Assembly: GCA_938042355.1 (NCBI GenBank)
Contig: CALIRD010000133.1
Coordinates: 1-50,652 of the forward strand
Direction: 5' to 3'
DNA length: 50,652 nt
Source of the DNA: an uncultured Thiotrichales bacterium
Lineage (GTDB): Bacteria; Pseudomonadota; Gammaproteobacteria; CAZUMV01
In this document: positions 1 through 50,652 of the stretch, in pieces
Layout: each line of letters begins with the position of its first letter
Numbering within the stretch: the stretch's first letter is position 1
The notes under the pieces: generated by a model
What the model was told of the DNA's origin: nothing
Database searches by the model: none
Seen by the model: only the letters and a program-made list of their open reading frames with translations
Program-made: the position numbers and the translations under genes

Positions 1-1
1 C

Positions 2-352
2 ATCGTCAATACCGCATCGATTAATGGCCTGGTTCCGGGCAGTCTCCAGGGAATATATTCAATAACAAAAGCGGCTGTGGTTAACATGACCAAATCATTT
101 GCCAAAGAATGTGCCCCATTCAATATTCGCGTCAATGCCATTCTTCCCGGGCTGACTAAGACCAAATTTGCCGGAGCGTTATTTGAGAATGAAGCGGTCT
201 ATAAAAAAGCGACCAGTCTTATTCCGATGCAACGTCATGCAGAACCGGAAGAAATGGCAGGGACAGTGTTGTATTTAGTATCTGATGCCAGTAGTTACAC
301 CACAGGCGAATGCATCGTGGTTGATGGTGGCATTACAATAGGTGGAGTGTAA
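2..352 (+). CDS. Short-chain dehydrogenase/reductase, C-terminal part (5' end lies outside the window)
   Basis: The frame is open from nt 2 (IVNTASINGL...). It has the SDR catalytic YxxxK (YSITK), an IRVNAILPG segment and a C-terminal GECIVVDGG motif. Stop at 350-352. Confidence 0.85.
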   Translation: MVNTASINGLVPGSLQGIYSITKAAVVNMTKSFAKECAPFNIRVNAILPGLTKTKFAGALFENEAVYKKATSLIPMQRHAEPEEMAGTVLYLVSDASSYTTGECIVVDGGITIGGV

Positions 353-392
353 ACGGCCGTTTAACATAGCCAAACGAACAGCGATCCTGGCT

Positions 393-1613
393 TTATACGT
401 CTTCTATCTCGGCGCGTAATGCTTTTAGAAATGCAGCGCCCACGGCACCATCGATGATTCGATGATCACATGAAAGGTTAACTGTGAGCATGTTGGCCAC
501 CTTAACCTGCCCTTTTTCAACTATCGCGCGTGGTTCAACACCGCCAACCGCCAGAATGGCGCCTTGTGGTGGGTTTATAATTGCCTGAAAACTGTTCAGG
601 CCATACATACCCAAATTACTGATGGTGAACGTACCATGTTCAAGATCACTGGCTACCAGAGTTTTATCGAGTGCCCGCTTGGCCAGATCTCTCACACCCG
701 CCGTAATCTGGTGAATATCCAGCGTCTGCACACTCATTAGTGTGGGTGCAACCAAGCCATAATCTGTAGCAATGGCTACCGAAATATTCACTTGCGAGTG
801 ATGATGTATATCATCACCCACTAAAGTGACGTTGACACCCGGCTCTGCTTGCAGTGCTTTTGCCACTGCCTGTACCAACATATCATTAATTGAAATTTTT
901 TCGCTAGCGTCAAAATTCAACTTTTCCCGTTGATTCAGCAGCGCATCAAGATTGTAATCCGCCGTCAAATAATAATGAGGAATAGTGGTCTTGGCTTCTA
1001 CCAAGCGCGCTGCAATAGTCTTACGCCGCTGAGTCATCGGTACCACCTTGATATCATCAGCAGCAGTCTCACCACCAACGATACTTTTTTCAGCCGGCAT
1101 TCCTGCCGCTGCATCTTCAACCATCTGTTTCGTGACCCTGCCACCCCCGGCCGACAAAACAGCCAGATCAACCCCCAGAGATTCTGCCAGACGTCTCACC
1201 GGCGGGCTGACACGCGTCTTGCCTGAACGCGTGCTATCGGGGCGATTTGCCAGTGGTACATCAGACATCGATTCTTCGGATGATTTTTCGACTTCATCAC
1301 CCACCTCAAAGCTGGCGTCTACCGGCTTGAAGCTGGCAATAAACTCGTCCACTTCAGCATCGGTAGCCGCTGCTTCCCCGATCACTCCAAGTAACGCGCC
1401 AACATTAAGTGTATCGTCAACATTGGCGATGCAGCGCTTGAGCACACCGCTGTACGGAGCCTCCAGCGTATTAACAATTTTACTGGTTTCAATATCGATT
1501 AAATCGACACCTTTTTCGATTTCCGTCCCCGCTTCCAGCAACCAGGCAGTGATGGTGCCCTCCTCCATTTCTATACCCCATTTAGGCATAGTGACTGCGT
1601 AAATTTTGCTCAT
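393..1613 (-). CDS. Dihydrolipoamide acyltransferase (2-oxoacid dehydrogenase E2) with one lipoyl domain; AcoC-like
   Basis: N-terminal lipoyl domain (MPKWGIEMEEGTI...IETSKIV). E3/E1-binding domain (VSPPVRRLAESLGVDL). Catalytic domain ending in DHRIIDGAVGAAFL. Start moved to ATG 1613 (MSKIYAV); the ORF-track extension has no homology. Confidence 0.9.
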   Translation of the reverse strand: MSKIYAVTMPKWGIEMEEGTITAWLLEAGTEIEKGVDLIDIETSKIVNTLEAPYSGVLKRCIANVDDTLNVGALLGVIGEAAATDAEVDEFIASFKPVDASFEVGDEVEKSSEESMSDVPLANRPDSTRSGKTRVSPPVRRLAESLGVDLAVLSAGGGRVTKQMVEDAAAGMPAEKSIVGGETAADDIKVVPMTQRRKTIAARLVEAKTTIPHYYLTADYNLDALLNQREKLNFDASEKISINDMLVQAVAKALQAEPGVNVTLVGDDIHHHSQVNISVAIATDYGLVAPTLMSVQTLDIHQITAGVRDLAKRALDKTLVASDLEHGTFTISNLGMYGLNSFQAIINPPQGAILAVGGVEPRAIVEKGQVKVANMLTVNLSCDHRIIDGAVGAAFLKALRAEIEDV

Positions 1614-1745
1614 TTTTAATGTTGCTCTGGGGCTGATTCGAAAGAGTGAAAAAGGATACACAAAATATTAAAAAACATCCATGGCTGTTTTTATTTATAG
1701 ATAAACGGTGTGCTTCTAATGTGCAGCTACTATCAGCTTTCGGGG

Positions 1746-2789
1746 TTAAACTGCGCCTGCTTTTTGGGCTTGTTCCCAGGCACAATCCGCCAGAGTGTCC
1801 AGATGCGAGACGACTCCAGAAGCCGCATCACTGGAGGCATTCCCCCTGATCATGCGACCTTTGATACCATGAATAATTGCAGCAAGTCGCCACATATTGA
1901 AGGCGATGTAGAAATCGATATTCTCAATACTTTCACGTTTGGTATTACGACAATACTGGGCGATGTATTCCGCTTCAGACGGCAAGCGTATCGAGACCGG
2001 ATCGACACTACCCATCCCGGAAGGGAGTCCTGTGGGGGTGCGGTAAGCCATCAAATGAAACGTGAAATCCGCCAAGGGATGCCCCAATGTTGAAAGCTCC
2101 CAATCCAGTACGGCGATTACTCTGGACTCAACAGGATGAAAAATAAGATTGTCGCAACGGTAATCGCCATGCACCAGTGTGCTGGCATCACCGTCATCAG
2201 GAATATTTTTTGGTAACCATTCGCACAGCTTATCCAAAGAAGAAAGCCGGCCCGCTTTTTCATCTTGCCTGTATTGTTTGGTCCAACGACTAATTTGACG
2301 TTCAAAATAATTGCCTGGCTTGCCATAATCTTCCAGACCAGCCTTCACATAATCCACGTTGTGCAAAGCAGCAATGACATCCCCCATAGATTCATAGCAA
2401 TTGGCACGCTGCTCTTCGGGAACCTCGGGTAATTTTGGGTCCCAAAAGATTCTGCCCTCCACTTTTTCCATAATGAAAAACGGGGTACCCAGTACAGATT
2501 CGTCCTCACACAGCGCAAAACAGTGAGGAACCGGAACGCCCTGGCTTTCAAGTGCAGACATAATACGGAATTCACGCTCAACAGCATGCGCTCCGGGTAT
2601 CAACTTGCCCGGTGGTTTACGCCTGAGTACATAGTTCGTTTTCGGTGTCTGAACTTGATAGGTCGGGTTGGACTGACCGCCGGGAAACTTCTCCACCGTT
2701 AACGGGCCTGTAAAACCATTGACATTGGCACTCATCCACGCCGTGAGACTTTTTGTATCAAGCTGCTTTACCGAGCCAGTATCTGACAT
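1746..2789 (-). CDS. Phosphotransferase family protein (APH/choline-kinase fold; type found with or fused to acyl-CoA dehydrogenases)
   Basis: Brenner-type catalytic loop HGDYRCDNLIF followed by VLDWELSTLGHPLADF. N-terminal GGQSNPTY nucleotide-loop-like motif. 347 aa. Confidence 0.8.
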   Translation of the reverse strand: MSDTGSVKQLDTKSLTAWMSANVNGFTGPLTVEKFPGGQSNPTYQVQTPKTNYVLRRKPPGKLIPGAHAVEREFRIMSALESQGVPVPHCFALCEDESVLGTPFFIMEKVEGRIFWDPKLPEVPEEQRANCYESMGDVIAALHNVDYVKAGLEDYGKPGNYFERQISRWTKQYRQDEKAGRLSSLDKLCEWLPKNIPDDGDASTLVHGDYRCDNLIFHPVESRVIAVLDWELSTLGHPLADFTFHLMAYRTPTGLPSGMGSVDPVSIRLPSEAEYIAQYCRNTKRESIENIDFYIAFNMWRLAAIIHGIKGRMIRGNASSDAASGVVSHLDTLADCAWEQAQKAGAV

Positions 2790-2851
2790 AAATGAAATAA
2801 TTCCCGTTTAAATGATGACGCTCAGATTTATAGTAGAAGCCTAGATAAAAC

Positions 2852-4030
2852 CTAGACCAATTCAACTGCAATAGCCGTTGCCTCACCACCCCCAATACAC
2901 AAAGACGCGACGCCTTTGCCCTTGCCATGGTGTAGCAGCGCATTGATCAGAGTGACAATAATTCTGGCTCCGGACGCACCCAAAGGATGTCCAATTGCAC
3001 AAGCACCACCATGCACGTTGACTTTTTCATGGGGAATGTTGAGCTCTCTCATTGCCAACAACGTGACGACGGCAAATGCCTCATTGATTTCGAAAAGATC
3101 AACATCCTCAACAGACCATGCGGTTTTTTCCAGCACTTTTTTCATTGCACCCACTGGCGCCAGTGTGAATTCATCCGGTGCTTGCGCATGGGTCGCATGC
3201 GCTTTAATCACAGCAACTGGTTTTATATTTTTATCCGCACAAGCATTGGCACTCATGACGACCAGTGCGGCCGCACCATCGGAAATTGAACTTGAATTAG
3301 CGGCGGTCACCGTTCCGTCTTTTGCAAATGCCGGTTTCAGAGTCGGAATTTTATCGGGCCTGGCGTTACGAGGTTGCTCGTCTTCGCTTATGGTGCTCTC
3401 GCCTTTTCTGGTATTTATGGTTACTGGCTGAATTTCACGGGCCAAAGTGCCATTTTCAGTAGCTGACACCGCACGTTGCAAAGAAGCAATCGCATAGTCA
3501 TCCATTTGCTCACGGCTGAACTCATACTTATCGGCAGTACGCTGACCAAATACTCCCATCAGGGTGCCACTCTCTGCATCCTCAAGTCCATCGACAAACA
3601 TGGAGTCTTTGACAGCGTTGTGTCCAAGCCGATATCCCGATCGTGCTTTGTCTAACAGATAAGGAGCATTACTCATACTTTCCATACCTCCTGCCATCAC
3701 GCAATCAGCATGCCCGAGGGCGATTGCATCAGCGGCGAGCATCACCGCTTTCATACCCGAACCACATACTTTACTCACTGTAGTACACGGTGTGGCAATT
3801 GAGAGACCTGCTGTTAAGGCAGCCTGCCGGGCGGGTGCCTGCCCGATACCCGCACTGATAACATTGCCCATGTAAACCAGATCAATGTCATTCTTGGCAA
3901 CACTCGCCGACTCAACGGCCGCTTCTATGGCGACAGCGCCCAGCTCGGCTGCCTGCATGCTGGCAAGCTCGCCCTGAAAACTACCGAGAGGCGTTCGTTG
4001 GGCACTTACAATTACAATCTCATCACTCAT
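2852..4030 (-). CDS. Acetyl-CoA C-acetyltransferase (thiolase II)
   Basis: Thiolase signatures: VCGSGMKA (active-site Cys), NEAFA, GGACAIGHPLGASG, CIGGGEA. 392 aa. Confidence 0.93.
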   Translation of the reverse strand: MSDEIVIVSAQRTPLGSFQGELASMQAAELGAVAIEAAVESASVAKNDIDLVYMGNVISAGIGQAPARQAALTAGLSIATPCTTVSKVCGSGMKAVMLAADAIALGHADCVMAGGMESMSNAPYLLDKARSGYRLGHNAVKDSMFVDGLEDAESGTLMGVFGQRTADKYEFSREQMDDYAIASLQRAVSATENGTLAREIQPVTINTRKGESTISEDEQPRNARPDKIPTLKPAFAKDGTVTAANSSSISDGAAALVVMSANACADKNIKPVAVIKAHATHAQAPDEFTLAPVGAMKKVLEKTAWSVEDVDLFEINEAFAVVTLLAMRELNIPHEKVNVHGGACAIGHPLGASGARIIVTLINALLHHGKGKGVASLCIGGGEATAIAVELV

Positions 4031-4087
4031 AAATCGCTGCCTGTGATAATTTTCTCGTCAATCTTTTCTTAAAGCAGATTAAGAACA

Positions 4088-4873
4088 TCAGCAAAATGAA
4101 ATTTCTGCTGTGCCCACACCTTCCAGCACCAGTGACATGGTGTCTCCAGGCACGACGTCTTCAAGTGGCACAAGTGAGCCAGACAACACAATTTCACCCG
4201 GCTCGAGTGCAATATCAAATTCAGATAGAGTGTTGGCCAGCCAGGCTACCGCAGTTAATGGCGAGCCCAGTGCAGCTGAACCTTGACCTCTCGAAATCTC
4301 GCTGCCATTTTTACTGACTACCATTCGCACGTTTTCAAGATCTATATCTTGTGGTTTTACTCTGGCATCACCAAGCACAAAAGTACCGCACGAAGCGTTA
4401 TCCGCTACTGTATCCTCAATCTTGATTTGCCATTCCTTAATGCGTGAATCCACGATCTCAAAGCATGGCACCACAAATTCTGTTGCATTCAGTACATCTG
4501 CCTCAGTCAGGTCAGGCCCCTTTAGCTGATGCTTGAGCAGAAAAGCAATCTCACCTTCTGCTCTGGGCTGAATCATATTACCGGCTATGGTGACCGAAGA
4601 TCCATTCGGAACATGCATACTATCGGTTAGATAACCAAAATCCGGTTGGTGCACGCCCAACATATCCTGTACCGGCTTGCTGGTAACTCCAATTTTTTTA
4701 CCGATTATTTTTTCGCCAGCAGCAAGGCGCTGTTCGAGAATGCGCGTCGAAATAGCATACGCATCGGCAATGGTTATATCGCTTTCCCGTTCAGTCAGGG
4801 GGGGGACGGCAGTGGCTTCTTTCAGCGCCTGGTACAACTCTTCACCGTAGTGATTAATTTTTTCAGGATTCAT
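4088..4873 (-). CDS. 2-keto-4-pentenoate hydratase family (MhpD/XylJ/HpcG-like, FAH fold)
   Basis: 261 aa. Family-typical segments: IGKKIGVTSKPVQ, QPRAEGEIAFLL, FEIVDSRI..W, DTVADNAS. Confidence 0.8.
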   Translation of the reverse strand: MNPEKINHYGEELYQALKEATAVPPLTERESDITIADAYAISTRILEQRLAAGEKIIGKKIGVTSKPVQDMLGVHQPDFGYLTDSMHVPNGSSVTIAGNMIQPRAEGEIAFLLKHQLKGPDLTEADVLNATEFVVPCFEIVDSRIKEWQIKIEDTVADNASCGTFVLGDARVKPQDIDLENVRMVVSKNGSEISRGQGSAALGSPLTAVAWLANTLSEFDIALEPGEIVLSGSLVPLEDVVPGDTMSLVLEGVGTAEISFC

Positions 4874-4931
4874 AGGCTATAGAATAATACCTTCATTCCA
4901 TACAAGCCAATCTAATTACTCCTCTAGCAGA

Positions 4932-4958
4932 CAAAAAATCGGCGCTATTGGCGCCGAT
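4932..4958 (-). terminator. Rho-independent terminator downstream of the 110-aa secreted-protein gene
   Basis: On the minus strand: 8-bp GC-rich stem ATCGGCGC/GCGCCGAT, 5-nt loop, then TTTTTT (A-run 4933-4938 on the plus strand). Confidence 0.75.
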
Positions 4959-4977
4959 AAACAAGGTTAGTGCGGAA

Positions 4978-5310
4978 TTAATTAGTGTGAACATTTACTA
5001 CGGTATTGAGCATGAAATCCTGCAAATACAGTTGCTGTTCTTGCTTGAGGCTCTCTAGCACCTGATCAGTCTGAAACTGCTGGGCAAGATCGAGATCCAG
5101 TTTGGCGGCGACTGCATGTGTGGTCTGTGCTTGGTGACGCTCTGCTTGCAGGTTCATGCTGCGCATACCCTCTTCAAAAATATTCGACATTTCATACTCT
5201 TGCAAAGCAATGAAATCGTTGCTCTCACCAGCAAAGAAGTCAGAAGCAAGCCCTGGGTTAATCTGTACTGAGACAAGTGCTATCAATGTAATCATCAGTT
5301 TTTTCATCAT
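4978..5310 (-). CDS. Small exported helical, Gln-rich protein of unknown function
   Basis: Signal peptide MMKKLMITLIALVSVQINPGLA|SD. The mature part is Q/E/L-rich. It has its own terminator and is divergent from the baeS-like gene. Confidence 0.65.
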   Translation of the reverse strand: MMKKLMITLIALVSVQINPGLASDFFAGESNDFIALQEYEMSNIFEEGMRSMNLQAERHQAQTTHAVAAKLDLDLAQQFQTDQVLESLKQEQQLYLQDFMLNTVVNVHTN

Positions 5311-5464
5311 TGTTCTCGGGTCCTGGTTAAGTTGTGACCAGATTAGCGATCAACTGTGCAAAAACTATGTTTAAAACATGGACAGAAGTAGCAATCATTG
5401 TGGAGAAACTATGGATTGCATTGTATTTCCTTGGATTCACAACTTACTGCTATAAGATGTCGAT

Positions 5465-6877
5465 ATGAAAATACCATTCTGGATAAAACTTGCACTATCA
5501 ATGATGCTGATCATGACGATCACCCTCGCGGCTGGCGGGTATATGGGGCATCGAAGTTTTGAGCGTGGATTTGTGACTTACTTGAATAACCTTCAGGGCG
5601 AACGGCTTGAATTTCTTGCTGAACAATTACAAACCGATTATGCAAGTAGGCTGAATTGGTCATTCCTGGAAAAAAAGGGGGATGTCTGGCAACGTTATTT
5701 ACGAGAAAACCTCTCACCCCAAAACGAACGTGAAAAACGCCGGCCCGGTCAACGTGGACGACATTCCCGAGGTAATCAGGATGTGCGATTACTCACGCGT
5801 AGTGTCAGTTTACTTAATCCTGAAGAAGAATTAATTGCTGGCCTGGAATCTCAAAACAATGACCGCAGTCTGTTAACCCCTCTGTATCATGATTCAAGCT
5901 TGATTGGGTATTTACGATTCCAGCCATTTGCCGAGTTAACCGAATCCCTCGATCGTTCTTTTGCCAAGCAACGCAAAAAATCATTTATATTAATTGGCGG
6001 GCTTAGCCTGATCTTTACCACACTGGCGAGTTGGATTATCTCCAGATACTTTAGAACCATCATTCTTGATGTGATCGATTCAGCCGGAAAAATGGCTGGC
6101 GGCGATTACAGTCAACGTATAAATAGTAATCGTAATGATGAGATCGGGCAGCTGGCACAAAGTTTTAATGTGCTCTCGCACAGCCTCGAGAAAAACCAGA
6201 AAGCCAGACAACAATGGATAGCCGATATTTCGCATGAACTGCGCACCCCGCTCGCTGTCTTGCGCGGCGAACTGGAAGCTCTGGAAGACGGTGTACGCGA
6301 GGTAACTCCAAAAGCAATTAGCTCTTTAACCAGTGAAGTTCATCAACTTAACAATCTGGTGGACGACCTGTACGAATTATCGCTATCTGACATCGGCGCC
6401 CTGAACTATCAAATGCTGGAGACGGATCCGGGCGAAGTGTTAGGCACAACATACGACTCATTTAGAAATCGCTTTGTAAACGCCAATCTCAAAAGCACTT
6501 TCAATTACAGCAAAGAACAGGCAAAAATTCTTGCGGACGATTCAAGACTAACCCAGTTGTTTAATAATCTATTGGAAAACAGCGTACGTTATACCGATGC
6601 AGGCGGAGAAGTGTCACTCGCTTGTGAGGTCACTGACAAACATTGGCAAATGACGCTCGAAGACTCATCACCCGCCGTGACCGAGGAGCAACTTCCCAAT
6701 TTGTTTGAACGCTTTTATCGAACGGACTCTTCTCGAGGTAGAAAAACCGGTGGGGCTGGACTGGGCCTGGCTATCGTCAGTGAAATTGTGACGGCACACA
6801 ATGGTACTATTTCCGCTTCACTGTCCAAACTCGGCGGCATAAAAACTGTGTTACGACTACCTCTGATAGAAGCCTGA
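5465..6877 (+). CDS. baeS: Envelope-stress sensor histidine kinase, BaeS-like
   Basis: Two TM segments flank a periplasmic loop, followed by a HAMP region. H-box ADISHELRTPLAVLRGELEALEDGV. LFNNLLENSVRYTD, FERFYRTDSSR and GLGLAIV boxes resemble E. coli BaeS as recalled. Confidence 0.8.
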   Translation: MKIPFWIKLALSMMLIMTITLAAGGYMGHRSFERGFVTYLNNLQGERLEFLAEQLQTDYASRLNWSFLEKKGDVWQRYLRENLSPQNEREKRRPGQRGRHSRGNQDVRLLTRSVSLLNPEEELIAGLESQNNDRSLLTPLYHDSSLIGYLRFQPFAELTESLDRSFAKQRKKSFILIGGLSLIFTTLASWIISRYFRTIILDVIDSAGKMAGGDYSQRINSNRNDEIGQLAQSFNVLSHSLEKNQKARQQWIADISHELRTPLAVLRGELEALEDGVREVTPKAISSLTSEVHQLNNLVDDLYELSLSDIGALNYQMLETDPGEVLGTTYDSFRNRFVNANLKSTFNYSKEQAKILADDSRLTQLFNNLLENSVRYTDAGGEVSLACEVTDKHWQMTLEDSSPAVTEEQLPNLFERFYRTDSSRGRKTGGAGLGLAIVSEIVTAHNGTISASLSKLGGIKTVLRLPLIEA

Positions 6878-6879
6878 TC

Positions 6880-7563
6880 ATGCCCAAGACTATCCTGATT
6901 ATTGAAGATGAGCACAAACTGGCGCAACTGCTGGAAGATTATTTACTAGCGGCCAGCTACGAGGCTCACCAGATTCATGATGGCGCTGATGCAATCAGCT
7001 CGATAAAAGAAAAACAACCCGATTTGATACTTCTCGACATTATGCTACCCAATAAAGATGGTATCTCCATCTGTAAAGAACTCAGAGAATTCTCTGATAT
7101 TCCGGTCATCATGTTGACTGCCAAGGTTGAAGAGATTGACCGCATCCTTGGTTTGGAAATCGGTGCTGATGATTACATTTGCAAACCATTCAGTCCGCGA
7201 GAAGTTGTTGCCCGGGTAAAAGCTCAATTACGTCGTGCGGATGTGAGTAATACTCCAGCATCCAGTAACAATGAACTCGTCGTTCTCGATCACGATCGAT
7301 TTGTTGCTGTAATTATGGGGCAGGATTTAACCCTTACTCCGGTAGAATTTCGCTTACTTAAAAAATTAAGCAGTGCACCAAGTCGGGTTTTCTCGCGCGC
7401 CAGCCTGATGGACAATCTTTATGATGACCATCGTATAGTCACCGACAGAACCATAGACAGTCACATCAAAAACCTGCGGAAAAAACTCGCCAATCTTACC
7501 GACAACGAGTTAATCCACTCCATCTATGGAGTCGGGTACAAGTGGGAGCACAGAGAAAGCTAA
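6880..7563 (+). CDS. baeR: OmpR-family response regulator, BaeR-like
   Basis: Receiver domain (ILIIEDE..., DLILLDIMLP, MLTAK). LGLEIGADDYICKPFSPREVVARV and the winged-helix C-terminus TDRTIDSHIKNLRKKL...YGVGYKWE match BaeR as recalled. Starts 2 nt after the baeS stop. Confidence 0.85.
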   Translation: MPKTILIIEDEHKLAQLLEDYLLAASYEAHQIHDGADAISSIKEKQPDLILLDIMLPNKDGISICKELREFSDIPVIMLTAKVEEIDRILGLEIGADDYICKPFSPREVVARVKAQLRRADVSNTPASSNNELVVLDHDRFVAVIMGQDLTLTPVEFRLLKKLSSAPSRVFSRASLMDNLYDDHRIVTDRTIDSHIKNLRKKLANLTDNELIHSIYGVGYKWEHRES

Positions 7564-8078
7564 TCCGAACTCGCCGTCATTGTATTGACCAGCCCCACAT
7601 CGCGGTTATGTTTGATCGTATCTTGTTGGCGCTTTTGTCGTAACGCCGATGCAAAATCCAACTCTGCTGCCTGATGACGCTGCAACAATCGATTAAGAAT
7701 AGCGCGGTTTGAATACGCTTTTGCCAAACCTTCCCGGTCTCTCTCACCTTGAGCCTTACGAGCAGTCACCACTGAAGACTTGGCCAATTTTACAGCAGTA
7801 TCACAAGACGGTTCTGCCTCATGGTAATTTCCCAGACCAATCTGTGCCGAACATAGAGTAAGGTGTGCAGCGAGAGAGTTTTTGTACAGAGGCAGAGAAG
7901 CACGTTGAATGGCTTTGTCATAATCTCCTATTAACAATTCCTGAGTGCCAGGTCCGTCGGTATCAACACTCATAATATAATGAGGGTTATCAGCCGCATT
8001 CACAGCAACGCTTGATAAGGCCAGCAAGATCGTAGCGATGGACATACAAATTGAAATACAACATTCACTATTACACAT
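7560..8078 (-). CDS. Exported TPR-like hypothetical protein
   Basis: GAGGAA lies 6 nt upstream of ATG 8078. Hydrophobic signal-like N-terminus (...ATILLALSSVAVNA|AD). Helical-repeat-like remainder. Its stop overlaps the baeR stop (convergent genes). Confidence 0.55.
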   Translation of the reverse strand: MCNSECCISICMSIATILLALSSVAVNAADNPHYIMSVDTDGPGTQELLIGDYDKAIQRASLPLYKNSLAAHLTLCSAQIGLGNYHEAEPSCDTAVKLAKSSVVTARKAQGERDREGLAKAYSNRAILNRLLQRHQAAELDFASALRQKRQQDTIKHNRDVGLVNTMTASSD

Positions 8079-8191
8079 AATGGTTTCCTCATTGGTTGAG
8101 CAACCAGCGTAGTGCATGAATTATTTTTGATCTCGTCGTTATTGAATATTGCCGCGTGCTTTTAAAATTGAGGCAAGATTTTTAGAATTGA

Positions 8192-9247
8192 TCAGCCTCG
8201 TAACGCAGTAACATTGGGCAGAGGTGATAATTTCTCTTTTCTGTATTCAGTTGGCGTCATTCCTTTATGTGCTCGAAATGCGCGATTAAATGGTGCCAGG
8301 GATGCAAACCCCGTATCCAGCGCAATAGTCAGTACCTGGGTGCGCACTTGCTCAGGATCTGCGAGTCGTTTACAAGCTTCCTCAATTCTGAAACCATTTA
8401 AGTAGGTACTGAAATTCTTGTAACCAAGGCGCTGATTAATAACTGCTCGTAATTGATGCTCCGGTGTTTTTATTTCTTCCGCCAACTGCCGAATGGTTAA
8501 TCCGGTGCGAGCGTAGGCTCTGTCTTTCATTGCTGCTACCAAAGCGGTTTCTATTTGCTGATCAACAATACTCGATTCCGGGTTATTCAAAGTCCTGTTA
8601 CCTGGCTTTTCAGGCTCGGGCAATAAATCATCAGTCTGGGTCAGAATGGGCACACTGATGACCAGTAAAACAGTCGCTATCAAAATCGTATTCGAGAACG
8701 ATACCCAAGCCGGTGTTGCGCGCCCAAGAAAGACTAACTCCATCAGCATTATGTAGGTAGCTGCGAGTGCTAAACAGGTGATAAAGCAAAAGCGAAAGCG
8801 TCTTCTTGGCTGAAATAAATCATCAAGACCACCTTTATAAACGGAATATAACGCATGTAATACCACGATGATTGATGCACCAATCGCTATACCGTGTGGT
8901 ATTGCATCCAACCTGCCTGTGATAAAGGGATACAACATGCAATTGGTTGTGAGCAAGGGAAAAACTATCATTGCCCATTTAGGTGGACGTTCAAGATCAA
9001 ACAAACTATCGGCACACAACCACACAAGATAAGCGGAAGTGGTGGTTAAAAACCAGATTGGCCAAAAGGCAAAGTTCATCACCTGCATTAAATAAGGTGA
9101 TGTCTTGATGAGAAAGGCAATGATACTGATATCAAGCAATACCAGCGGCACCGAGAGTCTGGCTGGCCCTCGCACTAACAATACGATCATGAACAGAATC
9201 ATCTGTCCAATAAGCATTAAACGAAGTGCAGTATCTAGATTTTCCAA
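8192..9247 (-). CDS. Membrane-anchored AraC/XylS-family transcriptional regulator
   Basis: The N-terminal ~200 aa is strongly hydrophobic (about 6 predicted TM helices). The C-terminal ~100 aa is an AraC HTH (LTIRQLAEE..., IALDTGFASLAPFNRAFRAHKGMTPTEYR). Confidence 0.8.
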   Translation of the reverse strand: MENLDTALRLMLIGQMILFMIVLLVRGPARLSVPLVLLDISIIAFLIKTSPYLMQVMNFAFWPIWFLTTTSAYLVWLCADSLFDLERPPKWAMIVFPLLTTNCMLYPFITGRLDAIPHGIAIGASIIVVLHALYSVYKGGLDDLFQPRRRFRFCFITCLALAATYIMLMELVFLGRATPAWVSFSNTILIATVLLVISVPILTQTDDLLPEPEKPGNRTLNNPESSIVDQQIETALVAAMKDRAYARTGLTIRQLAEEIKTPEHQLRAVINQRLGYKNFSTYLNGFRIEEACKRLADPEQVRTQVLTIALDTGFASLAPFNRAFRAHKGMTPTEYRKEKLSPLPNVTALRG

Positions 9248-9324
9248 TTGTTCTAACCAATAAGTTGGAATAGGTTTAGCATGTCAGATAATGACTGATC
9301 TTTTCCTGTTGAATCTAAAAATAA

Positions 9325-9348
9325 CTGATCAATTTCAAAATTGATCAG
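9325..9348. promoter_or_regulatory. Perfect palindrome CTGATCAATTT-CA-AAATTGATCAG in a divergent promoter region (candidate operator)
   Basis: The 11-bp arms are exact reverse complements with a 2-nt spacer. Each arm holds a GATC. A third ACTGATC lies about 37 nt upstream. The site sits between divergent genes 8192-9247(-) and 9507-10043(+). Confidence 0.5.
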
Positions 9349-9506
9349 GCTATAGCTTACATTCCAGCGTGAATATATCCCAATCTACCTGTTCATGAAT
9401 ATAACACTGCCATTTCGGAGTTTGATTTCACTGCATCTCGACCAGATATCAGTCCTCCGGCTTAGATGGTAAAATCTGTTCTATACATTGTACTACCTGG
9501 CATCAA

Positions 9507-10043
9507 ATGTCGTTATCCAGCAAATATATTTACCCTTCACTTTCAGCACTGAAAGATTGCGCGGGGTGGCTGGAGATAACCCGGGAAACCACACCGCATG
9601 CCAACGTACTGAATCATGAAGGATTGCTAACTGATCAATTAAAACTCATCGCGGTCAACAAAATAGAGGTGGAGTGCATTTCACAACAATATGATGATCA
9701 CGATACCTTTCAACGCAGAGACGTCGCGATACTGGTAGATGACATGCCACGAGTACTGGCTTCAACTATCATTCCGGCTGATGTATTAATGCAGTGTCCT
9801 ACCTTGTTAACGCTGGGTGACAACCCTATCGGTGAACATTTGGAATGCACCTATGCAGCGATTCGATCAAAGCCGACTATAAAAACTTTGGCTGAATCGA
9901 ATCAATACAATAAAAATTTCAAAGATGACGATGCTTGTTGTATGAGAAAATATCACTACCGGATTAACAATGACGCAATCACCATTGTCGAGTTATTCTC
10001 AAGTAAAATACTCGAGCTTCTAGGTCAGCATAAGCAAGCCTAA
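9507..10043 (+). CDS. Chorismate-lyase-like (UbiC/DUF98 fold) protein
   Basis: 178 aa. LGDNPIGEHL and the C-terminal ITIVELF resemble the UbiC LGKTPLGRYL / LLLTELF segments as recalled. Similarity is weak. Confidence 0.45.
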   Translation: MSLSSKYIYPSLSALKDCAGWLEITRETTPHANVLNHEGLLTDQLKLIAVNKIEVECISQQYDDHDTFQRRDVAILVDDMPRVLASTIIPADVLMQCPTLLTLGDNPIGEHLECTYAAIRSKPTIKTLAESNQYNKNFKDDDACCMRKYHYRINNDAITIVELFSSKILELLGQHKQA

Positions 10044-11152
10044 ACCTTGATTAGTATTTTACCCATGTGTTTGGAACTGGACATGTATTCGAACGCTTCA
10101 ACCACATCTTCAAAAGCAAAAGTTTTATCGATCACAGAATCCACTTGATTAGCTGATATCGCTGCTACCATTTCTTCCAACATGGTTCGGCTAGCATTAC
10201 TAATAGCTTTCATAGTGATGTTTTTCATGTAGAAGCCCGGCATTTTGGGTAAATCTTTGGGCAAACGACCAGTACCAATCAAGATAACAGTAGCATTATT
10301 GGCCGAGGCCATCAGCGATTGATCCAAAGTTAAGCGACCGACATTTTCCAGCACAATATTGGCTCCCTGACCACCTGTTTGCTCCATCACTGCCTTACCC
10401 CAGTCAGGCGTCTTTTTATAATTAATGGTGATGTCTGCTCCAAGCTCTCGCATGCGCTTCAACTTGTCATCGCTGGATGAAGTCACGACTACCCTGGCAC
10501 CTGCCATTTTTGCCAATTGCACGCCCCAGGTAGAAACACCGCCAGTTCCCAGACTTAAGACTGTATCGCCAGGCTTGACCCGGGCCACGTGATGCAAAGC
10601 CTGCCAGGTGGTAACACCGGCACTGGCTATCGAGGCACCGGTTTGATCTGACACGTTATCTGGCAGCTTCACCAGACCTGACTCAGTCATAGTGGCCTGT
10701 TCGGTTAACCAACCATCAACAGTATTGCCTATGTCAGCCGCATACGCTTTGACCGGATCCCATAACCCGTCTACCCATTGAGAAAAGTGAGCGCTGGTCA
10801 CACGATCACCAGCAGCTACCCGAGTAACGCGGGCGCCCGTTGCGACTACTTCTCCACAACCACTGGTTAATGGAATCAAGTCATCCGGCTTGTCCTCAAG
10901 AAACCAACCTTTAACGATCGCCTGATCGCGTGCATTCAGAGAACACATATTTACCTTGATAGCGACCTCGAAATCATCCAGAGGTTTTTGAGTTCGTTCC
11001 ACCATCCTTAGCGTATCGAAACCGCCCTTTTCCCCGACTTCCCAGGCACGGAAACGCTCATTCATGGATGCAGCCAATAACTGCCAGGAAGGAACCGAAG
11101 CAAGCAGGGCCGATGCCGGCAATGCAGCAAGTAAACGACGTCGACTTAACAT
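10040..11152 (-). CDS. MDR-family NAD(P)-dependent (quinone/alcohol) oxidoreductase with an N-terminal twin-arginine signal
   Basis: N-terminus MLSRRRLLAALPASALLASVPSWQLLAA (SRRxLL plus hydrophobic region). Rossmann motif GTGGVSTWGVQLAKMAGARVVVTSSS. C-terminal HMGKILIKV is typical of zeta-crystallin-like MDRs. Confidence 0.85.
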   Translation of the reverse strand: MLSRRRLLAALPASALLASVPSWQLLAASMNERFRAWEVGEKGGFDTLRMVERTQKPLDDFEVAIKVNMCSLNARDQAIVKGWFLEDKPDDLIPLTSGCGEVVATGARVTRVAAGDRVTSAHFSQWVDGLWDPVKAYAADIGNTVDGWLTEQATMTESGLVKLPDNVSDQTGASIASAGVTTWQALHHVARVKPGDTVLSLGTGGVSTWGVQLAKMAGARVVVTSSSDDKLKRMRELGADITINYKKTPDWGKAVMEQTGGQGANIVLENVGRLTLDQSLMASANNATVILIGTGRLPKDLPKMPGFYMKNITMKAISNASRTMLEEMVAAISANQVDSVIDKTFAFEDVVEAFEYMSSSKHMGKILIKV

Positions 11153-11446
11153 AGTTTGTTCGCAATTTTTAGCTTTTGATTCAAATAGCTTACCTCAATA
11201 CAGATGCAATAGGGTTGTTACGATAACGGATCAAAATACGTTTTCACCTACCGAAAACCACCATAAACACAGTCTGTATAGACGTTGGAATATACTTCTG
11301 GTTTTATAGACAGTTTAGAAACACTTAACTTGTCTTGTGCCTTTTTCAGTGAAACAATGATCCGGTAGCGAGTGAGTTGTGTGAATGCGTGACAAAAGTA
11401 TCACTTGCACGAACGACTGCCCATCAACACCGTGGATACCAGCTTA

Positions 11447-12601
11447 ATGCAGCAATTCAATTTTCCGTTCGTAGCAACGAATCAGGAAGAAACCCAACTC
11501 AGAAACGAAGTTCGCTCTTTTCTTAAAGCAGAACTGGACTCAGGTGGGTATCAACCCTCAGCCGATTGCTGGATGACAGCCGCATCACCTGAATTCAGCG
11601 AAAAACTCGGTACTCAAGGCTGGCTTGGAATGACCTGGCCCAAACAATATGGTGGCCATGAGCGAACGACTCTGGATCGTCTGATCGTAACCGAAGAGTT
11701 ACTCGCCGCAGGAGCACCCGTTGCTGCCCACTGGATAGCCGACCGACAAACCGGTCAACAAATTATCAACTTTGGTACTGAAGAACAAAAGCAAACTCTG
11801 TTACCCAAAATGGCAGCTGGCAAGTCATTTGCCGCGATCGGCATGAGTGAGCCACAAGCAGGTTCAGATCTGGCGGCGGTGCGCACCAAAGCTGATAAGA
11901 CCGCGACAGGCTGGCGCTTAAACGGCCGAAAAATCTGGTCGACTGGAGCACATTTATGCGATCACATGATTGTCCTCGCCAGAACCTCCCCCGCCGAAGG
12001 GCGGAATCGACAAATTGGCCTGTCTCAATTTTTAGTGCCATTAAAAACGCGGGGCGTAGAAGTTTCCGGGATTGATGATTTATCCAACCATGTGCATTTC
12101 AATGAGACCTTGTTTGAAGACGTAGACCTGACTGAAGACGCCTTGCTCGGTAAAGAAGGTAATGGCTGGGCACAATGTATGGGCGAATTGGCATTGGAGC
12201 GATCCGGGCCAGAACGATTTTTATCAACGTTTATTTTACTGGAACAAGCGTTGACTGTACTGCGCGGTAAACTCGACAATCAGGGCTTGATTACACTCGG
12301 TCAACTCATTGCAAAGCTTCGATCACTTAGAATTATGTCTCGTGGTATCGCGCGCCAATTGGCACAAGGCATTCCATCAGATACGGAGGCTGCAATGGTC
12401 AAGGCACTTGGCAATGCCTTTGAAAAAGAAGTAGTCACTGCTACCCGACGCTTATTGAGCACTACACCCACGAATGAATGGCCTGCCGGACTTGCTGCGC
12501 TGTTAGACGACGCTGTACTAAAGTTACCGGCCAATACCTTGCGGGGCGGTACCACCGAAATTCTGCGCGGCATTATTGCTCGCCAACTGGGAATGCGTTA
12601 A
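11447..12601 (+). CDS. Acyl-CoA dehydrogenase (catalytic-type subunit)
   Basis: ACAD motifs: GMTWPKQYGG, AIGMSEPQAGSDLAAV, WRLNGRKIWSTGA, and C-terminal LRGGTTEILRGIIARQLG with the candidate catalytic Glu. The start is uncertain (ATG 11447 or TTG 11405). Confidence 0.85.
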   Translation: MQQFNFPFVATNQEETQLRNEVRSFLKAELDSGGYQPSADCWMTAASPEFSEKLGTQGWLGMTWPKQYGGHERTTLDRLIVTEELLAAGAPVAAHWIADRQTGQQIINFGTEEQKQTLLPKMAAGKSFAAIGMSEPQAGSDLAAVRTKADKTATGWRLNGRKIWSTGAHLCDHMIVLARTSPAEGRNRQIGLSQFLVPLKTRGVEVSGIDDLSNHVHFNETLFEDVDLTEDALLGKEGNGWAQCMGELALERSGPERFLSTFILLEQALTVLRGKLDNQGLITLGQLIAKLRSLRIMSRGIARQLAQGIPSDTEAAMVKALGNAFEKEVVTATRRLLSTTPTNEWPAGLAALLDDAVLKLPANTLRGGTTEILRGIIARQLGMR

Positions 12602-13566
12602 TGGACGCCTTGATTGCAGATACGGCAAAACGCATCTATGCCGACCACGCCGATGATACAACCGCTCTATGGCAAGCGCTTGAAGACAATGGCTTAAGTC
12701 GCGCCTGGGTTCCGGATGAGCTAGGTGGTACCGGGCTTGAGTTGTCGGATGGTTTTGCGCTGATCCGCCAGAGTGCGGGTGAACAAGCCAGCGTACCATT
12801 CGCAGAAACACTCATGGCTGGCTACCTGCTTGCAACCGCGGGGGCAGAAATGCCTGATGGTCAAATTACCATCGCCAGCTCCAGACAATATTCCGCAACT
12901 GAAGTGCCGTTCGCAGACCGTGCCGATCATGTTTTACGCCTGCAGCAAAACCAGATTCAATTGTTTAAAGTAGAAAATGCACAAATTATTTCTCATGTCG
13001 GTTCTGACCCGGTGGCCACTATCGATTTCGCACCACTCACTCCTGTGTCGAGTCACAAGGCTGCGGCATGGCTTACACCTGAAATCTACCAACAACTGGG
13101 GGCTGTCATTCGAACTGCGCAGTTGTGTGGCACGATGCAATACCAACTGGAATTAACCCTCGAACATACTTCAACACGTGAACAGTTTGGCCGTCCGCTG
13201 ACTAAATTTCAGGCGATCCAGCATCTGCTGGCAGAAATGGCAGGCGAGCTGGCAACCAGTAGCGCAGCGCTGGAAGGCGCAATCCAAAGCTTTAGTTTGG
13301 ATGCAGCACCGGACGCCATAGCCGTTGCCTGTGCCAAAGCACGCGCCAGCGAAGCGGCGGATATTGTCTCCCGGCATGCACATCAAGCGCACGGTGCGAT
13401 TGGCTATACCGGTGAATATTCTTTAGGCCGATTCAGTCGTCGCTTGTGGCAATGGCGCGAAGACTTTGGCAATGAGTTTTATTGGGGTAAACAGTTGGGC
13501 GAACAATTTTCACGCACCAGCTCAGGTGGATTAACTGAAGATATTTTTGGAGAGGTCAATGGCTAG
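12601..13566 (+). CDS. Acyl-CoA dehydrogenase-family protein, shorter partner subunit
   Basis: Its ATG overlaps the upstream TAA (TAATG). 321 aa. ACAD C-terminal helical-domain similarity (REQFGRPLTKFQAIQHLLAEMA, HQAHGAIGYTGEY). No GGTxEI-type catalytic Glu segment is evident. Confidence 0.8.
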   Translation: MDALIADTAKRIYADHADDTTALWQALEDNGLSRAWVPDELGGTGLELSDGFALIRQSAGEQASVPFAETLMAGYLLATAGAEMPDGQITIASSRQYSATEVPFADRADHVLRLQQNQIQLFKVENAQIISHVGSDPVATIDFAPLTPVSSHKAAAWLTPEIYQQLGAVIRTAQLCGTMQYQLELTLEHTSTREQFGRPLTKFQAIQHLLAEMAGELATSSAALEGAIQSFSLDAAPDAIAVACAKARASEAADIVSRHAHQAHGAIGYTGEYSLGRFSRRLWQWREDFGNEFYWGKQLGEQFSRTSSGGLTEDIFGEVNG

Positions 13567-14353
13567 TGTTGAATACCAAAAAAGTGGAAGAATAGTTAAA
13601 CTCACCTTGAACCGTCCCGATACACGCAATGCTTTAAGTCGGGATGTCATTGAAGAGTTAGTGGCTGGCCTTGATCGCGCTAATGATGATAGTGAAGTCA
13701 GCGTGGCTATCCTTATGGGAGCTGGCAAAGGTTTTTCCTCTGGTGGCAACTTGCAAGAGCTACGCGCTATGACCACCACTGACAAACTAACTCCGCAAGG
13801 CCTGGCAGACTGGTATTTAAATGGCATTCAGAAAATCCCGTTAACAATCGACAGGATAAACATCGTTACCATCGCTGCAGTACATGGCCACGCTATTGGC
13901 GCTGGCTGTGATCTGGCCGCTATGTGCGATTTACGCATAGCCGCGGATAACGCGAGCTTTGCAGAAAGTTTTCTACGGGTAGGTTTGATTCCCGGTGACG
14001 GTGGTGCCTGGTTTTTACCACGGATTATCGGTCTGGCACGTGCCAAAGAAATGTTATTTACGGCTAATCCCGTGAGTGCGCAAAAAGCCCTGGCTTGGGG
14101 GTTGGTAAGTGACGTGGTCAGCCTATCTGAACTGGAAGATGCCGCACTTAAGATGGCCACCAATATTGCCAACTTGCCACCAGCAGGTGTTCGCAAGGCC
14201 AAGCAGCTGGTGAGAAAAAGTGTCACTGACTCCCTGGCTGACAGCCTGGAAATGGCAGCCTATCTACAAGCTGAGCTGCAACAAATGGACGACCATCTGG
14301 AAGCGATAGACTCCATCCTGGAAAAACGAAAACCACACTTCACGGGTAAGTAG
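13559..14353 (+). CDS. Enoyl-CoA hydratase/isomerase (crotonase) family
   Basis: LNRPDTRNAL, GAGKGFSSGGNL and AAVHGHAIGAGCDLAAMCDLRIA (oxyanion hole). Overlaps the upstream stop by 8 nt. Confidence 0.9.
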   Translation: MASVEYQKSGRIVKLTLNRPDTRNALSRDVIEELVAGLDRANDDSEVSVAILMGAGKGFSSGGNLQELRAMTTTDKLTPQGLADWYLNGIQKIPLTIDRINIVTIAAVHGHAIGAGCDLAAMCDLRIAADNASFAESFLRVGLIPGDGGAWFLPRIIGLARAKEMLFTANPVSAQKALAWGLVSDVVSLSELEDAALKMATNIANLPPAGVRKAKQLVRKSVTDSLADSLEMAAYLQAELQQMDDHLEAIDSILEKRKPHFTGK

Positions 14354-14359
14354 TATTAT

Positions 14360-17300
14360 TTACCTGGTACTGGCTATATCCACTGAATATAAAGACTGCC
14401 GCAAGGCTTCAAGATCAGACAGCAGTACAGTCATTACTTCAAAATCAACATCTTTGACCTTGAGTGCATCCAGCGTATCTAAAAAGCGCTGCAATGCACT
14501 TTTGTTCGAATCTTTCCAGGCACGCAACAGCTCCCTCGCAGTGGTATCACCCATGGTGACAATGTCAGCACAAATCAGAGCGTGGGTGCGCATCAATCGC
14601 GTTTTTAAACCATGTTGAGCAATCAAGTGCCAATGGTTTTCAACCTTCAATCCATCGATGATTTGTGAAAGCTGATAGAGTTTCAACTCGCCGGTAATCG
14701 CATAGTAAACCTCGGTCACAGGTGCGACTTCTGCTTCTTTATTGGTAGCGACATCAGCCACATCAAGCGCATGGGGCAACAAGCGCATCGTTGCAGCCTG
14801 CTGAAGTAATGATGCCGGAACTTTATATCGTTTCAATTGCTGCAGGCGTTTGGCATGGTACTGCTTTGCCTTACCCGAGAGTGATTTGACAATCATGGCT
14901 TGATAGATTTCCAGTACCGGTCTGATCGAAGCAATGTTGGTCAGGATATCCAGTGGTTGTGGGCGATAATACAGAAGCCAGATAGTGGCTTCCTGAATGG
15001 TCTTGATAGCATCTCGATACAGGGAAGCCTGAACCCCAACCGGTACGATATTATCCAGCGCAGATACCTGCTCCCAGTAGTCATCCAGATCAAACAATGA
15101 CCAGGCGCAGGTAAACGCTGCAATAATATTGGCATAACTATGGCCTGTCATTTCAGCAATCCGAAAAACAAAAATTGGGCCACAGCGATTGATAACCTTG
15201 TTGACCAACTCGGTCGCCACAATCTCTTGGCGTAAGCGATGATCTACAATCTCGGGACGATACTTTTTTATCAGAACTTTGGGGAAGTAAGCTTCAATCA
15301 CCCGACGTGCAAACGGGTCATCCGGCAAATCTGACGCCAGTACTTTCTCATAGCACTGGATTTTACTGTACGCCAAAATTACAGCCAGCTCGGGCCAACA
15401 TAAAGGTAATCCTTGTTGATACCGATCTTCTAATTCTTCACGCGTCGCCAGACCTTCAAGCTCACGCTTCATCACTCCCTGCTGTTCAAGCACATCGATA
15501 AATCGCGCATGCTCACGAATTCGTTGACCCGCCTGACGCTGCTCCAGGTTTAGCGCCAAACTTTGTTGATAGTTATCATCAAGCACCAACTCCGCCACCT
15601 CTTCGGTCATAGTCGCCAACAGCTTGTTGCGCTGCTTCTCCTTTAGCTGACCTTTTTCCCTGACGGCATTCAATAAAATTTTAATATTGACTTCATGATC
15701 CGAAGTATCCACACCTGCTGAATTATCAATGAAATCGGTATAACAGCGGCCACCGTTTTGAGCGAATTCTATTCGCCCTGCCTGAGTAGCTCCCAAATTA
15801 CCCCCCTCACCAAGAACTCTGCATCTGAGCTCTTTTCCATCTACCCGCACAGCATCATTAGCGCGGTCTTTAGCATCCATGTGACTTTCAGAACCGGACT
15901 TGATGTAGGTGCCTATACCGCCATTCCAAAGTAAATCTACCGGCGCTTTCAATAACCGATGAATTAATTCATTCGGTGTCAGTTCTGAAGCACTGATACC
16001 TAACGCTGCTTTCGCTTCAACAGACAGTTTGATCGATTTTGCTGAACGTTCGTAAACTCCTCCGCCTTTTGAAATTAATTGGTTGTTGTAGTCTGTCCAC
16101 GCAGACTTCGGCTTGTTGAACAGGCGCTGCCGTTCTCGAAACGATTTTTCCGGATTTGGATCGGGATCAATAAAAATATGCATGTGATTAAACGCAGCAA
16201 GCAACTGTATTTGTCGAGATAACAACATGCCATTGCCAAATACATCGCCTGCCATATCGCCTATACCTACAGTAGTAAACGGCTGTTTTTGGATATCATG
16301 CTCAAGCTCAAGAAAATGACGCTTGACCGATTCCCAGGCACCACGCGCAGTAATACCCATCGCCTTGTGGTCATAACCCACCGATCCACCCGAAGCAAAG
16401 GCGTCTCCCAACCAGAATTTGTATTTTTTAGCGACCGCGTTGGCAATATCTGAAAACGTTGCTGTACCTTTGTCTGCCGCAACCACCAGATATGGATCAT
16501 CGCCATCGCGACGCACTACACCTTTTGGTGGTATGACGTCATTTCCAACCAGATTATCTGTCACATCCAGCAAACCCGATATAAATGTTTTATAACAAGC
16601 AATACCTTCACGCAAGAATGCTGCTCGCCCTCCCTTTTGTGGTGGCTGCTTCACATAAAAACCACCTTTCGATCCAGTCGGCACAATCACGGTATTTTTT
16701 ACCATCTGGGCTTTGACCAGACCCAACACTTCGGTTCTAAAATCTTCAGGTCGATCTGACCAACGCAAACCACCCCGGGCAACCCGACCACCTCGTAAGT
16801 GTACGCCCTCCACACGAGGCGAATAGACAAAAATCTCATACAAGGGTTTAGGTTCTGGCATGCCATCAATCGCATTGGAGTCAAACTTGAATGCGACATA
16901 CTCTTTGGCATCGCCTTTTGCATCGGGCTGATAATAATTGGTCCGCAATGTGCACTCAACCAGATTCAGGTAATGACGCAGAATACGATCATGATCAAGA
17001 TTCACAACCGTATCAATAGCCGCAAGTATTTCTGTGCGTAGCTCGCTGGCCTGATCTTCCCGCTGGTGATTTTCTTGCGGGTCAAACAACAACCTGAAAC
17101 AATCTATAATCAGGCGCGCGATGTGAGCATGCTCAAGCAAACAATCCACCACATAGCTTTCACTGTAACGCAGACCTAACTGTCGCAGGTAACGACTATA
17201 GGCTCGCAAAATCACGACCTCGCGCCAATTCAGTCCCGCAGCAACTATCAGCTTATTGAAACTATCGTTCTCTGCCTCACCACGCCATACACTCATGAAA

Positions 17301-19165
17301 GCTTCTTGAAAGTCTTCAGCCACCTCGGCTGGCTTTACTTTGACACCTGTTCCGCTTTGCAAATGAAACTCATGTACCCATGCCTTGTTATCCCCGCCTA
17401 ATTCAAGCCGGTAAGGTCGATCAGACATCACACGTAACCCCAGGTTTTCAATTACTGGCAATGCTTGTGAAGGTGCAATCGCTTCGCCCAGGGCAAATAA
17501 CTTCATCCGCACGTTACGACGCCCGCCCCCCGGGCTTTGATAGAGTTGTACACGCACTTTATTATTTTTATTGAGTAACTCGAACTGCATTGCATCAAGC
17601 ACACCAGAGCGCGCAGAGAAATCTGACTGATAACCCGGTCTGAAGGCATTGCCGTAACGGACCGCTAATTTACGACCCTTGTTTTCACCCAACTCATTTA
17701 CAAACTCTTCAGTAATGATGTCTTGCCAGGTTTTGGCAGCCTGCTGCAAACGTCGCTCAAGATCTGGTGTTGAAATTTTTTGTTTGCTTCCCTGCTTGAC
17801 CCTGACAATAAACTGAACCCGCGCCAGCACAGAGTGTGAAAAATAGGTTTGCGCCTGAATAGATTGACCCCGTAAGGCATCCATTAGCACTGCTTCAATG
17901 CGCTTGCGCAAATCGCGGTTATAGGTATTTCTGGGTATATAAACCAGACAGGTATAGAAACGGCTATAACGATCCTTGTTCATGAAAAAACGAACCTGCT
18001 TTCGTTCCTGCATGCTCAAAATGCCATGTGTTATTTCTTGCAGCTCAGCATTATCAATGGCAAATAAATTATCGCGCGGATAATTTTCAATAATATCGAT
18101 CAAGGTTTTGTAATCGTGTGAGCGTTTCGGCAAGTTACTTTGCTCCAGAACAAACTTTGCCTTTTTACTCACCAAGGGGATTTTCAATACACTCTTGTTA
18201 TAGGCGGTGGAGGTAAACAAACCCAGAAAACAATCTTGTCCAACAATCTTTCCTTGTTTGTTGTAACGATTTATACCAAGAAAGTCGAAATAACCAGCAC
18301 GATGAAGATGAGAACGTTGATTGGACTTCGCTACCACCAGGGTTTCTTCGCTATCGAGCAAGCCGGCGGTACCGCCTGGCAAATAGTCTTCATGCCCTTG
18401 ACGTAATAATCCCAAACCCGAGCCACGGGTATAATTCAGTGATTGGCGGTCGTTACTGAGTGAATCTTTGCAATAGCCGAGAAAAATAAAATTATCATCT
18501 TGCAGCCATTTGATAAAACGTGATGTTTCAGCAAGCCCACTAATGCCTTTCGTTCTCTTTAGCTCTGTACTGATCTGATCAAGCTGTTTAACTATTGGCT
18601 GCCAATCTTCACAACACGTTGCCACATCTTTCAGGACGGCACGCACCTCTTTAACGATACGATCCTGTCTTCTGCCAACACCGGACTTGTCCAGTTCAAA
18701 ATGCATTAACGATAAATGTGTGAAGCCTTTGCGCGCACGCTTGCCTGACACTATATCGACAACCTTGCCTTGTCTATTGCGCTTCACCGCCACCACGGGA
18801 TGTATCACCAAGCGAATATCCTGATTCAGGTCATTCAATTTCATAGTTACTGAATCGAGCAGAAAGGGGTTATCAGGGACCACTATCCGAAGAATAGAAA
18901 TATCACAAGCCAGTGGTGAGTGATAGAGATCCACTTTCGTTTGCTCTGGCTTGGAAGCGAGAACAACCCGTAGATGGCTTAAAACCTTACCAAGCAACTG
19001 GTCATCACTAATCGTCTCCAGCTCCTCGGGGGAGAGCAGATCAAAATACAATTCTGAAAAACGTTCAAATAGTGGCCGGTCTATTTTTGCTGCTGCCACC
19101 TCATCGATAACGACGCTACTGTTTAGTAAGCGTTTGATTCGATCATCTTGCCGATCCTTAGGCAT
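14360..19165 (-). CDS. gdhB: NAD-specific glutamate dehydrogenase, large (~180 kDa) GdhB type
   Basis: About 1600 aa. The central catalytic core (VPTGSKGGFY, GPDMGT-equivalent region, GIGDMAGDVFGNGML) is typical of the bacterial large NAD-GDH family. Start set to ATG 19165, which has AGGGA 7 nt upstream. Confidence 0.9.
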   Translation of the reverse strand: MPKDRQDDRIKRLLNSSVVIDEVAAAKIDRPLFERFSELYFDLLSPEELETISDDQLLGKVLSHLRVVLASKPEQTKVDLYHSPLACDISILRIVVPDNPFLLDSVTMKLNDLNQDIRLVIHPVVAVKRNRQGKVVDIVSGKRARKGFTHLSLMHFELDKSGVGRRQDRIVKEVRAVLKDVATCCEDWQPIVKQLDQISTELKRTKGISGLAETSRFIKWLQDDNFIFLGYCKDSLSNDRQSLNYTRGSGLGLLRQGHEDYLPGGTAGLLDSEETLVVAKSNQRSHLHRAGYFDFLGINRYNKQGKIVGQDCFLGLFTSTAYNKSVLKIPLVSKKAKFVLEQSNLPKRSHDYKTLIDIIENYPRDNLFAIDNAELQEITHGILSMQERKQVRFFMNKDRYSRFYTCLVYIPRNTYNRDLRKRIEAVLMDALRGQSIQAQTYFSHSVLARVQFIVRVKQGSKQKISTPDLERRLQQAAKTWQDIITEEFVNELGENKGRKLAVRYGNAFRPGYQSDFSARSGVLDAMQFELLNKNNKVRVQLYQSPGGGRRNVRMKLFALGEAIAPSQALPVIENLGLRVMSDRPYRLELGGDNKAWVHEFHLQSGTGVKVKPAEVAEDFQEAFMSVWRGEAENDSFNKLIVAAGLNWREVVILRAYSRYLRQLGLRYSESYVVDCLLEHAHIARLIIDCFRLLFDPQENHQREDQASELRTEILAAIDTVVNLDHDRILRHYLNLVECTLRTNYYQPDAKGDAKEYVAFKFDSNAIDGMPEPKPLYEIFVYSPRVEGVHLRGGRVARGGLRWSDRPEDFRTEVLGLVKAQMVKNTVIVPTGSKGGFYVKQPPQKGGRAAFLREGIACYKTFISGLLDVTDNLVGNDVIPPKGVVRRDGDDPYLVVAADKGTATFSDIANAVAKKYKFWLGDAFASGGSVGYDHKAMGITARGAWESVKRHFLELEHDIQKQPFTTVGIGDMAGDVFGNGMLLSRQIQLLAAFNHMHIFIDPDPNPEKSFRERQRLFNKPKSAWTDYNNQLISKGGGVYERSAKSIKLSVEAKAALGISASELTPNELIHRLLKAPVDLLWNGGIGTYIKSGSESHMDAKDRANDAVRVDGKELRCRVLGEGGNLGATQAGRIEFAQNGGRCYTDFIDNSAGVDTSDHEVNIKILLNAVREKGQLKEKQRNKLLATMTEEVAELVLDDNYQQSLALNLEQRQAGQRIREHARFIDVLEQQGVMKRELEGLATREELEDRYQQGLPLCWPELAVILAYSKIQCYEKVLASDLPDDPFARRVIEAYFPKVLIKKYRPEIVDHRLRQEIVATELVNKVINRCGPIFVFRIAEMTGHSYANIIAAFTCAWSLFDLDDYWEQVSALDNIVPVGVQASLYRDAIKTIQEATIWLLYYRPQPLDILTNIASIRPVLEIYQAMIVKSLSGKAKQYHAKRLQQLKRYKVPASLLQQAATMRLLPHALDVADVATNKEAEVAPVTEVYYAITGELKLYQLSQIIDGLKVENHWHLIAQHGLKTRLMRTHALICADIVTMGDTTARELLRAWKDSNKSALQRFLDTLDALKVKDVDFEVMTVLLSDLEALRQSLYSVDIASTR

Positions 19166-19555
19166 TGGCTGATCCCTGAGATACACATTTAGAAGTGTGG
19201 ATTATAGTCTTTTAAACACTAGTGACAATCGACGTTGACAGCATTGTCGAACCACCTCACATTTGCTCTTACTTTCGTGAAATGTTGCATCAAACAGATA
19301 AAATTCGAAATTATCAATGGGAGGAGGATGTATCAGAAACAGTTACATTTGATTCAATCCTTTCAAGCAATACTAAATTGCGCTGACTCAGACTTCGAAT
19401 CAATAAAGAAATTGTTATTTTGATAAATATCAATTGGTATAAGTTCTCATAATTACTCCAGACTTGAAAATTAAAACCCGGCAAAAATTCATTGCGCTAC
19501 TCATTAGATGTGAATTGCATTAGACTGCTTCAGCAAAAATAAAGAACCTACTCTC

Positions 19556-20512
19556 ATGCGCTACGCTCCACTATTTTTATGCCTGTTGCTTGTTCTTCCT
19601 GCTCTTCATGCCGAGCAGACGACTCGTCGATTCGAATTCACCTACGAGGTGAATATTGATGAATCGTCAAATCAAAATGCTATGGAAATTTTTATCCCGC
19701 TCCCGGTTGAAAATAATGATCAGCGAATCATTGATAGTAAAATCCAATCGTCAATATCTGGTGTTGAAAAGCAAGAGCCTGTTCATGGCAATCGTTATTA
19801 CCACATGAAATTGCCAGCCAACGAAGACCATACTTTAAAGGCTAGTTTTTCGTGGGTGGTAGAGCGCAACATAGTCACCGCCAACCCTGAGCCATTAAGC
19901 GAACAAGAACGTATTCGTTACCTGAATTCCAATACACTGGTGCCCGTAGGACATGAAATTCTGAAGCCTATTCAAGCCGAGATTCATGCCATGCGTGCCA
20001 ACGACTCTGCACCGGCTACTGCTCGCGCTATTTATGACTGGATAGTGGATAACGTTGAATACAAAAAGACCGGCACTGGATGGGGTAACGGCGACACATT
20101 CTGGGCCTGTAACGAACGTTATGGTAATTGTACAGACTTTCATGCCCTGTTCATCGCACTGGCTCGTAGTGAGGGTATTCCTGCACGCTTTGAAATTGGT
20201 TTTCCGGTCCCTACAGACAGGGCCGAAGGCGAGATTGGAGGCTACCATTGTTGGGTACAGTTTTATTTACCTCATCAGGGCTGGATTCCTATCGATGCAT
20301 CAGAAGCAGCTAAACACCCGGAGCACCGTGAATTATTTTACGGCACTCATCCCGCTGATCGCGTTCACTTCACTACCGGAAGAGACCTGATAATTAGTAC
20401 TGCAACGCAAAACCAGCCACTTAACTACTTTATATTTCCGCATGCTGAAATAGATAATGTCCCGGCAAAAGTTGATATGCGGACCACATTTTCATACCGC
20501 GAACTACCCTGA
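19556..20512 (+). CDS. Exported transglutaminase-like cysteine-protease-fold protein
   Basis: Signal peptide MRYAPLFLCLLLVLPALHA|EQ. Transglutaminase core YGNCTDFHALFIALARSEGIPARF with a downstream HCW...D. Confidence 0.8.
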   Translation: MRYAPLFLCLLLVLPALHAEQTTRRFEFTYEVNIDESSNQNAMEIFIPLPVENNDQRIIDSKIQSSISGVEKQEPVHGNRYYHMKLPANEDHTLKASFSWVVERNIVTANPEPLSEQERIRYLNSNTLVPVGHEILKPIQAEIHAMRANDSAPATARAIYDWIVDNVEYKKTGTGWGNGDTFWACNERYGNCTDFHALFIALARSEGIPARFEIGFPVPTDRAEGEIGGYHCWVQFYLPHQGWIPIDASEAAKHPEHRELFYGTHPADRVHFTTGRDLIISTATQNQPLNYFIFPHAEIDNVPAKVDMRTTFSYRELP

Positions 20513-20661
20513 AAAACAACAGCATAATGAAACAATCTAAAAGATTATCACGTCGAATAAGAAGAATTAGTGCGTCACTGGCTCAGTCATACTAAAATAC
20601 AGGCACTGTAACTCTGCAACTGTGGAGTGCGAGCATTAGCAATCAACCATGGAATGAAACA

Positions 20662-21243
20662 ATGAAACATAAATTACCCGATCTACCTTATGACATTAGT
20701 GCTCTGGAGCCTCACATCTCCAAAGAAACCCTCGAATATCATCATGGTAAACATCACAATGCCTATGTGACCAACCTTAACAAGATGATTGAGGGCACAG
20801 AATTTGAAGACATGACGCTTGAAGACATCATCAAAAACGCTTCTGCAGGCATCTACAACAACGCCGCACAAATCTGGAATCATACCTTTTACTGGAATTG
20901 CCTGACGGGTGGTGAGCAGGGTGATCTTAGTGGTGACCTGGCTGACGCCATCAACAAGAAATTTGGTTCGGTAGATGATATGAAGAAAGAATTTACTGCA
21001 TCAGCGATGGGTAACTTTGGATCAGGTTGGACCTGGTTGGTTAAAACATCCAGTGGTGAAGTAGATATCGTTAATACTTCCAATGCAGGATGTGTCATTG
21101 CTGACGGACAGCATCCACTACTGGTCTGTGATGTGTGGGAACACGCCTATTATGTAGATACACGTAATGATCGTGGTGCCTATCTGAAAAACTATTGGGA
21201 GCTGGTTAACTGGTCTCAAGTCGTCAAAAACTACGAAGCCTGA
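20662..21243 (+). CDS. sodB: Superoxide dismutase [Fe]
   Basis: LPDLPYD...LEPHIS..T..YHHGKHH, AAQIWNHTFYWNCL (Fe-type) and DVWEHAYY. 193 aa. Confidence 0.95.
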   Translation: MKHKLPDLPYDISALEPHISKETLEYHHGKHHNAYVTNLNKMIEGTEFEDMTLEDIIKNASAGIYNNAAQIWNHTFYWNCLTGGEQGDLSGDLADAINKKFGSVDDMKKEFTASAMGNFGSGWTWLVKTSSGEVDIVNTSNAGCVIADGQHPLLVCDVWEHAYYVDTRNDRGAYLKNYWELVNWSQVVKNYEA

Positions 21244-21263
21244 ATTCGTACATGAAAACTATC

Positions 21264-21297
21264 AGGCGCATGCAGCTTGCTGTGTGCGCCTTTTTTA
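21264..21297 (+). terminator. Rho-independent terminator of sodB
   Basis: 12-bp stem AGGCGCATGCAG/CTGTGTGCGCCT (two G-U pairs), CTTG loop, then TTTTTT. Confidence 0.85.
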
Positions 21298-21601
21298 TTC
21301 CATCTTAAAGTCTTAGATAGCTGGTAGATACTAGCTGCCCACGAACTAATCAACTAATCCGTTAACTGCTACTACAGTCCGCCCGCACAGATCCACAATG
21401 TTCGAGTGAGACTCATATCAAGCGGTTGAGCAGGCTTAAACGGACTGAATCACATGACAACACCAACTTATACCCAAAGTTAGACGATCTGAATCATTTT
21501 ATAGACTTTCAGTCATATATCGTTCAATACTGATTCATTATAGTAGACGTATTGTTCAAGAGAGACCGCGAACATAAACATGAATACTATAGGAAAACAT
21601 T

Positions 21602-22021
21602 ATGAAAAAGACATTACTTACACTACTTAGCCTGTTCAGCCTGATTGTGGCTACTAACATCGCCTTTGCTGGCGAAACTATTACAGAAGGCAGTTTGGAA
21701 GGTGCCTTTTCTTCCTGGGGAAAACCTTCACTGAGTGGCGACTGGAAAATTATTGAAGAAGGTGGCAAACATTTCATCGAGCTGGCAGATAACTTTAAAG
21801 CGAAAAAAGGGCCTGACGTAAAGATCTTTTTATCGCCAACGGAAGCTTCGAATATCGATGGTGACAACGCAGCCAAGGGCAGTGTTTTTATCAAACAGAT
21901 CTCGAACTTTAACGGCAAGAGCCGTATTGAAATTCCGGCAGGCATTGATGTCAGTCAATTCAATTCTCTGGTATTTCATTGTGAAGAATACAGCAAACTC
22001 TGGGGCGTTTCGTCACTGTAA
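21602..22021 (+). CDS. Exported DM13-domain protein
   Basis: Signal peptide MKKTLLTLLSLFSLIVATNIAFA|GE. The rest has DM13-like layout (GDWKIIEEGGKHFIEL..F....GPDVKIFLS ... SLVFHCEEYSKLWG). Confidence 0.7.
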   Translation: MKKTLLTLLSLFSLIVATNIAFAGETITEGSLEGAFSSWGKPSLSGDWKIIEEGGKHFIELADNFKAKKGPDVKIFLSPTEASNIDGDNAAKGSVFIKQISNFNGKSRIEIPAGIDVSQFNSLVFHCEEYSKLWGVSSL

Positions 22022-22044
22022 CTAATAACCATATAGGTATTGGA

Positions 22045-22281
22045 ATGACTACAATCCGAATCTTCAGTAAAAGCTATTGTCCATACTGTACAGCTGCCAA
22101 GGCGTTGTTAAAGAGTAAAGGTCTGGAGTTTGAAGAAATAGATGTACAAAACTCACCCAAACGTTTTAAGGAAATGGTAGAACTTAGTAACAGACGTACA
22201 GTACCGCAGATCTTTTTCGATCAACAACACATCGGTGGCTATACTGATCTGCAAGATCACTACGCAACTGAAGTTGCGTAG
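22045..22281 (+). CDS. grxC: Glutaredoxin (Grx3-type, CPYC)
   Basis: IRIFSKSYCPYCTAAKALL...RRTVPQIFFDQQHIGGYTDL. 78 aa. Confidence 0.9.
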   Translation: MTTIRIFSKSYCPYCTAAKALLKSKGLEFEEIDVQNSPKRFKEMVELSNRRTVPQIFFDQQHIGGYTDLQDHYATEVA

Positions 22282-22331
22282 TGGCTCTATATTTACTCCC
22301 CCACAATCATCAAGTGTAAAAGTAACTAAAT

Positions 22332-23543
22332 ATGCGTGAAAATATTACCTTTGTGAATCGCTCGAAAGATAAAATTTCAGGCGTATTGCATGTATCAGAA
22401 ACACAGCCTGTAAAAGCATATGCAATCTTTGCGCATTGTTTCACCTGTAGCAAAAATATCAACGCGGCTGTGCATATTGCAGAAGAACTAGCTACCCACG
22501 GCATTGCCACACTACGTTTTGATTTTACCGGTCTTGGGTCCAGCTCAGGTGACTTTACCGAAACCAACTTTAGTAGCAACGTACAAGACATTATTGACGC
22601 ATCTGAATTTTTACGTAGTGAATATCAGGCACCGGAACTATTGGTTGGTCATTCATTAGGTGGCACGGCCATGCTGGCGGCGGCGGCACATATCAACTCT
22701 GCGAAAGCAGTCGCCTCGCTAGGGTCACCCGCGACTCCTGAACATGTTCTCCACCACCTTCATGCCAGCATGCATGAGATAGAGAACCATGGCGAAGCCG
22801 AAGTCAGTCTGGCTGGCAGAACATTCACATTTACCAAGAGCTTTGTTGATGATGCTATTGCCTATAAAATCAACTTGAGAGAACTGAACAAAGCATTACT
22901 GGTAATGCACTCCCCGACCGACAGCACCGTATCAGTAGATGAAGCTGCAACTATTTACCAGCAGGCACGCCATCCCAAAAGCTTCATCAGTCTGGAAAAT
23001 ACAGACCATCTATTGAGCAGAGCGAGTGACTCAATCTATGCCAGCAAAGTGTTGGCTGCATGGGCAACTCGTTATATATCTCAGGCTGAGGCAACCACAA
23101 AAATATCAACGCAAGACAATAAGGTAGTCGCCAGCGCCGATACTACTCAAGGCTTTCTCAATCTGGTAAATGCCAACGGACACCATCTGACAGGCGACGA
23201 ACCAATACGCTTTGGGGGCACGAATTATGGACCCTCCCCTTATGACTATTTATCTACTGCTCTTGGCACGTGCACTACAATGACGTTGAATATGTATGCT
23301 CGCCATAAAAAACTTCCTGTAGACAATGTCACAGTGACAGTAGAACACCTCAAAGAACATGCACAAGATTGCATGGAATGCGAAAAAACACAAAAAAAGG
23401 TAGATGTATTCACTCGCACGATCAAGATAAAGGGTGAATTATCTGAAGAACAAAGACAGAGAATGCTCCAAATAGCCGATCGTTGTCCAGTCCATCAAAC
23501 TTTACACGACGAAGTCGAAATAAAATCCACCCTGAGCGACTAA
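22332..23543 (+). CDS. Bifunctional alpha/beta-hydrolase / OsmC-family protein
   Basis: N-terminal hydrolase with nucleophile elbow GHSLGG. C-terminal OsmC/Ohr-like domain (GPSPYDYLSTALGTCTTMTL ... IADRCPVHQTL). Confidence 0.85.
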   Translation: MRENITFVNRSKDKISGVLHVSETQPVKAYAIFAHCFTCSKNINAAVHIAEELATHGIATLRFDFTGLGSSSGDFTETNFSSNVQDIIDASEFLRSEYQAPELLVGHSLGGTAMLAAAAHINSAKAVASLGSPATPEHVLHHLHASMHEIENHGEAEVSLAGRTFTFTKSFVDDAIAYKINLRELNKALLVMHSPTDSTVSVDEAATIYQQARHPKSFISLENTDHLLSRASDSIYASKVLAAWATRYISQAEATTKISTQDNKVVASADTTQGFLNLVNANGHHLTGDEPIRFGGTNYGPSPYDYLSTALGTCTTMTLNMYARHKKLPVDNVTVTVEHLKEHAQDCMECEKTQKKVDVFTRTIKIKGELSEEQRQRMLQIADRCPVHQTLHDEVEIKSTLSD

Positions 23544-23623
23544 CCTATAAACGCCTCACTAGAATAAATATCAACAAAAAAGATATACTTGATTCTCGCT
23601 CGAACGCTGTCACATGACTTAAC

Positions 23624-24721
23624 ATGAATATTTACAAATCAATTCTATGCATTCTTTCCATATCACTGGCAAGCATCGCCTGTGCTGCTAACAATGAAAC
23701 AATACGTCAATATCAGTTTATAGAAGATGGAAGTGGCGCCTACACCATTGAAATGAATGAAGTCGCCAAACCTGAGCCAACTGCTAATCAAGTACTGGTT
23801 AAGATTCATGCAACCTCACTTAACCGTCGAGACATTATGATCGTCGAGAAGAAATACAGAATGGCAGGGGATATTACAGGTGGTGTGCCCTTATCTGATG
23901 GAGCGGGCGAAGTAATTGCGGTTGGATCAGATGTCACTCGATTTAAAATTGGTGACCGTGTGGCTGGCATCTTTTTTAGTGAGTGGCTTGATGGGAAGCG
24001 TACTGATGAAGGCGTGGCATCAGCACGAGGGGCGGATAATGGCGGGGGTATGCTTGCAGAAATGGTAGTTTCAAATGAAGAAGGTCTGGTCAAAATCCCT
24101 GAACATTTAAGCTACGTTGAAGCAGCCACCCTGCCCTGTGCGGCGGTCACTGCCTGGAGCGGACTCTTCAAATATGGAAATATGCAAGCTGATGAATATG
24201 TCTTGCTCGAGGGCACCGGGGGCGTATCTTCCTTTGGGCTACTGTTCTCCAAGGCAGCCGGCGCCAAGCCTATCATTACCAGCTCAAGCAATGAAAAACT
24301 TGAGAAGGCAATTACACTCGGTGCTGTAGGCACAGTCAACTATCGAGAAAATGAAGATTGGCAAATCAAAGTGCGCGAGCTGAGCAACGGACAGGGTGTT
24401 GATCAGGTATTGGAGATTGGTGGAGTTCAAACTATCAATAAAGCGCTGCAAGCAATGGCCTATGAGGGTCACATGGCTGTCATAGGTGGCATTAGCGGTT
24501 TCGCAACAGATTTGCCAGTAGGGAGTTTGATGGGCGTAGGCGCTACTGTAAAAGGTGTTTTTGTCGGCTCGCGCGCAGACTTTGAAACAATGAATGCCTT
24601 TATTACTGAACACAAACTACGTCCGGTGATTGATCGTGAATTCAGTTTCGACCAGGCTGCAGAGGCTTATGAGTTTATGAAAAATGGAAGTTTCATGGGC
24701 AAGATTGTGATTAAACATTAG
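23624..24721 (+). CDS. MDR-family NAD(P)-dependent oxidoreductase with a Sec-type signal peptide (paralogue of 10040-11152)
   Basis: MNIYKSILCILSISLASIACA|ANNE (AxA site). GTGGVSSFGLLFSKAAGAKPIITSSS. C-terminal FMGKIVIKH. Collinear with the Tat-signal paralogue. Confidence 0.85.
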   Translation: MNIYKSILCILSISLASIACAANNETIRQYQFIEDGSGAYTIEMNEVAKPEPTANQVLVKIHATSLNRRDIMIVEKKYRMAGDITGGVPLSDGAGEVIAVGSDVTRFKIGDRVAGIFFSEWLDGKRTDEGVASARGADNGGGMLAEMVVSNEEGLVKIPEHLSYVEAATLPCAAVTAWSGLFKYGNMQADEYVLLEGTGGVSSFGLLFSKAAGAKPIITSSSNEKLEKAITLGAVGTVNYRENEDWQIKVRELSNGQGVDQVLEIGGVQTINKALQAMAYEGHMAVIGGISGFATDLPVGSLMGVGATVKGVFVGSRADFETMNAFITEHKLRPVIDREFSFDQAAEAYEFMKNGSFMGKIVIKH

Positions 24722-25060
24722 TAACAGCTGGCACCAATATGTGAGATAAAACTCACACATCCAACATCACAAACTCCCATTCATACATTCATTGTGACCG
24801 CCTAAACCACTGCGAAATATTTCTCCAGTCGTATCTGGTAAAGCGTCACGTTATTTTTCTTTCTCATGCTTCCAGTGTGAGACCGGGTCATGTAAACTCG
24901 CGCTCGCTTTAGGAACGAATATTATTAAGAGATCGATTACAGTCTTAAATTTGGCGCCAGACAGCTGCTTTCAGTTTTTCAAACCCTGATTTTCGCTTAA
25001 ACATTACTTAATCAATTAACCCAATTAATCCGCTCTACCGCGCAGGTGAGTAGGACAGGA

Positions 25061-26650
25061 ATGCTCGCCCACATGTTTTTCAAATTATTCTCGAAGCGAA
25101 ACGGCACCTGGCGTGATGACACCCTCTCAGGGCTTACCGTTGCACTGGCACTGGTACCGGAAGCCATTGCTTTTTCGTTTATTGCCGGTGTAGACCCAAT
25201 CGTTGGTTTGTGGTCAGCCGTTTTTCTAGGATTAATCACATCATCCATAGGGGGCAGACCCGGCATGATCTCGGGTGCTACCGGAGCAATTGCCGTAGTG
25301 GTTGCAAAAGTGGTACAGCTGGGCAATGAAGCCGGCGCAGAAACGGGGATAGATGATTTAGGCCTGCAATATTTATTTGCGACCATCATGATTGCAGGCG
25401 GTATTCAGGCGCTGGTGGCAATACTTAGATTAGGGCGCCTTATACGCCTGGTACCCCATCCAGTTATGATGGGCTTTGTTAATGGCCTGGCCATAGTTAT
25501 TTTGATCTCTCAATTTGCTTCTTTCAAAACCGTTGATGGTCAATGGCTGGAAAGCAACCAATTAATAGTCATGGCTGGTCTTGCACTTTTAACGATGGTT
25601 ATCATCCAATATTTTCCAAAAATCACCAAAGCAATACCTTCTATCTTAGTCGCGATTATTGCAGTTGGTTTAATCAGCTTTTTTAACCTGGTAGATACCA
25701 AAACCGTCTCCGACGTTTTACTCGAAGGAACAGGCAGCGCAGACTTGTCCGGCTCTTTTCCTTTACGTGTCTGGCCCGGCGACATTGTCTGGGACAAAAC
25801 GACTACATTATTAATACTAGGTACAGCGGTCACGGTTGCCACTGTAGGATTGATTGAATCACTCATGACCCTTCAGCTGATTGACGACATGACCGAAACT
25901 CGTGGCCGCGGTAATCAGGAATGCTTTGCACAAGGTACGGCCAACTTCCTGTCCGGACTATTTGGTGGCATGGGTGGCTGTGCCATGATCGGCCAAAGTC
26001 TGATTAATATTAAATCGGGTGGTCGAGGTCGAATCTCGGGAGTCGTTGCCGCTTTGGCGCTGGCTGCTTTCATCTTGTTTGGTGGACCCGTCATCGGCCA
26101 GATCCCAATCGCTGCTTTGGTTGGTGTCATGTTCATGGTCGTGATTGGCACCTTTGAGTGGGCTACCTTTCAAACTTTTGGCAAAGTTCCGCATACCGAT
26201 ATATTTGTCATAGTTGCGGTAACATTAATCACGGTTCTGCTCCACAACCTGGCATTAGCCGTGATTATTGGGGTGATTATTTCGGCGCTGGTGTTTGCCT
26301 GGAAAAGCGCACACCATGTGCGACTTTTTCCTCATGACACTGAAGACGGTGTACGCATTTACAGCCTGCAAGGAGTACTCTACTTTGGCTCCGTACGCGA
26401 ATTCTCGGAAAGACTTATACCAGCAAATGACCCTGACGAAATTATCATCGACTTTAAGGACGCGCGAGTAGCCGATTATTCCAGCCTTGAAATACTCACA
26501 GCAATCACGCGGCGCTACCGGCGTGCAGGAAAAACCTTACACTTGCGTCACTTGAGCATTGAGTGCCAAAAAATGATTACAGCTGCCGGCTCCCTAGTTG
26601 ATATCGAAGTGGCCGAAGATGACCCACATTATTCGGTGGCTTTGATTTAA
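25061..26650 (+). CDS. SulP-family anion (sulfate/bicarbonate-type) permease with C-terminal STAS domain
   Basis: SulP N-terminal motif (DTLSGLTVALALVPEAIAFSFIAGV), many TM helices, and a STAS-like C-terminus (IYSLQGVLYFGSV...). ATG 25061 is preferred because of TAGGA upstream. Confidence 0.88.
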   Translation: MLAHMFFKLFSKRNGTWRDDTLSGLTVALALVPEAIAFSFIAGVDPIVGLWSAVFLGLITSSIGGRPGMISGATGAIAVVVAKVVQLGNEAGAETGIDDLGLQYLFATIMIAGGIQALVAILRLGRLIRLVPHPVMMGFVNGLAIVILISQFASFKTVDGQWLESNQLIVMAGLALLTMVIIQYFPKITKAIPSILVAIIAVGLISFFNLVDTKTVSDVLLEGTGSADLSGSFPLRVWPGDIVWDKTTTLLILGTAVTVATVGLIESLMTLQLIDDMTETRGRGNQECFAQGTANFLSGLFGGMGGCAMIGQSLINIKSGGRGRISGVVAALALAAFILFGGPVIGQIPIAALVGVMFMVVIGTFEWATFQTFGKVPHTDIFVIVAVTLITVLLHNLALAVIIGVIISALVFAWKSAHHVRLFPHDTEDGVRIYSLQGVLYFGSVREFSERLIPANDPDEIIIDFKDARVADYSSLEILTAITRRYRRAGKTLHLRHLSIECQKMITAAGSLVDIEVAEDDPHYSVALI

Positions 26651-26891
26651 TCACTAACCATAGCTTGCTTTATGCGCTTCAATGACGAACGCGATTGGCC
26701 TCGAATGAGGCTGCACGTCAGGTAAGTAAGATCTTTTGAAATTCTAGTTTTCTGTAGGGAATAATGCACAAACAGTCCCGGAAAGATATTATCGAACGCA
26801 TGCCCACAGATTTGATTCACCCAAGACTGCGCAAACCGCTTGTAATAACTCCGCCAGATTATATAGTTCTACGCGCGTTGCCTTTATCATT

Positions 26892-28475
26892 TTGAGCAGC
26901 TCCACCTCTTCATCTCAAACGTTGACCACCATTTGGTGGCTTAAAAAAGATTTTCGTTTACATGACAACCCTGCCTTAACGGAAGCCTTGGCAGGTGATG
27001 GTAATGTTTTAGCGTTATTTGTGGTCGAGCCCTCCGCACTTACCTCCCCAGAGACCTCAGCCTTTCATGTGGCCGCATGGACTGAAGCAGCCAATGCACT
27101 TCGCTCAACACTACAGCAAGCCACTGGAGAGTTATTAATCGTTCATGGCGAAGTGGTTGAGACGCTGAGTAAGATTTTATCTATTGCCCCATTCACAAGG
27201 TTAGTTAGTCACGAAGAGATTGGTAGTGAAAGAACCTTTACGCGTGATAAAGAGGTAGCCAAATGGTGTCAGAAAAACAACATAGTGTGGAAGGAACCGC
27301 GTCAAACAGCTGTTTTTAGAGCCTTGAAAGACCGCAATCAACGCACCCTCTATTGGAATAAGTGGATGGGTTCTGGACCACTTGATCGTCCAGCCAATAC
27401 TGCGTTAGGGCGTCTCGTTATACCAGCATCGATTAATCACCTTGGTATATCTCCATTTACTCATGAAAACCTGGGGTTCAGGCTTGATGCGCGTCAGCAA
27501 CGTCTAAAGCAACGCGTTACCGAGGCTGATGCTGAAGCAACATTAACTGATTTTCTCGAGCATCGTTCCTTCGGATACCAAGGTGGCATAAGTTCGCCAA
27601 ACTCTGCTGCCAAAGCAGGCTCAAGACTCTCTGTGCATTTAGCCTGGGGCACGATCACTGGGCGACGAGTTTACTTTGCCTTACTAAAACGCATGCATGA
27701 TCTGAAACAATCAGATGATACAAGTGCAGCACGATTCAGTCGTTCGTTGAGTATTTTTAGTGCACGGCTGCATTGGCGTGATCATTTTATACAGCGGCTT
27801 GAAACCGAGCCGAACATGGAGTTACTGCCTCTCAACCTTGCGTATGAAGCAATAGAAACCAGTGATGATCCCACATTGTTACAAGCATGGGTTGACGGTA
27901 AAACAGGTTTTCCGCTGGTTGATGCCTGTATTCGTAGTGCTCAGACTACCGGCTTTCTCAATTTCAGAATGCGTTCCATGATCACTTCAGTCGCCTGTCA
28001 TGCCATGCGGCTAGATTGGCGGGATATCATGTGGCCAATGGCACAATGGTGGGCAGACTATGAACCAGGCATCCATATTTCTCAAATTCAAATGCAGGCG
28101 GGAGTGGTGGGCATAAACACACTACGCACTTACAACCCCGCCAAACAAATCCTGGACCAAGACCCGATGACGCATTTCATCAAACATTGGATACCCGAGC
28201 TGAGGCAATACACTCCAGAAGATATCGCCGCTCATCAGGATCATCCATTACCCGGTTATATACAACCTGTAGTGAATTGGAAGGAAAGCTCAGCAGCGAT
28301 GCGAGCAGACTTCTATGCCATACGCAGTCGACCAGAAACAAAAGCATTGGCACAAGCAGTGTTTAAAAAACATGGTTCACGTAAAGGGCCAGCACAAAGA
28401 AAAACCAGCAACAAAGCCACTAAGAAAAAAACAAGCAACAAACAAGATACCAACCAAATGGAGCTACCTATTTAA
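26892..28475 (+). CDS. Cryptochrome/photolyase-family FAD-binding protein with a Lys-rich C-terminal tail
   Basis: N-terminal photolyase domain (IWWLKKDFRLHDNPAL). FAD-domain segments FSARLHWRDHF, FLNFRMRSM, WWADYEPGIHISQIQMQAG. The only in-frame start before the conserved N-terminus is TTG 26892. Confidence 0.8.
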   Translation: MSSSTSSSQTLTTIWWLKKDFRLHDNPALTEALAGDGNVLALFVVEPSALTSPETSAFHVAAWTEAANALRSTLQQATGELLIVHGEVVETLSKILSIAPFTRLVSHEEIGSERTFTRDKEVAKWCQKNNIVWKEPRQTAVFRALKDRNQRTLYWNKWMGSGPLDRPANTALGRLVIPASINHLGISPFTHENLGFRLDARQQRLKQRVTEADAEATLTDFLEHRSFGYQGGISSPNSAAKAGSRLSVHLAWGTITGRRVYFALLKRMHDLKQSDDTSAARFSRSLSIFSARLHWRDHFIQRLETEPNMELLPLNLAYEAIETSDDPTLLQAWVDGKTGFPLVDACIRSAQTTGFLNFRMRSMITSVACHAMRLDWRDIMWPMAQWWADYEPGIHISQIQMQAGVVGINTLRTYNPAKQILDQDPMTHFIKHWIPELRQYTPEDIAAHQDHPLPGYIQPVVNWKESSAAMRADFYAIRSRPETKALAQAVFKKHGSRKGPAQRKTSNKATKKKTSNKQDTNQMELPI

Positions 28476-28598
28476 TCACGTTGGTATTGATAAAATGAAC
28501 GCAGAAAAATTACAAGAACCGAGATCAGGCGGAACGCCATGAATAATATAGCTAGCAAGTGACGCATTATCTGCGCCACCAGACAGCATGGCTCTGCA

Positions 28599-29519
28599 TT
28601 AATCCAAATACTCTGGCGGTCTGGGCAACCAATGTCGGGCGACGATTGAATGACTGATAAAAACCCTGGCTCGCTCTTTTTTAGCAAGTGCTTCAAATGT
28701 ATCCATTGATCTCAACGTCATCGGAATATCAAAATTAAAAGCAGGTGTAATTCGACGCTCGCGGGATTGTTCAAAGTGATATAAATCACCGGTCAACAGC
28801 ACAGTACCGGCATTAATTAAATCTACTTTAAGCACACTGTGTCCGGGCGTATGGCCGGGCATTTCCAAAATTTCGACACTGCCATCACCAAAGACATCGT
28901 AGTTACCAGAAAATAACTCAACATTTTCATGTTCCAGCAGATGATAACGCTTAAAATCCGGTCTTTGTCTGGACTCATCAGAAAACATATGCTCGAATTC
29001 TGCTTTACTGAGAATCGTAGTCGACCCGCTAAACAAATTGGCATTTCCAACATGATCAAAGTGTGAGTGTGAAATAGAAAAATATTCAACATCACTGACC
29101 GACACACCCAAACTAACCAGTTGACTCTCCAGTGTAACCGGCACAAATTGTCGCGCTATGCCTTTTAGTTCTGCTGCGTCCGGATCAGGCTTACTGTGCA
29201 ACTCATCTGGCAGACCGGCATCCCAGAGCAAATCTCCTCGCGGATGCCGTATGAGAAAACAGGTAACCGGCATAATTCCGGAGACACCCTGGTACTCACC
29301 TTTGCTACCAAAAATATCAGCGTCCGGCACCTCAAGTGTGCCGCAATCCATGGCATAGAGTTTTACTACAGGAGCACTGGAATCTGCATTGATTGAAAAA
29401 GCATCTAATGTTGACCTCGTAGTACAGGCGGTAAAGCTCAGCGTTATTACCAAAACACCAAGATTTAATACAGCGCTCAAATTAATTCTTGAAACCAATG
29501 GCATACTCAGTCGCAACAA
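28599..29519 (-). CDS. Exported (lipoprotein-like) metallo-beta-lactamase-fold hydrolase, N-acyl-homoserine-lactonase-like
   Basis: HxHxDH (SHSHFDHVGN), PGHTPGH and LTGDLYH. N-terminus ...VLVITLSFTAC is lipobox-like. The start is either TTG 29519 or ATG 29504. Confidence 0.75.
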   Translation of the reverse strand: MLRLSMPLVSRINLSAVLNLGVLVITLSFTACTTRSTLDAFSINADSSAPVVKLYAMDCGTLEVPDADIFGSKGEYQGVSGIMPVTCFLIRHPRGDLLWDAGLPDELHSKPDPDAAELKGIARQFVPVTLESQLVSLGVSVSDVEYFSISHSHFDHVGNANLFSGSTTILSKAEFEHMFSDESRQRPDFKRYHLLEHENVELFSGNYDVFGDGSVEILEMPGHTPGHSVLKVDLINAGTVLLTGDLYHFEQSRERRITPAFNFDIPMTLRSMDTFEALAKKERARVFISHSIVARHWLPRPPEYLD

Positions 29520-30293
29520 CTATCGCGCCTGCATTCTAATACCACCATCCATACGAATCGTTTCTCCGTTGGTGTAATCATTCTCAACGACATACTTTGC
29601 CAGATGCGCAATCTCTTGTGGCTTACCCAGACGCTTGGGAAATAAAACACTGGATTCCAGCGCGGTAAAAATATTTTCAGGTAAACCATCAAATAATGGC
29701 GTGTGAATCAAACCCGGCGCCAATGTGTTTACACGTATTCCAAGCTCGGACAAGTCACGGGCAATACAAATTGTCATACCTATCAAACCACCTTTGGAAG
29801 CCGCGTAAGCTGATTGACCGATCTGACCTTCGTAACCAGCAACTGAAGCCGTGTTAGTAATGACACCCCGACAACCACAATCAGTGACGGGCTCTTGTTT
29901 TGCCATCTGAGCTGCAGCGAGGCGCAATACATTAAAGCTACCTACCAAATTCACATCAATCACTTTTTTCCAGTCATCCAGTGGATGAGGTACATGTTCT
30001 TTGCCGACAGTTTTGCAAGCACTGCCTATACCGGCAAAATTATTGCAAATATGTATAGCATTAAACTGTTCAACTGTATCAGCTATTGCCCTACTCACAC
30101 TATCTTCATCAGTTACATTCACATGACGATAAATAACTGTGTCGCCAAGCTCTTCAGCAATCGCACTACCTCGTTCTTCATTCATATCAAAGATGGCCAC
30201 CTGCGCACCAAGCTCTGCGTAGAGTCTGGCGGTTGCCTCGCCCAAACCTGATGCACCACCGGTAACTATCGCTACTTTATTTTCAATTTCCAT
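29520..30293 (-). CDS. SDR, 3-hydroxyacyl-CoA dehydrogenase type-2 (HSD10/FadB2x-like)
   Basis: VAIVTGGASGLGEAT, NTASVAGYEGQIGQSAYAASKGG and IRVNTLAPGLIHTPL. The stop abuts the downstream MBL ORF. Confidence 0.88.
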   Translation of the reverse strand: MEIENKVAIVTGGASGLGEATARLYAELGAQVAIFDMNEERGSAIAEELGDTVIYRHVNVTDEDSVSRAIADTVEQFNAIHICNNFAGIGSACKTVGKEHVPHPLDDWKKVIDVNLVGSFNVLRLAAAQMAKQEPVTDCGCRGVITNTASVAGYEGQIGQSAYAASKGGLIGMTICIARDLSELGIRVNTLAPGLIHTPLFDGLPENIFTALESSVLFPKRLGKPQEIAHLAKYVVENDYTNGETIRMDGGIRMQAR

Positions 30294-30617
30294 TTTTGCT
30301 CTCTATATAAACCAGTTATTGATGTAACAACAATCGCGATCATTTGTTAGTACTGCACAAAACTCTCGTGTCTATACTTATAGTGCATAGATAAAGAATC
30401 AAGCTTCAGCAGACTATCACGCAACATATTCGTTTTGAGCATGACAGATTTTTGGATCGCAATAAATCTCTTTTGATAACCCTAAGGCTAATGTATTTAT
30501 TAAATCCACTCATTACGGATATGACAAATGTCACCTTAAATTGATGACATTCCTCACTACGAATTTATGGTCAGGGTAATCAAAATATGGCCGTCATTCA
30601 CTAAATAAGGACTTACT

Positions 30618-31307
30618 ATGAAAAGCCTGAAATTTTTAATCGTTTCTACTTTGCTGCTAACGACGTCATTGTGGGCGAATCAACCGGCAATTGATGATGT
30701 TACTTTTGCCAGTTATACGGGTGATACAGAACGCCTCGAACTATTGTTGCAGACAGCAACTCCCGACACCTATGAGCGGGCCTATCTTGAATACCGACTG
30801 GGAGTAGATCATTACCGCCTGGGTAAGGCTGATTCGGCAGATAATTTCCTCAAAGACTCGATTGCCACTTTGAAAGAAGCAATTCGCAATGAACCCGACT
30901 CGGCTGAGTCTCATGCACTCATGAGTACAGCAATAGGAATGCGTATCAGCTTTAATCCTGTAATTCGAGGCATGACAATGGGTGCTGCATCGGACCGTGC
31001 TCTGGAGAAAGCAGAACTGCTGGATCCGGATAACCCTCGGGTTTTACTGATTAAGGGTATTGGTGCATTTAATACTCCGACATTGTTTGGTGGCGGTAAT
31101 AAAAAGGCCATGAATGCATTGGACAAGTCTATTAGCATCTATTCCGGCGATGCGTCTGGCTGGGGCCAGGCTGATGCCTATATTTGGCGAGGTCTGATAC
31201 ACAAGAGTAATGGTGATATTGATCGAGCGCGTGCAGATTTTTTCGAGGCACTCAGCGTGGCTCCTGAAAATGGCTGGGCAGCCTCACTACTCACAACACT
31301 AGAGTGA
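30618..31307 (+). CDS. Exported TPR-like protein
   Basis: Signal peptide MKSLKFLIVSTLLLTTSLWA|NQ. Helical-repeat sequence (YLEYRLGVDHYRLGK..., AYIWRGLIHKSNGDIDRARADFFEAL). Confidence 0.65.
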   Translation: MKSLKFLIVSTLLLTTSLWANQPAIDDVTFASYTGDTERLELLLQTATPDTYERAYLEYRLGVDHYRLGKADSADNFLKDSIATLKEAIRNEPDSAESHALMSTAIGMRISFNPVIRGMTMGAASDRALEKAELLDPDNPRVLLIKGIGAFNTPTLFGGGNKKAMNALDKSISIYSGDASGWGQADAYIWRGLIHKSNGDIDRARADFFEALSVAPENGWAASLLTTLE

Positions 31308-31326
31308 TACGTGTAAAATCATTGGT

Positions 31327-32412
31327 ATGAGACTTTTACCAAAAAACACCGGGATTGGTTGGCTGCCTTATGCGTGGCTAGCCTTTCTCGGTTTCTTTAT
31401 CTTCGGAATGTTTATCCCGCCAGTCACCGGTATAAAGATCTTTCTGAATCTGGCTGCTCTTGCTATTTTTGTAGTCACGTTTTTTCGCTGCTACTGGATT
31501 GACCACGGCAAACAACTCGCCCTGCCGATCAGCATCATTGTGGCGGTAGCCGTTAGTGCCTCGGTTATCAACCCGGGTGCTTCAGTTCTCTTTCACTACG
31601 CCAGTTTTTTCGCGGGACGCTTGGGTAATACAAAGCATAGTGTCATTACCATTGTAGCTATTCTGATCATCATAATTGTCTGCTGGTATTTTGGCGGACA
31701 CAGCTTGCAGTATCTTTTTACCGCCGGCCTGGTCAGCATTGCCCTGGGCATCATGGGCATTCAGATTTATCGCAGTGATATGATCCAGCGTCAGCTCAAC
31801 CAAAGTGAAGCTGAGAGAAAAGAGCTCGCAGTGATTGCCGAGCGCGAAAGAATTGCTCGTGATTTGCATGACATAGTTGGCCACGCCCTGACTGTAGTCT
31901 CATTAAAATCACAGGTTGCCCATAAAATGGTGGGTAGTGATCCTGACCAAGCACGTAATGAACTCGATGAAATCAGCACAATTGCGTCAGATGCTTTGAG
32001 TGAAGTGCGCAAGACTATTAATGATTATCGTCAGAGCGGCATTCAACGTGCTATTGATGATGCGGAACAAGCATTAAAAGCCGCGAATATCAAGGCTAAA
32101 TTCCGAGAGATAGATATTCCCGAGGACCTTGCCTCTGACCATGAACAGACTTTATCGATGGTACTCAAAGAAACCGTCACTAATGTGATTCGTCATTCGG
32201 GAGCGACTACCTGCGAGATTGCACTTCACAATAATCAAGAACAGACCATCATGACGGTAAACGACAACGGCGACGGTTTTAAAAGCAATGACGGGAATGG
32301 ACTTAAAGGAATCCGTGAACGCATAAACAGTGTTAACGGCTCTTTGACAATAAACAACGAGAATGGGACTAAAATTAAAGTTTGCATCCCCACCAAAACA
32401 GCCTATGAGTGA
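31327..32412 (+). CDS. Sensor histidine kinase, HisKA_3 (DesK/NarX-like) class
   Basis: N-terminal multi-TM region. H-box RERIARDLHDIVGHALT. ATPase boxes (VTNVIRHSGA, DNGDGF, GNGLKGIRERI). Confidence 0.88.
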   Translation: MRLLPKNTGIGWLPYAWLAFLGFFIFGMFIPPVTGIKIFLNLAALAIFVVTFFRCYWIDHGKQLALPISIIVAVAVSASVINPGASVLFHYASFFAGRLGNTKHSVITIVAILIIIIVCWYFGGHSLQYLFTAGLVSIALGIMGIQIYRSDMIQRQLNQSEAERKELAVIAERERIARDLHDIVGHALTVVSLKSQVAHKMVGSDPDQARNELDEISTIASDALSEVRKTINDYRQSGIQRAIDDAEQALKAANIKAKFREIDIPEDLASDHEQTLSMVLKETVTNVIRHSGATTCEIALHNNQEQTIMTVNDNGDGFKSNDGNGLKGIRERINSVNGSLTINNENGTKIKVCIPTKTAYE

Positions 32413-33013
32413 AATCCGGATATTAATTGTAGAAGATCAGACCATGCTCGCCAGCGCGCTTGCCACCTTGCTTGGGTACGAGAAGGATTTTCGAATTGTG
32501 GCTACCGCTGAAAATGGTGTGTCGGCGCTGGAAATACTTGCAGAGGAAAAAGTTGATCTGGTGTTGACAGATATTGAAATGCCGGAGATGGATGGAATTT
32601 CTCTGACTCAGGAAATCAGCAAAAAACACCCGTTAGTGCGCACCATAATCCTTACCACTTTTGCCCGCACAGGCTATCTGCAACGTGCCATGCAAGCTGG
32701 GGCAAATGGATATCTCCTCAAAGACAACAAGGTCGATGCTTTGGCGAATATAATCCACCAGATTTATGCCGGTGAAACGGTTGTTTCTCCCGAGCTTGCC
32801 ATTTCAAACTGGAATGCTAAAGATCCATTAACAGAACGCGAACGACAAATCTTGCGACTGATCGAAATCGGTGAACCTACCGCTAGAATCGCAACCGCAA
32901 TCAATTTATCTAAAGGCACTGTACGTAATTATTTATCAGAAGCGATTAGCAAACTGGACGCAAAAAACAGAATTGATGCAGCACGCATAGCTCGCAAGAA
33001 AGGCTGGCTCTAA
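32405..33013 (+). CDS. NarL/FixJ (LuxR-type HTH) response regulator
   Basis: IRILIVEDQ, DLVLTDIEMPEMDG. C-terminal LTERERQILRLIEIGEPTARIATAINLSKGTVRNYLS. ATG 32405 overlaps the kinase stop by 8 nt. Confidence 0.9.
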   Translation: MSEIRILIVEDQTMLASALATLLGYEKDFRIVATAENGVSALEILAEEKVDLVLTDIEMPEMDGISLTQEISKKHPLVRTIILTTFARTGYLQRAMQAGANGYLLKDNKVDALANIIHQIYAGETVVSPELAISNWNAKDPLTERERQILRLIEIGEPTARIATAINLSKGTVRNYLSEAISKLDAKNRIDAARIARKKGWL

Positions 33014-33060
33014 TCCTTGTGATCACCTAACTTACTTCTTAACGAATTTTTTGCTTACCG

Positions 33061-33924
33061 CTAGGCAAACATGCTGCGGCGATATTTAGAGGGTGTTTCC
33101 CCCGTATGACGCTTGAAGGCTTTTGTAAAAGCCACTACCGATTCATAACCAATCTTCTCTGCGATATCGGCTGGTCGTAAAGCTGAGGTTTGTAACAAGT
33201 CAATTGCGCGTTGCATACGCAAGTTGGTTAGATATTCAAACATGGGAACACCCACCAATTCGGTAAATCGTTTAGCTATACCTGAGCGTGACATACCTAT
33301 GTGCTCACCCAATGTTTGCAAAGTCCAGCTTTTCTCGGGTTCTGCATGCAGGCTCTCTAACGCTGTCGCAATTTTCTTGTCTTTTAAGGCTGTCAATAAA
33401 TTACGTTCTTCCACCATGCCAAAATTAATTCTCAATAACTCAACCACCATCACCTCGGTCAGTTTATTGACAATCAATTGCGAGCCAGGCGTGGTAGAAC
33501 GATACTCAAAACTCAACTGGTCGAGCACACTATTGAGCCAGCTTCGCTGTTGTAACTGGTCATTGCGGATAATGCTCATTCTGGGAAAAAGCGTACTCAA
33601 AGACCCATAGGCATGCTCTGTCACTTCACAATATCCACACATCAACAATGTCTCAGACTGATCGAGTGATATACCTTTTTCGGGCTGGTAACTTTCCAGA
33701 GTATGTGTCTCACCGGGACCCAGAAATATAAGATCTCCAGGCCCAAGTAAAAATTCGTTTTCTGCTGATATTACCCGACACGTCCCCTGACGTACCTGAT
33801 GAAAACTGGCGTGCTCCTGCCCTTCAAAGAGTTTACTCCACGGGTGCGCGAGCGCATCACAAAAATAGACACTACCTCGAGCCCTGAGACCCATTAAAAC
33901 ATCACTGAGAACATCAAATTCCAT
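33061..33924 (-). CDS. AraC-family regulator with N-terminal cupin (AraC_N/Cupin_6) domain, RclR-like architecture
   Basis: The N-terminus DVLSDVLMGLRARGSVYFCD parallels the RclR-type N-terminus as recalled. Cys22/49/96/99 are present. C-terminal AraC HTH (WTLQTLGEHIGMSRSGIAKRF...IAEKIGYESVVAFTKAFKRHTGETPSKYR). Confidence 0.8.
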   Translation of the reverse strand: MEFDVLSDVLMGLRARGSVYFCDALAHPWSKLFEGQEHASFHQVRQGTCRVISAENEFLLGPGDLIFLGPGETHTLESYQPEKGISLDQSETLLMCGYCEVTEHAYGSLSTLFPRMSIIRNDQLQQRSWLNSVLDQLSFEYRSTTPGSQLIVNKLTEVMVVELLRINFGMVEERNLLTALKDKKIATALESLHAEPEKSWTLQTLGEHIGMSRSGIAKRFTELVGVPMFEYLTNLRMQRAIDLLQTSALRPADIAEKIGYESVVAFTKAFKRHTGETPSKYRRSMFA

Positions 33925-34048
33925 TAATAATCCTGTAATTTACTCAATATTGGACGATTGGTAACTTTATTATGCACTTTTAGACATACATTATCCAAAT
34001 TAATTGGATCATTATAGTCACATATTCACAAAGCAAAAGGAACATAAA

Positions 34049-34327
34049 ATGTCACATATTGAAATTTACACAAAATCGTACTGCGGATACTGCCAACGCG
34101 CCAAGAAACTTCTGAAGCGAAAAGGACTGAGCTTTTACGAATATGAAATTACTCACGACGCGATCATGCGCGATGAAATGATCTCTCGCTCTGGTAGAAC
34201 GACGGTGCCGCAGGTTTTTATAGATGGGATTCATGTGGGAGGCGGTGAAGATCTGGCCAAAGCGAACGAGTCTGGCGAACTCGATCTGATACTCGGTTAT
34301 GTAAATGACGAGATTGCCTACGCATAA
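34049..34327 (+). CDS. grxC: Glutaredoxin (Grx3-like, atypical CGYC active site)
   Basis: IEIYTKSYCGYCQRAKKLLKRKG...SGRTTVPQVFIDGIHVGGGEDL is close to E. coli GrxC as recalled. AAGGAA lies 7 nt upstream of ATG 34049. Confidence 0.9.
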   Translation: MSHIEIYTKSYCGYCQRAKKLLKRKGLSFYEYEITHDAIMRDEMISRSGRTTVPQVFIDGIHVGGGEDLAKANESGELDLILGYVNDEIAYA

Positions 34328-34366
34328 GCTGTATCTAAACCCACCAAAATGAAAAAGGAGAAAAAC

Positions 34367-34861
34367 ATGGAAACAACAATTAATGACTCAAAAATTAGCA
34401 GTGCCCGCACTGCAACTCTAACGGATAAACTGACGTCTATTAGCGAAATAGCAACGCGTTACTCTGTGGTAATCGTACTAGCCTGGATCGGCGCCATGAA
34501 ATTTACCGCTTATGAAGCGGCTGCAATTCAAGGTCTGGTCGCTTCCAGCCCCTTCATATCATGGATTTATGGCATCCTGAGCGTTCAAGGAACCTCCAAT
34601 ATGATCGGAACAATCGAGATCATCACGGCAGCTGCAATTGCCTTCGGACATCTTAACAAACGTCTGGCAGTTGGCGGTGCATTGGCTGCAGTAGCTACCT
34701 TCACACTTACTCTAACTTTCTTGTTTAGTGCCCCGGGTTGGGAAGCAAGCCTTGGTGGATTCCCTGCTTTATCAGTTGTACCTGGACAATTCTTACTGAA
34801 AGATATTGTGCTACTAGCGGTCTCGTTTGGTTTGCTCGGCAAAGCATTATCAAGAGACTAA
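34367..34861 (+). CDS. DUF417 (YkgB/RclC-like) inner-membrane protein
   Basis: Four hydrophobic helices. WIGAMKFTAYEAAAIQGLVASSPFISW is the family-typical segment. AAGGAG lies 6 nt upstream of ATG 34367. Confidence 0.75.
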   Translation: METTINDSKISSARTATLTDKLTSISEIATRYSVVIVLAWIGAMKFTAYEAAAIQGLVASSPFISWIYGILSVQGTSNMIGTIEIITAAAIAFGHLNKRLAVGGALAAVATFTLTLTFLFSAPGWEASLGGFPALSVVPGQFLLKDIVLLAVSFGLLGKALSRD

Positions 34862-34903
34862 TCTAATACATTCAAATGCTAAGAAAGAAGTTTGTTAAGT
34901 CAC

Positions 34904-34927
34904 AAGGCCGCAATGGCGGCCTTTTTT
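34904..34927 (+). terminator. Rho-independent terminator after the grx-DUF417 pair
   Basis: AAGGCCGC-AATG-GCGGCCTT followed by TTTT. Confidence 0.85.
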
Positions 34928-35363
34928 AATACTGATGAATCAGTCTCAAGATGAACAAGATCTGTTTGTTGCTAATTTTTGCTTGGTTATTATTCAAACT
35001 CGTTGAGTAAAACTATCGCAATCAAGACAGCGCATGACTTACGCCCTTTGATTGCTTTTAATACAAATACTGCATGGATACTTGACCGTACCAACATCCT
35101 TTGTCTGAAGCTGTAACAAGGTTGAAGTCAATGGTACTGACTAAATGTTTATGCTCATGAATCTGCTAATTCTGGCTAAAAACAGACATAATCTATGATC
35201 AAAACGCTATAAGTTTCGATAATATTGATTGGATATCTTACTAATTAATCTACAATGATTGTGTGACAGAAAATGATGGGAGTTATTCTGCCACCTTGAT
35301 AGAGACATGTGACAACATTTACAAATGACTTCATAGAAAGTCAGTATCCGGGAGATTCATGAA

Positions 35364-36740
35364 TTGCCAATTAACACAAACAATCAGACAAAGCAGAACT
35401 TAATCTCTAAAGACCGTGCCTATGTCTGGCACCACTTGACTCAACATAGTGCCTTCGACAATAGCGATCCACTGATCATTGTCGAGGCTGAAGGCATGCA
35501 GCTTAAAGATGCGCATGGCAATATTATCCTTGATGCAACTTCGGGTGGATTGTGGACCGTCAACGTTGGCTATGGACGAGAACAAATTGCCAAAGCAATT
35601 GCCAAACAACTCACATCAATGCCGTTTTTTGCTGGTTATGGTGGCACTAAACCAGGCGCAGAATATGCCGAAGCATTACTAAAAAGAATGCCTGGGATGG
35701 GCCGTGTTTACTTTTCCAGCTCGGGCTCTGAAGCAAATGAAAAAGCATTCAAAATTGTCAGACAACTTTCGCACAAAAAATACGCTGGTAAAAAAAACAA
35801 AATAATTTACCGCGAGCGTGACTACCACGGCACGACCATCGCGACACTAAGTGCAACCGGGCAATTTGAGCGCAAAAACCAATATGGACCTTTTGTCCCT
35901 GACTTTGTCGAGATGCCACATTGCTGTGAATATCGTTGCCAGTATGAAGACAGCGATAACTATGGCGTTGATTCAGCCAATGAACTCAAAAAAATTATCT
36001 TAAAGGAGGGTGAAGAAAATATAGGCGCCGTGATTCTGGAACCGATAACAGCCGGTGGTGGCATTATTCCTGCACCGGATGGTTACTGGCAACGAATTCA
36101 ATCCATTTGCAGACAATACAATGTGCTACTGATTATTGATGAGGTGGTCTGTGGCTTGGGGCGTACGGGCAAGTGGTTTGGCTATCAGCACTATGATATA
36201 GAACCAGACATTGTCACTATGGCTAAAGGAGTTGCATCAGGCTATGCCGCCATTTCATGCACTGTGACTACTGAAGCCATCTTCGAAGAATTCAAGCAGG
36301 GAAACTCAAAACGTATGGATTACTTCCGGGACGTGTCAACTTTTGGAGGCTGCACGGCTGGTCCGACAGCTGCCCTACAATGCCTGAGAATACTGGAAGA
36401 AGAAAAACTGTTAGAGAATGCCAGCACGATTGGAGACTACCTAATGACTCGTTTGGTAGAGCTAAAAAGTAAACACGAGATCATTGGCGATGTCCGAGGC
36501 AAGGGACTACTGGCTGGACTTGAGCTGGTTGAAGATCGTCAAAGCAAAACACCAGTTGATGAATCCGTCATCATAAAAGTAGCGGCTCACTGTTTGAAAA
36601 ATGGAGTGTTGATTGGACGAACCAATCGCAGTTTTAAAGAATTCAATAATACCATTGCTTTATGCCCTGCATTGATTGCTACTACGCAAGACATCGATAT
36701 AATTGTTGCTGCAATAGATACAGCCATCAGCGAACTATAA
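35364..36740 (+). CDS. tpa: Class-III (omega) aminotransferase; likely taurine--pyruvate aminotransferase, based on linkage to xsc
   Basis: PLP-enzyme motifs: SGSEANEKAFK, DYHGTT, LLIIDEVVCGLGRTGKWFG, and MAKG (PLP Lys). TTG start with GGGAGA 7 nt upstream. Lies directly upstream of xsc. Confidence 0.7.
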   Translation: MPINTNNQTKQNLISKDRAYVWHHLTQHSAFDNSDPLIIVEAEGMQLKDAHGNIILDATSGGLWTVNVGYGREQIAKAIAKQLTSMPFFAGYGGTKPGAEYAEALLKRMPGMGRVYFSSSGSEANEKAFKIVRQLSHKKYAGKKNKIIYRERDYHGTTIATLSATGQFERKNQYGPFVPDFVEMPHCCEYRCQYEDSDNYGVDSANELKKIILKEGEENIGAVILEPITAGGGIIPAPDGYWQRIQSICRQYNVLLIIDEVVCGLGRTGKWFGYQHYDIEPDIVTMAKGVASGYAAISCTVTTEAIFEEFKQGNSKRMDYFRDVSTFGGCTAGPTAALQCLRILEEEKLLENASTIGDYLMTRLVELKSKHEIIGDVRGKGLLAGLELVEDRQSKTPVDESVIIKVAAHCLKNGVLIGRTNRSFKEFNNTIALCPALIATTQDIDIIVAAIDTAISEL

Positions 36741-36764
36741 AAATCTTTCTGGAGTATAACTATA

Positions 36765-38534
36765 GTGAAAATGACCACTGAAGAAGCGTTTGTCAAAGTC
36801 TTGCAAATGCATGGAATTGAACACGCTTTTGGCATTATTGGTTCGGCGATGATGCCGGTATCTGATCTATTTCCTGCCGCGGGTATCACTTTCTGGGATA
36901 CCGCACATGAGAATACGGCAGGTATGTCAGCTGACGGCTATAGCCGTGCTTCGGGAAAGATGTCAATGGCAATTGCGCAAAATGGCCCTGGCATCACAAA
37001 CTTCGTCACAGCCATTGCCAGCGCTTACTGGAATCATACACCGCTCTTGTTGGTGACCCCGCAAGCTGCTAATAAGACCATCGGGCAAGGCGGTTTTCAA
37101 GAAGTGCCCCAGATGAATTTCTTCAAAGATGTCGTTTGCTATCAGGAGGAAGTCAAAGATCCAACGAGGATGGCAGAAGTTCTGGATCGGGTCATTGCCA
37201 TGGCACGCAAGCGTTCTGCTCCGGCGCAAATTAATGTACCACGCGATTTCTGGACACAAGTAATTGATATAAAACTGCCATTACCAGTTGAATTCGAACC
37301 ATTGTCCGGTGGCGAACAAGCGATACAAACGGCGGCTGCATTATTATCCGATGCAAAATTCCCTGTCATGCTTAACGGCGGTGGAGTGGTCATTGGTGAT
37401 GCGATTGATGCCTCGAAGAAACTTGCTGAAAAACTCGATGCACCCGTTTGTTGTGGTTATCAGCATAACGATGCCTTTCCGGGCAAGCACCCCTTACACG
37501 TTGGTGCCCTTGGCTACAACGGCTCGAAAGCTGCAATGCAATTGATTGCTGAAGCTGATGTGGTACTCGCTCTGGGTACACGCCTTAATCCATTCTCTAC
37601 CCTGCCCGGCTATGGGCTTGACTATTGGCCCAGCAACGCAAAAATCATACAGGTAGATATCAATGCCGACCGCATAGGGCTGACCAAACCGGTCACTGTT
37701 GGTATTCGAGGCGATGCCGGACGTGTTGCCGAGCAAATTCTCGAAGCGTTATCTGACACTGCTGGAGATACAAACAGAGAAGTGCGTAGAGAAACCATCG
37801 CATCAACCAAAGCCAGATGGGCTGAAGAACTAGAGACCATGGATCATGAAGATGATGATGATGGCACCAACTGGAATGAGCGCGCTCGTGAGGACCATCC
37901 AGATCGCATGTCAGCCAGACAAGCATGGCGCGCCATTCAAAAAGCTCTACCTGACACTGCAATAATTTCTACCGATATCGGTAATAATTGCGCCATTGGT
38001 AATGCCTACCCATCCTTCGAAAGTGGCCGTCAATACCTGGCACCTGGCATGTTTGGCTCTTGCGGCTATGGCTTTCCCGCTATCCTCGGCGCGAAAATTG
38101 GTAGACCGGATCGGCCCGTAGTTGGCTTTGCTGGTGACGGCGCCTTTGGTATTTCCATGAATGAAATGACCGCTTGTGGTCGAGATGAATGGCCCGCCAT
38201 TACGATGGTGATCTTTCGTAATTATCAATGGGGTGCCGAGAAGCGTAACAACACCCTCTGGTTTGACGACAACTTCGTTGGCACCGAACTCGACACTGAC
38301 GTGAACTATGCCGAGATTGCCAAAGCCTGTGGTGTGAATGGTATACAAGTCAACACACCTGAAGAACTTACCAGCGAGCTGGACAGAGCTATTGCTGCAC
38401 AAATGAGTAATGGTGAAACCACTTTCCTTGAAGTGGTATTGAATCAGGAACTGGGCGAACCATTCCGTCGTGATGCAATGACTACACCGGTCGTGGTTGC
38501 AGGAATAAATCGTGAAGATATGAAGCCCCAATAA
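36765..38534 (+). CDS. xsc: Sulfoacetaldehyde acetyltransferase (ThDP-dependent)
   Basis: The N-terminus MKMTTEEAFVKVLQMHGIEHAFGIIGSA and later blocks (YWNHTPLLLVTPQAANKTIGQGGFQE, APVCCGYQHNDAFPG, LNPFSTLPGYG.DYWP) match Xsc proteins as recalled. ThDP motif GDGAF...N. Confidence 0.88.
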   Translation: MKMTTEEAFVKVLQMHGIEHAFGIIGSAMMPVSDLFPAAGITFWDTAHENTAGMSADGYSRASGKMSMAIAQNGPGITNFVTAIASAYWNHTPLLLVTPQAANKTIGQGGFQEVPQMNFFKDVVCYQEEVKDPTRMAEVLDRVIAMARKRSAPAQINVPRDFWTQVIDIKLPLPVEFEPLSGGEQAIQTAAALLSDAKFPVMLNGGGVVIGDAIDASKKLAEKLDAPVCCGYQHNDAFPGKHPLHVGALGYNGSKAAMQLIAEADVVLALGTRLNPFSTLPGYGLDYWPSNAKIIQVDINADRIGLTKPVTVGIRGDAGRVAEQILEALSDTAGDTNREVRRETIASTKARWAEELETMDHEDDDDGTNWNERAREDHPDRMSARQAWRAIQKALPDTAIISTDIGNNCAIGNAYPSFESGRQYLAPGMFGSCGYGFPAILGAKIGRPDRPVVGFAGDGAFGISMNEMTACGRDEWPAITMVIFRNYQWGAEKRNNTLWFDDNFVGTELDTDVNYAEIAKACGVNGIQVNTPEELTSELDRAIAAQMSNGETTFLEVVLNQELGEPFRRDAMTTPVVVAGINREDMKPQ

Positions 38535-38642
38535 TCTAGAGCCGAGTAAACTGAATACTAAAATAGAACCAGCTCTTGAGAAAGAAGCGTTTTCCTGCGA
38601 CGTCTGTAACTAATTCAGGAAATACTACCCCGTTTTTCACTC

Positions 38643-39689
38643 TTACCGGCGAGCTCGCCATTGCATGAAACCACTCAATAACCAAAAAGAAAGTGACAAG
38701 CCTATTACGGTCATGATCAAACCCCCTGTACGTCCCAACACATATCCCGTATGAACAGGGTATAGCCACCCCCTCAATCGACTTGCCTCATATACTCCAG
38801 ATGCGTAGATACTGGCCTCAGCAGTGTTTGGATCTATTAACACATCAGTCCGCCTCAAACGGGCATCAGTAAACGCGAACCAGTATTGTGCGGCATGCTC
38901 TCCCGCGTTTGAAAAGGCAGCTAAATGTTGATCACCGACAACACGGCTGGCAATCATATACGCAGTCGTCAGATCTATGTCTATTTGTTCTGGCGCACCA
39001 CCACGCATCGCAGCGAGCATATTTGTGGAAACCACACTCCTTCCATTTTCTTTCTCTTGCCAGATGGTGAGGTTTAATATCAACCCGGTACTGGCGGCAA
39101 CCAGCAATAATGGAGCGATCAATATACCTGTGCTTCGATGGTATTTTTTTACTCCTGAATAATGCATCGCAGACTTCCGTGTAATACGCCAATTCACAAT
39201 AGCTGTGATAAGAAAAGCTATACTCAAGAGAGCAAAAATACTAAGTACAATTCGACCCGGAACGCCATAGTTAGTCCATTTATGCAAACTGATTACCCGA
39301 CCCACCCAACCGACTGATGAATCTCTTTCAGCGATTACACTACCCTGATATTGATCAACAGTAACAATACGAGACATATCAAGACCAACGGGCTTGCGCC
39401 CACCCATGACTATCACCGCAGTCTTTGGCGAATTGGCTGCAGGGTACATAACATGTGCGGGTTTGAATTCTGGCTTATTCGCTTTAATCACTTCCAGAAT
39501 TTGAGCTGGTCCAAGCGCCTGGTTGGCAAACCTGTCAACGGCATAGATTTCCGGTTCGCTAAAACCCAGTAATGCGAAACGTTGTTGAGCCACAGCACCA
39601 GTGATTCCCTGAAAACAGATGAATAAACCGGTCAAAATGGCCAATCTTCGATGCCAGCGACGCCATAACTTTTGACTATTCAAGAGCAT
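38643..39689 (-). CDS. PepSY-associated TM-helix (PiuB-like) membrane protein
   Basis: N-terminus LWRRWHRRLAILTGLF, periplasmic loops, and C-terminal LHTG-type segment (WLYPVHTGYVLG) are typical of PepSY_TM proteins. Confidence 0.75.
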   Translation of the reverse strand: MLLNSQKLWRRWHRRLAILTGLFICFQGITGAVAQQRFALLGFSEPEIYAVDRFANQALGPAQILEVIKANKPEFKPAHVMYPAANSPKTAVIVMGGRKPVGLDMSRIVTVDQYQGSVIAERDSSVGWVGRVISLHKWTNYGVPGRIVLSIFALLSIAFLITAIVNWRITRKSAMHYSGVKKYHRSTGILIAPLLLVAASTGLILNLTIWQEKENGRSVVSTNMLAAMRGGAPEQIDIDLTTAYMIASRVVGDQHLAAFSNAGEHAAQYWFAFTDARLRRTDVLIDPNTAEASIYASGVYEASRLRGWLYPVHTGYVLGRTGGLIMTVIGLSLSFWLLSGFMQWRARR

Positions 39690-39831
39690 ATCTCTTTCGG
39701 TCTTTCATTCAACATCACTGTTTTGGGCTCAAGATAAGGAAGCAATCCCTTCAATCCTCCTTCACGACCGAGACCTGATTGAGCAAAGCCGCCAAAGGCA
39801 ATCGCAAAACTTGCTTTAGTGCCATTTTGAC
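39597..39831. repeat. Direct repeat copy A (ALDH-3'end / PepSY-5'end junction)
   Basis: Manual alignment to 44509-44743 at a constant offset of 4912 nt gives 6 mismatches in 235 nt. Confidence 0.9.
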
Positions 39832-39901
39832 AGAAGTACTGCTGATGATTGTCGAGACCAATGAAATGCAACTTAGAGATACCCAAGACAATTTTACTCA
39901 T
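39680..39901 (-). pseudogene. Remnant of an aldehyde dehydrogenase 3' end, fused to 25 unrelated codons (chimeric 73-codon ORF)
   Basis: Residues 26-68 (NGTKASFAIAFGGFAQSGLGREGGLKGLLPYLEPKTVMLNERP) equal the last 43 aa of the intact ALDH at 44607-46082, with one substitution. The TAA stop is mutated to AAA, so the ORF runs 10 nt into the PepSY gene. Confidence 0.85.
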
Positions 39902-39976
39902 GACACAACTTCGGGTGGGCTCGTTTGCTTAAGCTAAAGTGTAAACATGGATTCATAAACACACAATAAATTCAGG

Positions 39977-40915
39977 CTACATATTCAAACGCCTGATATC
40001 CTCAAGTAAATTCTTCAAGCACACCAGAAAACGTGCACCATCAGCACCGTTAATGATTCTATGATCAAAACCGAGTGTCAGGGTCAGCATTCTTCGCTCA
40101 ACCCATTCGCCGTCAATTAGCCTGGGAATTTGGTCGCTAGCGGCAACACCAACGATTGCTGCTTGGGGCCAATTAACTATAGGAAAAATTGAACTCAGAC
40201 CTATACCACCCAGGTTTGAAAGCGTAATTCCCGCTCCTTGAAAATCTTGTGGTAACAATTTTCGTTGTCTGGATCGATCACTGAGATTTTTCAGATCCTG
40301 CGATAATTCAACCAGATTCTTTGAGTCTACACCTCGTAAGGCAGGAACCATCAGTCCGTGCTCAGTATCTACCGCGACACCAATGTCTATATAATTTTTA
40401 TATATAATGACGTTATTTTCCTCATCCAACGAACTGTTCATTTTCGGAAAACTTTTGATGCCAACCGCCATCGCTTTGACAATTAATGCGGTAATGGTCA
40501 AATGAATATTATTTTGAGTTTTCAAAGACTGACGCCATTCTTCCAGATCAGTGATATCTACTTTTTCTTGTAGCCAGGCATGTGGAATTTCTTTCCATGC
40601 ACGACTCATATTGACACTGGTCGCCAGACCGATACCGGTCAGAGGTTCAGACCAACTCTCACGATTATTTACTTCTTGCTTGGCTCCGCTTTCATAGTGC
40701 TGTGAAGAGACAGACATTGTAAGTATTGAGGCTTCACGTGTATCGCCACTGCTATGCATATCAGTACGCAACAATGATTTAGCATATGCCTTGACGTCAT
40801 TAACAGAGACTCTAGCACCGGCATGTGCGGTAGCGACAGTGGCTATATCCACACCAAGTTCTCTAGCAAGACGTCGACTTGCCGGTCCGGCAGGTACATG
40901 CACTTCATCATTCAT
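39977..40915 (-). CDS. 2-oxoacid dehydrogenase E2 acyltransferase core lacking a lipoyl domain
   Basis: 312 aa. Begins directly with the peripheral subunit-binding domain (PAGPASRRLARELGVDIATV...VSVNDV), then a linker and the catalytic domain (SNLGGIG, DHRIINGADGARFL). No lipoyl-Lys motif. The ATG lies 3 nt after the E1 stop. Confidence 0.88.
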   Translation of the reverse strand: MNDEVHVPAGPASRRLARELGVDIATVATAHAGARVSVNDVKAYAKSLLRTDMHSSGDTREASILTMSVSSQHYESGAKQEVNNRESWSEPLTGIGLATSVNMSRAWKEIPHAWLQEKVDITDLEEWRQSLKTQNNIHLTITALIVKAMAVGIKSFPKMNSSLDEENNVIIYKNYIDIGVAVDTEHGLMVPALRGVDSKNLVELSQDLKNLSDRSRQRKLLPQDFQGAGITLSNLGGIGLSSIFPIVNWPQAAIVGVAASDQIPRLIDGEWVERRMLTLTLGFDHRIINGADGARFLVCLKNLLEDIRRLNM

Positions 40916-40918
40916 AAC

Positions 40919-43597
40919 TTAACTGGAGACCTCATTGAGTGATTCGGATTCAAACCTGCTTAGAGCCAGAATCTCTATTTGCTCAAGGTATGTTTGTTTA
41001 TCAATTTGTTTTTCCTGTAGTAAGGCAGAAATTGCTGCCTGCGCTATAAAGTCTGTGCTGATTTCAAAGAAATCTCTAAGATTTTCCCGGGACTCACTCA
41101 TACCATAGCCATCGGTTCCTAGCACCTCATAGCGACCAGGCAACCACTCTGTAATTGAGCCGGCCAAAGATTTCATCCAGTCGGTTGCAGCAATGAATAC
41201 TCCATTTTCATCTGCGAATAACTCGCTAACATAAGGAATGCGTCGCTCAGCAAGTGGATTAAGGCGATTACTGCGCTGACACTGTTGCGCATCTCGATAG
41301 AGTTCTGTAAAGCTGGTGATACTCCAGATATTGACGCAATAACCTAGTGCCTCCAGAATTTTATCTGCATCAAGCGCTTGTTGCATAATCGAACCACTCG
41401 ACAACAAGTTAATCACAGAGCCAGTTTTTAATGTCGAACGCTTGTAACAATACCCACCTTTTAGAATTTGCTCTGCTACAAGATCGCCTTCAGGGATTGC
41501 TGGCATTAGATAGTTTTCATTATAAACCGTGAGATAGTAAAAGACGTCTTCCTGATTGGTATACATACGACGGATACCATCGCGAATAACTATAGCCAGT
41601 TCATAACCAAACGCTGGATCGTAACTAACTAAATTCGGTACCGTAGTAGCCAAGACATGTGAATGACCATCCTGATGTTGTAAACCCTCACCATTAAGCG
41701 TAGTTCTACCCGCGGTACCACCGAGTAAAAAACCTTTGCACATCATGTCTCCACAACTCCAAATCATGTCACCAACCCGTTGGAAACCAAAAATAGAATA
41801 GAATATATAGAATGGAATCATCGGTATTCCATGTACCGCATAGGCGCTACCGGCCGCCATGAATGAAGCAATCGCGCCAGTCTCACAAATACCTTCCTGA
41901 AGAATTTGTCCTTGTTGTGATTCTTTGTACGGAGCAATAGTGTCCGCATCAACCGGCGTATAATTTTGTCCATTATGCGAATATATGCCGGAGACTCTGA
42001 ATAACCCATCCATACCGAAGGTTCGTGCCTCGTCAGGTACTATAGGCACAATATATTTTCCAATCTCCTTATCTCTTAGTAACTTGGACAATAAACGAAC
42101 TGTCACCATAGTGGTGGATATTTTACGGTCACCAGAGCCATTTAAAATATCACTGAAATCCTCAAGCGCCGGTGTTGTTATAGATGGGCAATCCACTTCA
42201 CGACTTGGTAAAAATCCACCCAATGCTTCACGCTGACCTAACAAGTACTGCATTTCAGGACTATCATCTGCTGGCCGATAAAACTCTGCCTTGGCCGCAG
42301 CTTCTTCAGTAATTGGAATACCATAGTCTTTGGCGAGTTGGATACGCTCATTAATGGTAAGATTTTTCTTTTGATGCGCCGTGTTTTTTCCTTGCGCTAC
42401 CGCGCCCATACCATCTCCTTTAACGGTCTTGCACAAGATCACAGTCGGTTTATTTTTTTCCAGTACAGCCCTAGCGTACGCAGCGAAAATTTTCTTGGGA
42501 TCCTGACCGCCACGTTTAATTGCTTGTAATTCAATATCTGTGAGAGAATTCATCATCCGCTCAAGTTCAGGATTGCCTTCTACCCAATGCTCACGTTGAA
42601 CTTCACCCGGTAGTATCGAGTAGCGTTGATAGTCACCATCCAGACAATTATCCATACGCTGTTGTAGCACCCCATTCACATCTTGCTCCAGTAAGACGTC
42701 CCAGCCGGAACCCCAAATCACCTTGATTACATTCCAGTCAGCACCACGAAAAGAACGTTCAAGCTCTTGAATGACTTTACCATTACCACGTACCGGGCCA
42801 TCGAGTCGCTGTAAATTGCAGTTAACTACGAGCACCAAATTGTCCAGATTTTCTCTGGATGCAATATTTATAGTACCCAGAACTTCTGGTTCATCAGCTT
42901 CTCCATCACCAATGAAACACCAGTATTTTCCACCTTTGTCTTCAATGAGTTGTCGGTTTATCAGGTATTTGGTAAATCGCGCATGATAGATTGCGGCTGG
43001 CGTCGATAAACCCATCGATGCATTTGGCATTTGCCAAAAACTAGGCAAAGAGCGAGGGTGTGGATAAGAAGACAACCCGCCACCCTTGCCAAGCTCACGC
43101 CGGTAGTTTAGTAGCTGTTGTTTTGAGAGACGCCCTTCCAGAAATGCACGCGCATAAATCCCGGGTGCGGCATGCGGTTGTGGCATGACAATATCACCAG
43201 CATGCCTATCAGTGGATGCCTTGAAAATATGATTAAAGCCAACTTCGAGGATAGTTGCAGCGGATGCATAAGTCGCAATATGCCCACCCACACCTGTACC
43301 TGTATCCTGAGCTTGCAGCACCATCGCCATTGCATTCCATCGAATTAGATTCTCTACCTTCTTCTCAATCTCAATATCACCTGGATAAACTGGCTGTCGG
43401 TTGAGAGGTATTGAATTGATGTAGGGAGTATTCAGTGTCGCTTCACTAATTGACAATCCATCAGAAATTAGATGATCGTGGAGGTTCTTGAGTAACTCGC
43501 GCGCAGCATCATCACCAAATTCAGAACGAATGTAATCGATTGACTCACGCCATTCTTTCTTGTCTTCCTCAAGTTCACTAATACTGACTGCTGACAT
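40919..43597 (-). CDS. aceE: Pyruvate/2-oxoacid dehydrogenase E1 component, homodimeric AceE type
   Basis: 892 aa, collinear with E. coli AceE as recalled (GGHIATYASAATI, GLSSYPHP, IGDGEADEPE, NCNLQRLDGPVRGNGK, GRTTLNGEGLQHQDGHSH, LGTDGYGMSESRENLR). GGAG lies 9 nt upstream of the ATG. Confidence 0.92.
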   Translation of the reverse strand: MSAVSISELEEDKKEWRESIDYIRSEFGDDAARELLKNLHDHLISDGLSISEATLNTPYINSIPLNRQPVYPGDIEIEKKVENLIRWNAMAMVLQAQDTGTGVGGHIATYASAATILEVGFNHIFKASTDRHAGDIVMPQPHAAPGIYARAFLEGRLSKQQLLNYRRELGKGGGLSSYPHPRSLPSFWQMPNASMGLSTPAAIYHARFTKYLINRQLIEDKGGKYWCFIGDGEADEPEVLGTINIASRENLDNLVLVVNCNLQRLDGPVRGNGKVIQELERSFRGADWNVIKVIWGSGWDVLLEQDVNGVLQQRMDNCLDGDYQRYSILPGEVQREHWVEGNPELERMMNSLTDIELQAIKRGGQDPKKIFAAYARAVLEKNKPTVILCKTVKGDGMGAVAQGKNTAHQKKNLTINERIQLAKDYGIPITEEAAAKAEFYRPADDSPEMQYLLGQREALGGFLPSREVDCPSITTPALEDFSDILNGSGDRKISTTMVTVRLLSKLLRDKEIGKYIVPIVPDEARTFGMDGLFRVSGIYSHNGQNYTPVDADTIAPYKESQQGQILQEGICETGAIASFMAAGSAYAVHGIPMIPFYIFYSIFGFQRVGDMIWSCGDMMCKGFLLGGTAGRTTLNGEGLQHQDGHSHVLATTVPNLVSYDPAFGYELAIVIRDGIRRMYTNQEDVFYYLTVYNENYLMPAIPEGDLVAEQILKGGYCYKRSTLKTGSVINLLSSGSIMQQALDADKILEALGYCVNIWSITSFTELYRDAQQCQRSNRLNPLAERRIPYVSELFADENGVFIAATDWMKSLAGSITEWLPGRYEVLGTDGYGMSESRENLRDFFEISTDFIAQAAISALLQEKQIDKQTYLEQIEILALSRFESESLNEVSS

Positions 43598-43781
43598 TTA
43601 GCTACTCCGCTTTTCAGGGTTACAGATATACGGTACCAATTTAAGAAGAATCTGGCTTGCGTATAGATGCTTAAGAAACACAAATATTAGTAATTTATGC
43701 CGTATATTTAAAATATTTAGCAATTTAATTTCAAAATATGCGATATTGTTGTTCAAGATTCAGAAGGACTTAATGCACAAT

Positions 43782-44264
43782 ATGCCTAAACTAAAACTTG
43801 ACCGTATCGATGCCAAGCTACTGACACTGATCCAGGCCAATGGCAGAATTTCTAATAACGAGCTGGCAGATAAAGTGGGGCTTTCACCTTCCCCCTGTTT
43901 ACGTCGCGTGCGATCACTTGAAAGCAGCGGCATTATTAAACGCTATGTCGGGATACTAGACCCGACTTTAGTCGGTCTAACTATTAATGGCTTTGTCACT
44001 GTCAGGCTAAAAAATCAGGGCCGTGAAGCATTAAAAGTCTTTGAAGATAAAATCAAAGCTTACCCTCAGGTTATGGAGTGTTACTTAATGACCGGCAATT
44101 CCGATTATCTGTTGCGTATTTCGGTTAAAGACCTTGGGAGTTATGAAAAATTTCTGATTGATAATATAACCACCATACCTGGTGTCGGAAACATAGAATC
44201 CAGCTTTTCTTTAAAGCAAGTTCTTTACCGAACTGAAATTCCTATCATTCCAGAACAAAATTAA
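43782..44264 (+). CDS. Lrp/AsnC-family transcriptional regulator, divergent from the E1-E2 pair
   Basis: LDRIDAKLLTLIQANGRISNNELADKVGLSPSPCLRRVRSLE (HTH_AsnC) plus a C-terminal RAM/AsnC_trans_reg domain. The start may instead be ATG 43773. Confidence 0.9.
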   Translation: MPKLKLDRIDAKLLTLIQANGRISNNELADKVGLSPSPCLRRVRSLESSGIIKRYVGILDPTLVGLTINGFVTVRLKNQGREALKVFEDKIKAYPQVMECYLMTGNSDYLLRISVKDLGSYEKFLIDNITTIPGVGNIESSFSLKQVLYRTEIPIIPEQN

Positions 44265-44284
44265 CATTGCTGGGTAAATTCGTG

Positions 44285-44601
44285 AGCCTTTTCTTGAAGT
44301 AGTAGGATTTCACTATCCAAAACTAAGCGAGACATATCCAAACCAGCTGGCTTGCGTCCACCCCTAACTATCACCACAGTCTTAGACGAACTGGATGCAG
44401 GCTCATAAGATCTGCGGGTTTAATTCTGGATTATACGCTTTAAGAACATCCAGTAATTGGGCTGGCTCAAATGCTTGGCAGGAATGCAAAAAGTTGTCGA
44501 GCAACGGTACCAGTGATTCCCTGAAAACAGATGAATAAACCGGTTAAAATGGCCAATCTTCGATGCCAGCGACGCCATAACTTTTGACTATTCAAGAGGA
44601 T
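44285..44601 (-). pseudogene. Degenerate copy of the 5' part of the PepSY-TM gene
   Basis: Alignable to 39310-39689. It is near-identical over the first ~90 nt of the gene, but ATG has become ATC. Beyond that it is visibly diverged, with a deletion of about 40 nt. No ORF of 60 codons or more remains. Confidence 0.8.
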
Positions 44602-44743
44602 ATCTCTTACGGTCTTTCATTCAACATCACTGTCTTGGGCTCAAGATAAGGAAGTAATCCCTTCAATCCTCCTTCACGACCGAGACCTGATTGACCAAAG
44701 CCGCCAAAGGCAATCGCAAAACTTGCTTTAGTGCCATTTTGAC
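44509..44743. repeat. Direct repeat copy B (ALDH-3'end / PepSY-5'end junction)
   Basis: See copy A. This copy retains the ALDH stop codon (TAA 44607-44609) but has lost the PepSY start codon. Confidence 0.9.
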
Positions 44744-46082
44744 CAAAAGTTCCGCTTCTGAATTGACGCGCAATTTCATACGCTTTGTGATTGTCGTTGG
44801 TGTAGACAGATCCATTTAATCCATACGGTGAGTCGTTGGCGATGCGAATAGCATCTGCTTCATCTGAGCACGGTATGACGCAAAGTACGGGACCGAATAT
44901 TTCTTCCTGGGCAATTGTCATGTTGTTATCAACATTCGCAAATACGGTTGGTTCAATGTAAAACCCTTGCGTTAGATGTGATGGACGCTTTCCACCGGTC
45001 GCCAACGCTGCTCCTTCTTCAATACCTTTTGCGATGTAACGTTCGATACGCTCAAGCTGTGACTTCGTGGTGATCGGCCCTAGCTGCGTTTTTGGATCAT
45101 ACGGCTCACCAACAATGATTTTTTCCATGGCTGCAACCAGATATTGAACAAACTCATCGTGACGACCACGAGAAACAATAATACGTGTGAGAGCAGCACA
45201 ATTCTGACCACTCATTACGGCTATACCGCTGGCCAGATCATCGGCGGCGGTTTGCAAGTCATAATCATCGAGTATGACAGCTGCTGATTTCCCGCCAAGC
45301 TCAAGCGTCACACGTGCAATTCGATCTGCACAAACCGAAGCAATATGTTGGCCGGTTGCCACACTGCCGGTGAAACTAACTTTGTCGATATGTGGATCGC
45401 GCACTAAATGATCCGAGGCATCTCGCTCGGCTGTAACGAGATTCAAAACGCCGGGGGGGAAACCCGACTCATCCGCACACTCAGCTAACAGATAAGCCTC
45501 GATCGGTGTTTGCGGTGCCGGCTTCATAATCACAGTACAGCCCGCCACCAAAGCGGGTCCGACTTTCGTCAGCATTGATGCCAGTGGCGCATTCCAGGGG
45601 GCAATTGCTGCCACCACACCTACCGGCTCATGAATCAGCATATTGCCGCTGTTTTCGGGAGGATGTTTTTCTATAAAGGAAAATGAAGTCGCTTGTTCAA
45701 TCGAACGATCAACGGCTGTGGCAGCATACTCAAGAGAATTATCTGACATCGATGTAATGACGCCGGTAGATTCGGTCCAGGCGGTTGCGAATTCCTTGCG
45801 TCGTCGTCGTAATGCCGTAGCAAAAACTTCCAGAATTTTTGCTCGCTCTAACGGCGTCATTCTTGCCCATGGACCGCTTTCAAATGCTTTATGAGCAGCA
45901 TCGACCGCCGCATCTACATCTTCAATGACCGCCTCGGCGACTTGAAAGACTACTTCCTCGGTAAATGGAGAGATGACATCAAGCAATCGATTGGTAGAGG
46001 GAACTACCCACTCGCCCCCGATATAGAGGTGTCGAAAATTGCTAGTGTCTAGTTCATGGGCTCGAGATGCTGTATGTGACAT
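44607..46082 (-). CDS. NAD(P)-dependent aldehyde dehydrogenase
   Basis: ALDH motifs: FTGSVATG, LELGGKSAAVIL (catalytic Glu), SGQNCAALTRIIV (catalytic Cys), EEIFGPV. ATG 46082 is preferred over TTG 46088. Confidence 0.92.
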   Translation of the reverse strand: MSHTASRAHELDTSNFRHLYIGGEWVVPSTNRLLDVISPFTEEVVFQVAEAVIEDVDAAVDAAHKAFESGPWARMTPLERAKILEVFATALRRRRKEFATAWTESTGVITSMSDNSLEYAATAVDRSIEQATSFSFIEKHPPENSGNMLIHEPVGVVAAIAPWNAPLASMLTKVGPALVAGCTVIMKPAPQTPIEAYLLAECADESGFPPGVLNLVTAERDASDHLVRDPHIDKVSFTGSVATGQHIASVCADRIARVTLELGGKSAAVILDDYDLQTAADDLASGIAVMSGQNCAALTRIIVSRGRHDEFVQYLVAAMEKIIVGEPYDPKTQLGPITTKSQLERIERYIAKGIEEGAALATGGKRPSHLTQGFYIEPTVFANVDNNMTIAQEEIFGPVLCVIPCSDEADAIRIANDSPYGLNGSVYTNDNHKAYEIARQFRSGTFGQNGTKASFAIAFGGFGQSGLGREGGLKGLLPYLEPKTVMLNERP

Positions 46083-46339
46083 TTTCAAATACTCGTATAT
46101 TGCAGACTTAGATGGATAATATCACCTGCTTCTATCCTCACTTATGCTTGCTGCAGACTGTATCGGCTAGCGGAAATTGCAATGATCTATTTCTATAGTA
46201 TTGAGAGCTAATTAATACTCTGAGATTTCACGTTTCTTGTCAATGATCACAAGAACCAATAAGTTCATGCTTGTAACGCTATTTCTTCGCGCTGGAACTG
46301 CTAAAATATCAATCACTATTCAAACCCTGAATCTGGCTT

Positions 46340-46834
46340 ATGAAATTATTTATTTATATCCTGGCACTGTTGCTGTTCACCACATCTCTGACTGCAGAGA
46401 CGCTGCGCCTCTCAGAGCCGGTGCAAACTGATACAACATCTGAAACTTTTGGGGCGCCGGTGGATGAGTTTCCACCTCTGGATAATATTGCCAACTTGCT
46501 AAATCATCCAGATTTATACCAGGGACGTTCAATAGCAGTAACTGCTACAGTAAAAAAAGTATGTAAAAAAAAGGGCTGTTTCTTTATTGCGCAACAAAAT
46601 GAGCATGTTATCCGGGTTGCTTTCAAGGATTATAGCTTTTTTGTACCAACCAATATTGATAACCGAAACGTTACGCTTTTAGGGGAACTTACCAAACGTG
46701 TAATCACTGAAAAAGAAGCTGAACATTTTTCGGCTGATCTTGGAGTAACAAACAGCGTTCAAAGTGGACATTTATACGAGATTATTGCGAGTTCGGTGCG
46801 AGTTGATTTACCACAAACCGATAACCCGTCCTGA
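46340..46834 (+). CDS. Exported protein, DUF4920-like
   Basis: Signal peptide MKLFIYILALLLFTTSLTA|ET. The VCKKKGCFFIAQ segment resembles the DUF4920 C..KGCW motif as recalled. Confidence 0.55.
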   Translation: MKLFIYILALLLFTTSLTAETLRLSEPVQTDTTSETFGAPVDEFPPLDNIANLLNHPDLYQGRSIAVTATVKKVCKKKGCFFIAQQNEHVIRVAFKDYSFFVPTNIDNRNVTLLGELTKRVITEKEAEHFSADLGVTNSVQSGHLYEIIASSVRVDLPQTDNPS

Positions 46835-46994
46835 TGATTGAGTTCATAGTTGAGGTAATTGGTTTCCTGACATTATTCGTACAGCGATGTATTGGTCTGC
46901 CTGCTTCGCAATAGCCACGAGTCACTGTTATAGTAAATTCTGTTGCTAGCGGTTCAGCACAGATCGCATAACTTTCTGCCAGGTTGGAAATATC

Positions 46995-47735
46995 ATGAAA
47001 AAACGCATTGAGGCTCATTTAGTTGCCGCAGGAAAATATCACGATATAGACTTCGCGCGTCTTGAAATTCTAAAACTGCTTGCCGAGCACCCGGAAGTTC
47101 GCACCACCGTCGCCTGTGACTATAGTAATACCAAGCGTATTTCTGACTGCCAATTATTAGTGACTTATTGTTGTGATCTCATGCCCGCGGAAGAGGAACT
47201 CAGCACGATCAAAACCTGGCTGCAAAGCGGTGGTAAATGGCTGGCGTTACACGGTACCAATTCAATCCTGAAATTTACGGATGCTGGCGTGGATACGCCG
47301 GATGAAAGACCGGACGTTATGGAAGTACTGGGCACCCAGTTTAAAGCGCACCCACCGATTGCTCCCTTCACGGTTGAAGTGGTAGACGACAAACATGAAT
47401 TATCAGCAGGTATTTCTGATTTTGAAATCGAGGATGAACTGTATTTATCTGAAACCACCGCAGATATCAAAATACTGATGCAAACCAGCTTTGAAGGCAA
47501 AGCGTCCGGATTTATCAAAAAGAATTGGCCAGAAACATCGGTGCCGGTGCTGTACACAAGAAAGCTGGGAGAAGGCATGGTTGTCTACAACACGCTCGGG
47601 CATTGTCGTGGTCACTATGACTTACCCGGCTTGCAGGACTTTTACCCCAACCCGGAGAGATGCGCCTGGAACTATGATGTGTACTATGAAATGTTGAGGC
47701 GTGGCATTGCATGGGGCATACGCGCCGAAGCATAA
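46995..47735 (+). CDS. ThuA-domain (class-I glutamine-amidotransferase-like fold) protein
   Basis: 246 aa. GGKWLALHGT, FKAHPPIAPFTVEV, DELYLSE and VVYNTLGH are laid out as in ThuA-family proteins. Confidence 0.6.
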   Translation: MKKRIEAHLVAAGKYHDIDFARLEILKLLAEHPEVRTTVACDYSNTKRISDCQLLVTYCCDLMPAEEELSTIKTWLQSGGKWLALHGTNSILKFTDAGVDTPDERPDVMEVLGTQFKAHPPIAPFTVEVVDDKHELSAGISDFEIEDELYLSETTADIKILMQTSFEGKASGFIKKNWPETSVPVLYTRKLGEGMVVYNTLGHCRGHYDLPGLQDFYPNPERCAWNYDVYYEMLRRGIAWGIRAEA

Positions 47736-47774
47736 AGCTACCCGACCACCAATCAACCTGAAGAGTAACCTAAG

Positions 47775-48308
47775 ATGGCAAACCCGACTAATAACGTAGC
47801 GATACAAAATGCATGGTTAGTGTCTGACATTGAAAATGTTGCCCGGCAATGGTCCAGTGCCTTGAATATAGGCCCCTTTTATCTCGCTGAATACACAAGC
47901 GATATGTTTGAAACGCTCGAATATCGCGGTACGCCCGGCAAGTTACAGATGAAAACTGCCATTGCCTATGCAGGCAATGTACAAATTGAGCTGGTAGAAC
48001 CCGTCGGTGTCTATCCTTGTGCTTACTATGACACCATACCGGAGGGCACCACCGGATTTCATCATTTGTGTTACTGGAGTGATGATATCGATGCTGACCT
48101 TGCACACTACCAAAAACAAGGTTTTGAAATAGCCAACTTCGGCAAAATGGCTGGCGGTCCGCGCTTCGCCTACGTGGATGCCAGCGCTACATTGGGTTGC
48201 ATGATCGAGTTACTGGAACGCGCCACAGGTATCGAAAAACTGTTCAATAGCTGGAAAGAAAAAGCCGAGGACTGGAAAGCAGGCAATTCCTCAATCATTA
48301 AACTCTAA
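47775..48308 (+). CDS. VOC (glyoxalase/dioxygenase-fold) family protein
   Basis: 177 aa. The segment AYAGNVQIELVEP...GFHHLCYW is typical of VOC-family metal-binding modules. Confidence 0.6.
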   Translation: MANPTNNVAIQNAWLVSDIENVARQWSSALNIGPFYLAEYTSDMFETLEYRGTPGKLQMKTAIAYAGNVQIELVEPVGVYPCAYYDTIPEGTTGFHHLCYWSDDIDADLAHYQKQGFEIANFGKMAGGPRFAYVDASATLGCMIELLERATGIEKLFNSWKEKAEDWKAGNSSIIKL

Positions 48309-48328
48309 TACACGGTAAACGAATAATA

Positions 48329-49087
48329 ATGTTTGAGAATAAAGTGTGTGTAGTAACGGGGGCGGGCTCGGGTATCGGACAAGCAACGGCTATTGAGTTT
48401 GCCGAACGCGGTGCCAAGCTTGCCATTCTCGACCGTGATCAAGAAGGCCTGAAGGCAACCTCAACCATGCTTGCGGGAAAAGACCGTGACACACTCTCAC
48501 TAACAGTGGATGTGAATCAGGCGAGCAAAGTTGAAGCGGCGTTTACCAGAATTGATGAAACATTTGGTCGTATTGACTTTGTGGTAGCCAATGCCGGCAT
48601 ATCCGGCAGCCCTGAAGATGGCCTCACAGCAGACATGCCACTGGAAACCTGGCACAAGATCATAGGTGTAAATTTAAACGGCGCTTTCTATACGGCAAAA
48701 TTCGGGCTCAAACAAATGCTCAATTCCGGTGACGGTGGTGTGATAGTTTTTATCTCGTCGATTATGGGCCAGATTTCCAACCCGGGTATTAGCCCTTATG
48801 TAGCGAGCAAACATGCTGTAGTGGGTTTGTCGAAAACAATCGCGGCAGAATATGGCGCACAAAATATACGATCATTGGCAGTAGCACCTGGTTTTATTGA
48901 AACACCAATGACTGACATAATTACACAGGACGAAGCAATACTAGGCGGTGTTTTAGCCATGACACCCATGGCTCGAACTGGCAAAGCGCAAGAAGTGGCA
49001 AGCTTTATTGCTACGCTGTGTTCTGAAGATGCGTCTTTTGTCTCTGGTGGATACTACCCGGTTGATGGTGGTTATCTCGCCACCTGA
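48329..49087 (+). CDS. SDR-family oxidoreductase (FabG-like)
   Basis: VCVVTGAGSGIGQATA, NAGI, SSIMGQISNPGISPYVASKHAV (S...YxxxK), GGYYPVDGGY. Confidence 0.88.
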   Translation: MFENKVCVVTGAGSGIGQATAIEFAERGAKLAILDRDQEGLKATSTMLAGKDRDTLSLTVDVNQASKVEAAFTRIDETFGRIDFVVANAGISGSPEDGLTADMPLETWHKIIGVNLNGAFYTAKFGLKQMLNSGDGGVIVFISSIMGQISNPGISPYVASKHAVVGLSKTIAAEYGAQNIRSLAVAPGFIETPMTDIITQDEAILGGVLAMTPMARTGKAQEVASFIATLCSEDASFVSGGYYPVDGGYLAT

Positions 49088-49150
49088 CTACACCTGCATA
49101 AGTTTACAAAAGATAGTGATCGTACCGCTAACTATTGATCGAGAATCTAT

Positions 49151-49990
49151 TTGAAAGACCTGAAAAACAAATGTGCTGTTATTACCGGAGCTGCTTCGGG
49201 TATCGGCCAGGCTGTCGCCACACATGCCAGTGTCAATGGCATGAACGTCATCATGACCGATGTGAACGAAGCGGCGCTGACAACGGCGGCAAATACCATC
49301 AATCAATCACCTCTAAATACCGGGCAAATAAATAGCTTCGTTGCTGATATATCCAAAGCCGAAGAGGTGCATGCATTGCAACAGTTCACCAGTGAGCAAT
49401 TTGGCGATGTGTGTTTACTGGTGAACTGTGCAGGCGTTTTGATTAATAAATTTTTGTGGGAACACACCTCAGATAACTGGGCCTTTCTGCATGGCATCAA
49501 TATAGGCGGAGTTTGCAATACCATCTCGGAATTTGTACCTCATATGATCGCGAGCCAAAACGAAGCATGGATCGTGAATATTGGCTCAATTGCGAGCTTC
49601 TTCCCTTCACCTTTACTGGGTTCTTATTCAAGCTCGAAAGCGGCCGTGCTTAGCATTAGCGAAACGCTTAAATATGAACTGGACAGCATCAAGGCACCTA
49701 TCGGGGTTTCTTTTGTTGCACCCGGGCCAGTGAAAACTGCCATCATGAAACCTGAAAACCCTATCGTTACTGACAATGAATCCGAAACCGGTAGCGCCAT
49801 GCGCGCACAAATGAGCAATGCACTTGATCAAATCGGCATGGAACCAGCAGAAGTCGCAACGATGATTTTTGATGCCATCAACAAGCAGCAGTTTTGGGTA
49901 TTTCCTCATCCTACTATGATGGAAGGCCTGACAACTCGCTCAGACGATATCCTCAATCTGGTTAATCCAGAATATCAGGTGGATTTCTAG
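49151..49990 (+). CDS. SDR-family oxidoreductase
   Basis: CAVITGAASGIGQA, NCAGV, GSIASFFPSPLLGSYSSSKAAV. TTG start. Confidence 0.82.
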   Translation: MKDLKNKCAVITGAASGIGQAVATHASVNGMNVIMTDVNEAALTTAANTINQSPLNTGQINSFVADISKAEEVHALQQFTSEQFGDVCLLVNCAGVLINKFLWEHTSDNWAFLHGINIGGVCNTISEFVPHMIASQNEAWIVNIGSIASFFPSPLLGSYSSSKAAVLSISETLKYELDSIKAPIGVSFVAPGPVKTAIMKPENPIVTDNESETGSAMRAQMSNALDQIGMEPAEVATMIFDAINKQQFWVFPHPTMMEGLTTRSDDILNLVNPEYQVDF

Positions 49991-50021
49991 ACTGATGCAT
50001 TGTAAATAATACTGAAATAGC

Positions 50022-50652
50022 ATGCCGACCAACACTAAAGAAATACGCTTTGCCATTATTGGTGCCGGTATGGCGGGAATCCTCAGTGCCATAAAACTGA
50101 TTGAGGCTGGACATACCAACATCACGATTTATGAAAAAGCAGAAAGCCCGGGCGGCACCTGGTTTTATAACACCTACCCCGGACTGACCTGTGATGTACC
50201 TTCTCATTCCTATACCTATTCATTTGCACCTAATCCCAACTGGAGTCGCTACCTGCCTCCAGGGCCGGAAGTCAGAGCGTATTTTGAACAAGTTGCCACA
50301 GACTATGAGCTGAACAATATTATTCAATTTAATCAGGAAGTCATTTCCTGCAATTTTAATAACCACCAATGGCAGCTCGAAACCAGACAAGGGCTCAGTA
50401 GTACGGTAGATATCGTTATCGCTGCCACCGGGGTGCTGCATGATCCGAAACTACCCGTTATAAAGGGCATGCAATCATTTTCTGGACCAGCTTTTCATAG
50501 TGCACATTTTGATCACTCAATAGATCTGCAAGACAAGAAGGTTGGTGTGATTGGCAATGGCTCAACCGGTGTGCAACTCGTGTCTGCTCTGGTTTCAATG
50601 GCAGCTGAGGTCAATCACTTTCAACGCACAGCGCAATGGATAATGCCGGTCG
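50022..50652 (+). CDS. Flavin-dependent (Baeyer-Villiger/FMO-type) monooxygenase, N-terminal part (3' end lies outside the window)
   Basis: My own translation: MPTNTKEIRFAIIGAGMAGILSA (FAD GxGxxG), GGTW..N.YPG...D, FSGPAFHSAHFD (BVMO/FMO fingerprint), VGVIGNGSTGVQ (NADPH GxGxxG). It is absent from the ORF track because the frame is open to the window end. Confidence 0.85.
   Translation, partial: MPTNTKEIRFAIIGAGMAGILSAIKLIEAGHTNITIYEKAESPGGTWFYNTYPGLTCDVPSHSYTYSFAPNPNWSRYLPPGPEVRAYFEQVATDYELNNIIQFNQEVISCNFNNHQWQLETRQGLSSTVDIVIAATGVLHDPKLPVIKGMQSFSGPAFHSAHFDHSIDLQDKKVGVIGNGSTGVQLVSALVSMAAEVNHFQRTAQWIMPV

Follow-up and report, generated by a model that had tools for sequence, protein, structure and literature searches.

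The 50,652-nt stretch of DNA from an uncultured Thiotrichales bacterium analysed here (referred to below as the window) contains two directly oriented copies of the junction between an aldehyde dehydrogenase (ALDH) gene and a PepSY-TM gene, with an lrp-E1-E2 module between them. This repeated junction is probably the leftover of an old head-to-tail duplication of ~4.37 kb, the spare copy of which was gutted and now holds lrp-E1-E2. The decisive clue is a 115-nt fragment of a third gene, encoding a class-III aminotransferase (AT3), which lies between copy A of the repeat and the E2 gene and gives the locus the topology of a tandem duplication (AT3-xsc-PepSY-'ALDH / 'AT3 ... PepSY'-ALDH). The duplicated unit would have started at about codon 32 of AT3, included xsc and PepSY, and stopped 145 nt short of the ALDH end; only ~0.6 kb of this 4.4-kb unit survives twice. 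The locus is best read as an ordinary rearrangement scar with no mechanism of its own, and as neither a new class of element nor a new biochemical system.

Copy A of the core repeat (39597–39831, minus strand) consists of an ALDH 3' remnant (39690–39831) and the first 31 codons of the intact PepSY-TM gene (38643–39689, minus strand; Pfam PF03929 and alignment with L018, the closest syntenic relative). Copy B (44509–44743, minus strand) consists of the functional 3' end of the intact ALDH gene (44607–46088, minus strand; Pfam Aldedh and the C-termini of relatives) and the first 31 codons of a PepSY remnant (PepSY'). A repeat search and pairwise alignment reproduced the direct repeat reported in the preliminary description, with 6 mismatches in 235 nt (97.5% identity), and the search matched the longer intervals 39567–39831 and 44479–44743 at 95%. 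The codon changes reported for the two copies also read as described (...CCG AAA GAG ATATG... in copy A and ...CCG TAA GAG ATATC... in copy B). The six mismatches are scattered over the whole core, so that the copies share no exact stretch longer than ~53 nt, and the right limit of the core lies ~25 nt before a deletion in PepSY'. With L018 as outgroup, three of the six differences could be polarised (in copy A, the derived changes are GGT to GCT and AAG to AAA; in copy B, TTG to TTA), the others being ambiguous. A metagenomic chimera passing twice through a junction common to two co-occurring strains is a very improbable source of this repeat. The window is apparently one whole metagenome contig from a single assembly, and its proteins fall into single-member clusters with a longest contig of 50,652 bp, but copies with exact matches of no more than ~53 nt would be told apart by normal large k-mers, the non-homologous joins at 39831/39842 and ~44321 must exist physically, and both outer flanks of the locus are syntenic with the single contig L018.

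The resident AT3 gene (35364–36740, plus strand; Pfam Aminotran_3; 87% amino-acid identity to the L018 neighbour) is probably of the taurine/hypotaurine type. It is followed by an intact xsc gene for sulfoacetaldehyde acetyltransferase (36765–38534, plus strand; NCBIfam TIGR03457, 916 bits for a cut-off of 676; 94% amino-acid identity to L018), which belongs to copy 1 of the unit. The AT3 remnant (AT3'; 39842–39956, plus strand), hidden in a 145-nt "spacer" between copy A and E2, had been overlooked in the preliminary description. It is a pseudogene fragment in which codons 37–63 (39842–39922) are joined directly to codons 363–374 (39920–39956), and the fusion of codons 63 and 363 implies an internal deletion of ~900 nt. 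The parental segments are located ~4 kb away, at 35472–35552 and 36448–36484 in resident AT3, with which both pieces are collinear and which was the best match of the remnant in a comparison with 103 loci and the window. The first piece was recovered by blastn (75% over 77 nt, E=1e-8) and by blastx (15/27 amino acids, E=1e-6); the second, which is weak alone, gave 7/12 amino acids by blastx (E=0.095) and 28/37 nt. The 22 differences in 81 nt are distributed over the three codon positions as 6/5/11, with 12 amino-acid-changing and 4 silent codons. Arrival of the remnant with the module was considered, as an Aminotran_3 gene lies 4 kb from E2 in L104–L106, and was rejected: that gene is 32% identical to resident AT3, which the remnant matches best. 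A possible leftward continuation of the ALDH remnant past 39831, in diverged form, was taken as spurious: the anchored test looked positive (1/300 shuffles) and the unanchored one did not, and the stretch overlaps the better-supported AT3'.

The ALDH remnant (39690–39831) is followed at 39842 by AT3', which lies on the plus strand, as does resident AT3. The right end of the unit is thus joined to its left end in the parental orientation, which is the arrangement expected of a tandem duplication. The probable join (39832–39841) connects ALDH position -145 to AT3 at about codon 32–36, and the left end of the duplicated unit falls at about codon 32 of AT3 (~35457–35471). Just beside the join the two parents share TAGTGCC..TT.GAC, the 7-nt exact microhomology of which was matched by 145 of 5000 shuffles (p about 0.03); this microhomology is imperfect and marginally unusual, and is only suggestive. 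The ends of the second copy, AT3' and PepSY'-ALDH, are found in the expected order and orientation; between them, the module stands where xsc2 and the greater part of AT3 and PepSY would be expected, and no trace of xsc2 was found in copy 2. Tandem duplications formed at short homologies have ample precedent in bacteria, among them spontaneous ones arising in Salmonella chemostats (PMC3411829) and E. coli duplications obtained under selection, with a 9-bp microhomology at their borders (PMC11111574). The locus resembles them in its head-to-tail unit ends, novel end-to-start join, short shared sequence and lack of a dedicated recombinase, but differs in being old (dS of ~0.3 for the remnants), in the replacement of most of copy 2 by unrelated genes and in the imperfect, only marginally significant microhomology.

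PepSY' (44321–44596, minus strand), which on the side of copy B ends ~57 nt from the stop codon of lrp, corresponds to codons 1 to ~107 of PepSY and starts with ATC. Its extension beyond the core is ~78% identical to PepSY and contains an in-frame stop at codon 60, two 1-nt deletions and deletions totalling ~46 nt near codons 40–59 (a 44-nt block in one alignment). The preliminary description had correctly noted this diverged, indel-bearing extension, but had traced it to about codon 125, whereas homology was detectable to about codon 107 (~44328–44321) and anchored extension beyond that point was no better than for shuffles. Comparison with PepSY gave a dS of 0.32, a dN of 0.17 and a dN/dS (omega) of 0.53, and five residues invariant in the family (A32, Q35, R37, H79 and M95) are replaced. 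Given this dN/dS ratio, the lost invariant residues, the stop and the frameshifts, the sequence identifies PepSY' as a paralogue decayed as a pseudogene, not as a foreign orthologue; such paralogy was one part of a combined outcome that had been named as counting against the mechanism proposed earlier. A TTG-initiated ORF of 42 amino acids (44467–44595) persists in PepSY'. The same features make homology-facilitated illegitimate recombination of linear foreign DNA improbable. According to that model, a homeologous PepSY anchor would have crossed over at about codon 31 and the other end would have been joined illegitimately at ALDH -145 on a sister chromosome; the core would be recipient DNA newly duplicated, and the diverged extension would stem from the donor. 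The abrupt change of identity at PepSY codon 31/32 would then be explained without gene conversion, but neutral decay and lost invariant residues do not fit a functional donor gene, the presence of an equally decayed AT3' between the module and copy A is left unexplained, and the tandem-duplication topology argues against it.

Identity between the duplicated sequences is bimodal, with 97.5% in the core and 73–78% in the PepSY' and AT3' remnants. The core, with 6 differences in 235 nt (2.5%), is significantly more identical than the neighbouring paralogous sequence (22–27% divergence; Fisher p=2e-13), as gene conversion or concerted evolution requires, and its dS is 0.05–0.08 vs. 0.32 in the PepSY' extension. 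No single-event model predicts such a pattern; gene conversion bounded by heterology does. The earlier proposal was a single crossover between the chromosome and a circle carrying a homeologous ALDH/PepSY junction, for which uniform divergence of the repeat is expected. It is not upheld by the bimodal divergence, by the separation of copy A from the module by AT3' or by the nature of PepSY'. Campbell-type integration is the entry of circular DNA by one homologous crossover. As in such integrations, direct repeats bracket the added DNA, the flanking genes are each intact once and the insert would be cut out precisely if the repeats recombined; unlike them, the locus has AT3' between the repeat and the module on one side, its divergence is bimodal and a decayed paralogue takes the place of the "homeologous" part. 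In bacteria, gene conversion and concerted evolution are known from tufA/tufB and the rRNA operons. The general pattern for duplicated sequences (PMC2720389) is matched by a high-identity block with sharp limits coinciding with heterology, but the block here spans a gene junction, each half of which is functional in only one copy, and conversion is deduced here from the abrupt change in identity.

As previously described, the only products encoded in the 4.4 kb that separates the copies are an Lrp/AsnC regulator (43746–44264, plus strand; Pfam; 75–78% amino-acid identity to the Lrp of L015 and L016) divergent from E1, a homodimeric E1 of the aceE type (40919–43597, minus strand; NCBIfam TIGR00759, 1179 bits for a cut-off of 860; 72–78% amino-acid identity to the E1 of L014–L016 and L104) and an E2 acyltransferase of 312 amino acids (39977–40915, minus strand). 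Pfam identified peripheral-subunit-binding and catalytic domains in E2, but no lipoyl domain; relative to homologues of 452–457 amino acids, ~145 N-terminal residues are missing and the catalytic DHR motif is kept. The module does look like an insertion, and the view that it was added at this locus, where duplicated resident sequence flanks it, is supported. It is AT-richer than its surroundings, as had been remarked (GC of 0.429 vs. 0.456 for the window; GC3 of 0.36–0.40 vs. 0.438 ± 0.035), but this deviation is only mild, with a tetranucleotide distance ranking 11th among 93 windows of equal size, and comes close to the similarity in composition to the flanks that had been named as evidence against an insertion. 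The conclusion that this is not a classical mobile element holds: neither an integrase nor a transposase lies between the repeats, no tRNA was found in the window, and none of the inverted repeats detected is terminal or exceeds 75% complementarity, the duplication itself being hundreds of nucleotides long. No Rfam RNA family was found in the 38.4–46.4 kb region, and promoter-like and terminator-like sites were no commoner than in shuffles. The duplicated 3' gene end flanking cargo is reminiscent of genomic islands and integrative elements with attL/attR, and the homologous module of L015 lies beside a phage-type integrase; the window differs from such islands in having no integrase, tRNA or att-like short core, and in its 235-nt repeat with decayed extensions into two further genes.

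The module occurs as a unit in four other, unrelated contexts in other bacteria, L015 included. This variation, together with that of the region downstream of ALDH among L018, L019, L020, L102 and L103, would also suit a Campbell-type merger of two alleles, which amends the earlier idea in that the circle would bear the aminotransferase remnant. A sibling allele in which the module already stood in place of xsc (AT3'-module-PepSY'-ALDH) would have entered a chromosome carrying intact AT3-xsc-PepSY-ALDH, a fragment from AT3 codon ~32 to ALDH -145 having circularised, or recombined unequally, and integrated homologously at the junction. We consider this merger rather unlikely. Its final topology is identical to that of a duplication in situ and no unstable 4.4-kb duplication has to persist, but it requires a donor allele that nobody has seen, and it too predicts uniform divergence and hence needs later gene conversion to yield 2.5% vs. 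22–27%. The mild compositional deviation also weighs against it, as does the search of PLSDB plasmids, in which no E1 exceeded 52% amino-acid identity; none of the collections searched contained a donor, although such absence is not proof. A blastn search of all loci with the short module flanks found nothing showing an earlier context of the module.

In L018, a DUF4920-ALDH arrangement is followed after 7 nt by convergent xsc and then AT3, with neither PepSY nor the module. The dS values between the window and L018 (1.2–2.2) exceed those of the duplication remnants (~0.3), so the duplication would be later than the split from L018. The "empty site" with ALDH next to PepSY that had been anticipated was found in no relative, and intermediate states (single-copy AT3-xsc-PepSY-ALDH or the full duplication) were likewise seen in none. 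In the 13 genome loci with PepSY homologues (36–53% amino-acid identity), ALDH is absent from the surrounding 10 kb; PepSY gave no matches in a metagenome scan, and a scan with xsc returned 80 loci of at most 77% identity, none with an orthologous ALDH beside xsc and none with the module, which is uninformative. In L102, an ALDH gene (82%) is followed by a convergent Lrp gene; this was rejected as an ancestral ALDH-module adjacency, the Lrp being 32% identical and not followed by E1.

The PepSY start codon sits within ancestral ALDH C-terminal coding sequence. In alignment with L018, PepSY codons 4–10 match collinearly the stretch made up of the ALDH-xsc intergenic region and the xsc tail, and the nearest homologues of PepSY are only 55% identical. 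Exact-sequence searches with the PepSY and the ALDH of the window gave no match. The ALDH C-termini of P0142–P0144 and P0146 (...EQPEEIFS*, ...EEPAGLFS*, ...EQPDGVFN* or ...EQPDGLFS*) resemble the read-through of copy A (...ERPKEICS*), and those of P0145 and P0147, the other two of the six closest relatives, differ from this type. The TAA of the intact ALDH gene lies five codons short of the stop position in the copy A read-through and in four of these six relatives, and downstream of it the reading frame remains open up to a stop at the corresponding position. Although that codon taken by itself gives a tie under parsimony, these sequences thus suggest a derived premature stop for the TAA of copy B, and the change from TAA to AAA previously attributed to loss of the stop in copy A probably had the reverse polarity. 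The ALDH remnant of copy A is itself non-functional, with a G-to-A change in the conserved GGFGQSG motif. An ORF of 73 amino acids (39680–39901) runs through it and ends at a TGA overlapping the PepSY ATG.

For a duplication in situ, we infer the following order of events, with gene conversion as the homogeniser. PepSY would have been captured earlier between ALDH and xsc, using an ATG within the ALDH tail. An illegitimate join of ALDH -145 to AT3 codon ~32, probably helped by microhomology, would then have produced AT3-xsc-PepSY-'ALDH / 'AT3-xsc2-PepSY2-ALDH. About 2.9 kb of copy 2 ('AT3 codons 375–458, xsc2 and PepSY2 codons ~108–348) would have been swapped for the 4.36-kb lrp-E1-E2 segment, with the loss of ~900 nt inside 'AT3. 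As a 4.4-kb tandem duplication is unstable, the module had to arrive fast or in the same event, and the join and the replacement may have been one complex event or, alternatively, a merger of two alleles. AT3' and codons 32–107 of PepSY' would subsequently have decayed neutrally to 73–78% identity. The 235-nt block of ALDH end and PepSY start, bounded by the join point and the ~45-nt deletion, would have been left as the sole uninterrupted homology, and intrachromosomal gene conversion may have held it near-identical. With one functional half in each copy, selection would have purged damaging variants from both; one late conversion would overwrite a functional half with a decayed one, so that repeated conversion or two opposite tracts would be needed.

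Three consequences for the locus are likely: PepSY has come to be located downstream of E1-E2, from which no predicted terminator separates it; the ALDH protein is five codons short; and the module could be deleted precisely if the 235-nt repeats recombined through RecA. That the repeats are kept near-identical for use, as a RecA-dependent, integrase-free module switch (by excision, amplification or circle transfer), or that the remnant ORFs are expressed, we hold to be most improbable; if expressed, the 73-amino-acid ALDH-tail ORF could be a translational-coupling leader and the 42-amino-acid, one-helix PepSY' ORF a small membrane protein. The locus would provide a natural example of how a chromosome gains a new operon without mobile-element machinery, by a route in which duplication gives a disposable copy, foreign or relocated genes fill its interior and gene conversion preserves a short junction repeat. 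For genome scans, it serves as a warning that junction repeats around cargo genes can mimic plasmid-style integration. Beside this finding stands the question of the role of an aceE-type E1 with a lipoyl-less E2, a pairing that recurs in other genomes.

A repeat search of the window recovered a direct repeat (39567–39831 and 44479–44743) with 95% identity over 265 nt, and pairwise alignment of its core (39597–39831 and 44509–44743) gave exactly the 6 mismatches in 235 nt counted in the preliminary description. On the minus strand, each copy joins the last 145 nt of the aldehyde dehydrogenase (ALDH) gene, across a few bases, to the initial 31 codons of the PepSY-TM gene (Pfam). The stop and start differences between the copies were as described, with CCG AAA GAG ATATG in the left-hand copy (copy A) and CCG TAA GAG ATATC in the right-hand copy (copy B). 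Beyond the core, copy B continues as a far more diverged image of PepSY (hereafter PepSY'; ~78% identity), with deletions totalling ~46 nt near codons 40–59, two further 1-nt deletions and a stop at codon 60. Homology was detectable up to ~codon 107 (~44328–44321); the earlier estimate of codon ~125 was a slight overshoot, as anchored extension past ~codon 107 was no better than with shuffled sequences.

The 145-nt gap between the E2 stop and copy A contains, on the plus strand, a decayed fragment (AT3') of the resident class-III aminotransferase gene (AT3; 35364–36740, plus strand). A first piece, 39842–39918, matches 35472–35548 of AT3 (blastn, 75% over 77 nt, E=1e-8; blastx, LMIVETNEMQLRDTQDNFTHDTTSGGL against LIIVEAEGMQLKDAHGNIILDATSGGL, E=1e-6). 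A second piece, directly after it (39920–39956), corresponds to AT3 codons 363–374 (28/37 nt) and is weak alone (blastx E=0.095), yet collinear with the first. The best match of AT3' among the 103 loci fetched from relatives and the window itself was the resident AT3. A module-side aminotransferase of the type present in relative locus L104 was rejected as the source: it is 32% identical to the resident AT3, and was not matched. On the plus strand, the order is thus AT3, xsc, PepSY (reversed), the last 145 nt of ALDH in copy A (reversed; 'ALDH), AT3' (codons 37–63 and 363–374), E2, E1, lrp, PepSY' (reversed, codons 107–1) and ALDH (reversed). This gene order, with 'ALDH followed by AT3', has the topology of a head-to-tail duplication of ~4.37 kb, extending from AT3 codon ~32 to ALDH position −145, in which the inner part of the second copy (the remaining AT3 sequence, a second xsc and codons ~108–348 of a second PepSY; ~2.9 kb) would have been replaced by the 4.36-kb lrp-E1-E2 module. 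The parental sequences share TAGTGCC..TT.GAC next to the join (ALDH TTTAGTGCCATTTTGAC, AT3 CATAGTGCCTTCGAC), but this microhomology is suggestive rather than proof, as 145 of 5000 shuffles reached a 7-nt exact match so near the join. Short-homology duplications are well documented in bacteria (PMC3411829, PMC11111574). A mis-assembly is unlikely, given that the copies share no exact match longer than ~53 nt, that two non-homologous joins must exist physically and that both outer flanks are syntenic with a single contig of a relative (locus L018).

Between codons 32 and 106, PepSY' differs from PepSY at 10, 6 and 14 sites at the first, second and third codon positions, respectively, with 18 amino acid-changing and 8 silent codons (dS 0.32, dN 0.17). 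The resulting omega of 0.53 is close to that expected if one copy drifts neutrally and the other is under selection. Substitutions affect five residues that do not vary in an alignment of 18 family members (A32T, Q35R, R37L, H79D and M95R). In AT3', 22 of 81 nt differ (6, 5 and 11 by codon position), with 12 amino acid-changing and 4 silent codons. By these patterns, PepSY' and AT3' are decayed paralogues of similar age, rather than functional foreign orthologues. For comparison, dS between the window and L018 was 1.2 for ALDH (omega 0.07) and 2.2 for xsc (omega 0.02), values exceeding those of the remnants, and the duplication is therefore younger than the split from the L018 lineage. The preliminary description saw the module as an addition with duplicated resident sequence on both sides, and this general view stands. 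The mechanism it proposed, a single crossover with a circular DNA, does not fit, because AT3' intervenes between copy A and the module, the divergence of the repeat is bimodal and PepSY' is a decayed paralogue, which is one part of the combined outcome that the same description had listed as speaking against it.

The core is an outlier, with 6 differences in 235 positions (dS ~0.05–0.08), versus ~24% in the remnants (Fisher P=2e-13). In each core copy, one half has no function ('ALDH in copy A, PepSY' codons 1–31 in copy B), and for these halves decay like that of the other remnants would be expected. No model of a single event predicts the high identity of the core: neither a Campbell crossover nor a fresh duplication nor one-ended illegitimate recombination does so. 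At PepSY codon 31/32, ~25 nt short of the copy B deletion, identity drops sharply, and on the other side the core extends right to the join point. Intrachromosomal gene conversion, limited to the sole uninterrupted homologous block, is the simplest reading. A single late conversion event would have overwritten a functional half with a decayed one, so we infer either repeated conversion with selection acting through the functional copy, or two tracts of opposite direction. The same topology would result if a sibling allele that bore AT3', the module and PepSY' beforehand had supplied a circle or taken part in an unequal exchange, but this origin, which we consider less likely, would need conversion as well. 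Three of the six core differences were polarised with L018 as the outgroup: GGT to GCT, in the conserved GGFGQSG motif, and AAG to AAA are derived in copy A, the former in its non-functional part, and the silent change TTG to TTA is derived in copy B. This distribution fits a decaying remnant and a constrained working gene since the last homogenisation.

Sampling around this organism is poor: its nearest PepSY homologues show only 55% identity, and no ALDH gene was found near PepSY homologues in any of 13 genome loci. Closer relatives were available for ALDH (82–86% identity). L018 was the most informative of these (amino acid identities: ALDH 86%, xsc 94%, aminotransferase 87%, SDR 79%, DUF4920 68%), with the order DUF4920-MTHFR-ALDH, a 7-nt gap, convergent xsc and an aminotransferase gene; neither PepSY nor the module is present between ALDH and xsc in this closest syntenic relative. 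The ALDH proteins of four of the six closest relatives (P0142–P0144 and P0146) terminate in EQPEEIFS, EEPAGLFS, EQPDGVFN and EQPDGLFS, and those of P0145 and P0147 have different ends. Read-through of copy A yields ERPKEICS, with a stop at the position equivalent to that of the relatives, and the TAA of copy B (ALDH end; 44607–44624) lies five codons earlier, with EISS and a stop still in frame behind it. Parsimony on the stop codon alone is tied (GAA in L018), but the conserved frame further downstream points to the longer tail as the ancestral state, with the TAA of copy B as a recent premature stop. The statement that copy A had lost the ALDH stop has probably reversed the direction of change.

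Alignment with L018 places the PepSY ATG within what was ancestrally the tail of ALDH. Codons 4–10 of PepSY (ATAGTCAAAAGTTATGGCGT) are collinear with the L018 ALDH-xsc spacer and the last three xsc codons (ATAGTCAGAGCTTATTGCGG; 15/20 positions), and PepSY family homology begins only at ~residue 9–10. For these reasons, capture of PepSY between ALDH and xsc appears to have preceded duplication of the junction. The first ~9 PepSY codons are composed of the end of ALDH, the former spacer between ALDH and xsc, and the complementary strand of the final three xsc codons (window 39660–39689 and 38526–38545; L018 4355–4392). The sequence TTATKGSGK occurs in the PepSY start (TTATGGCGT) and again at the present xsc stop (TTATTGGGG), and could be a ~9-nt target duplication or microhomology from the capture.

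The TPP enzyme of the cluster is a sulfoacetaldehyde acetyltransferase, Xsc (NCBIfam equivalog), and the resident genes (35364–38534 and 44607–46088) resemble a sulfoacetaldehyde/taurine-type cluster of class-III aminotransferase, Xsc and convergent ALDH. The flank downstream of ALDH is variable among relatives: its content is different in each of L019, L020, L102 and L103, and in L103 it is a glutaredoxin gene and then a homologue of the AraC-like gene that the window carries at 33061. The stretch between ALDH and this AraC/RclR-like regulator (33061–33924; window 33061–46088) contains only a small ORF and glutaredoxin in L103, xsc and aminotransferase in L018, the contig of which ends inside the aminotransferase gene, and, as additions in the window, PepSY, the duplication remnants and the module. 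This stretch appears to be a hot spot of gene gain and loss.

The gene content described for the module was confirmed: only three genes lie between the copies, encoding an Lrp/AsnC regulator (43746–44264, plus strand), an aceE-type E1 (43597 to 40919, minus strand) and a 312-aa E2 (40915 to 39977, minus strand) that begins at the peripheral-subunit-binding domain and lacks a lipoyl domain. No integrase, transposase or tRNA gene was found with them, and inverted repeats were unconvincing, upholding the view that this is not a classical mobile element. The insert is AT-richer, as had been noted by eye, but only mildly deviant: GC content is 42.9%, versus 45.6% in the window and 46–50% in the flanking genes; GC3 values are 0.36 (E2), 0.38 (E1) and 0.40 (Lrp), versus a mean of 0.438 ± 0.035 for the other 36 ORFs; and its tetranucleotide distance to the rest of the window ranked 11th of 93 equal-sized sliding windows. 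AT-richness by itself is no evidence for foreign origin.

Homologues of the module, with E1, E2 and a divergently oriented Lrp gene, were found in L015 and L016 (E1 77%, Lrp 75–78%, E2 60% amino acid identity) and in L104–L106 (E1 72%), and L014 has only the E1-E2 pair (78% and 60%), with a nearby downstream Lrp gene 38% identical. Each lies in a different neighbourhood, and in L015 (237–6469) the module directly adjoins, at the contig start, a phage-type integrase gene (Arm-DNA-binding and Phage_integrase domains), which hints that it can be island cargo; ARAGORN detected no tRNA in this locus. Judged by these varied locations, one of them beside an integrase, the module does act as a unit whose location shifts. 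PLSDB contained no close plasmid relative (best 52% amino acid identity or less). The E2 start lies 3 nt past the E1 stop, right at the subunit-binding domain, and its closest relatives (60%; L014–L016) do possess a lipoyl domain. The same Lrp/E1 order is followed in L104–L106 by a 301-aa lipoyl-less E2 (6001–6906), then by genes for a Mo-hydroxylase subunit, a ThiS-like protein, an MFS transporter and an aminotransferase. Further lipoyl-less E2s of ~301–304 aa are present in the database (P0033, P0094, P0106 and P0136). The combination of Lrp, aceE-type E1 and lipoyl-less E2 is a recurring module.

Every process invoked here is known, from duplication at short homologies and the replacement of a redundant copy to the decay of pseudogenes and gene conversion, and no new kind of system is involved; the locus is a well-resolved instance that may serve as a worked example, and it cautions against taking junction repeats for plasmid-style integration. 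Through the 235-nt repeats, the module could be lost precisely by a RecA-dependent route. PepSY shares the strand of E1-E2 and follows these genes without an intervening terminator-like site, so it may be read from the module's promoter; the region gave no match to an RNA family. A 73-aa ORF (39901 to 39680, minus strand) runs through 'ALDH, and its TGA overlaps the PepSY ATG, an arrangement that would keep the original coupling geometry. PepSY' has no ATG but keeps a 42-aa ORF with a TTG start (44467–44595, minus strand), 8 nt past the ALDH stop, that would encode the first PepSY transmembrane helix. Elsewhere in the window, the minus strand carries a very large ORF of 1608 aa (14360–19186).

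Follow-up and report, generated by a model that had tools for sequence, protein, structure and literature searches.

The uncultured Thiotrichales bacterium studied here encodes an AceE-type E1 coupled to an E2 acyltransferase without a lipoyl domain, and it seems to us an even call that the pair is functional and obtains its lipoyl domains and E3 in trans. 2-Oxoacid dehydrogenase complexes channel their substrates by means of a lipoyl arm held covalently on E2. If E2s that have lost this arm stay under selection, the lipoyl domain would be dispensable in accessory modules, and complexes of the hybrid kind, with shared lipoyl domains and E3, would extend beyond Actinobacteria. Should the pair prove a dead relic, the locus is no more than a neat example of deletions recurring at one and the same domain boundary. 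The stretch of DNA analyzed, hereafter the window, comprises 50,652 nt (positions 1 to 50,652, forward strand) of contig CALIRD010000133.1 in assembly GCA_938042355.1. Within it, an Lrp-type regulator gene diverges from the E1 and E2 genes, in that order on the minus strand, to form a three-gene cassette flanked by direct repeats of ~475 nt (copies A and B):

40919-43597, minus strand: E1, 892 aa, AceE-type homodimeric ThDP-dependent (ORF list and TIGR00759)
39977-40915, minus strand: E2, 312 aa, with a peripheral subunit-binding domain (PSBD) at residues ~7-55, a linker at 56-88 and a catalytic domain at 89-311 (Pfam and AF2)
43598-43781, no strand assigned: divergent intergenic region, 184 nt, AT-rich, the presumed promoter/operator for lrp and E1-E2
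43782-44264, plus strand: Lrp/AsnC-family local regulator, HTH_AsnC and AsnC_trans_reg (Pfam), divergent from E1-E2
39370-39843, no strand assigned: direct repeat copy A, with an ALDH 3'-end remnant (39690-39843) and the functional PepSY_TM 5' end
44328-44756, no strand assigned: direct repeat copy B, with the functional ALDH 3' end (44607-44756) and a PepSY_TM 5' remnant (44328-44606)

The E1 and E2 genes are translationally coupled, their junction reading TAA GTT ATG, with the E2 start 3 nt past the E1 stop and in the same frame, and together they make up 3.6 kb of uninterrupted coding sequence. On E2, Pfam recognizes E3_binding (PF02817) at residues 7-28, with 23.0 bits just below the cutoff of 23.7, and 2-oxoacid_dh (PF00198) at residues 89-310 with 246 bits, and returns no match to Biotin_lipoyl (PF00364). 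A lipoyl HMM based on 148 members of the family and run on the six frames of the whole window likewise found no match in the cassette, its sole match being an unrelated E2 at 393-1661. Nor could translation begin farther upstream and take in a further domain, because the in-frame E1 stop precedes the E2 ATG by 6 nt. The original prediction, made from the sequence alone, had described an E1 of 892 aa, a 3-nt gap and an E2 of 312 aa with a complete catalytic domain (DHRIINGADG) and no lipoyl domain, and had proposed an HMM scan of the latter; the ORFs, the junction sequence and the searches above uphold this description throughout.

What is left of E2 looks intact. In an alignment of 48 family sequences that includes the window E2, the protein carries all 29 invariant columns, S233, H285 and N289 among them, and matches 67 of the 71 positions with 90% conservation or more, which places it 14th from the worst of the 48 and within the normal range; the PSBD arginines R14, R15, R18 and R35 are conserved as well. 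Sequence matches in the PDB include E. coli AceF (5e-57) and the isolated PSBDs 1w4i (1e-5) and 2eq9. The AF2 model (pLDDT 86.4) shows two PSBD helices, at 11-20 and 38-55 with pLDDT 86-96, a disordered linker at 56-88 and a catalytic domain at 94-311, and Foldseek superposes it on the cubic-core E2p of E. coli and Azotobacter vinelandii with TM scores of 0.86-0.88. With respect to the curated E2p families NF008814 and TIGR01348, the catalytic domain with its His and Ser and the PSBD are present and the N-terminal lipoyl domain with its lipoyl-lysine is absent; the scores, 274.2 against 722 and 272.7 against 552.1, fall below both cutoffs. Since this E2 is without a lipoyl domain yet intact-looking, the main complex of the cell is its probable source of lipoyl domains and E3.

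The partner E1 is equally well preserved. It passes the TIGR00759 aceE cutoff (1178.6 vs. 859.9), and its residues 13-874 align to 13-871 of E. coli AceE (1l8a) with 910 bits, a colinearity that leaves no extra domain in E1 and bears out the earlier assignment of a normal-length AceE without a fused lipoyl domain. The ThDP motif (GDG...NCN) and the equivalents of E. coli His407, Glu571 and His640 are present. His407 of AceE has a role in reductive acylation of the lipoyl domain. The E1s compared all keep these features (ThDP motif, His407 loop, Glu571, His640), whether the partner E2 is long or short. These residues bear on the suggestion, also put forward originally, of lipoate-independent chemistry such as carboligation or direct acyl transfer, in which E1 would be a decarboxylase/carboligase and the short E2 would move the acyl group to or from a non-lipoyl thiol. 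We consider this highly improbable: the one observation that speaks for it is the missing lipoyl domain itself, and it is countered by the unchanged lipoyl-acylation residues of E1s paired with short E2s, by an E2 active site of the canonical DHRxxNG form common to all lipoyl-bearing relatives, and by the retained PSBD, which argues for a conventional complex.

The history of the short E2 is recorded in its relatives. A survey of orthologous triads of aceE-like, E2 and lrp genes, as the original prediction had proposed, reveals that a regulator divergent from E1 and E2 is a conserved mobile module of marine Gammaproteobacteria, in which an E2 with one lipoyl domain is the norm. The nearest relative of the window E2, from Arenicella (60% identity, 457 aa), has such a domain, as do nearly all of its orthologues, and an ancestral lipoyl-less design was rejected on that ground. 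At the N-terminus, the window protein reads MNDEVHVPA followed directly by GPASRR, where the Arenicella protein reads MEHTVLVPA, then LNE...AKVPA, then GPSSRR. The window E2 is a lineage-specific in-frame deletion derivative from which the single lipoyl domain and its linker have gone, the event having left in place the start codon and about the first nine codons as well as the PSBD and an entire catalytic domain.

Similar E2 deletions arose at least five separate times next to intact E1 genes. Four or more other independent short E2s stand beside a full-length E1, and a fifth, P0013, beside an E1 cut by the contig end; in the tree, short E2s turn up at scattered places. In the P0062/P0086 clade, the triad recurs unchanged in arrangement on contigs of 159-298 kb, P0019 occurs on four contigs from several samples, and P0013 and P0174 are further cases. 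Genuine short E2s are nonetheless rare, at one in ~150 sampled GTDB loci, and a single contig without a close relative represents the window lineage, the next best match being at 60% identity. At the locus of another short E2, P0074, E1 has a deletion of ~930 nt; this locus is decayed or misassembled, and such deletions can therefore accompany decay.

The cassette itself is a later insertion, accessory and horizontally mobile. The two repeats are 81% identical over 475 blastn columns, with a 265-nt core at 95%; copy A translates to a C-terminal ALDH remnant, and the PepSY_TM 5' remnant in copy B is frameshifted and start-less. In a related MAG locus (L015), ALDH is followed directly by Xsc, with neither a PepSY_TM gene nor a cassette.

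It is against this background that a nonfunctional relic has to be weighed. On that account, the deletion inactivated the complex, and E1 and E2 are still intact as the event was recent, with the cassette heading to pseudogenization; we hold this to be unlikely, albeit the most serious of the rivals. It draws on the closest orthologues all carrying a lipoyl domain, on the singleton status of the window lineage, on the rarity of short E2s in reference genomes, on an insertion site that is rearranged and duplicated and contains decaying remnants, and on the P0074 locus, where a deletion of this kind occurs together with a large one in E1. Against it stand the unbroken reading frames of both genes with every invariant residue present, a deletion that was in frame and preserved the start and the coupling to E1, and the recurrence of short E2s beside full-length E1s. 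Furthermore, the divergence of E2 is not in excess of that of E1: the catalytic-domain divergence of the window fits the prediction from E1 divergence (residual +0.85, sd 2.9). In one short-E2 clade, purifying selection is still evident at 74% identity (dN/dS 0.14), although this value belongs to that other clade and not to the window gene, and a recent deletion would leave the window E2 equally well conserved. Between loci L002 and L006, the dN/dS of the short E2 is 0.14 with a dS of 1.1, compared with 0.04 for E1 and 0.02 for Lrp, and the catalytic domains of P0062/P0086 exceed the divergence predicted from that of their E1s by 7-9 identity points. Of the lineage-specific truncation with relaxed selection that the original prediction had named as telling against it, the truncation is thus found, whereas the dN/dS of the short-E2 clade, the absence of excess divergence and the conserved positions of the window E2 speak against relaxed selection.

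If the pair is functional, a lipoyl domain borrowed in trans is, from the sequences at hand, the most plausible mechanism. No Pyr_redox family match occurs among the scanned large ORFs of the window, in keeping with the earlier observation that no E3 is linked, and no E3 is encoded in any module member examined; therefore, even the lipoyl-bearing versions already depend on host components. The housekeeping AceF and Lpd genes lie outside the window. A dedicated lipoyl partner other than housekeeping AceF, be it the E1-less E2 at 393-1661 or an E3 with an N-terminal lipoyl domain, would be an alternative donor. E3s with an N-terminal lipoyl domain occur in Neisseria and Cupriavidus. The 393-1661 E2, proposed at the outset, is alone among the products of the window in bearing a lipoyl domain, and no E1 adjoins it; a lipoyl domain on E3 together with a lipoyl-less E2 is documented for Mycoplasma hyopneumoniae in the description given in PMC7873978. 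We nevertheless regard a dedicated partner as improbable. Nothing links the 393-1661 E2 to the pair: it belongs to a separate conserved FAA-hydrolase/thiolase/APH cluster, which adjoins leucine-catabolism genes in a relative, and lies 38 kb from a cassette that was inserted later. The lack of an E3 linked to any module also weighs against a dedicated partner.

We envisage the borrowing of lipoyl domains as follows. The local Lrp/AsnC regulator would govern the coupled AceE-type E1 and E2p-type acyltransferase. E1 would decarboxylate a 2-oxoacid, most likely one derived from methionine or threonine such as 2-oxobutyrate, with pyruvate or 4-methylthio-2-oxobutanoate possibly also accepted, and would reductively acylate the lipoyl domain of another E2, most probably housekeeping AceF. 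Sharing could take place through mixed cubic cores or association of complexes. The short E2 would then move the acyl group from the borrowed dihydrolipoyl arm to CoA, its PSBD docking E1 and/or E3, and housekeeping Lpd (E3) would re-oxidize the arm.

The hints as to substrate come from relatives, as the window neighbors of the cassette are taurine genes put alongside by insertion, and no methionine gamma-lyase gene is present among the scanned ORFs of the window. The Arenicella module is adjoined by a bona fide methionine gamma-lyase (NF005695, 676.6 vs. a cutoff of 666), and acnD-prpF-prpE lie directly next to the regulator in L102 and L010. Such neighbors hint at a 2-oxoacid that comes from methionine, 2-oxobutyrate for example; pyruvate is a possible physiological substrate, but the context of the relatives points to 2-oxobutyrate or other methionine-derived acids. 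The many AceE/AceF paralogues of marine bacteria are probably not second PDHs but dehydrogenases of the 2-oxobutyrate type, induced by amino acids, and the locus could aid their annotation.

Several known systems resemble parts of this assembly. E. coli AceE/AceF and A. vinelandii E2p share with the window the colinear E1, the PSBD and catalytic domain of E2, and adjacent, coupled genes; the likeness of E2 extends to the Asn form of DHRxxNG and to the C-terminal knob (DIRRLNM, E. coli DIRRLVM). However, canonical AceF has three lipoyl domains, the family relatives one and the window E2 none, and the window operon is an accessory inserted cassette with an Lrp-type regulator and no linked lpd, as opposed to a housekeeping operon under PdhR. 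The best mechanistic analogue is the hybrid PDH-ODH complex of corynebacterial and mycobacterial OdhA (Kgd); OdhA of Corynebacterium glutamicum has an acyltransferase domain without lipoyl domains and uses the lipoyl arms of AceF and a shared E3 (PMC10581250). In OdhA, the acyltransferase is fused N-terminally to E1o and has no PSBD, whereas the window E2 is separate from its AceE-type E1, the ORFs being split by TAA GTT, and keeps its PSBD; NF008907 scores 93 bits against a cutoff of 878. Unlike OdhA, the window architecture derives from recent recurrent deletions in Proteobacteria. A natural E2 of ~306 aa with PSBD and catalytic domain only is described for M. hyopneumoniae in PMC7873978 (citing Matic 2003), and the window E2 matches positions 5-301 of the 308-position mollicute-type model NF008815, with 195 against a cutoff of 378. 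The partners of M. hyopneumoniae PdhC, however, are an E1 of heterotetrameric type and PdhD, an E3 encoded next to it that carries the lipoyl domain, in contrast to the window E2 with no linked E3.

Taken more broadly, lipoyl-less E2s of PSBD and catalytic domain may, as a tentative proposal to which we give somewhat less than even weight, be recurrent "satellite" modules in Gram-negatives, which plug an alternative E1 and a matching acyltransferase into the housekeeping PDH. Their use of its lipoyl arms and E3 via mixed cores, as a convergent proteobacterial counterpart of the actinobacterial PDH-ODH hybrid, is similarly conceivable without being the likelier case. Were this true, precise domain deletion would have created such a class repeatedly. 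The two genes together with host AceF and Lpd offer a simple test system for E2 co-assembly and for lipoyl arms serving foreign sites in vivo.

The closest parallels in regulation are mdeR-mdeAB and bkdR-bkd of Pseudomonas putida, where, as presumed for the window, a component of a 2-oxoacid dehydrogenase is under an activator of the Lrp/AsnC family encoded divergently from it. As far as PMC8707732 (with its ref. 8) and PMC10256816 describe it, the mde locus couples an Lrp-family regulator with MdeB, an AceE-like E1 that depends on other complex components; the window differs in having no methionine gamma-lyase at the locus and in a module that brings its own E2. The HTH_AsnC and AsnC_trans_reg domains of the window regulator, divergent from its target, fit the BkdR/MdeR type of local regulator, for which an amino-acid effector and binding to the intergenic operator would be expected, and its score lies under the Lrp equivalog cutoff (121 vs. 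233). Its longest ORF opens with TTG at 43746, but homologues align from residue 13 of that ORF, and the ATG at 43782 is therefore the likely start. The resulting 184-nt spacer has 30.4% GC compared with 45.6% for the window. The originally proposed Lrp-controlled promoter is plausible here: a sigma-70 scan of the spacer found no consensus above chance, whereas the divergent arrangement is conserved and a tentative motif, TGCTAAAT...TAGCAAT, is partly and weakly conserved across module members. The regulator is 61-69% identical to those in the same position at loci L003, L006, L009, L010, and L012.

The AceE-type E1 and its companion E2 form a compact module with a divergent Lrp/AsnC regulator (lrp), in which the two enzyme genes are arranged as follows.

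40919-43597, minus strand: AceE-type E1, 892 aa
39977-40915, minus strand: short E2, 312 aa (a peripheral subunit-binding domain, PSBD, and a catalytic domain, as opposed to the lipoyl-bearing long E2s)

The anatomy described in the original prediction, namely a normal-length E1, a 3-nt gap (TAA GTT ATG), a lipoyl-less E2, a divergent regulator and no linked E3 gene, is borne out throughout. The HMM scan of the E2 that it proposed placed E3_binding/PSBD at residues 7-28 (23.0 bits, slightly below the cutoff of 23.7) and a complete 2-oxoacid_dh catalytic domain at residues 89-310 (246 bits), with no Pfam Biotin_lipoyl match. An upstream start supplying the missing domain, a prospect it had also raised, is barred, because the E1 stop lies in frame only 6 nt upstream of the E2 ATG and no alternative start can extend the protein. 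Six-frame searches of the window and seven short-E2 loci with a lipoyl HMM built from 148 relatives likewise exposed no hidden or displaced lipoyl domain; in the window, the sole match was an unrelated E2 at 393-1661. In the AlphaFold2 model of the short E2 (pLDDT 86.4), two PSBD helices and a disordered linker (56-77) precede a confident catalytic domain that superposes on the cubic-core E2p proteins of E. coli and A. vinelandii (TM 0.86-0.88) and ends in an inter-trimer knob reading DIRRLNM (DIRRLVM in E. coli). The protein is an E2p-type acyltransferase that lacks the lipoyl domain characteristic of its family. The E1 TAA and the E2 ATG share a frame (40913-40921), such that stop readthrough would yield an E1-E2 fusion; this is probably a coincidence.

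The lipoyl domain has not moved into the E1, as this protein scores above the aceE equivalog cutoff (1178.6 vs. 859.9) and is colinear with E. coli AceE across residues 13-874; it belongs to the AceE E1 family. In E. coli, His407 serves the reductive acetylation of the lipoyl domain. The ThDP motif and the equivalents of the His407 loop, Glu571 and His640 are indistinguishable between E1s partnered with short and with long E2s; lipoate-independent chemistry, which would dispense with the missing domain altogether, is highly improbable for this pair. The regulator carries HTH_AsnC and AsnC_trans_reg domains (Pfam) and falls below the global Lrp cutoff (121 vs. 233). With its most likely start at the ATG at 43782, the lrp-E1 spacer measures 184 nt at 30% GC (43598-43781). 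This spacer and those of four related loci (L003, L006, L009, L010) share a weak, poorly aligning and partly inverted-repeat pattern, TGCTAAAT...(about 30 nt)...TAGCAAT, which could be a candidate operator of the regulator. A scan for sigma-70 promoters and terminators gave nothing over shuffled expectation, and no E3-type gene was found among the scanned ORFs of the window.

Besides the window's own protein, the closest E2 homologue belongs to an Arenicella MAG (60% identical, 457 aa) and retains its lipoyl domain; nearly all of the best 120 E2 matches are 415-545 aa long and carry PF00364. The relatives display the same module, exemplified by Aliiglaciecola sp. SL4 and several gammaproteobacterial MAGs: a divergent Lrp/AsnC regulator (61-69% identical to that of the window), an AceE-type E1 (70-78%), and a tightly coupled E2 (46-60%) with one lipoyl domain. 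The flanking genes vary between genomes and an E3 gene is absent from all modules examined; as such, the module acts like an accessory unit that is mobile and already relies on the host Lpd. The interpretation offered in the original prediction, in which the pair could borrow a lipoyl domain, is plausible but needs recasting as a recurrent, lineage-specific deletion within an accessory module.

Pairwise alignment of each short E2 (P-numbers) with its nearest long relative reveals in-frame deletions in which the lipoyl domain and linker are gone and the first 6-25 residues are kept (slashes mark breakpoints).

Window E2: MNDEVHVPA/GPASRR vs. MEHTVLVPA/LNE...AKVPA/GPSSRR in Arenicella
P0013: MKQSLIIP/ASPSTRR vs. 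MNKILIIP/FLNE...TIIP/ASPSTRR in its nearest long relative
P0019: about 25 residues of the first lipoyl strands retained
P0074: exactly MSETLRLPD retained, compared with its 88%-identical long sister P0077

The breakpoints fall within the similar hPA/hP motifs that open the lipoyl domain and the PSBD, which suggests that the losses may have arisen by microhomology-mediated deletion. They are independent, since the short E2s are scattered among long E2s on the catalytic-domain tree. A complete short E2 directly follows the E1 in the window and in P0062/P0086, P0019, P0013 and P0174, and the adjacent E1 is full-length except at P0013, where it is truncated by the contig end. The P0062/P0086 clade possesses the identical triad of divergent regulator, E1 and E2 on contigs of 159-298 kb, and P0019 recurs in four contigs from several samples. 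At the P0074 locus, by comparison with that of its sister (L096 vs. L100), about 930 nt of the E1 are missing and a segment is replaced; this locus is probably decayed or misassembled. Gene-calling artefacts account for many further candidates. Contig-edge fragments were left out of the short-E2 set on these grounds (P0186, P0129, P0251, L134, L148, L160, L186), as was an apparent 340-aa E2 on a Planctomycetaceae chromosome (L141, 5300-6950), where a frameshift in the linker places the lipoyl domain just upstream in another frame; the latter case counsels caution for short-E2 counts in long-read MAGs. About 150 loci listed from two samples of GTDB species representatives included one genuine short E2, which gives a rough frequency, and the 150 top-ranked cluster representatives from 1.84 billion proteins included three confirmed or likely cases and two to three uncertain ones. 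The lipoyl-less E2 is therefore a rare but recurrent variant.

Whether such proteins are maintained bears on the unlikely alternative that the pair is a non-functional relic. P0062/P0086 (74% identity) is the only clade of short E2s that offers two diverged members, and comparison of their loci (L002 vs. L006; dS near 1.1-1.5) gave dN/dS values of 0.14 for the E2, 0.04 for the E1 and 0.02 for the regulator. Purifying selection has acted on this E2 since the deletion, yet the clade's catalytic domains are 7-9 identity points more diverged than the E1 divergence predicts. The P0074/P0077 pair (88% identical) was dropped from this analysis owing to large E1 deletions at L096. For the window's E2, whose nearest relative is 60% identical with saturated dS, a regression of E1 against E2 divergence and compliance at conserved positions were used instead. 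Against eight lipoyl-bearing orthologues, the identity of its catalytic domain agrees with the prediction from E1 identity (mean residual +0.85, sd 2.9). Of the 71 family positions with conservation of 90% or more, it matches 67, which places it 14th from the bottom among 48. Neither measure gives a sign of decay; the window's deletion may be very recent.

E1, PSBD and acyltransferase domain are all intact in this pair and its local regulator is conserved; a lipoyl domain and a linked E3 are absent, and we hold with moderate confidence that the pair functions with a lipoyl domain supplied in trans. It would act as a conventional E1/E2 to which the lipoyl arm and E3 are provided by other complexes, the most probable lipoyl donor being the housekeeping E2p. 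Mixed cores are structurally plausible, as the catalytic domain and C-terminal knob are of the same cubic-core type as those of the housekeeping E2p. Every short E2 retains its PSBD, which suggests that this domain continues to dock E1 and/or E3. A dedicated donor, such as a lipoylated E3 or the second E2 of the window, is improbable by comparison.

393-1661, minus strand: lipoylated E2 with lipoyl domain, PSBD and catalytic domain; no E1 alongside

This E2 lies within an FAA-hydrolase/thiolase/APH-kinase/E2 cluster whose gene order is kept in an 89%-identical relative (L107); there the cluster is followed by a convergent SDR and, beyond it, by MerR and leucine-catabolism (liu) genes.

A literature search for natural lipoyl-less E2s beside AceE-type E1s found only OdhA, mollicute PdhC and engineered truncations. 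The lipoyl-less succinyltransferase domain of corynebacterial OdhA uses AceF lipoyl groups within a hybrid complex (PMC10581250); borrowed arms of this kind are proposed for the window's pair, whose E2, in contrast, is unfused and PSBD-bearing. M. hyopneumoniae likewise has a natural lipoyl-less E2, with the domain carried on E3 (PMC7873978). The window's E2 resembles mollicute PdhC in domain content; however, it lies outside that family and no lipoylated E3 is nearby. For regulation of the pair, BkdR and MdeR offer parallels.

The neighbors of related modules hint at the substrate. The Arenicella module adjoins a second AsnC regulator, divergent from a gene above both methionine gamma-lyase equivalog cutoffs, and at two other loci (L102 and L010) acnD, prpF (above cutoff) and a prpE-like ligase precede the regulator. 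In a sponge-associated short-E2 lineage, the downstream gene best matches 3-(methylthio)propionyl-CoA ligase, below its cutoff, and a nearby acyl-CoA dehydrogenase with an Acyl-CoA_dh_C domain appears DmdC-like from its domain make-up. Together with the precedent of P. putida mdeR-mdeAB for a regulator and E1 in methionine catabolism (PMC8707732, its ref. 8; PMC10256816), these genes tentatively favor a methionine- or threonine-derived 2-oxoacid; by analogy with the relatives, conversion of 2-oxobutyrate to propionyl-CoA is the leading, if tentative, candidate. After the module in the P0062/P0086 clade (L002-L006) come genes for the large subunit of a molybdoenzyme of the xanthine-dehydrogenase family and for a small ThiS-like protein; an OYE/FAD oxidoreductase precedes the module at L006, and OYE/FAD oxidoreductase and Rieske oxygenase genes lie further upstream at L002-L004.

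Direct repeats of about 475 nt bracket the cassette in the window; they are 81% identical overall and 95% identical within a 265-nt core, and each copy has one decayed half.

39370-39843: copy A, an ALDH 3' remnant and the real PepSY_TM 5' end
44328-44756: copy B, the real ALDH 3' end and a frameshifted, start-less PepSY_TM remnant
35364-38534, plus strand: class-III aminotransferase, then sulfoacetaldehyde acetyltransferase Xsc (TIGR03457, 915.7 vs. cutoff 676)

In a related Thiotrichales MAG (L015; ALDH 86%, Xsc 94% identical), Xsc immediately follows ALDH, and the cassette has a GC content of 42.9%, versus 48.7% for ALDH and 49.5% for Xsc. This arrangement is consistent with Campbell-type integration of a circular DNA bearing a homologous segment and suggests recombinational insertion of the cassette, which would render its nearness to the taurine genes accidental. 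The aminotransferase and Xsc genes, adjoining the insertion site, belong to taurine/sulfoacetaldehyde catabolism. Two further loci were recorded elsewhere in the window, the first being two adjacent genes, one with an over-extended start, or else a split gene.

11405-13566, plus strand: two overlapping acyl-CoA dehydrogenase ORFs, the first with N, M and partial C domains, the second with C
14360-19186, minus strand: large NAD-specific glutamate dehydrogenase, 1608 aa, with ACT and helical-motif domains
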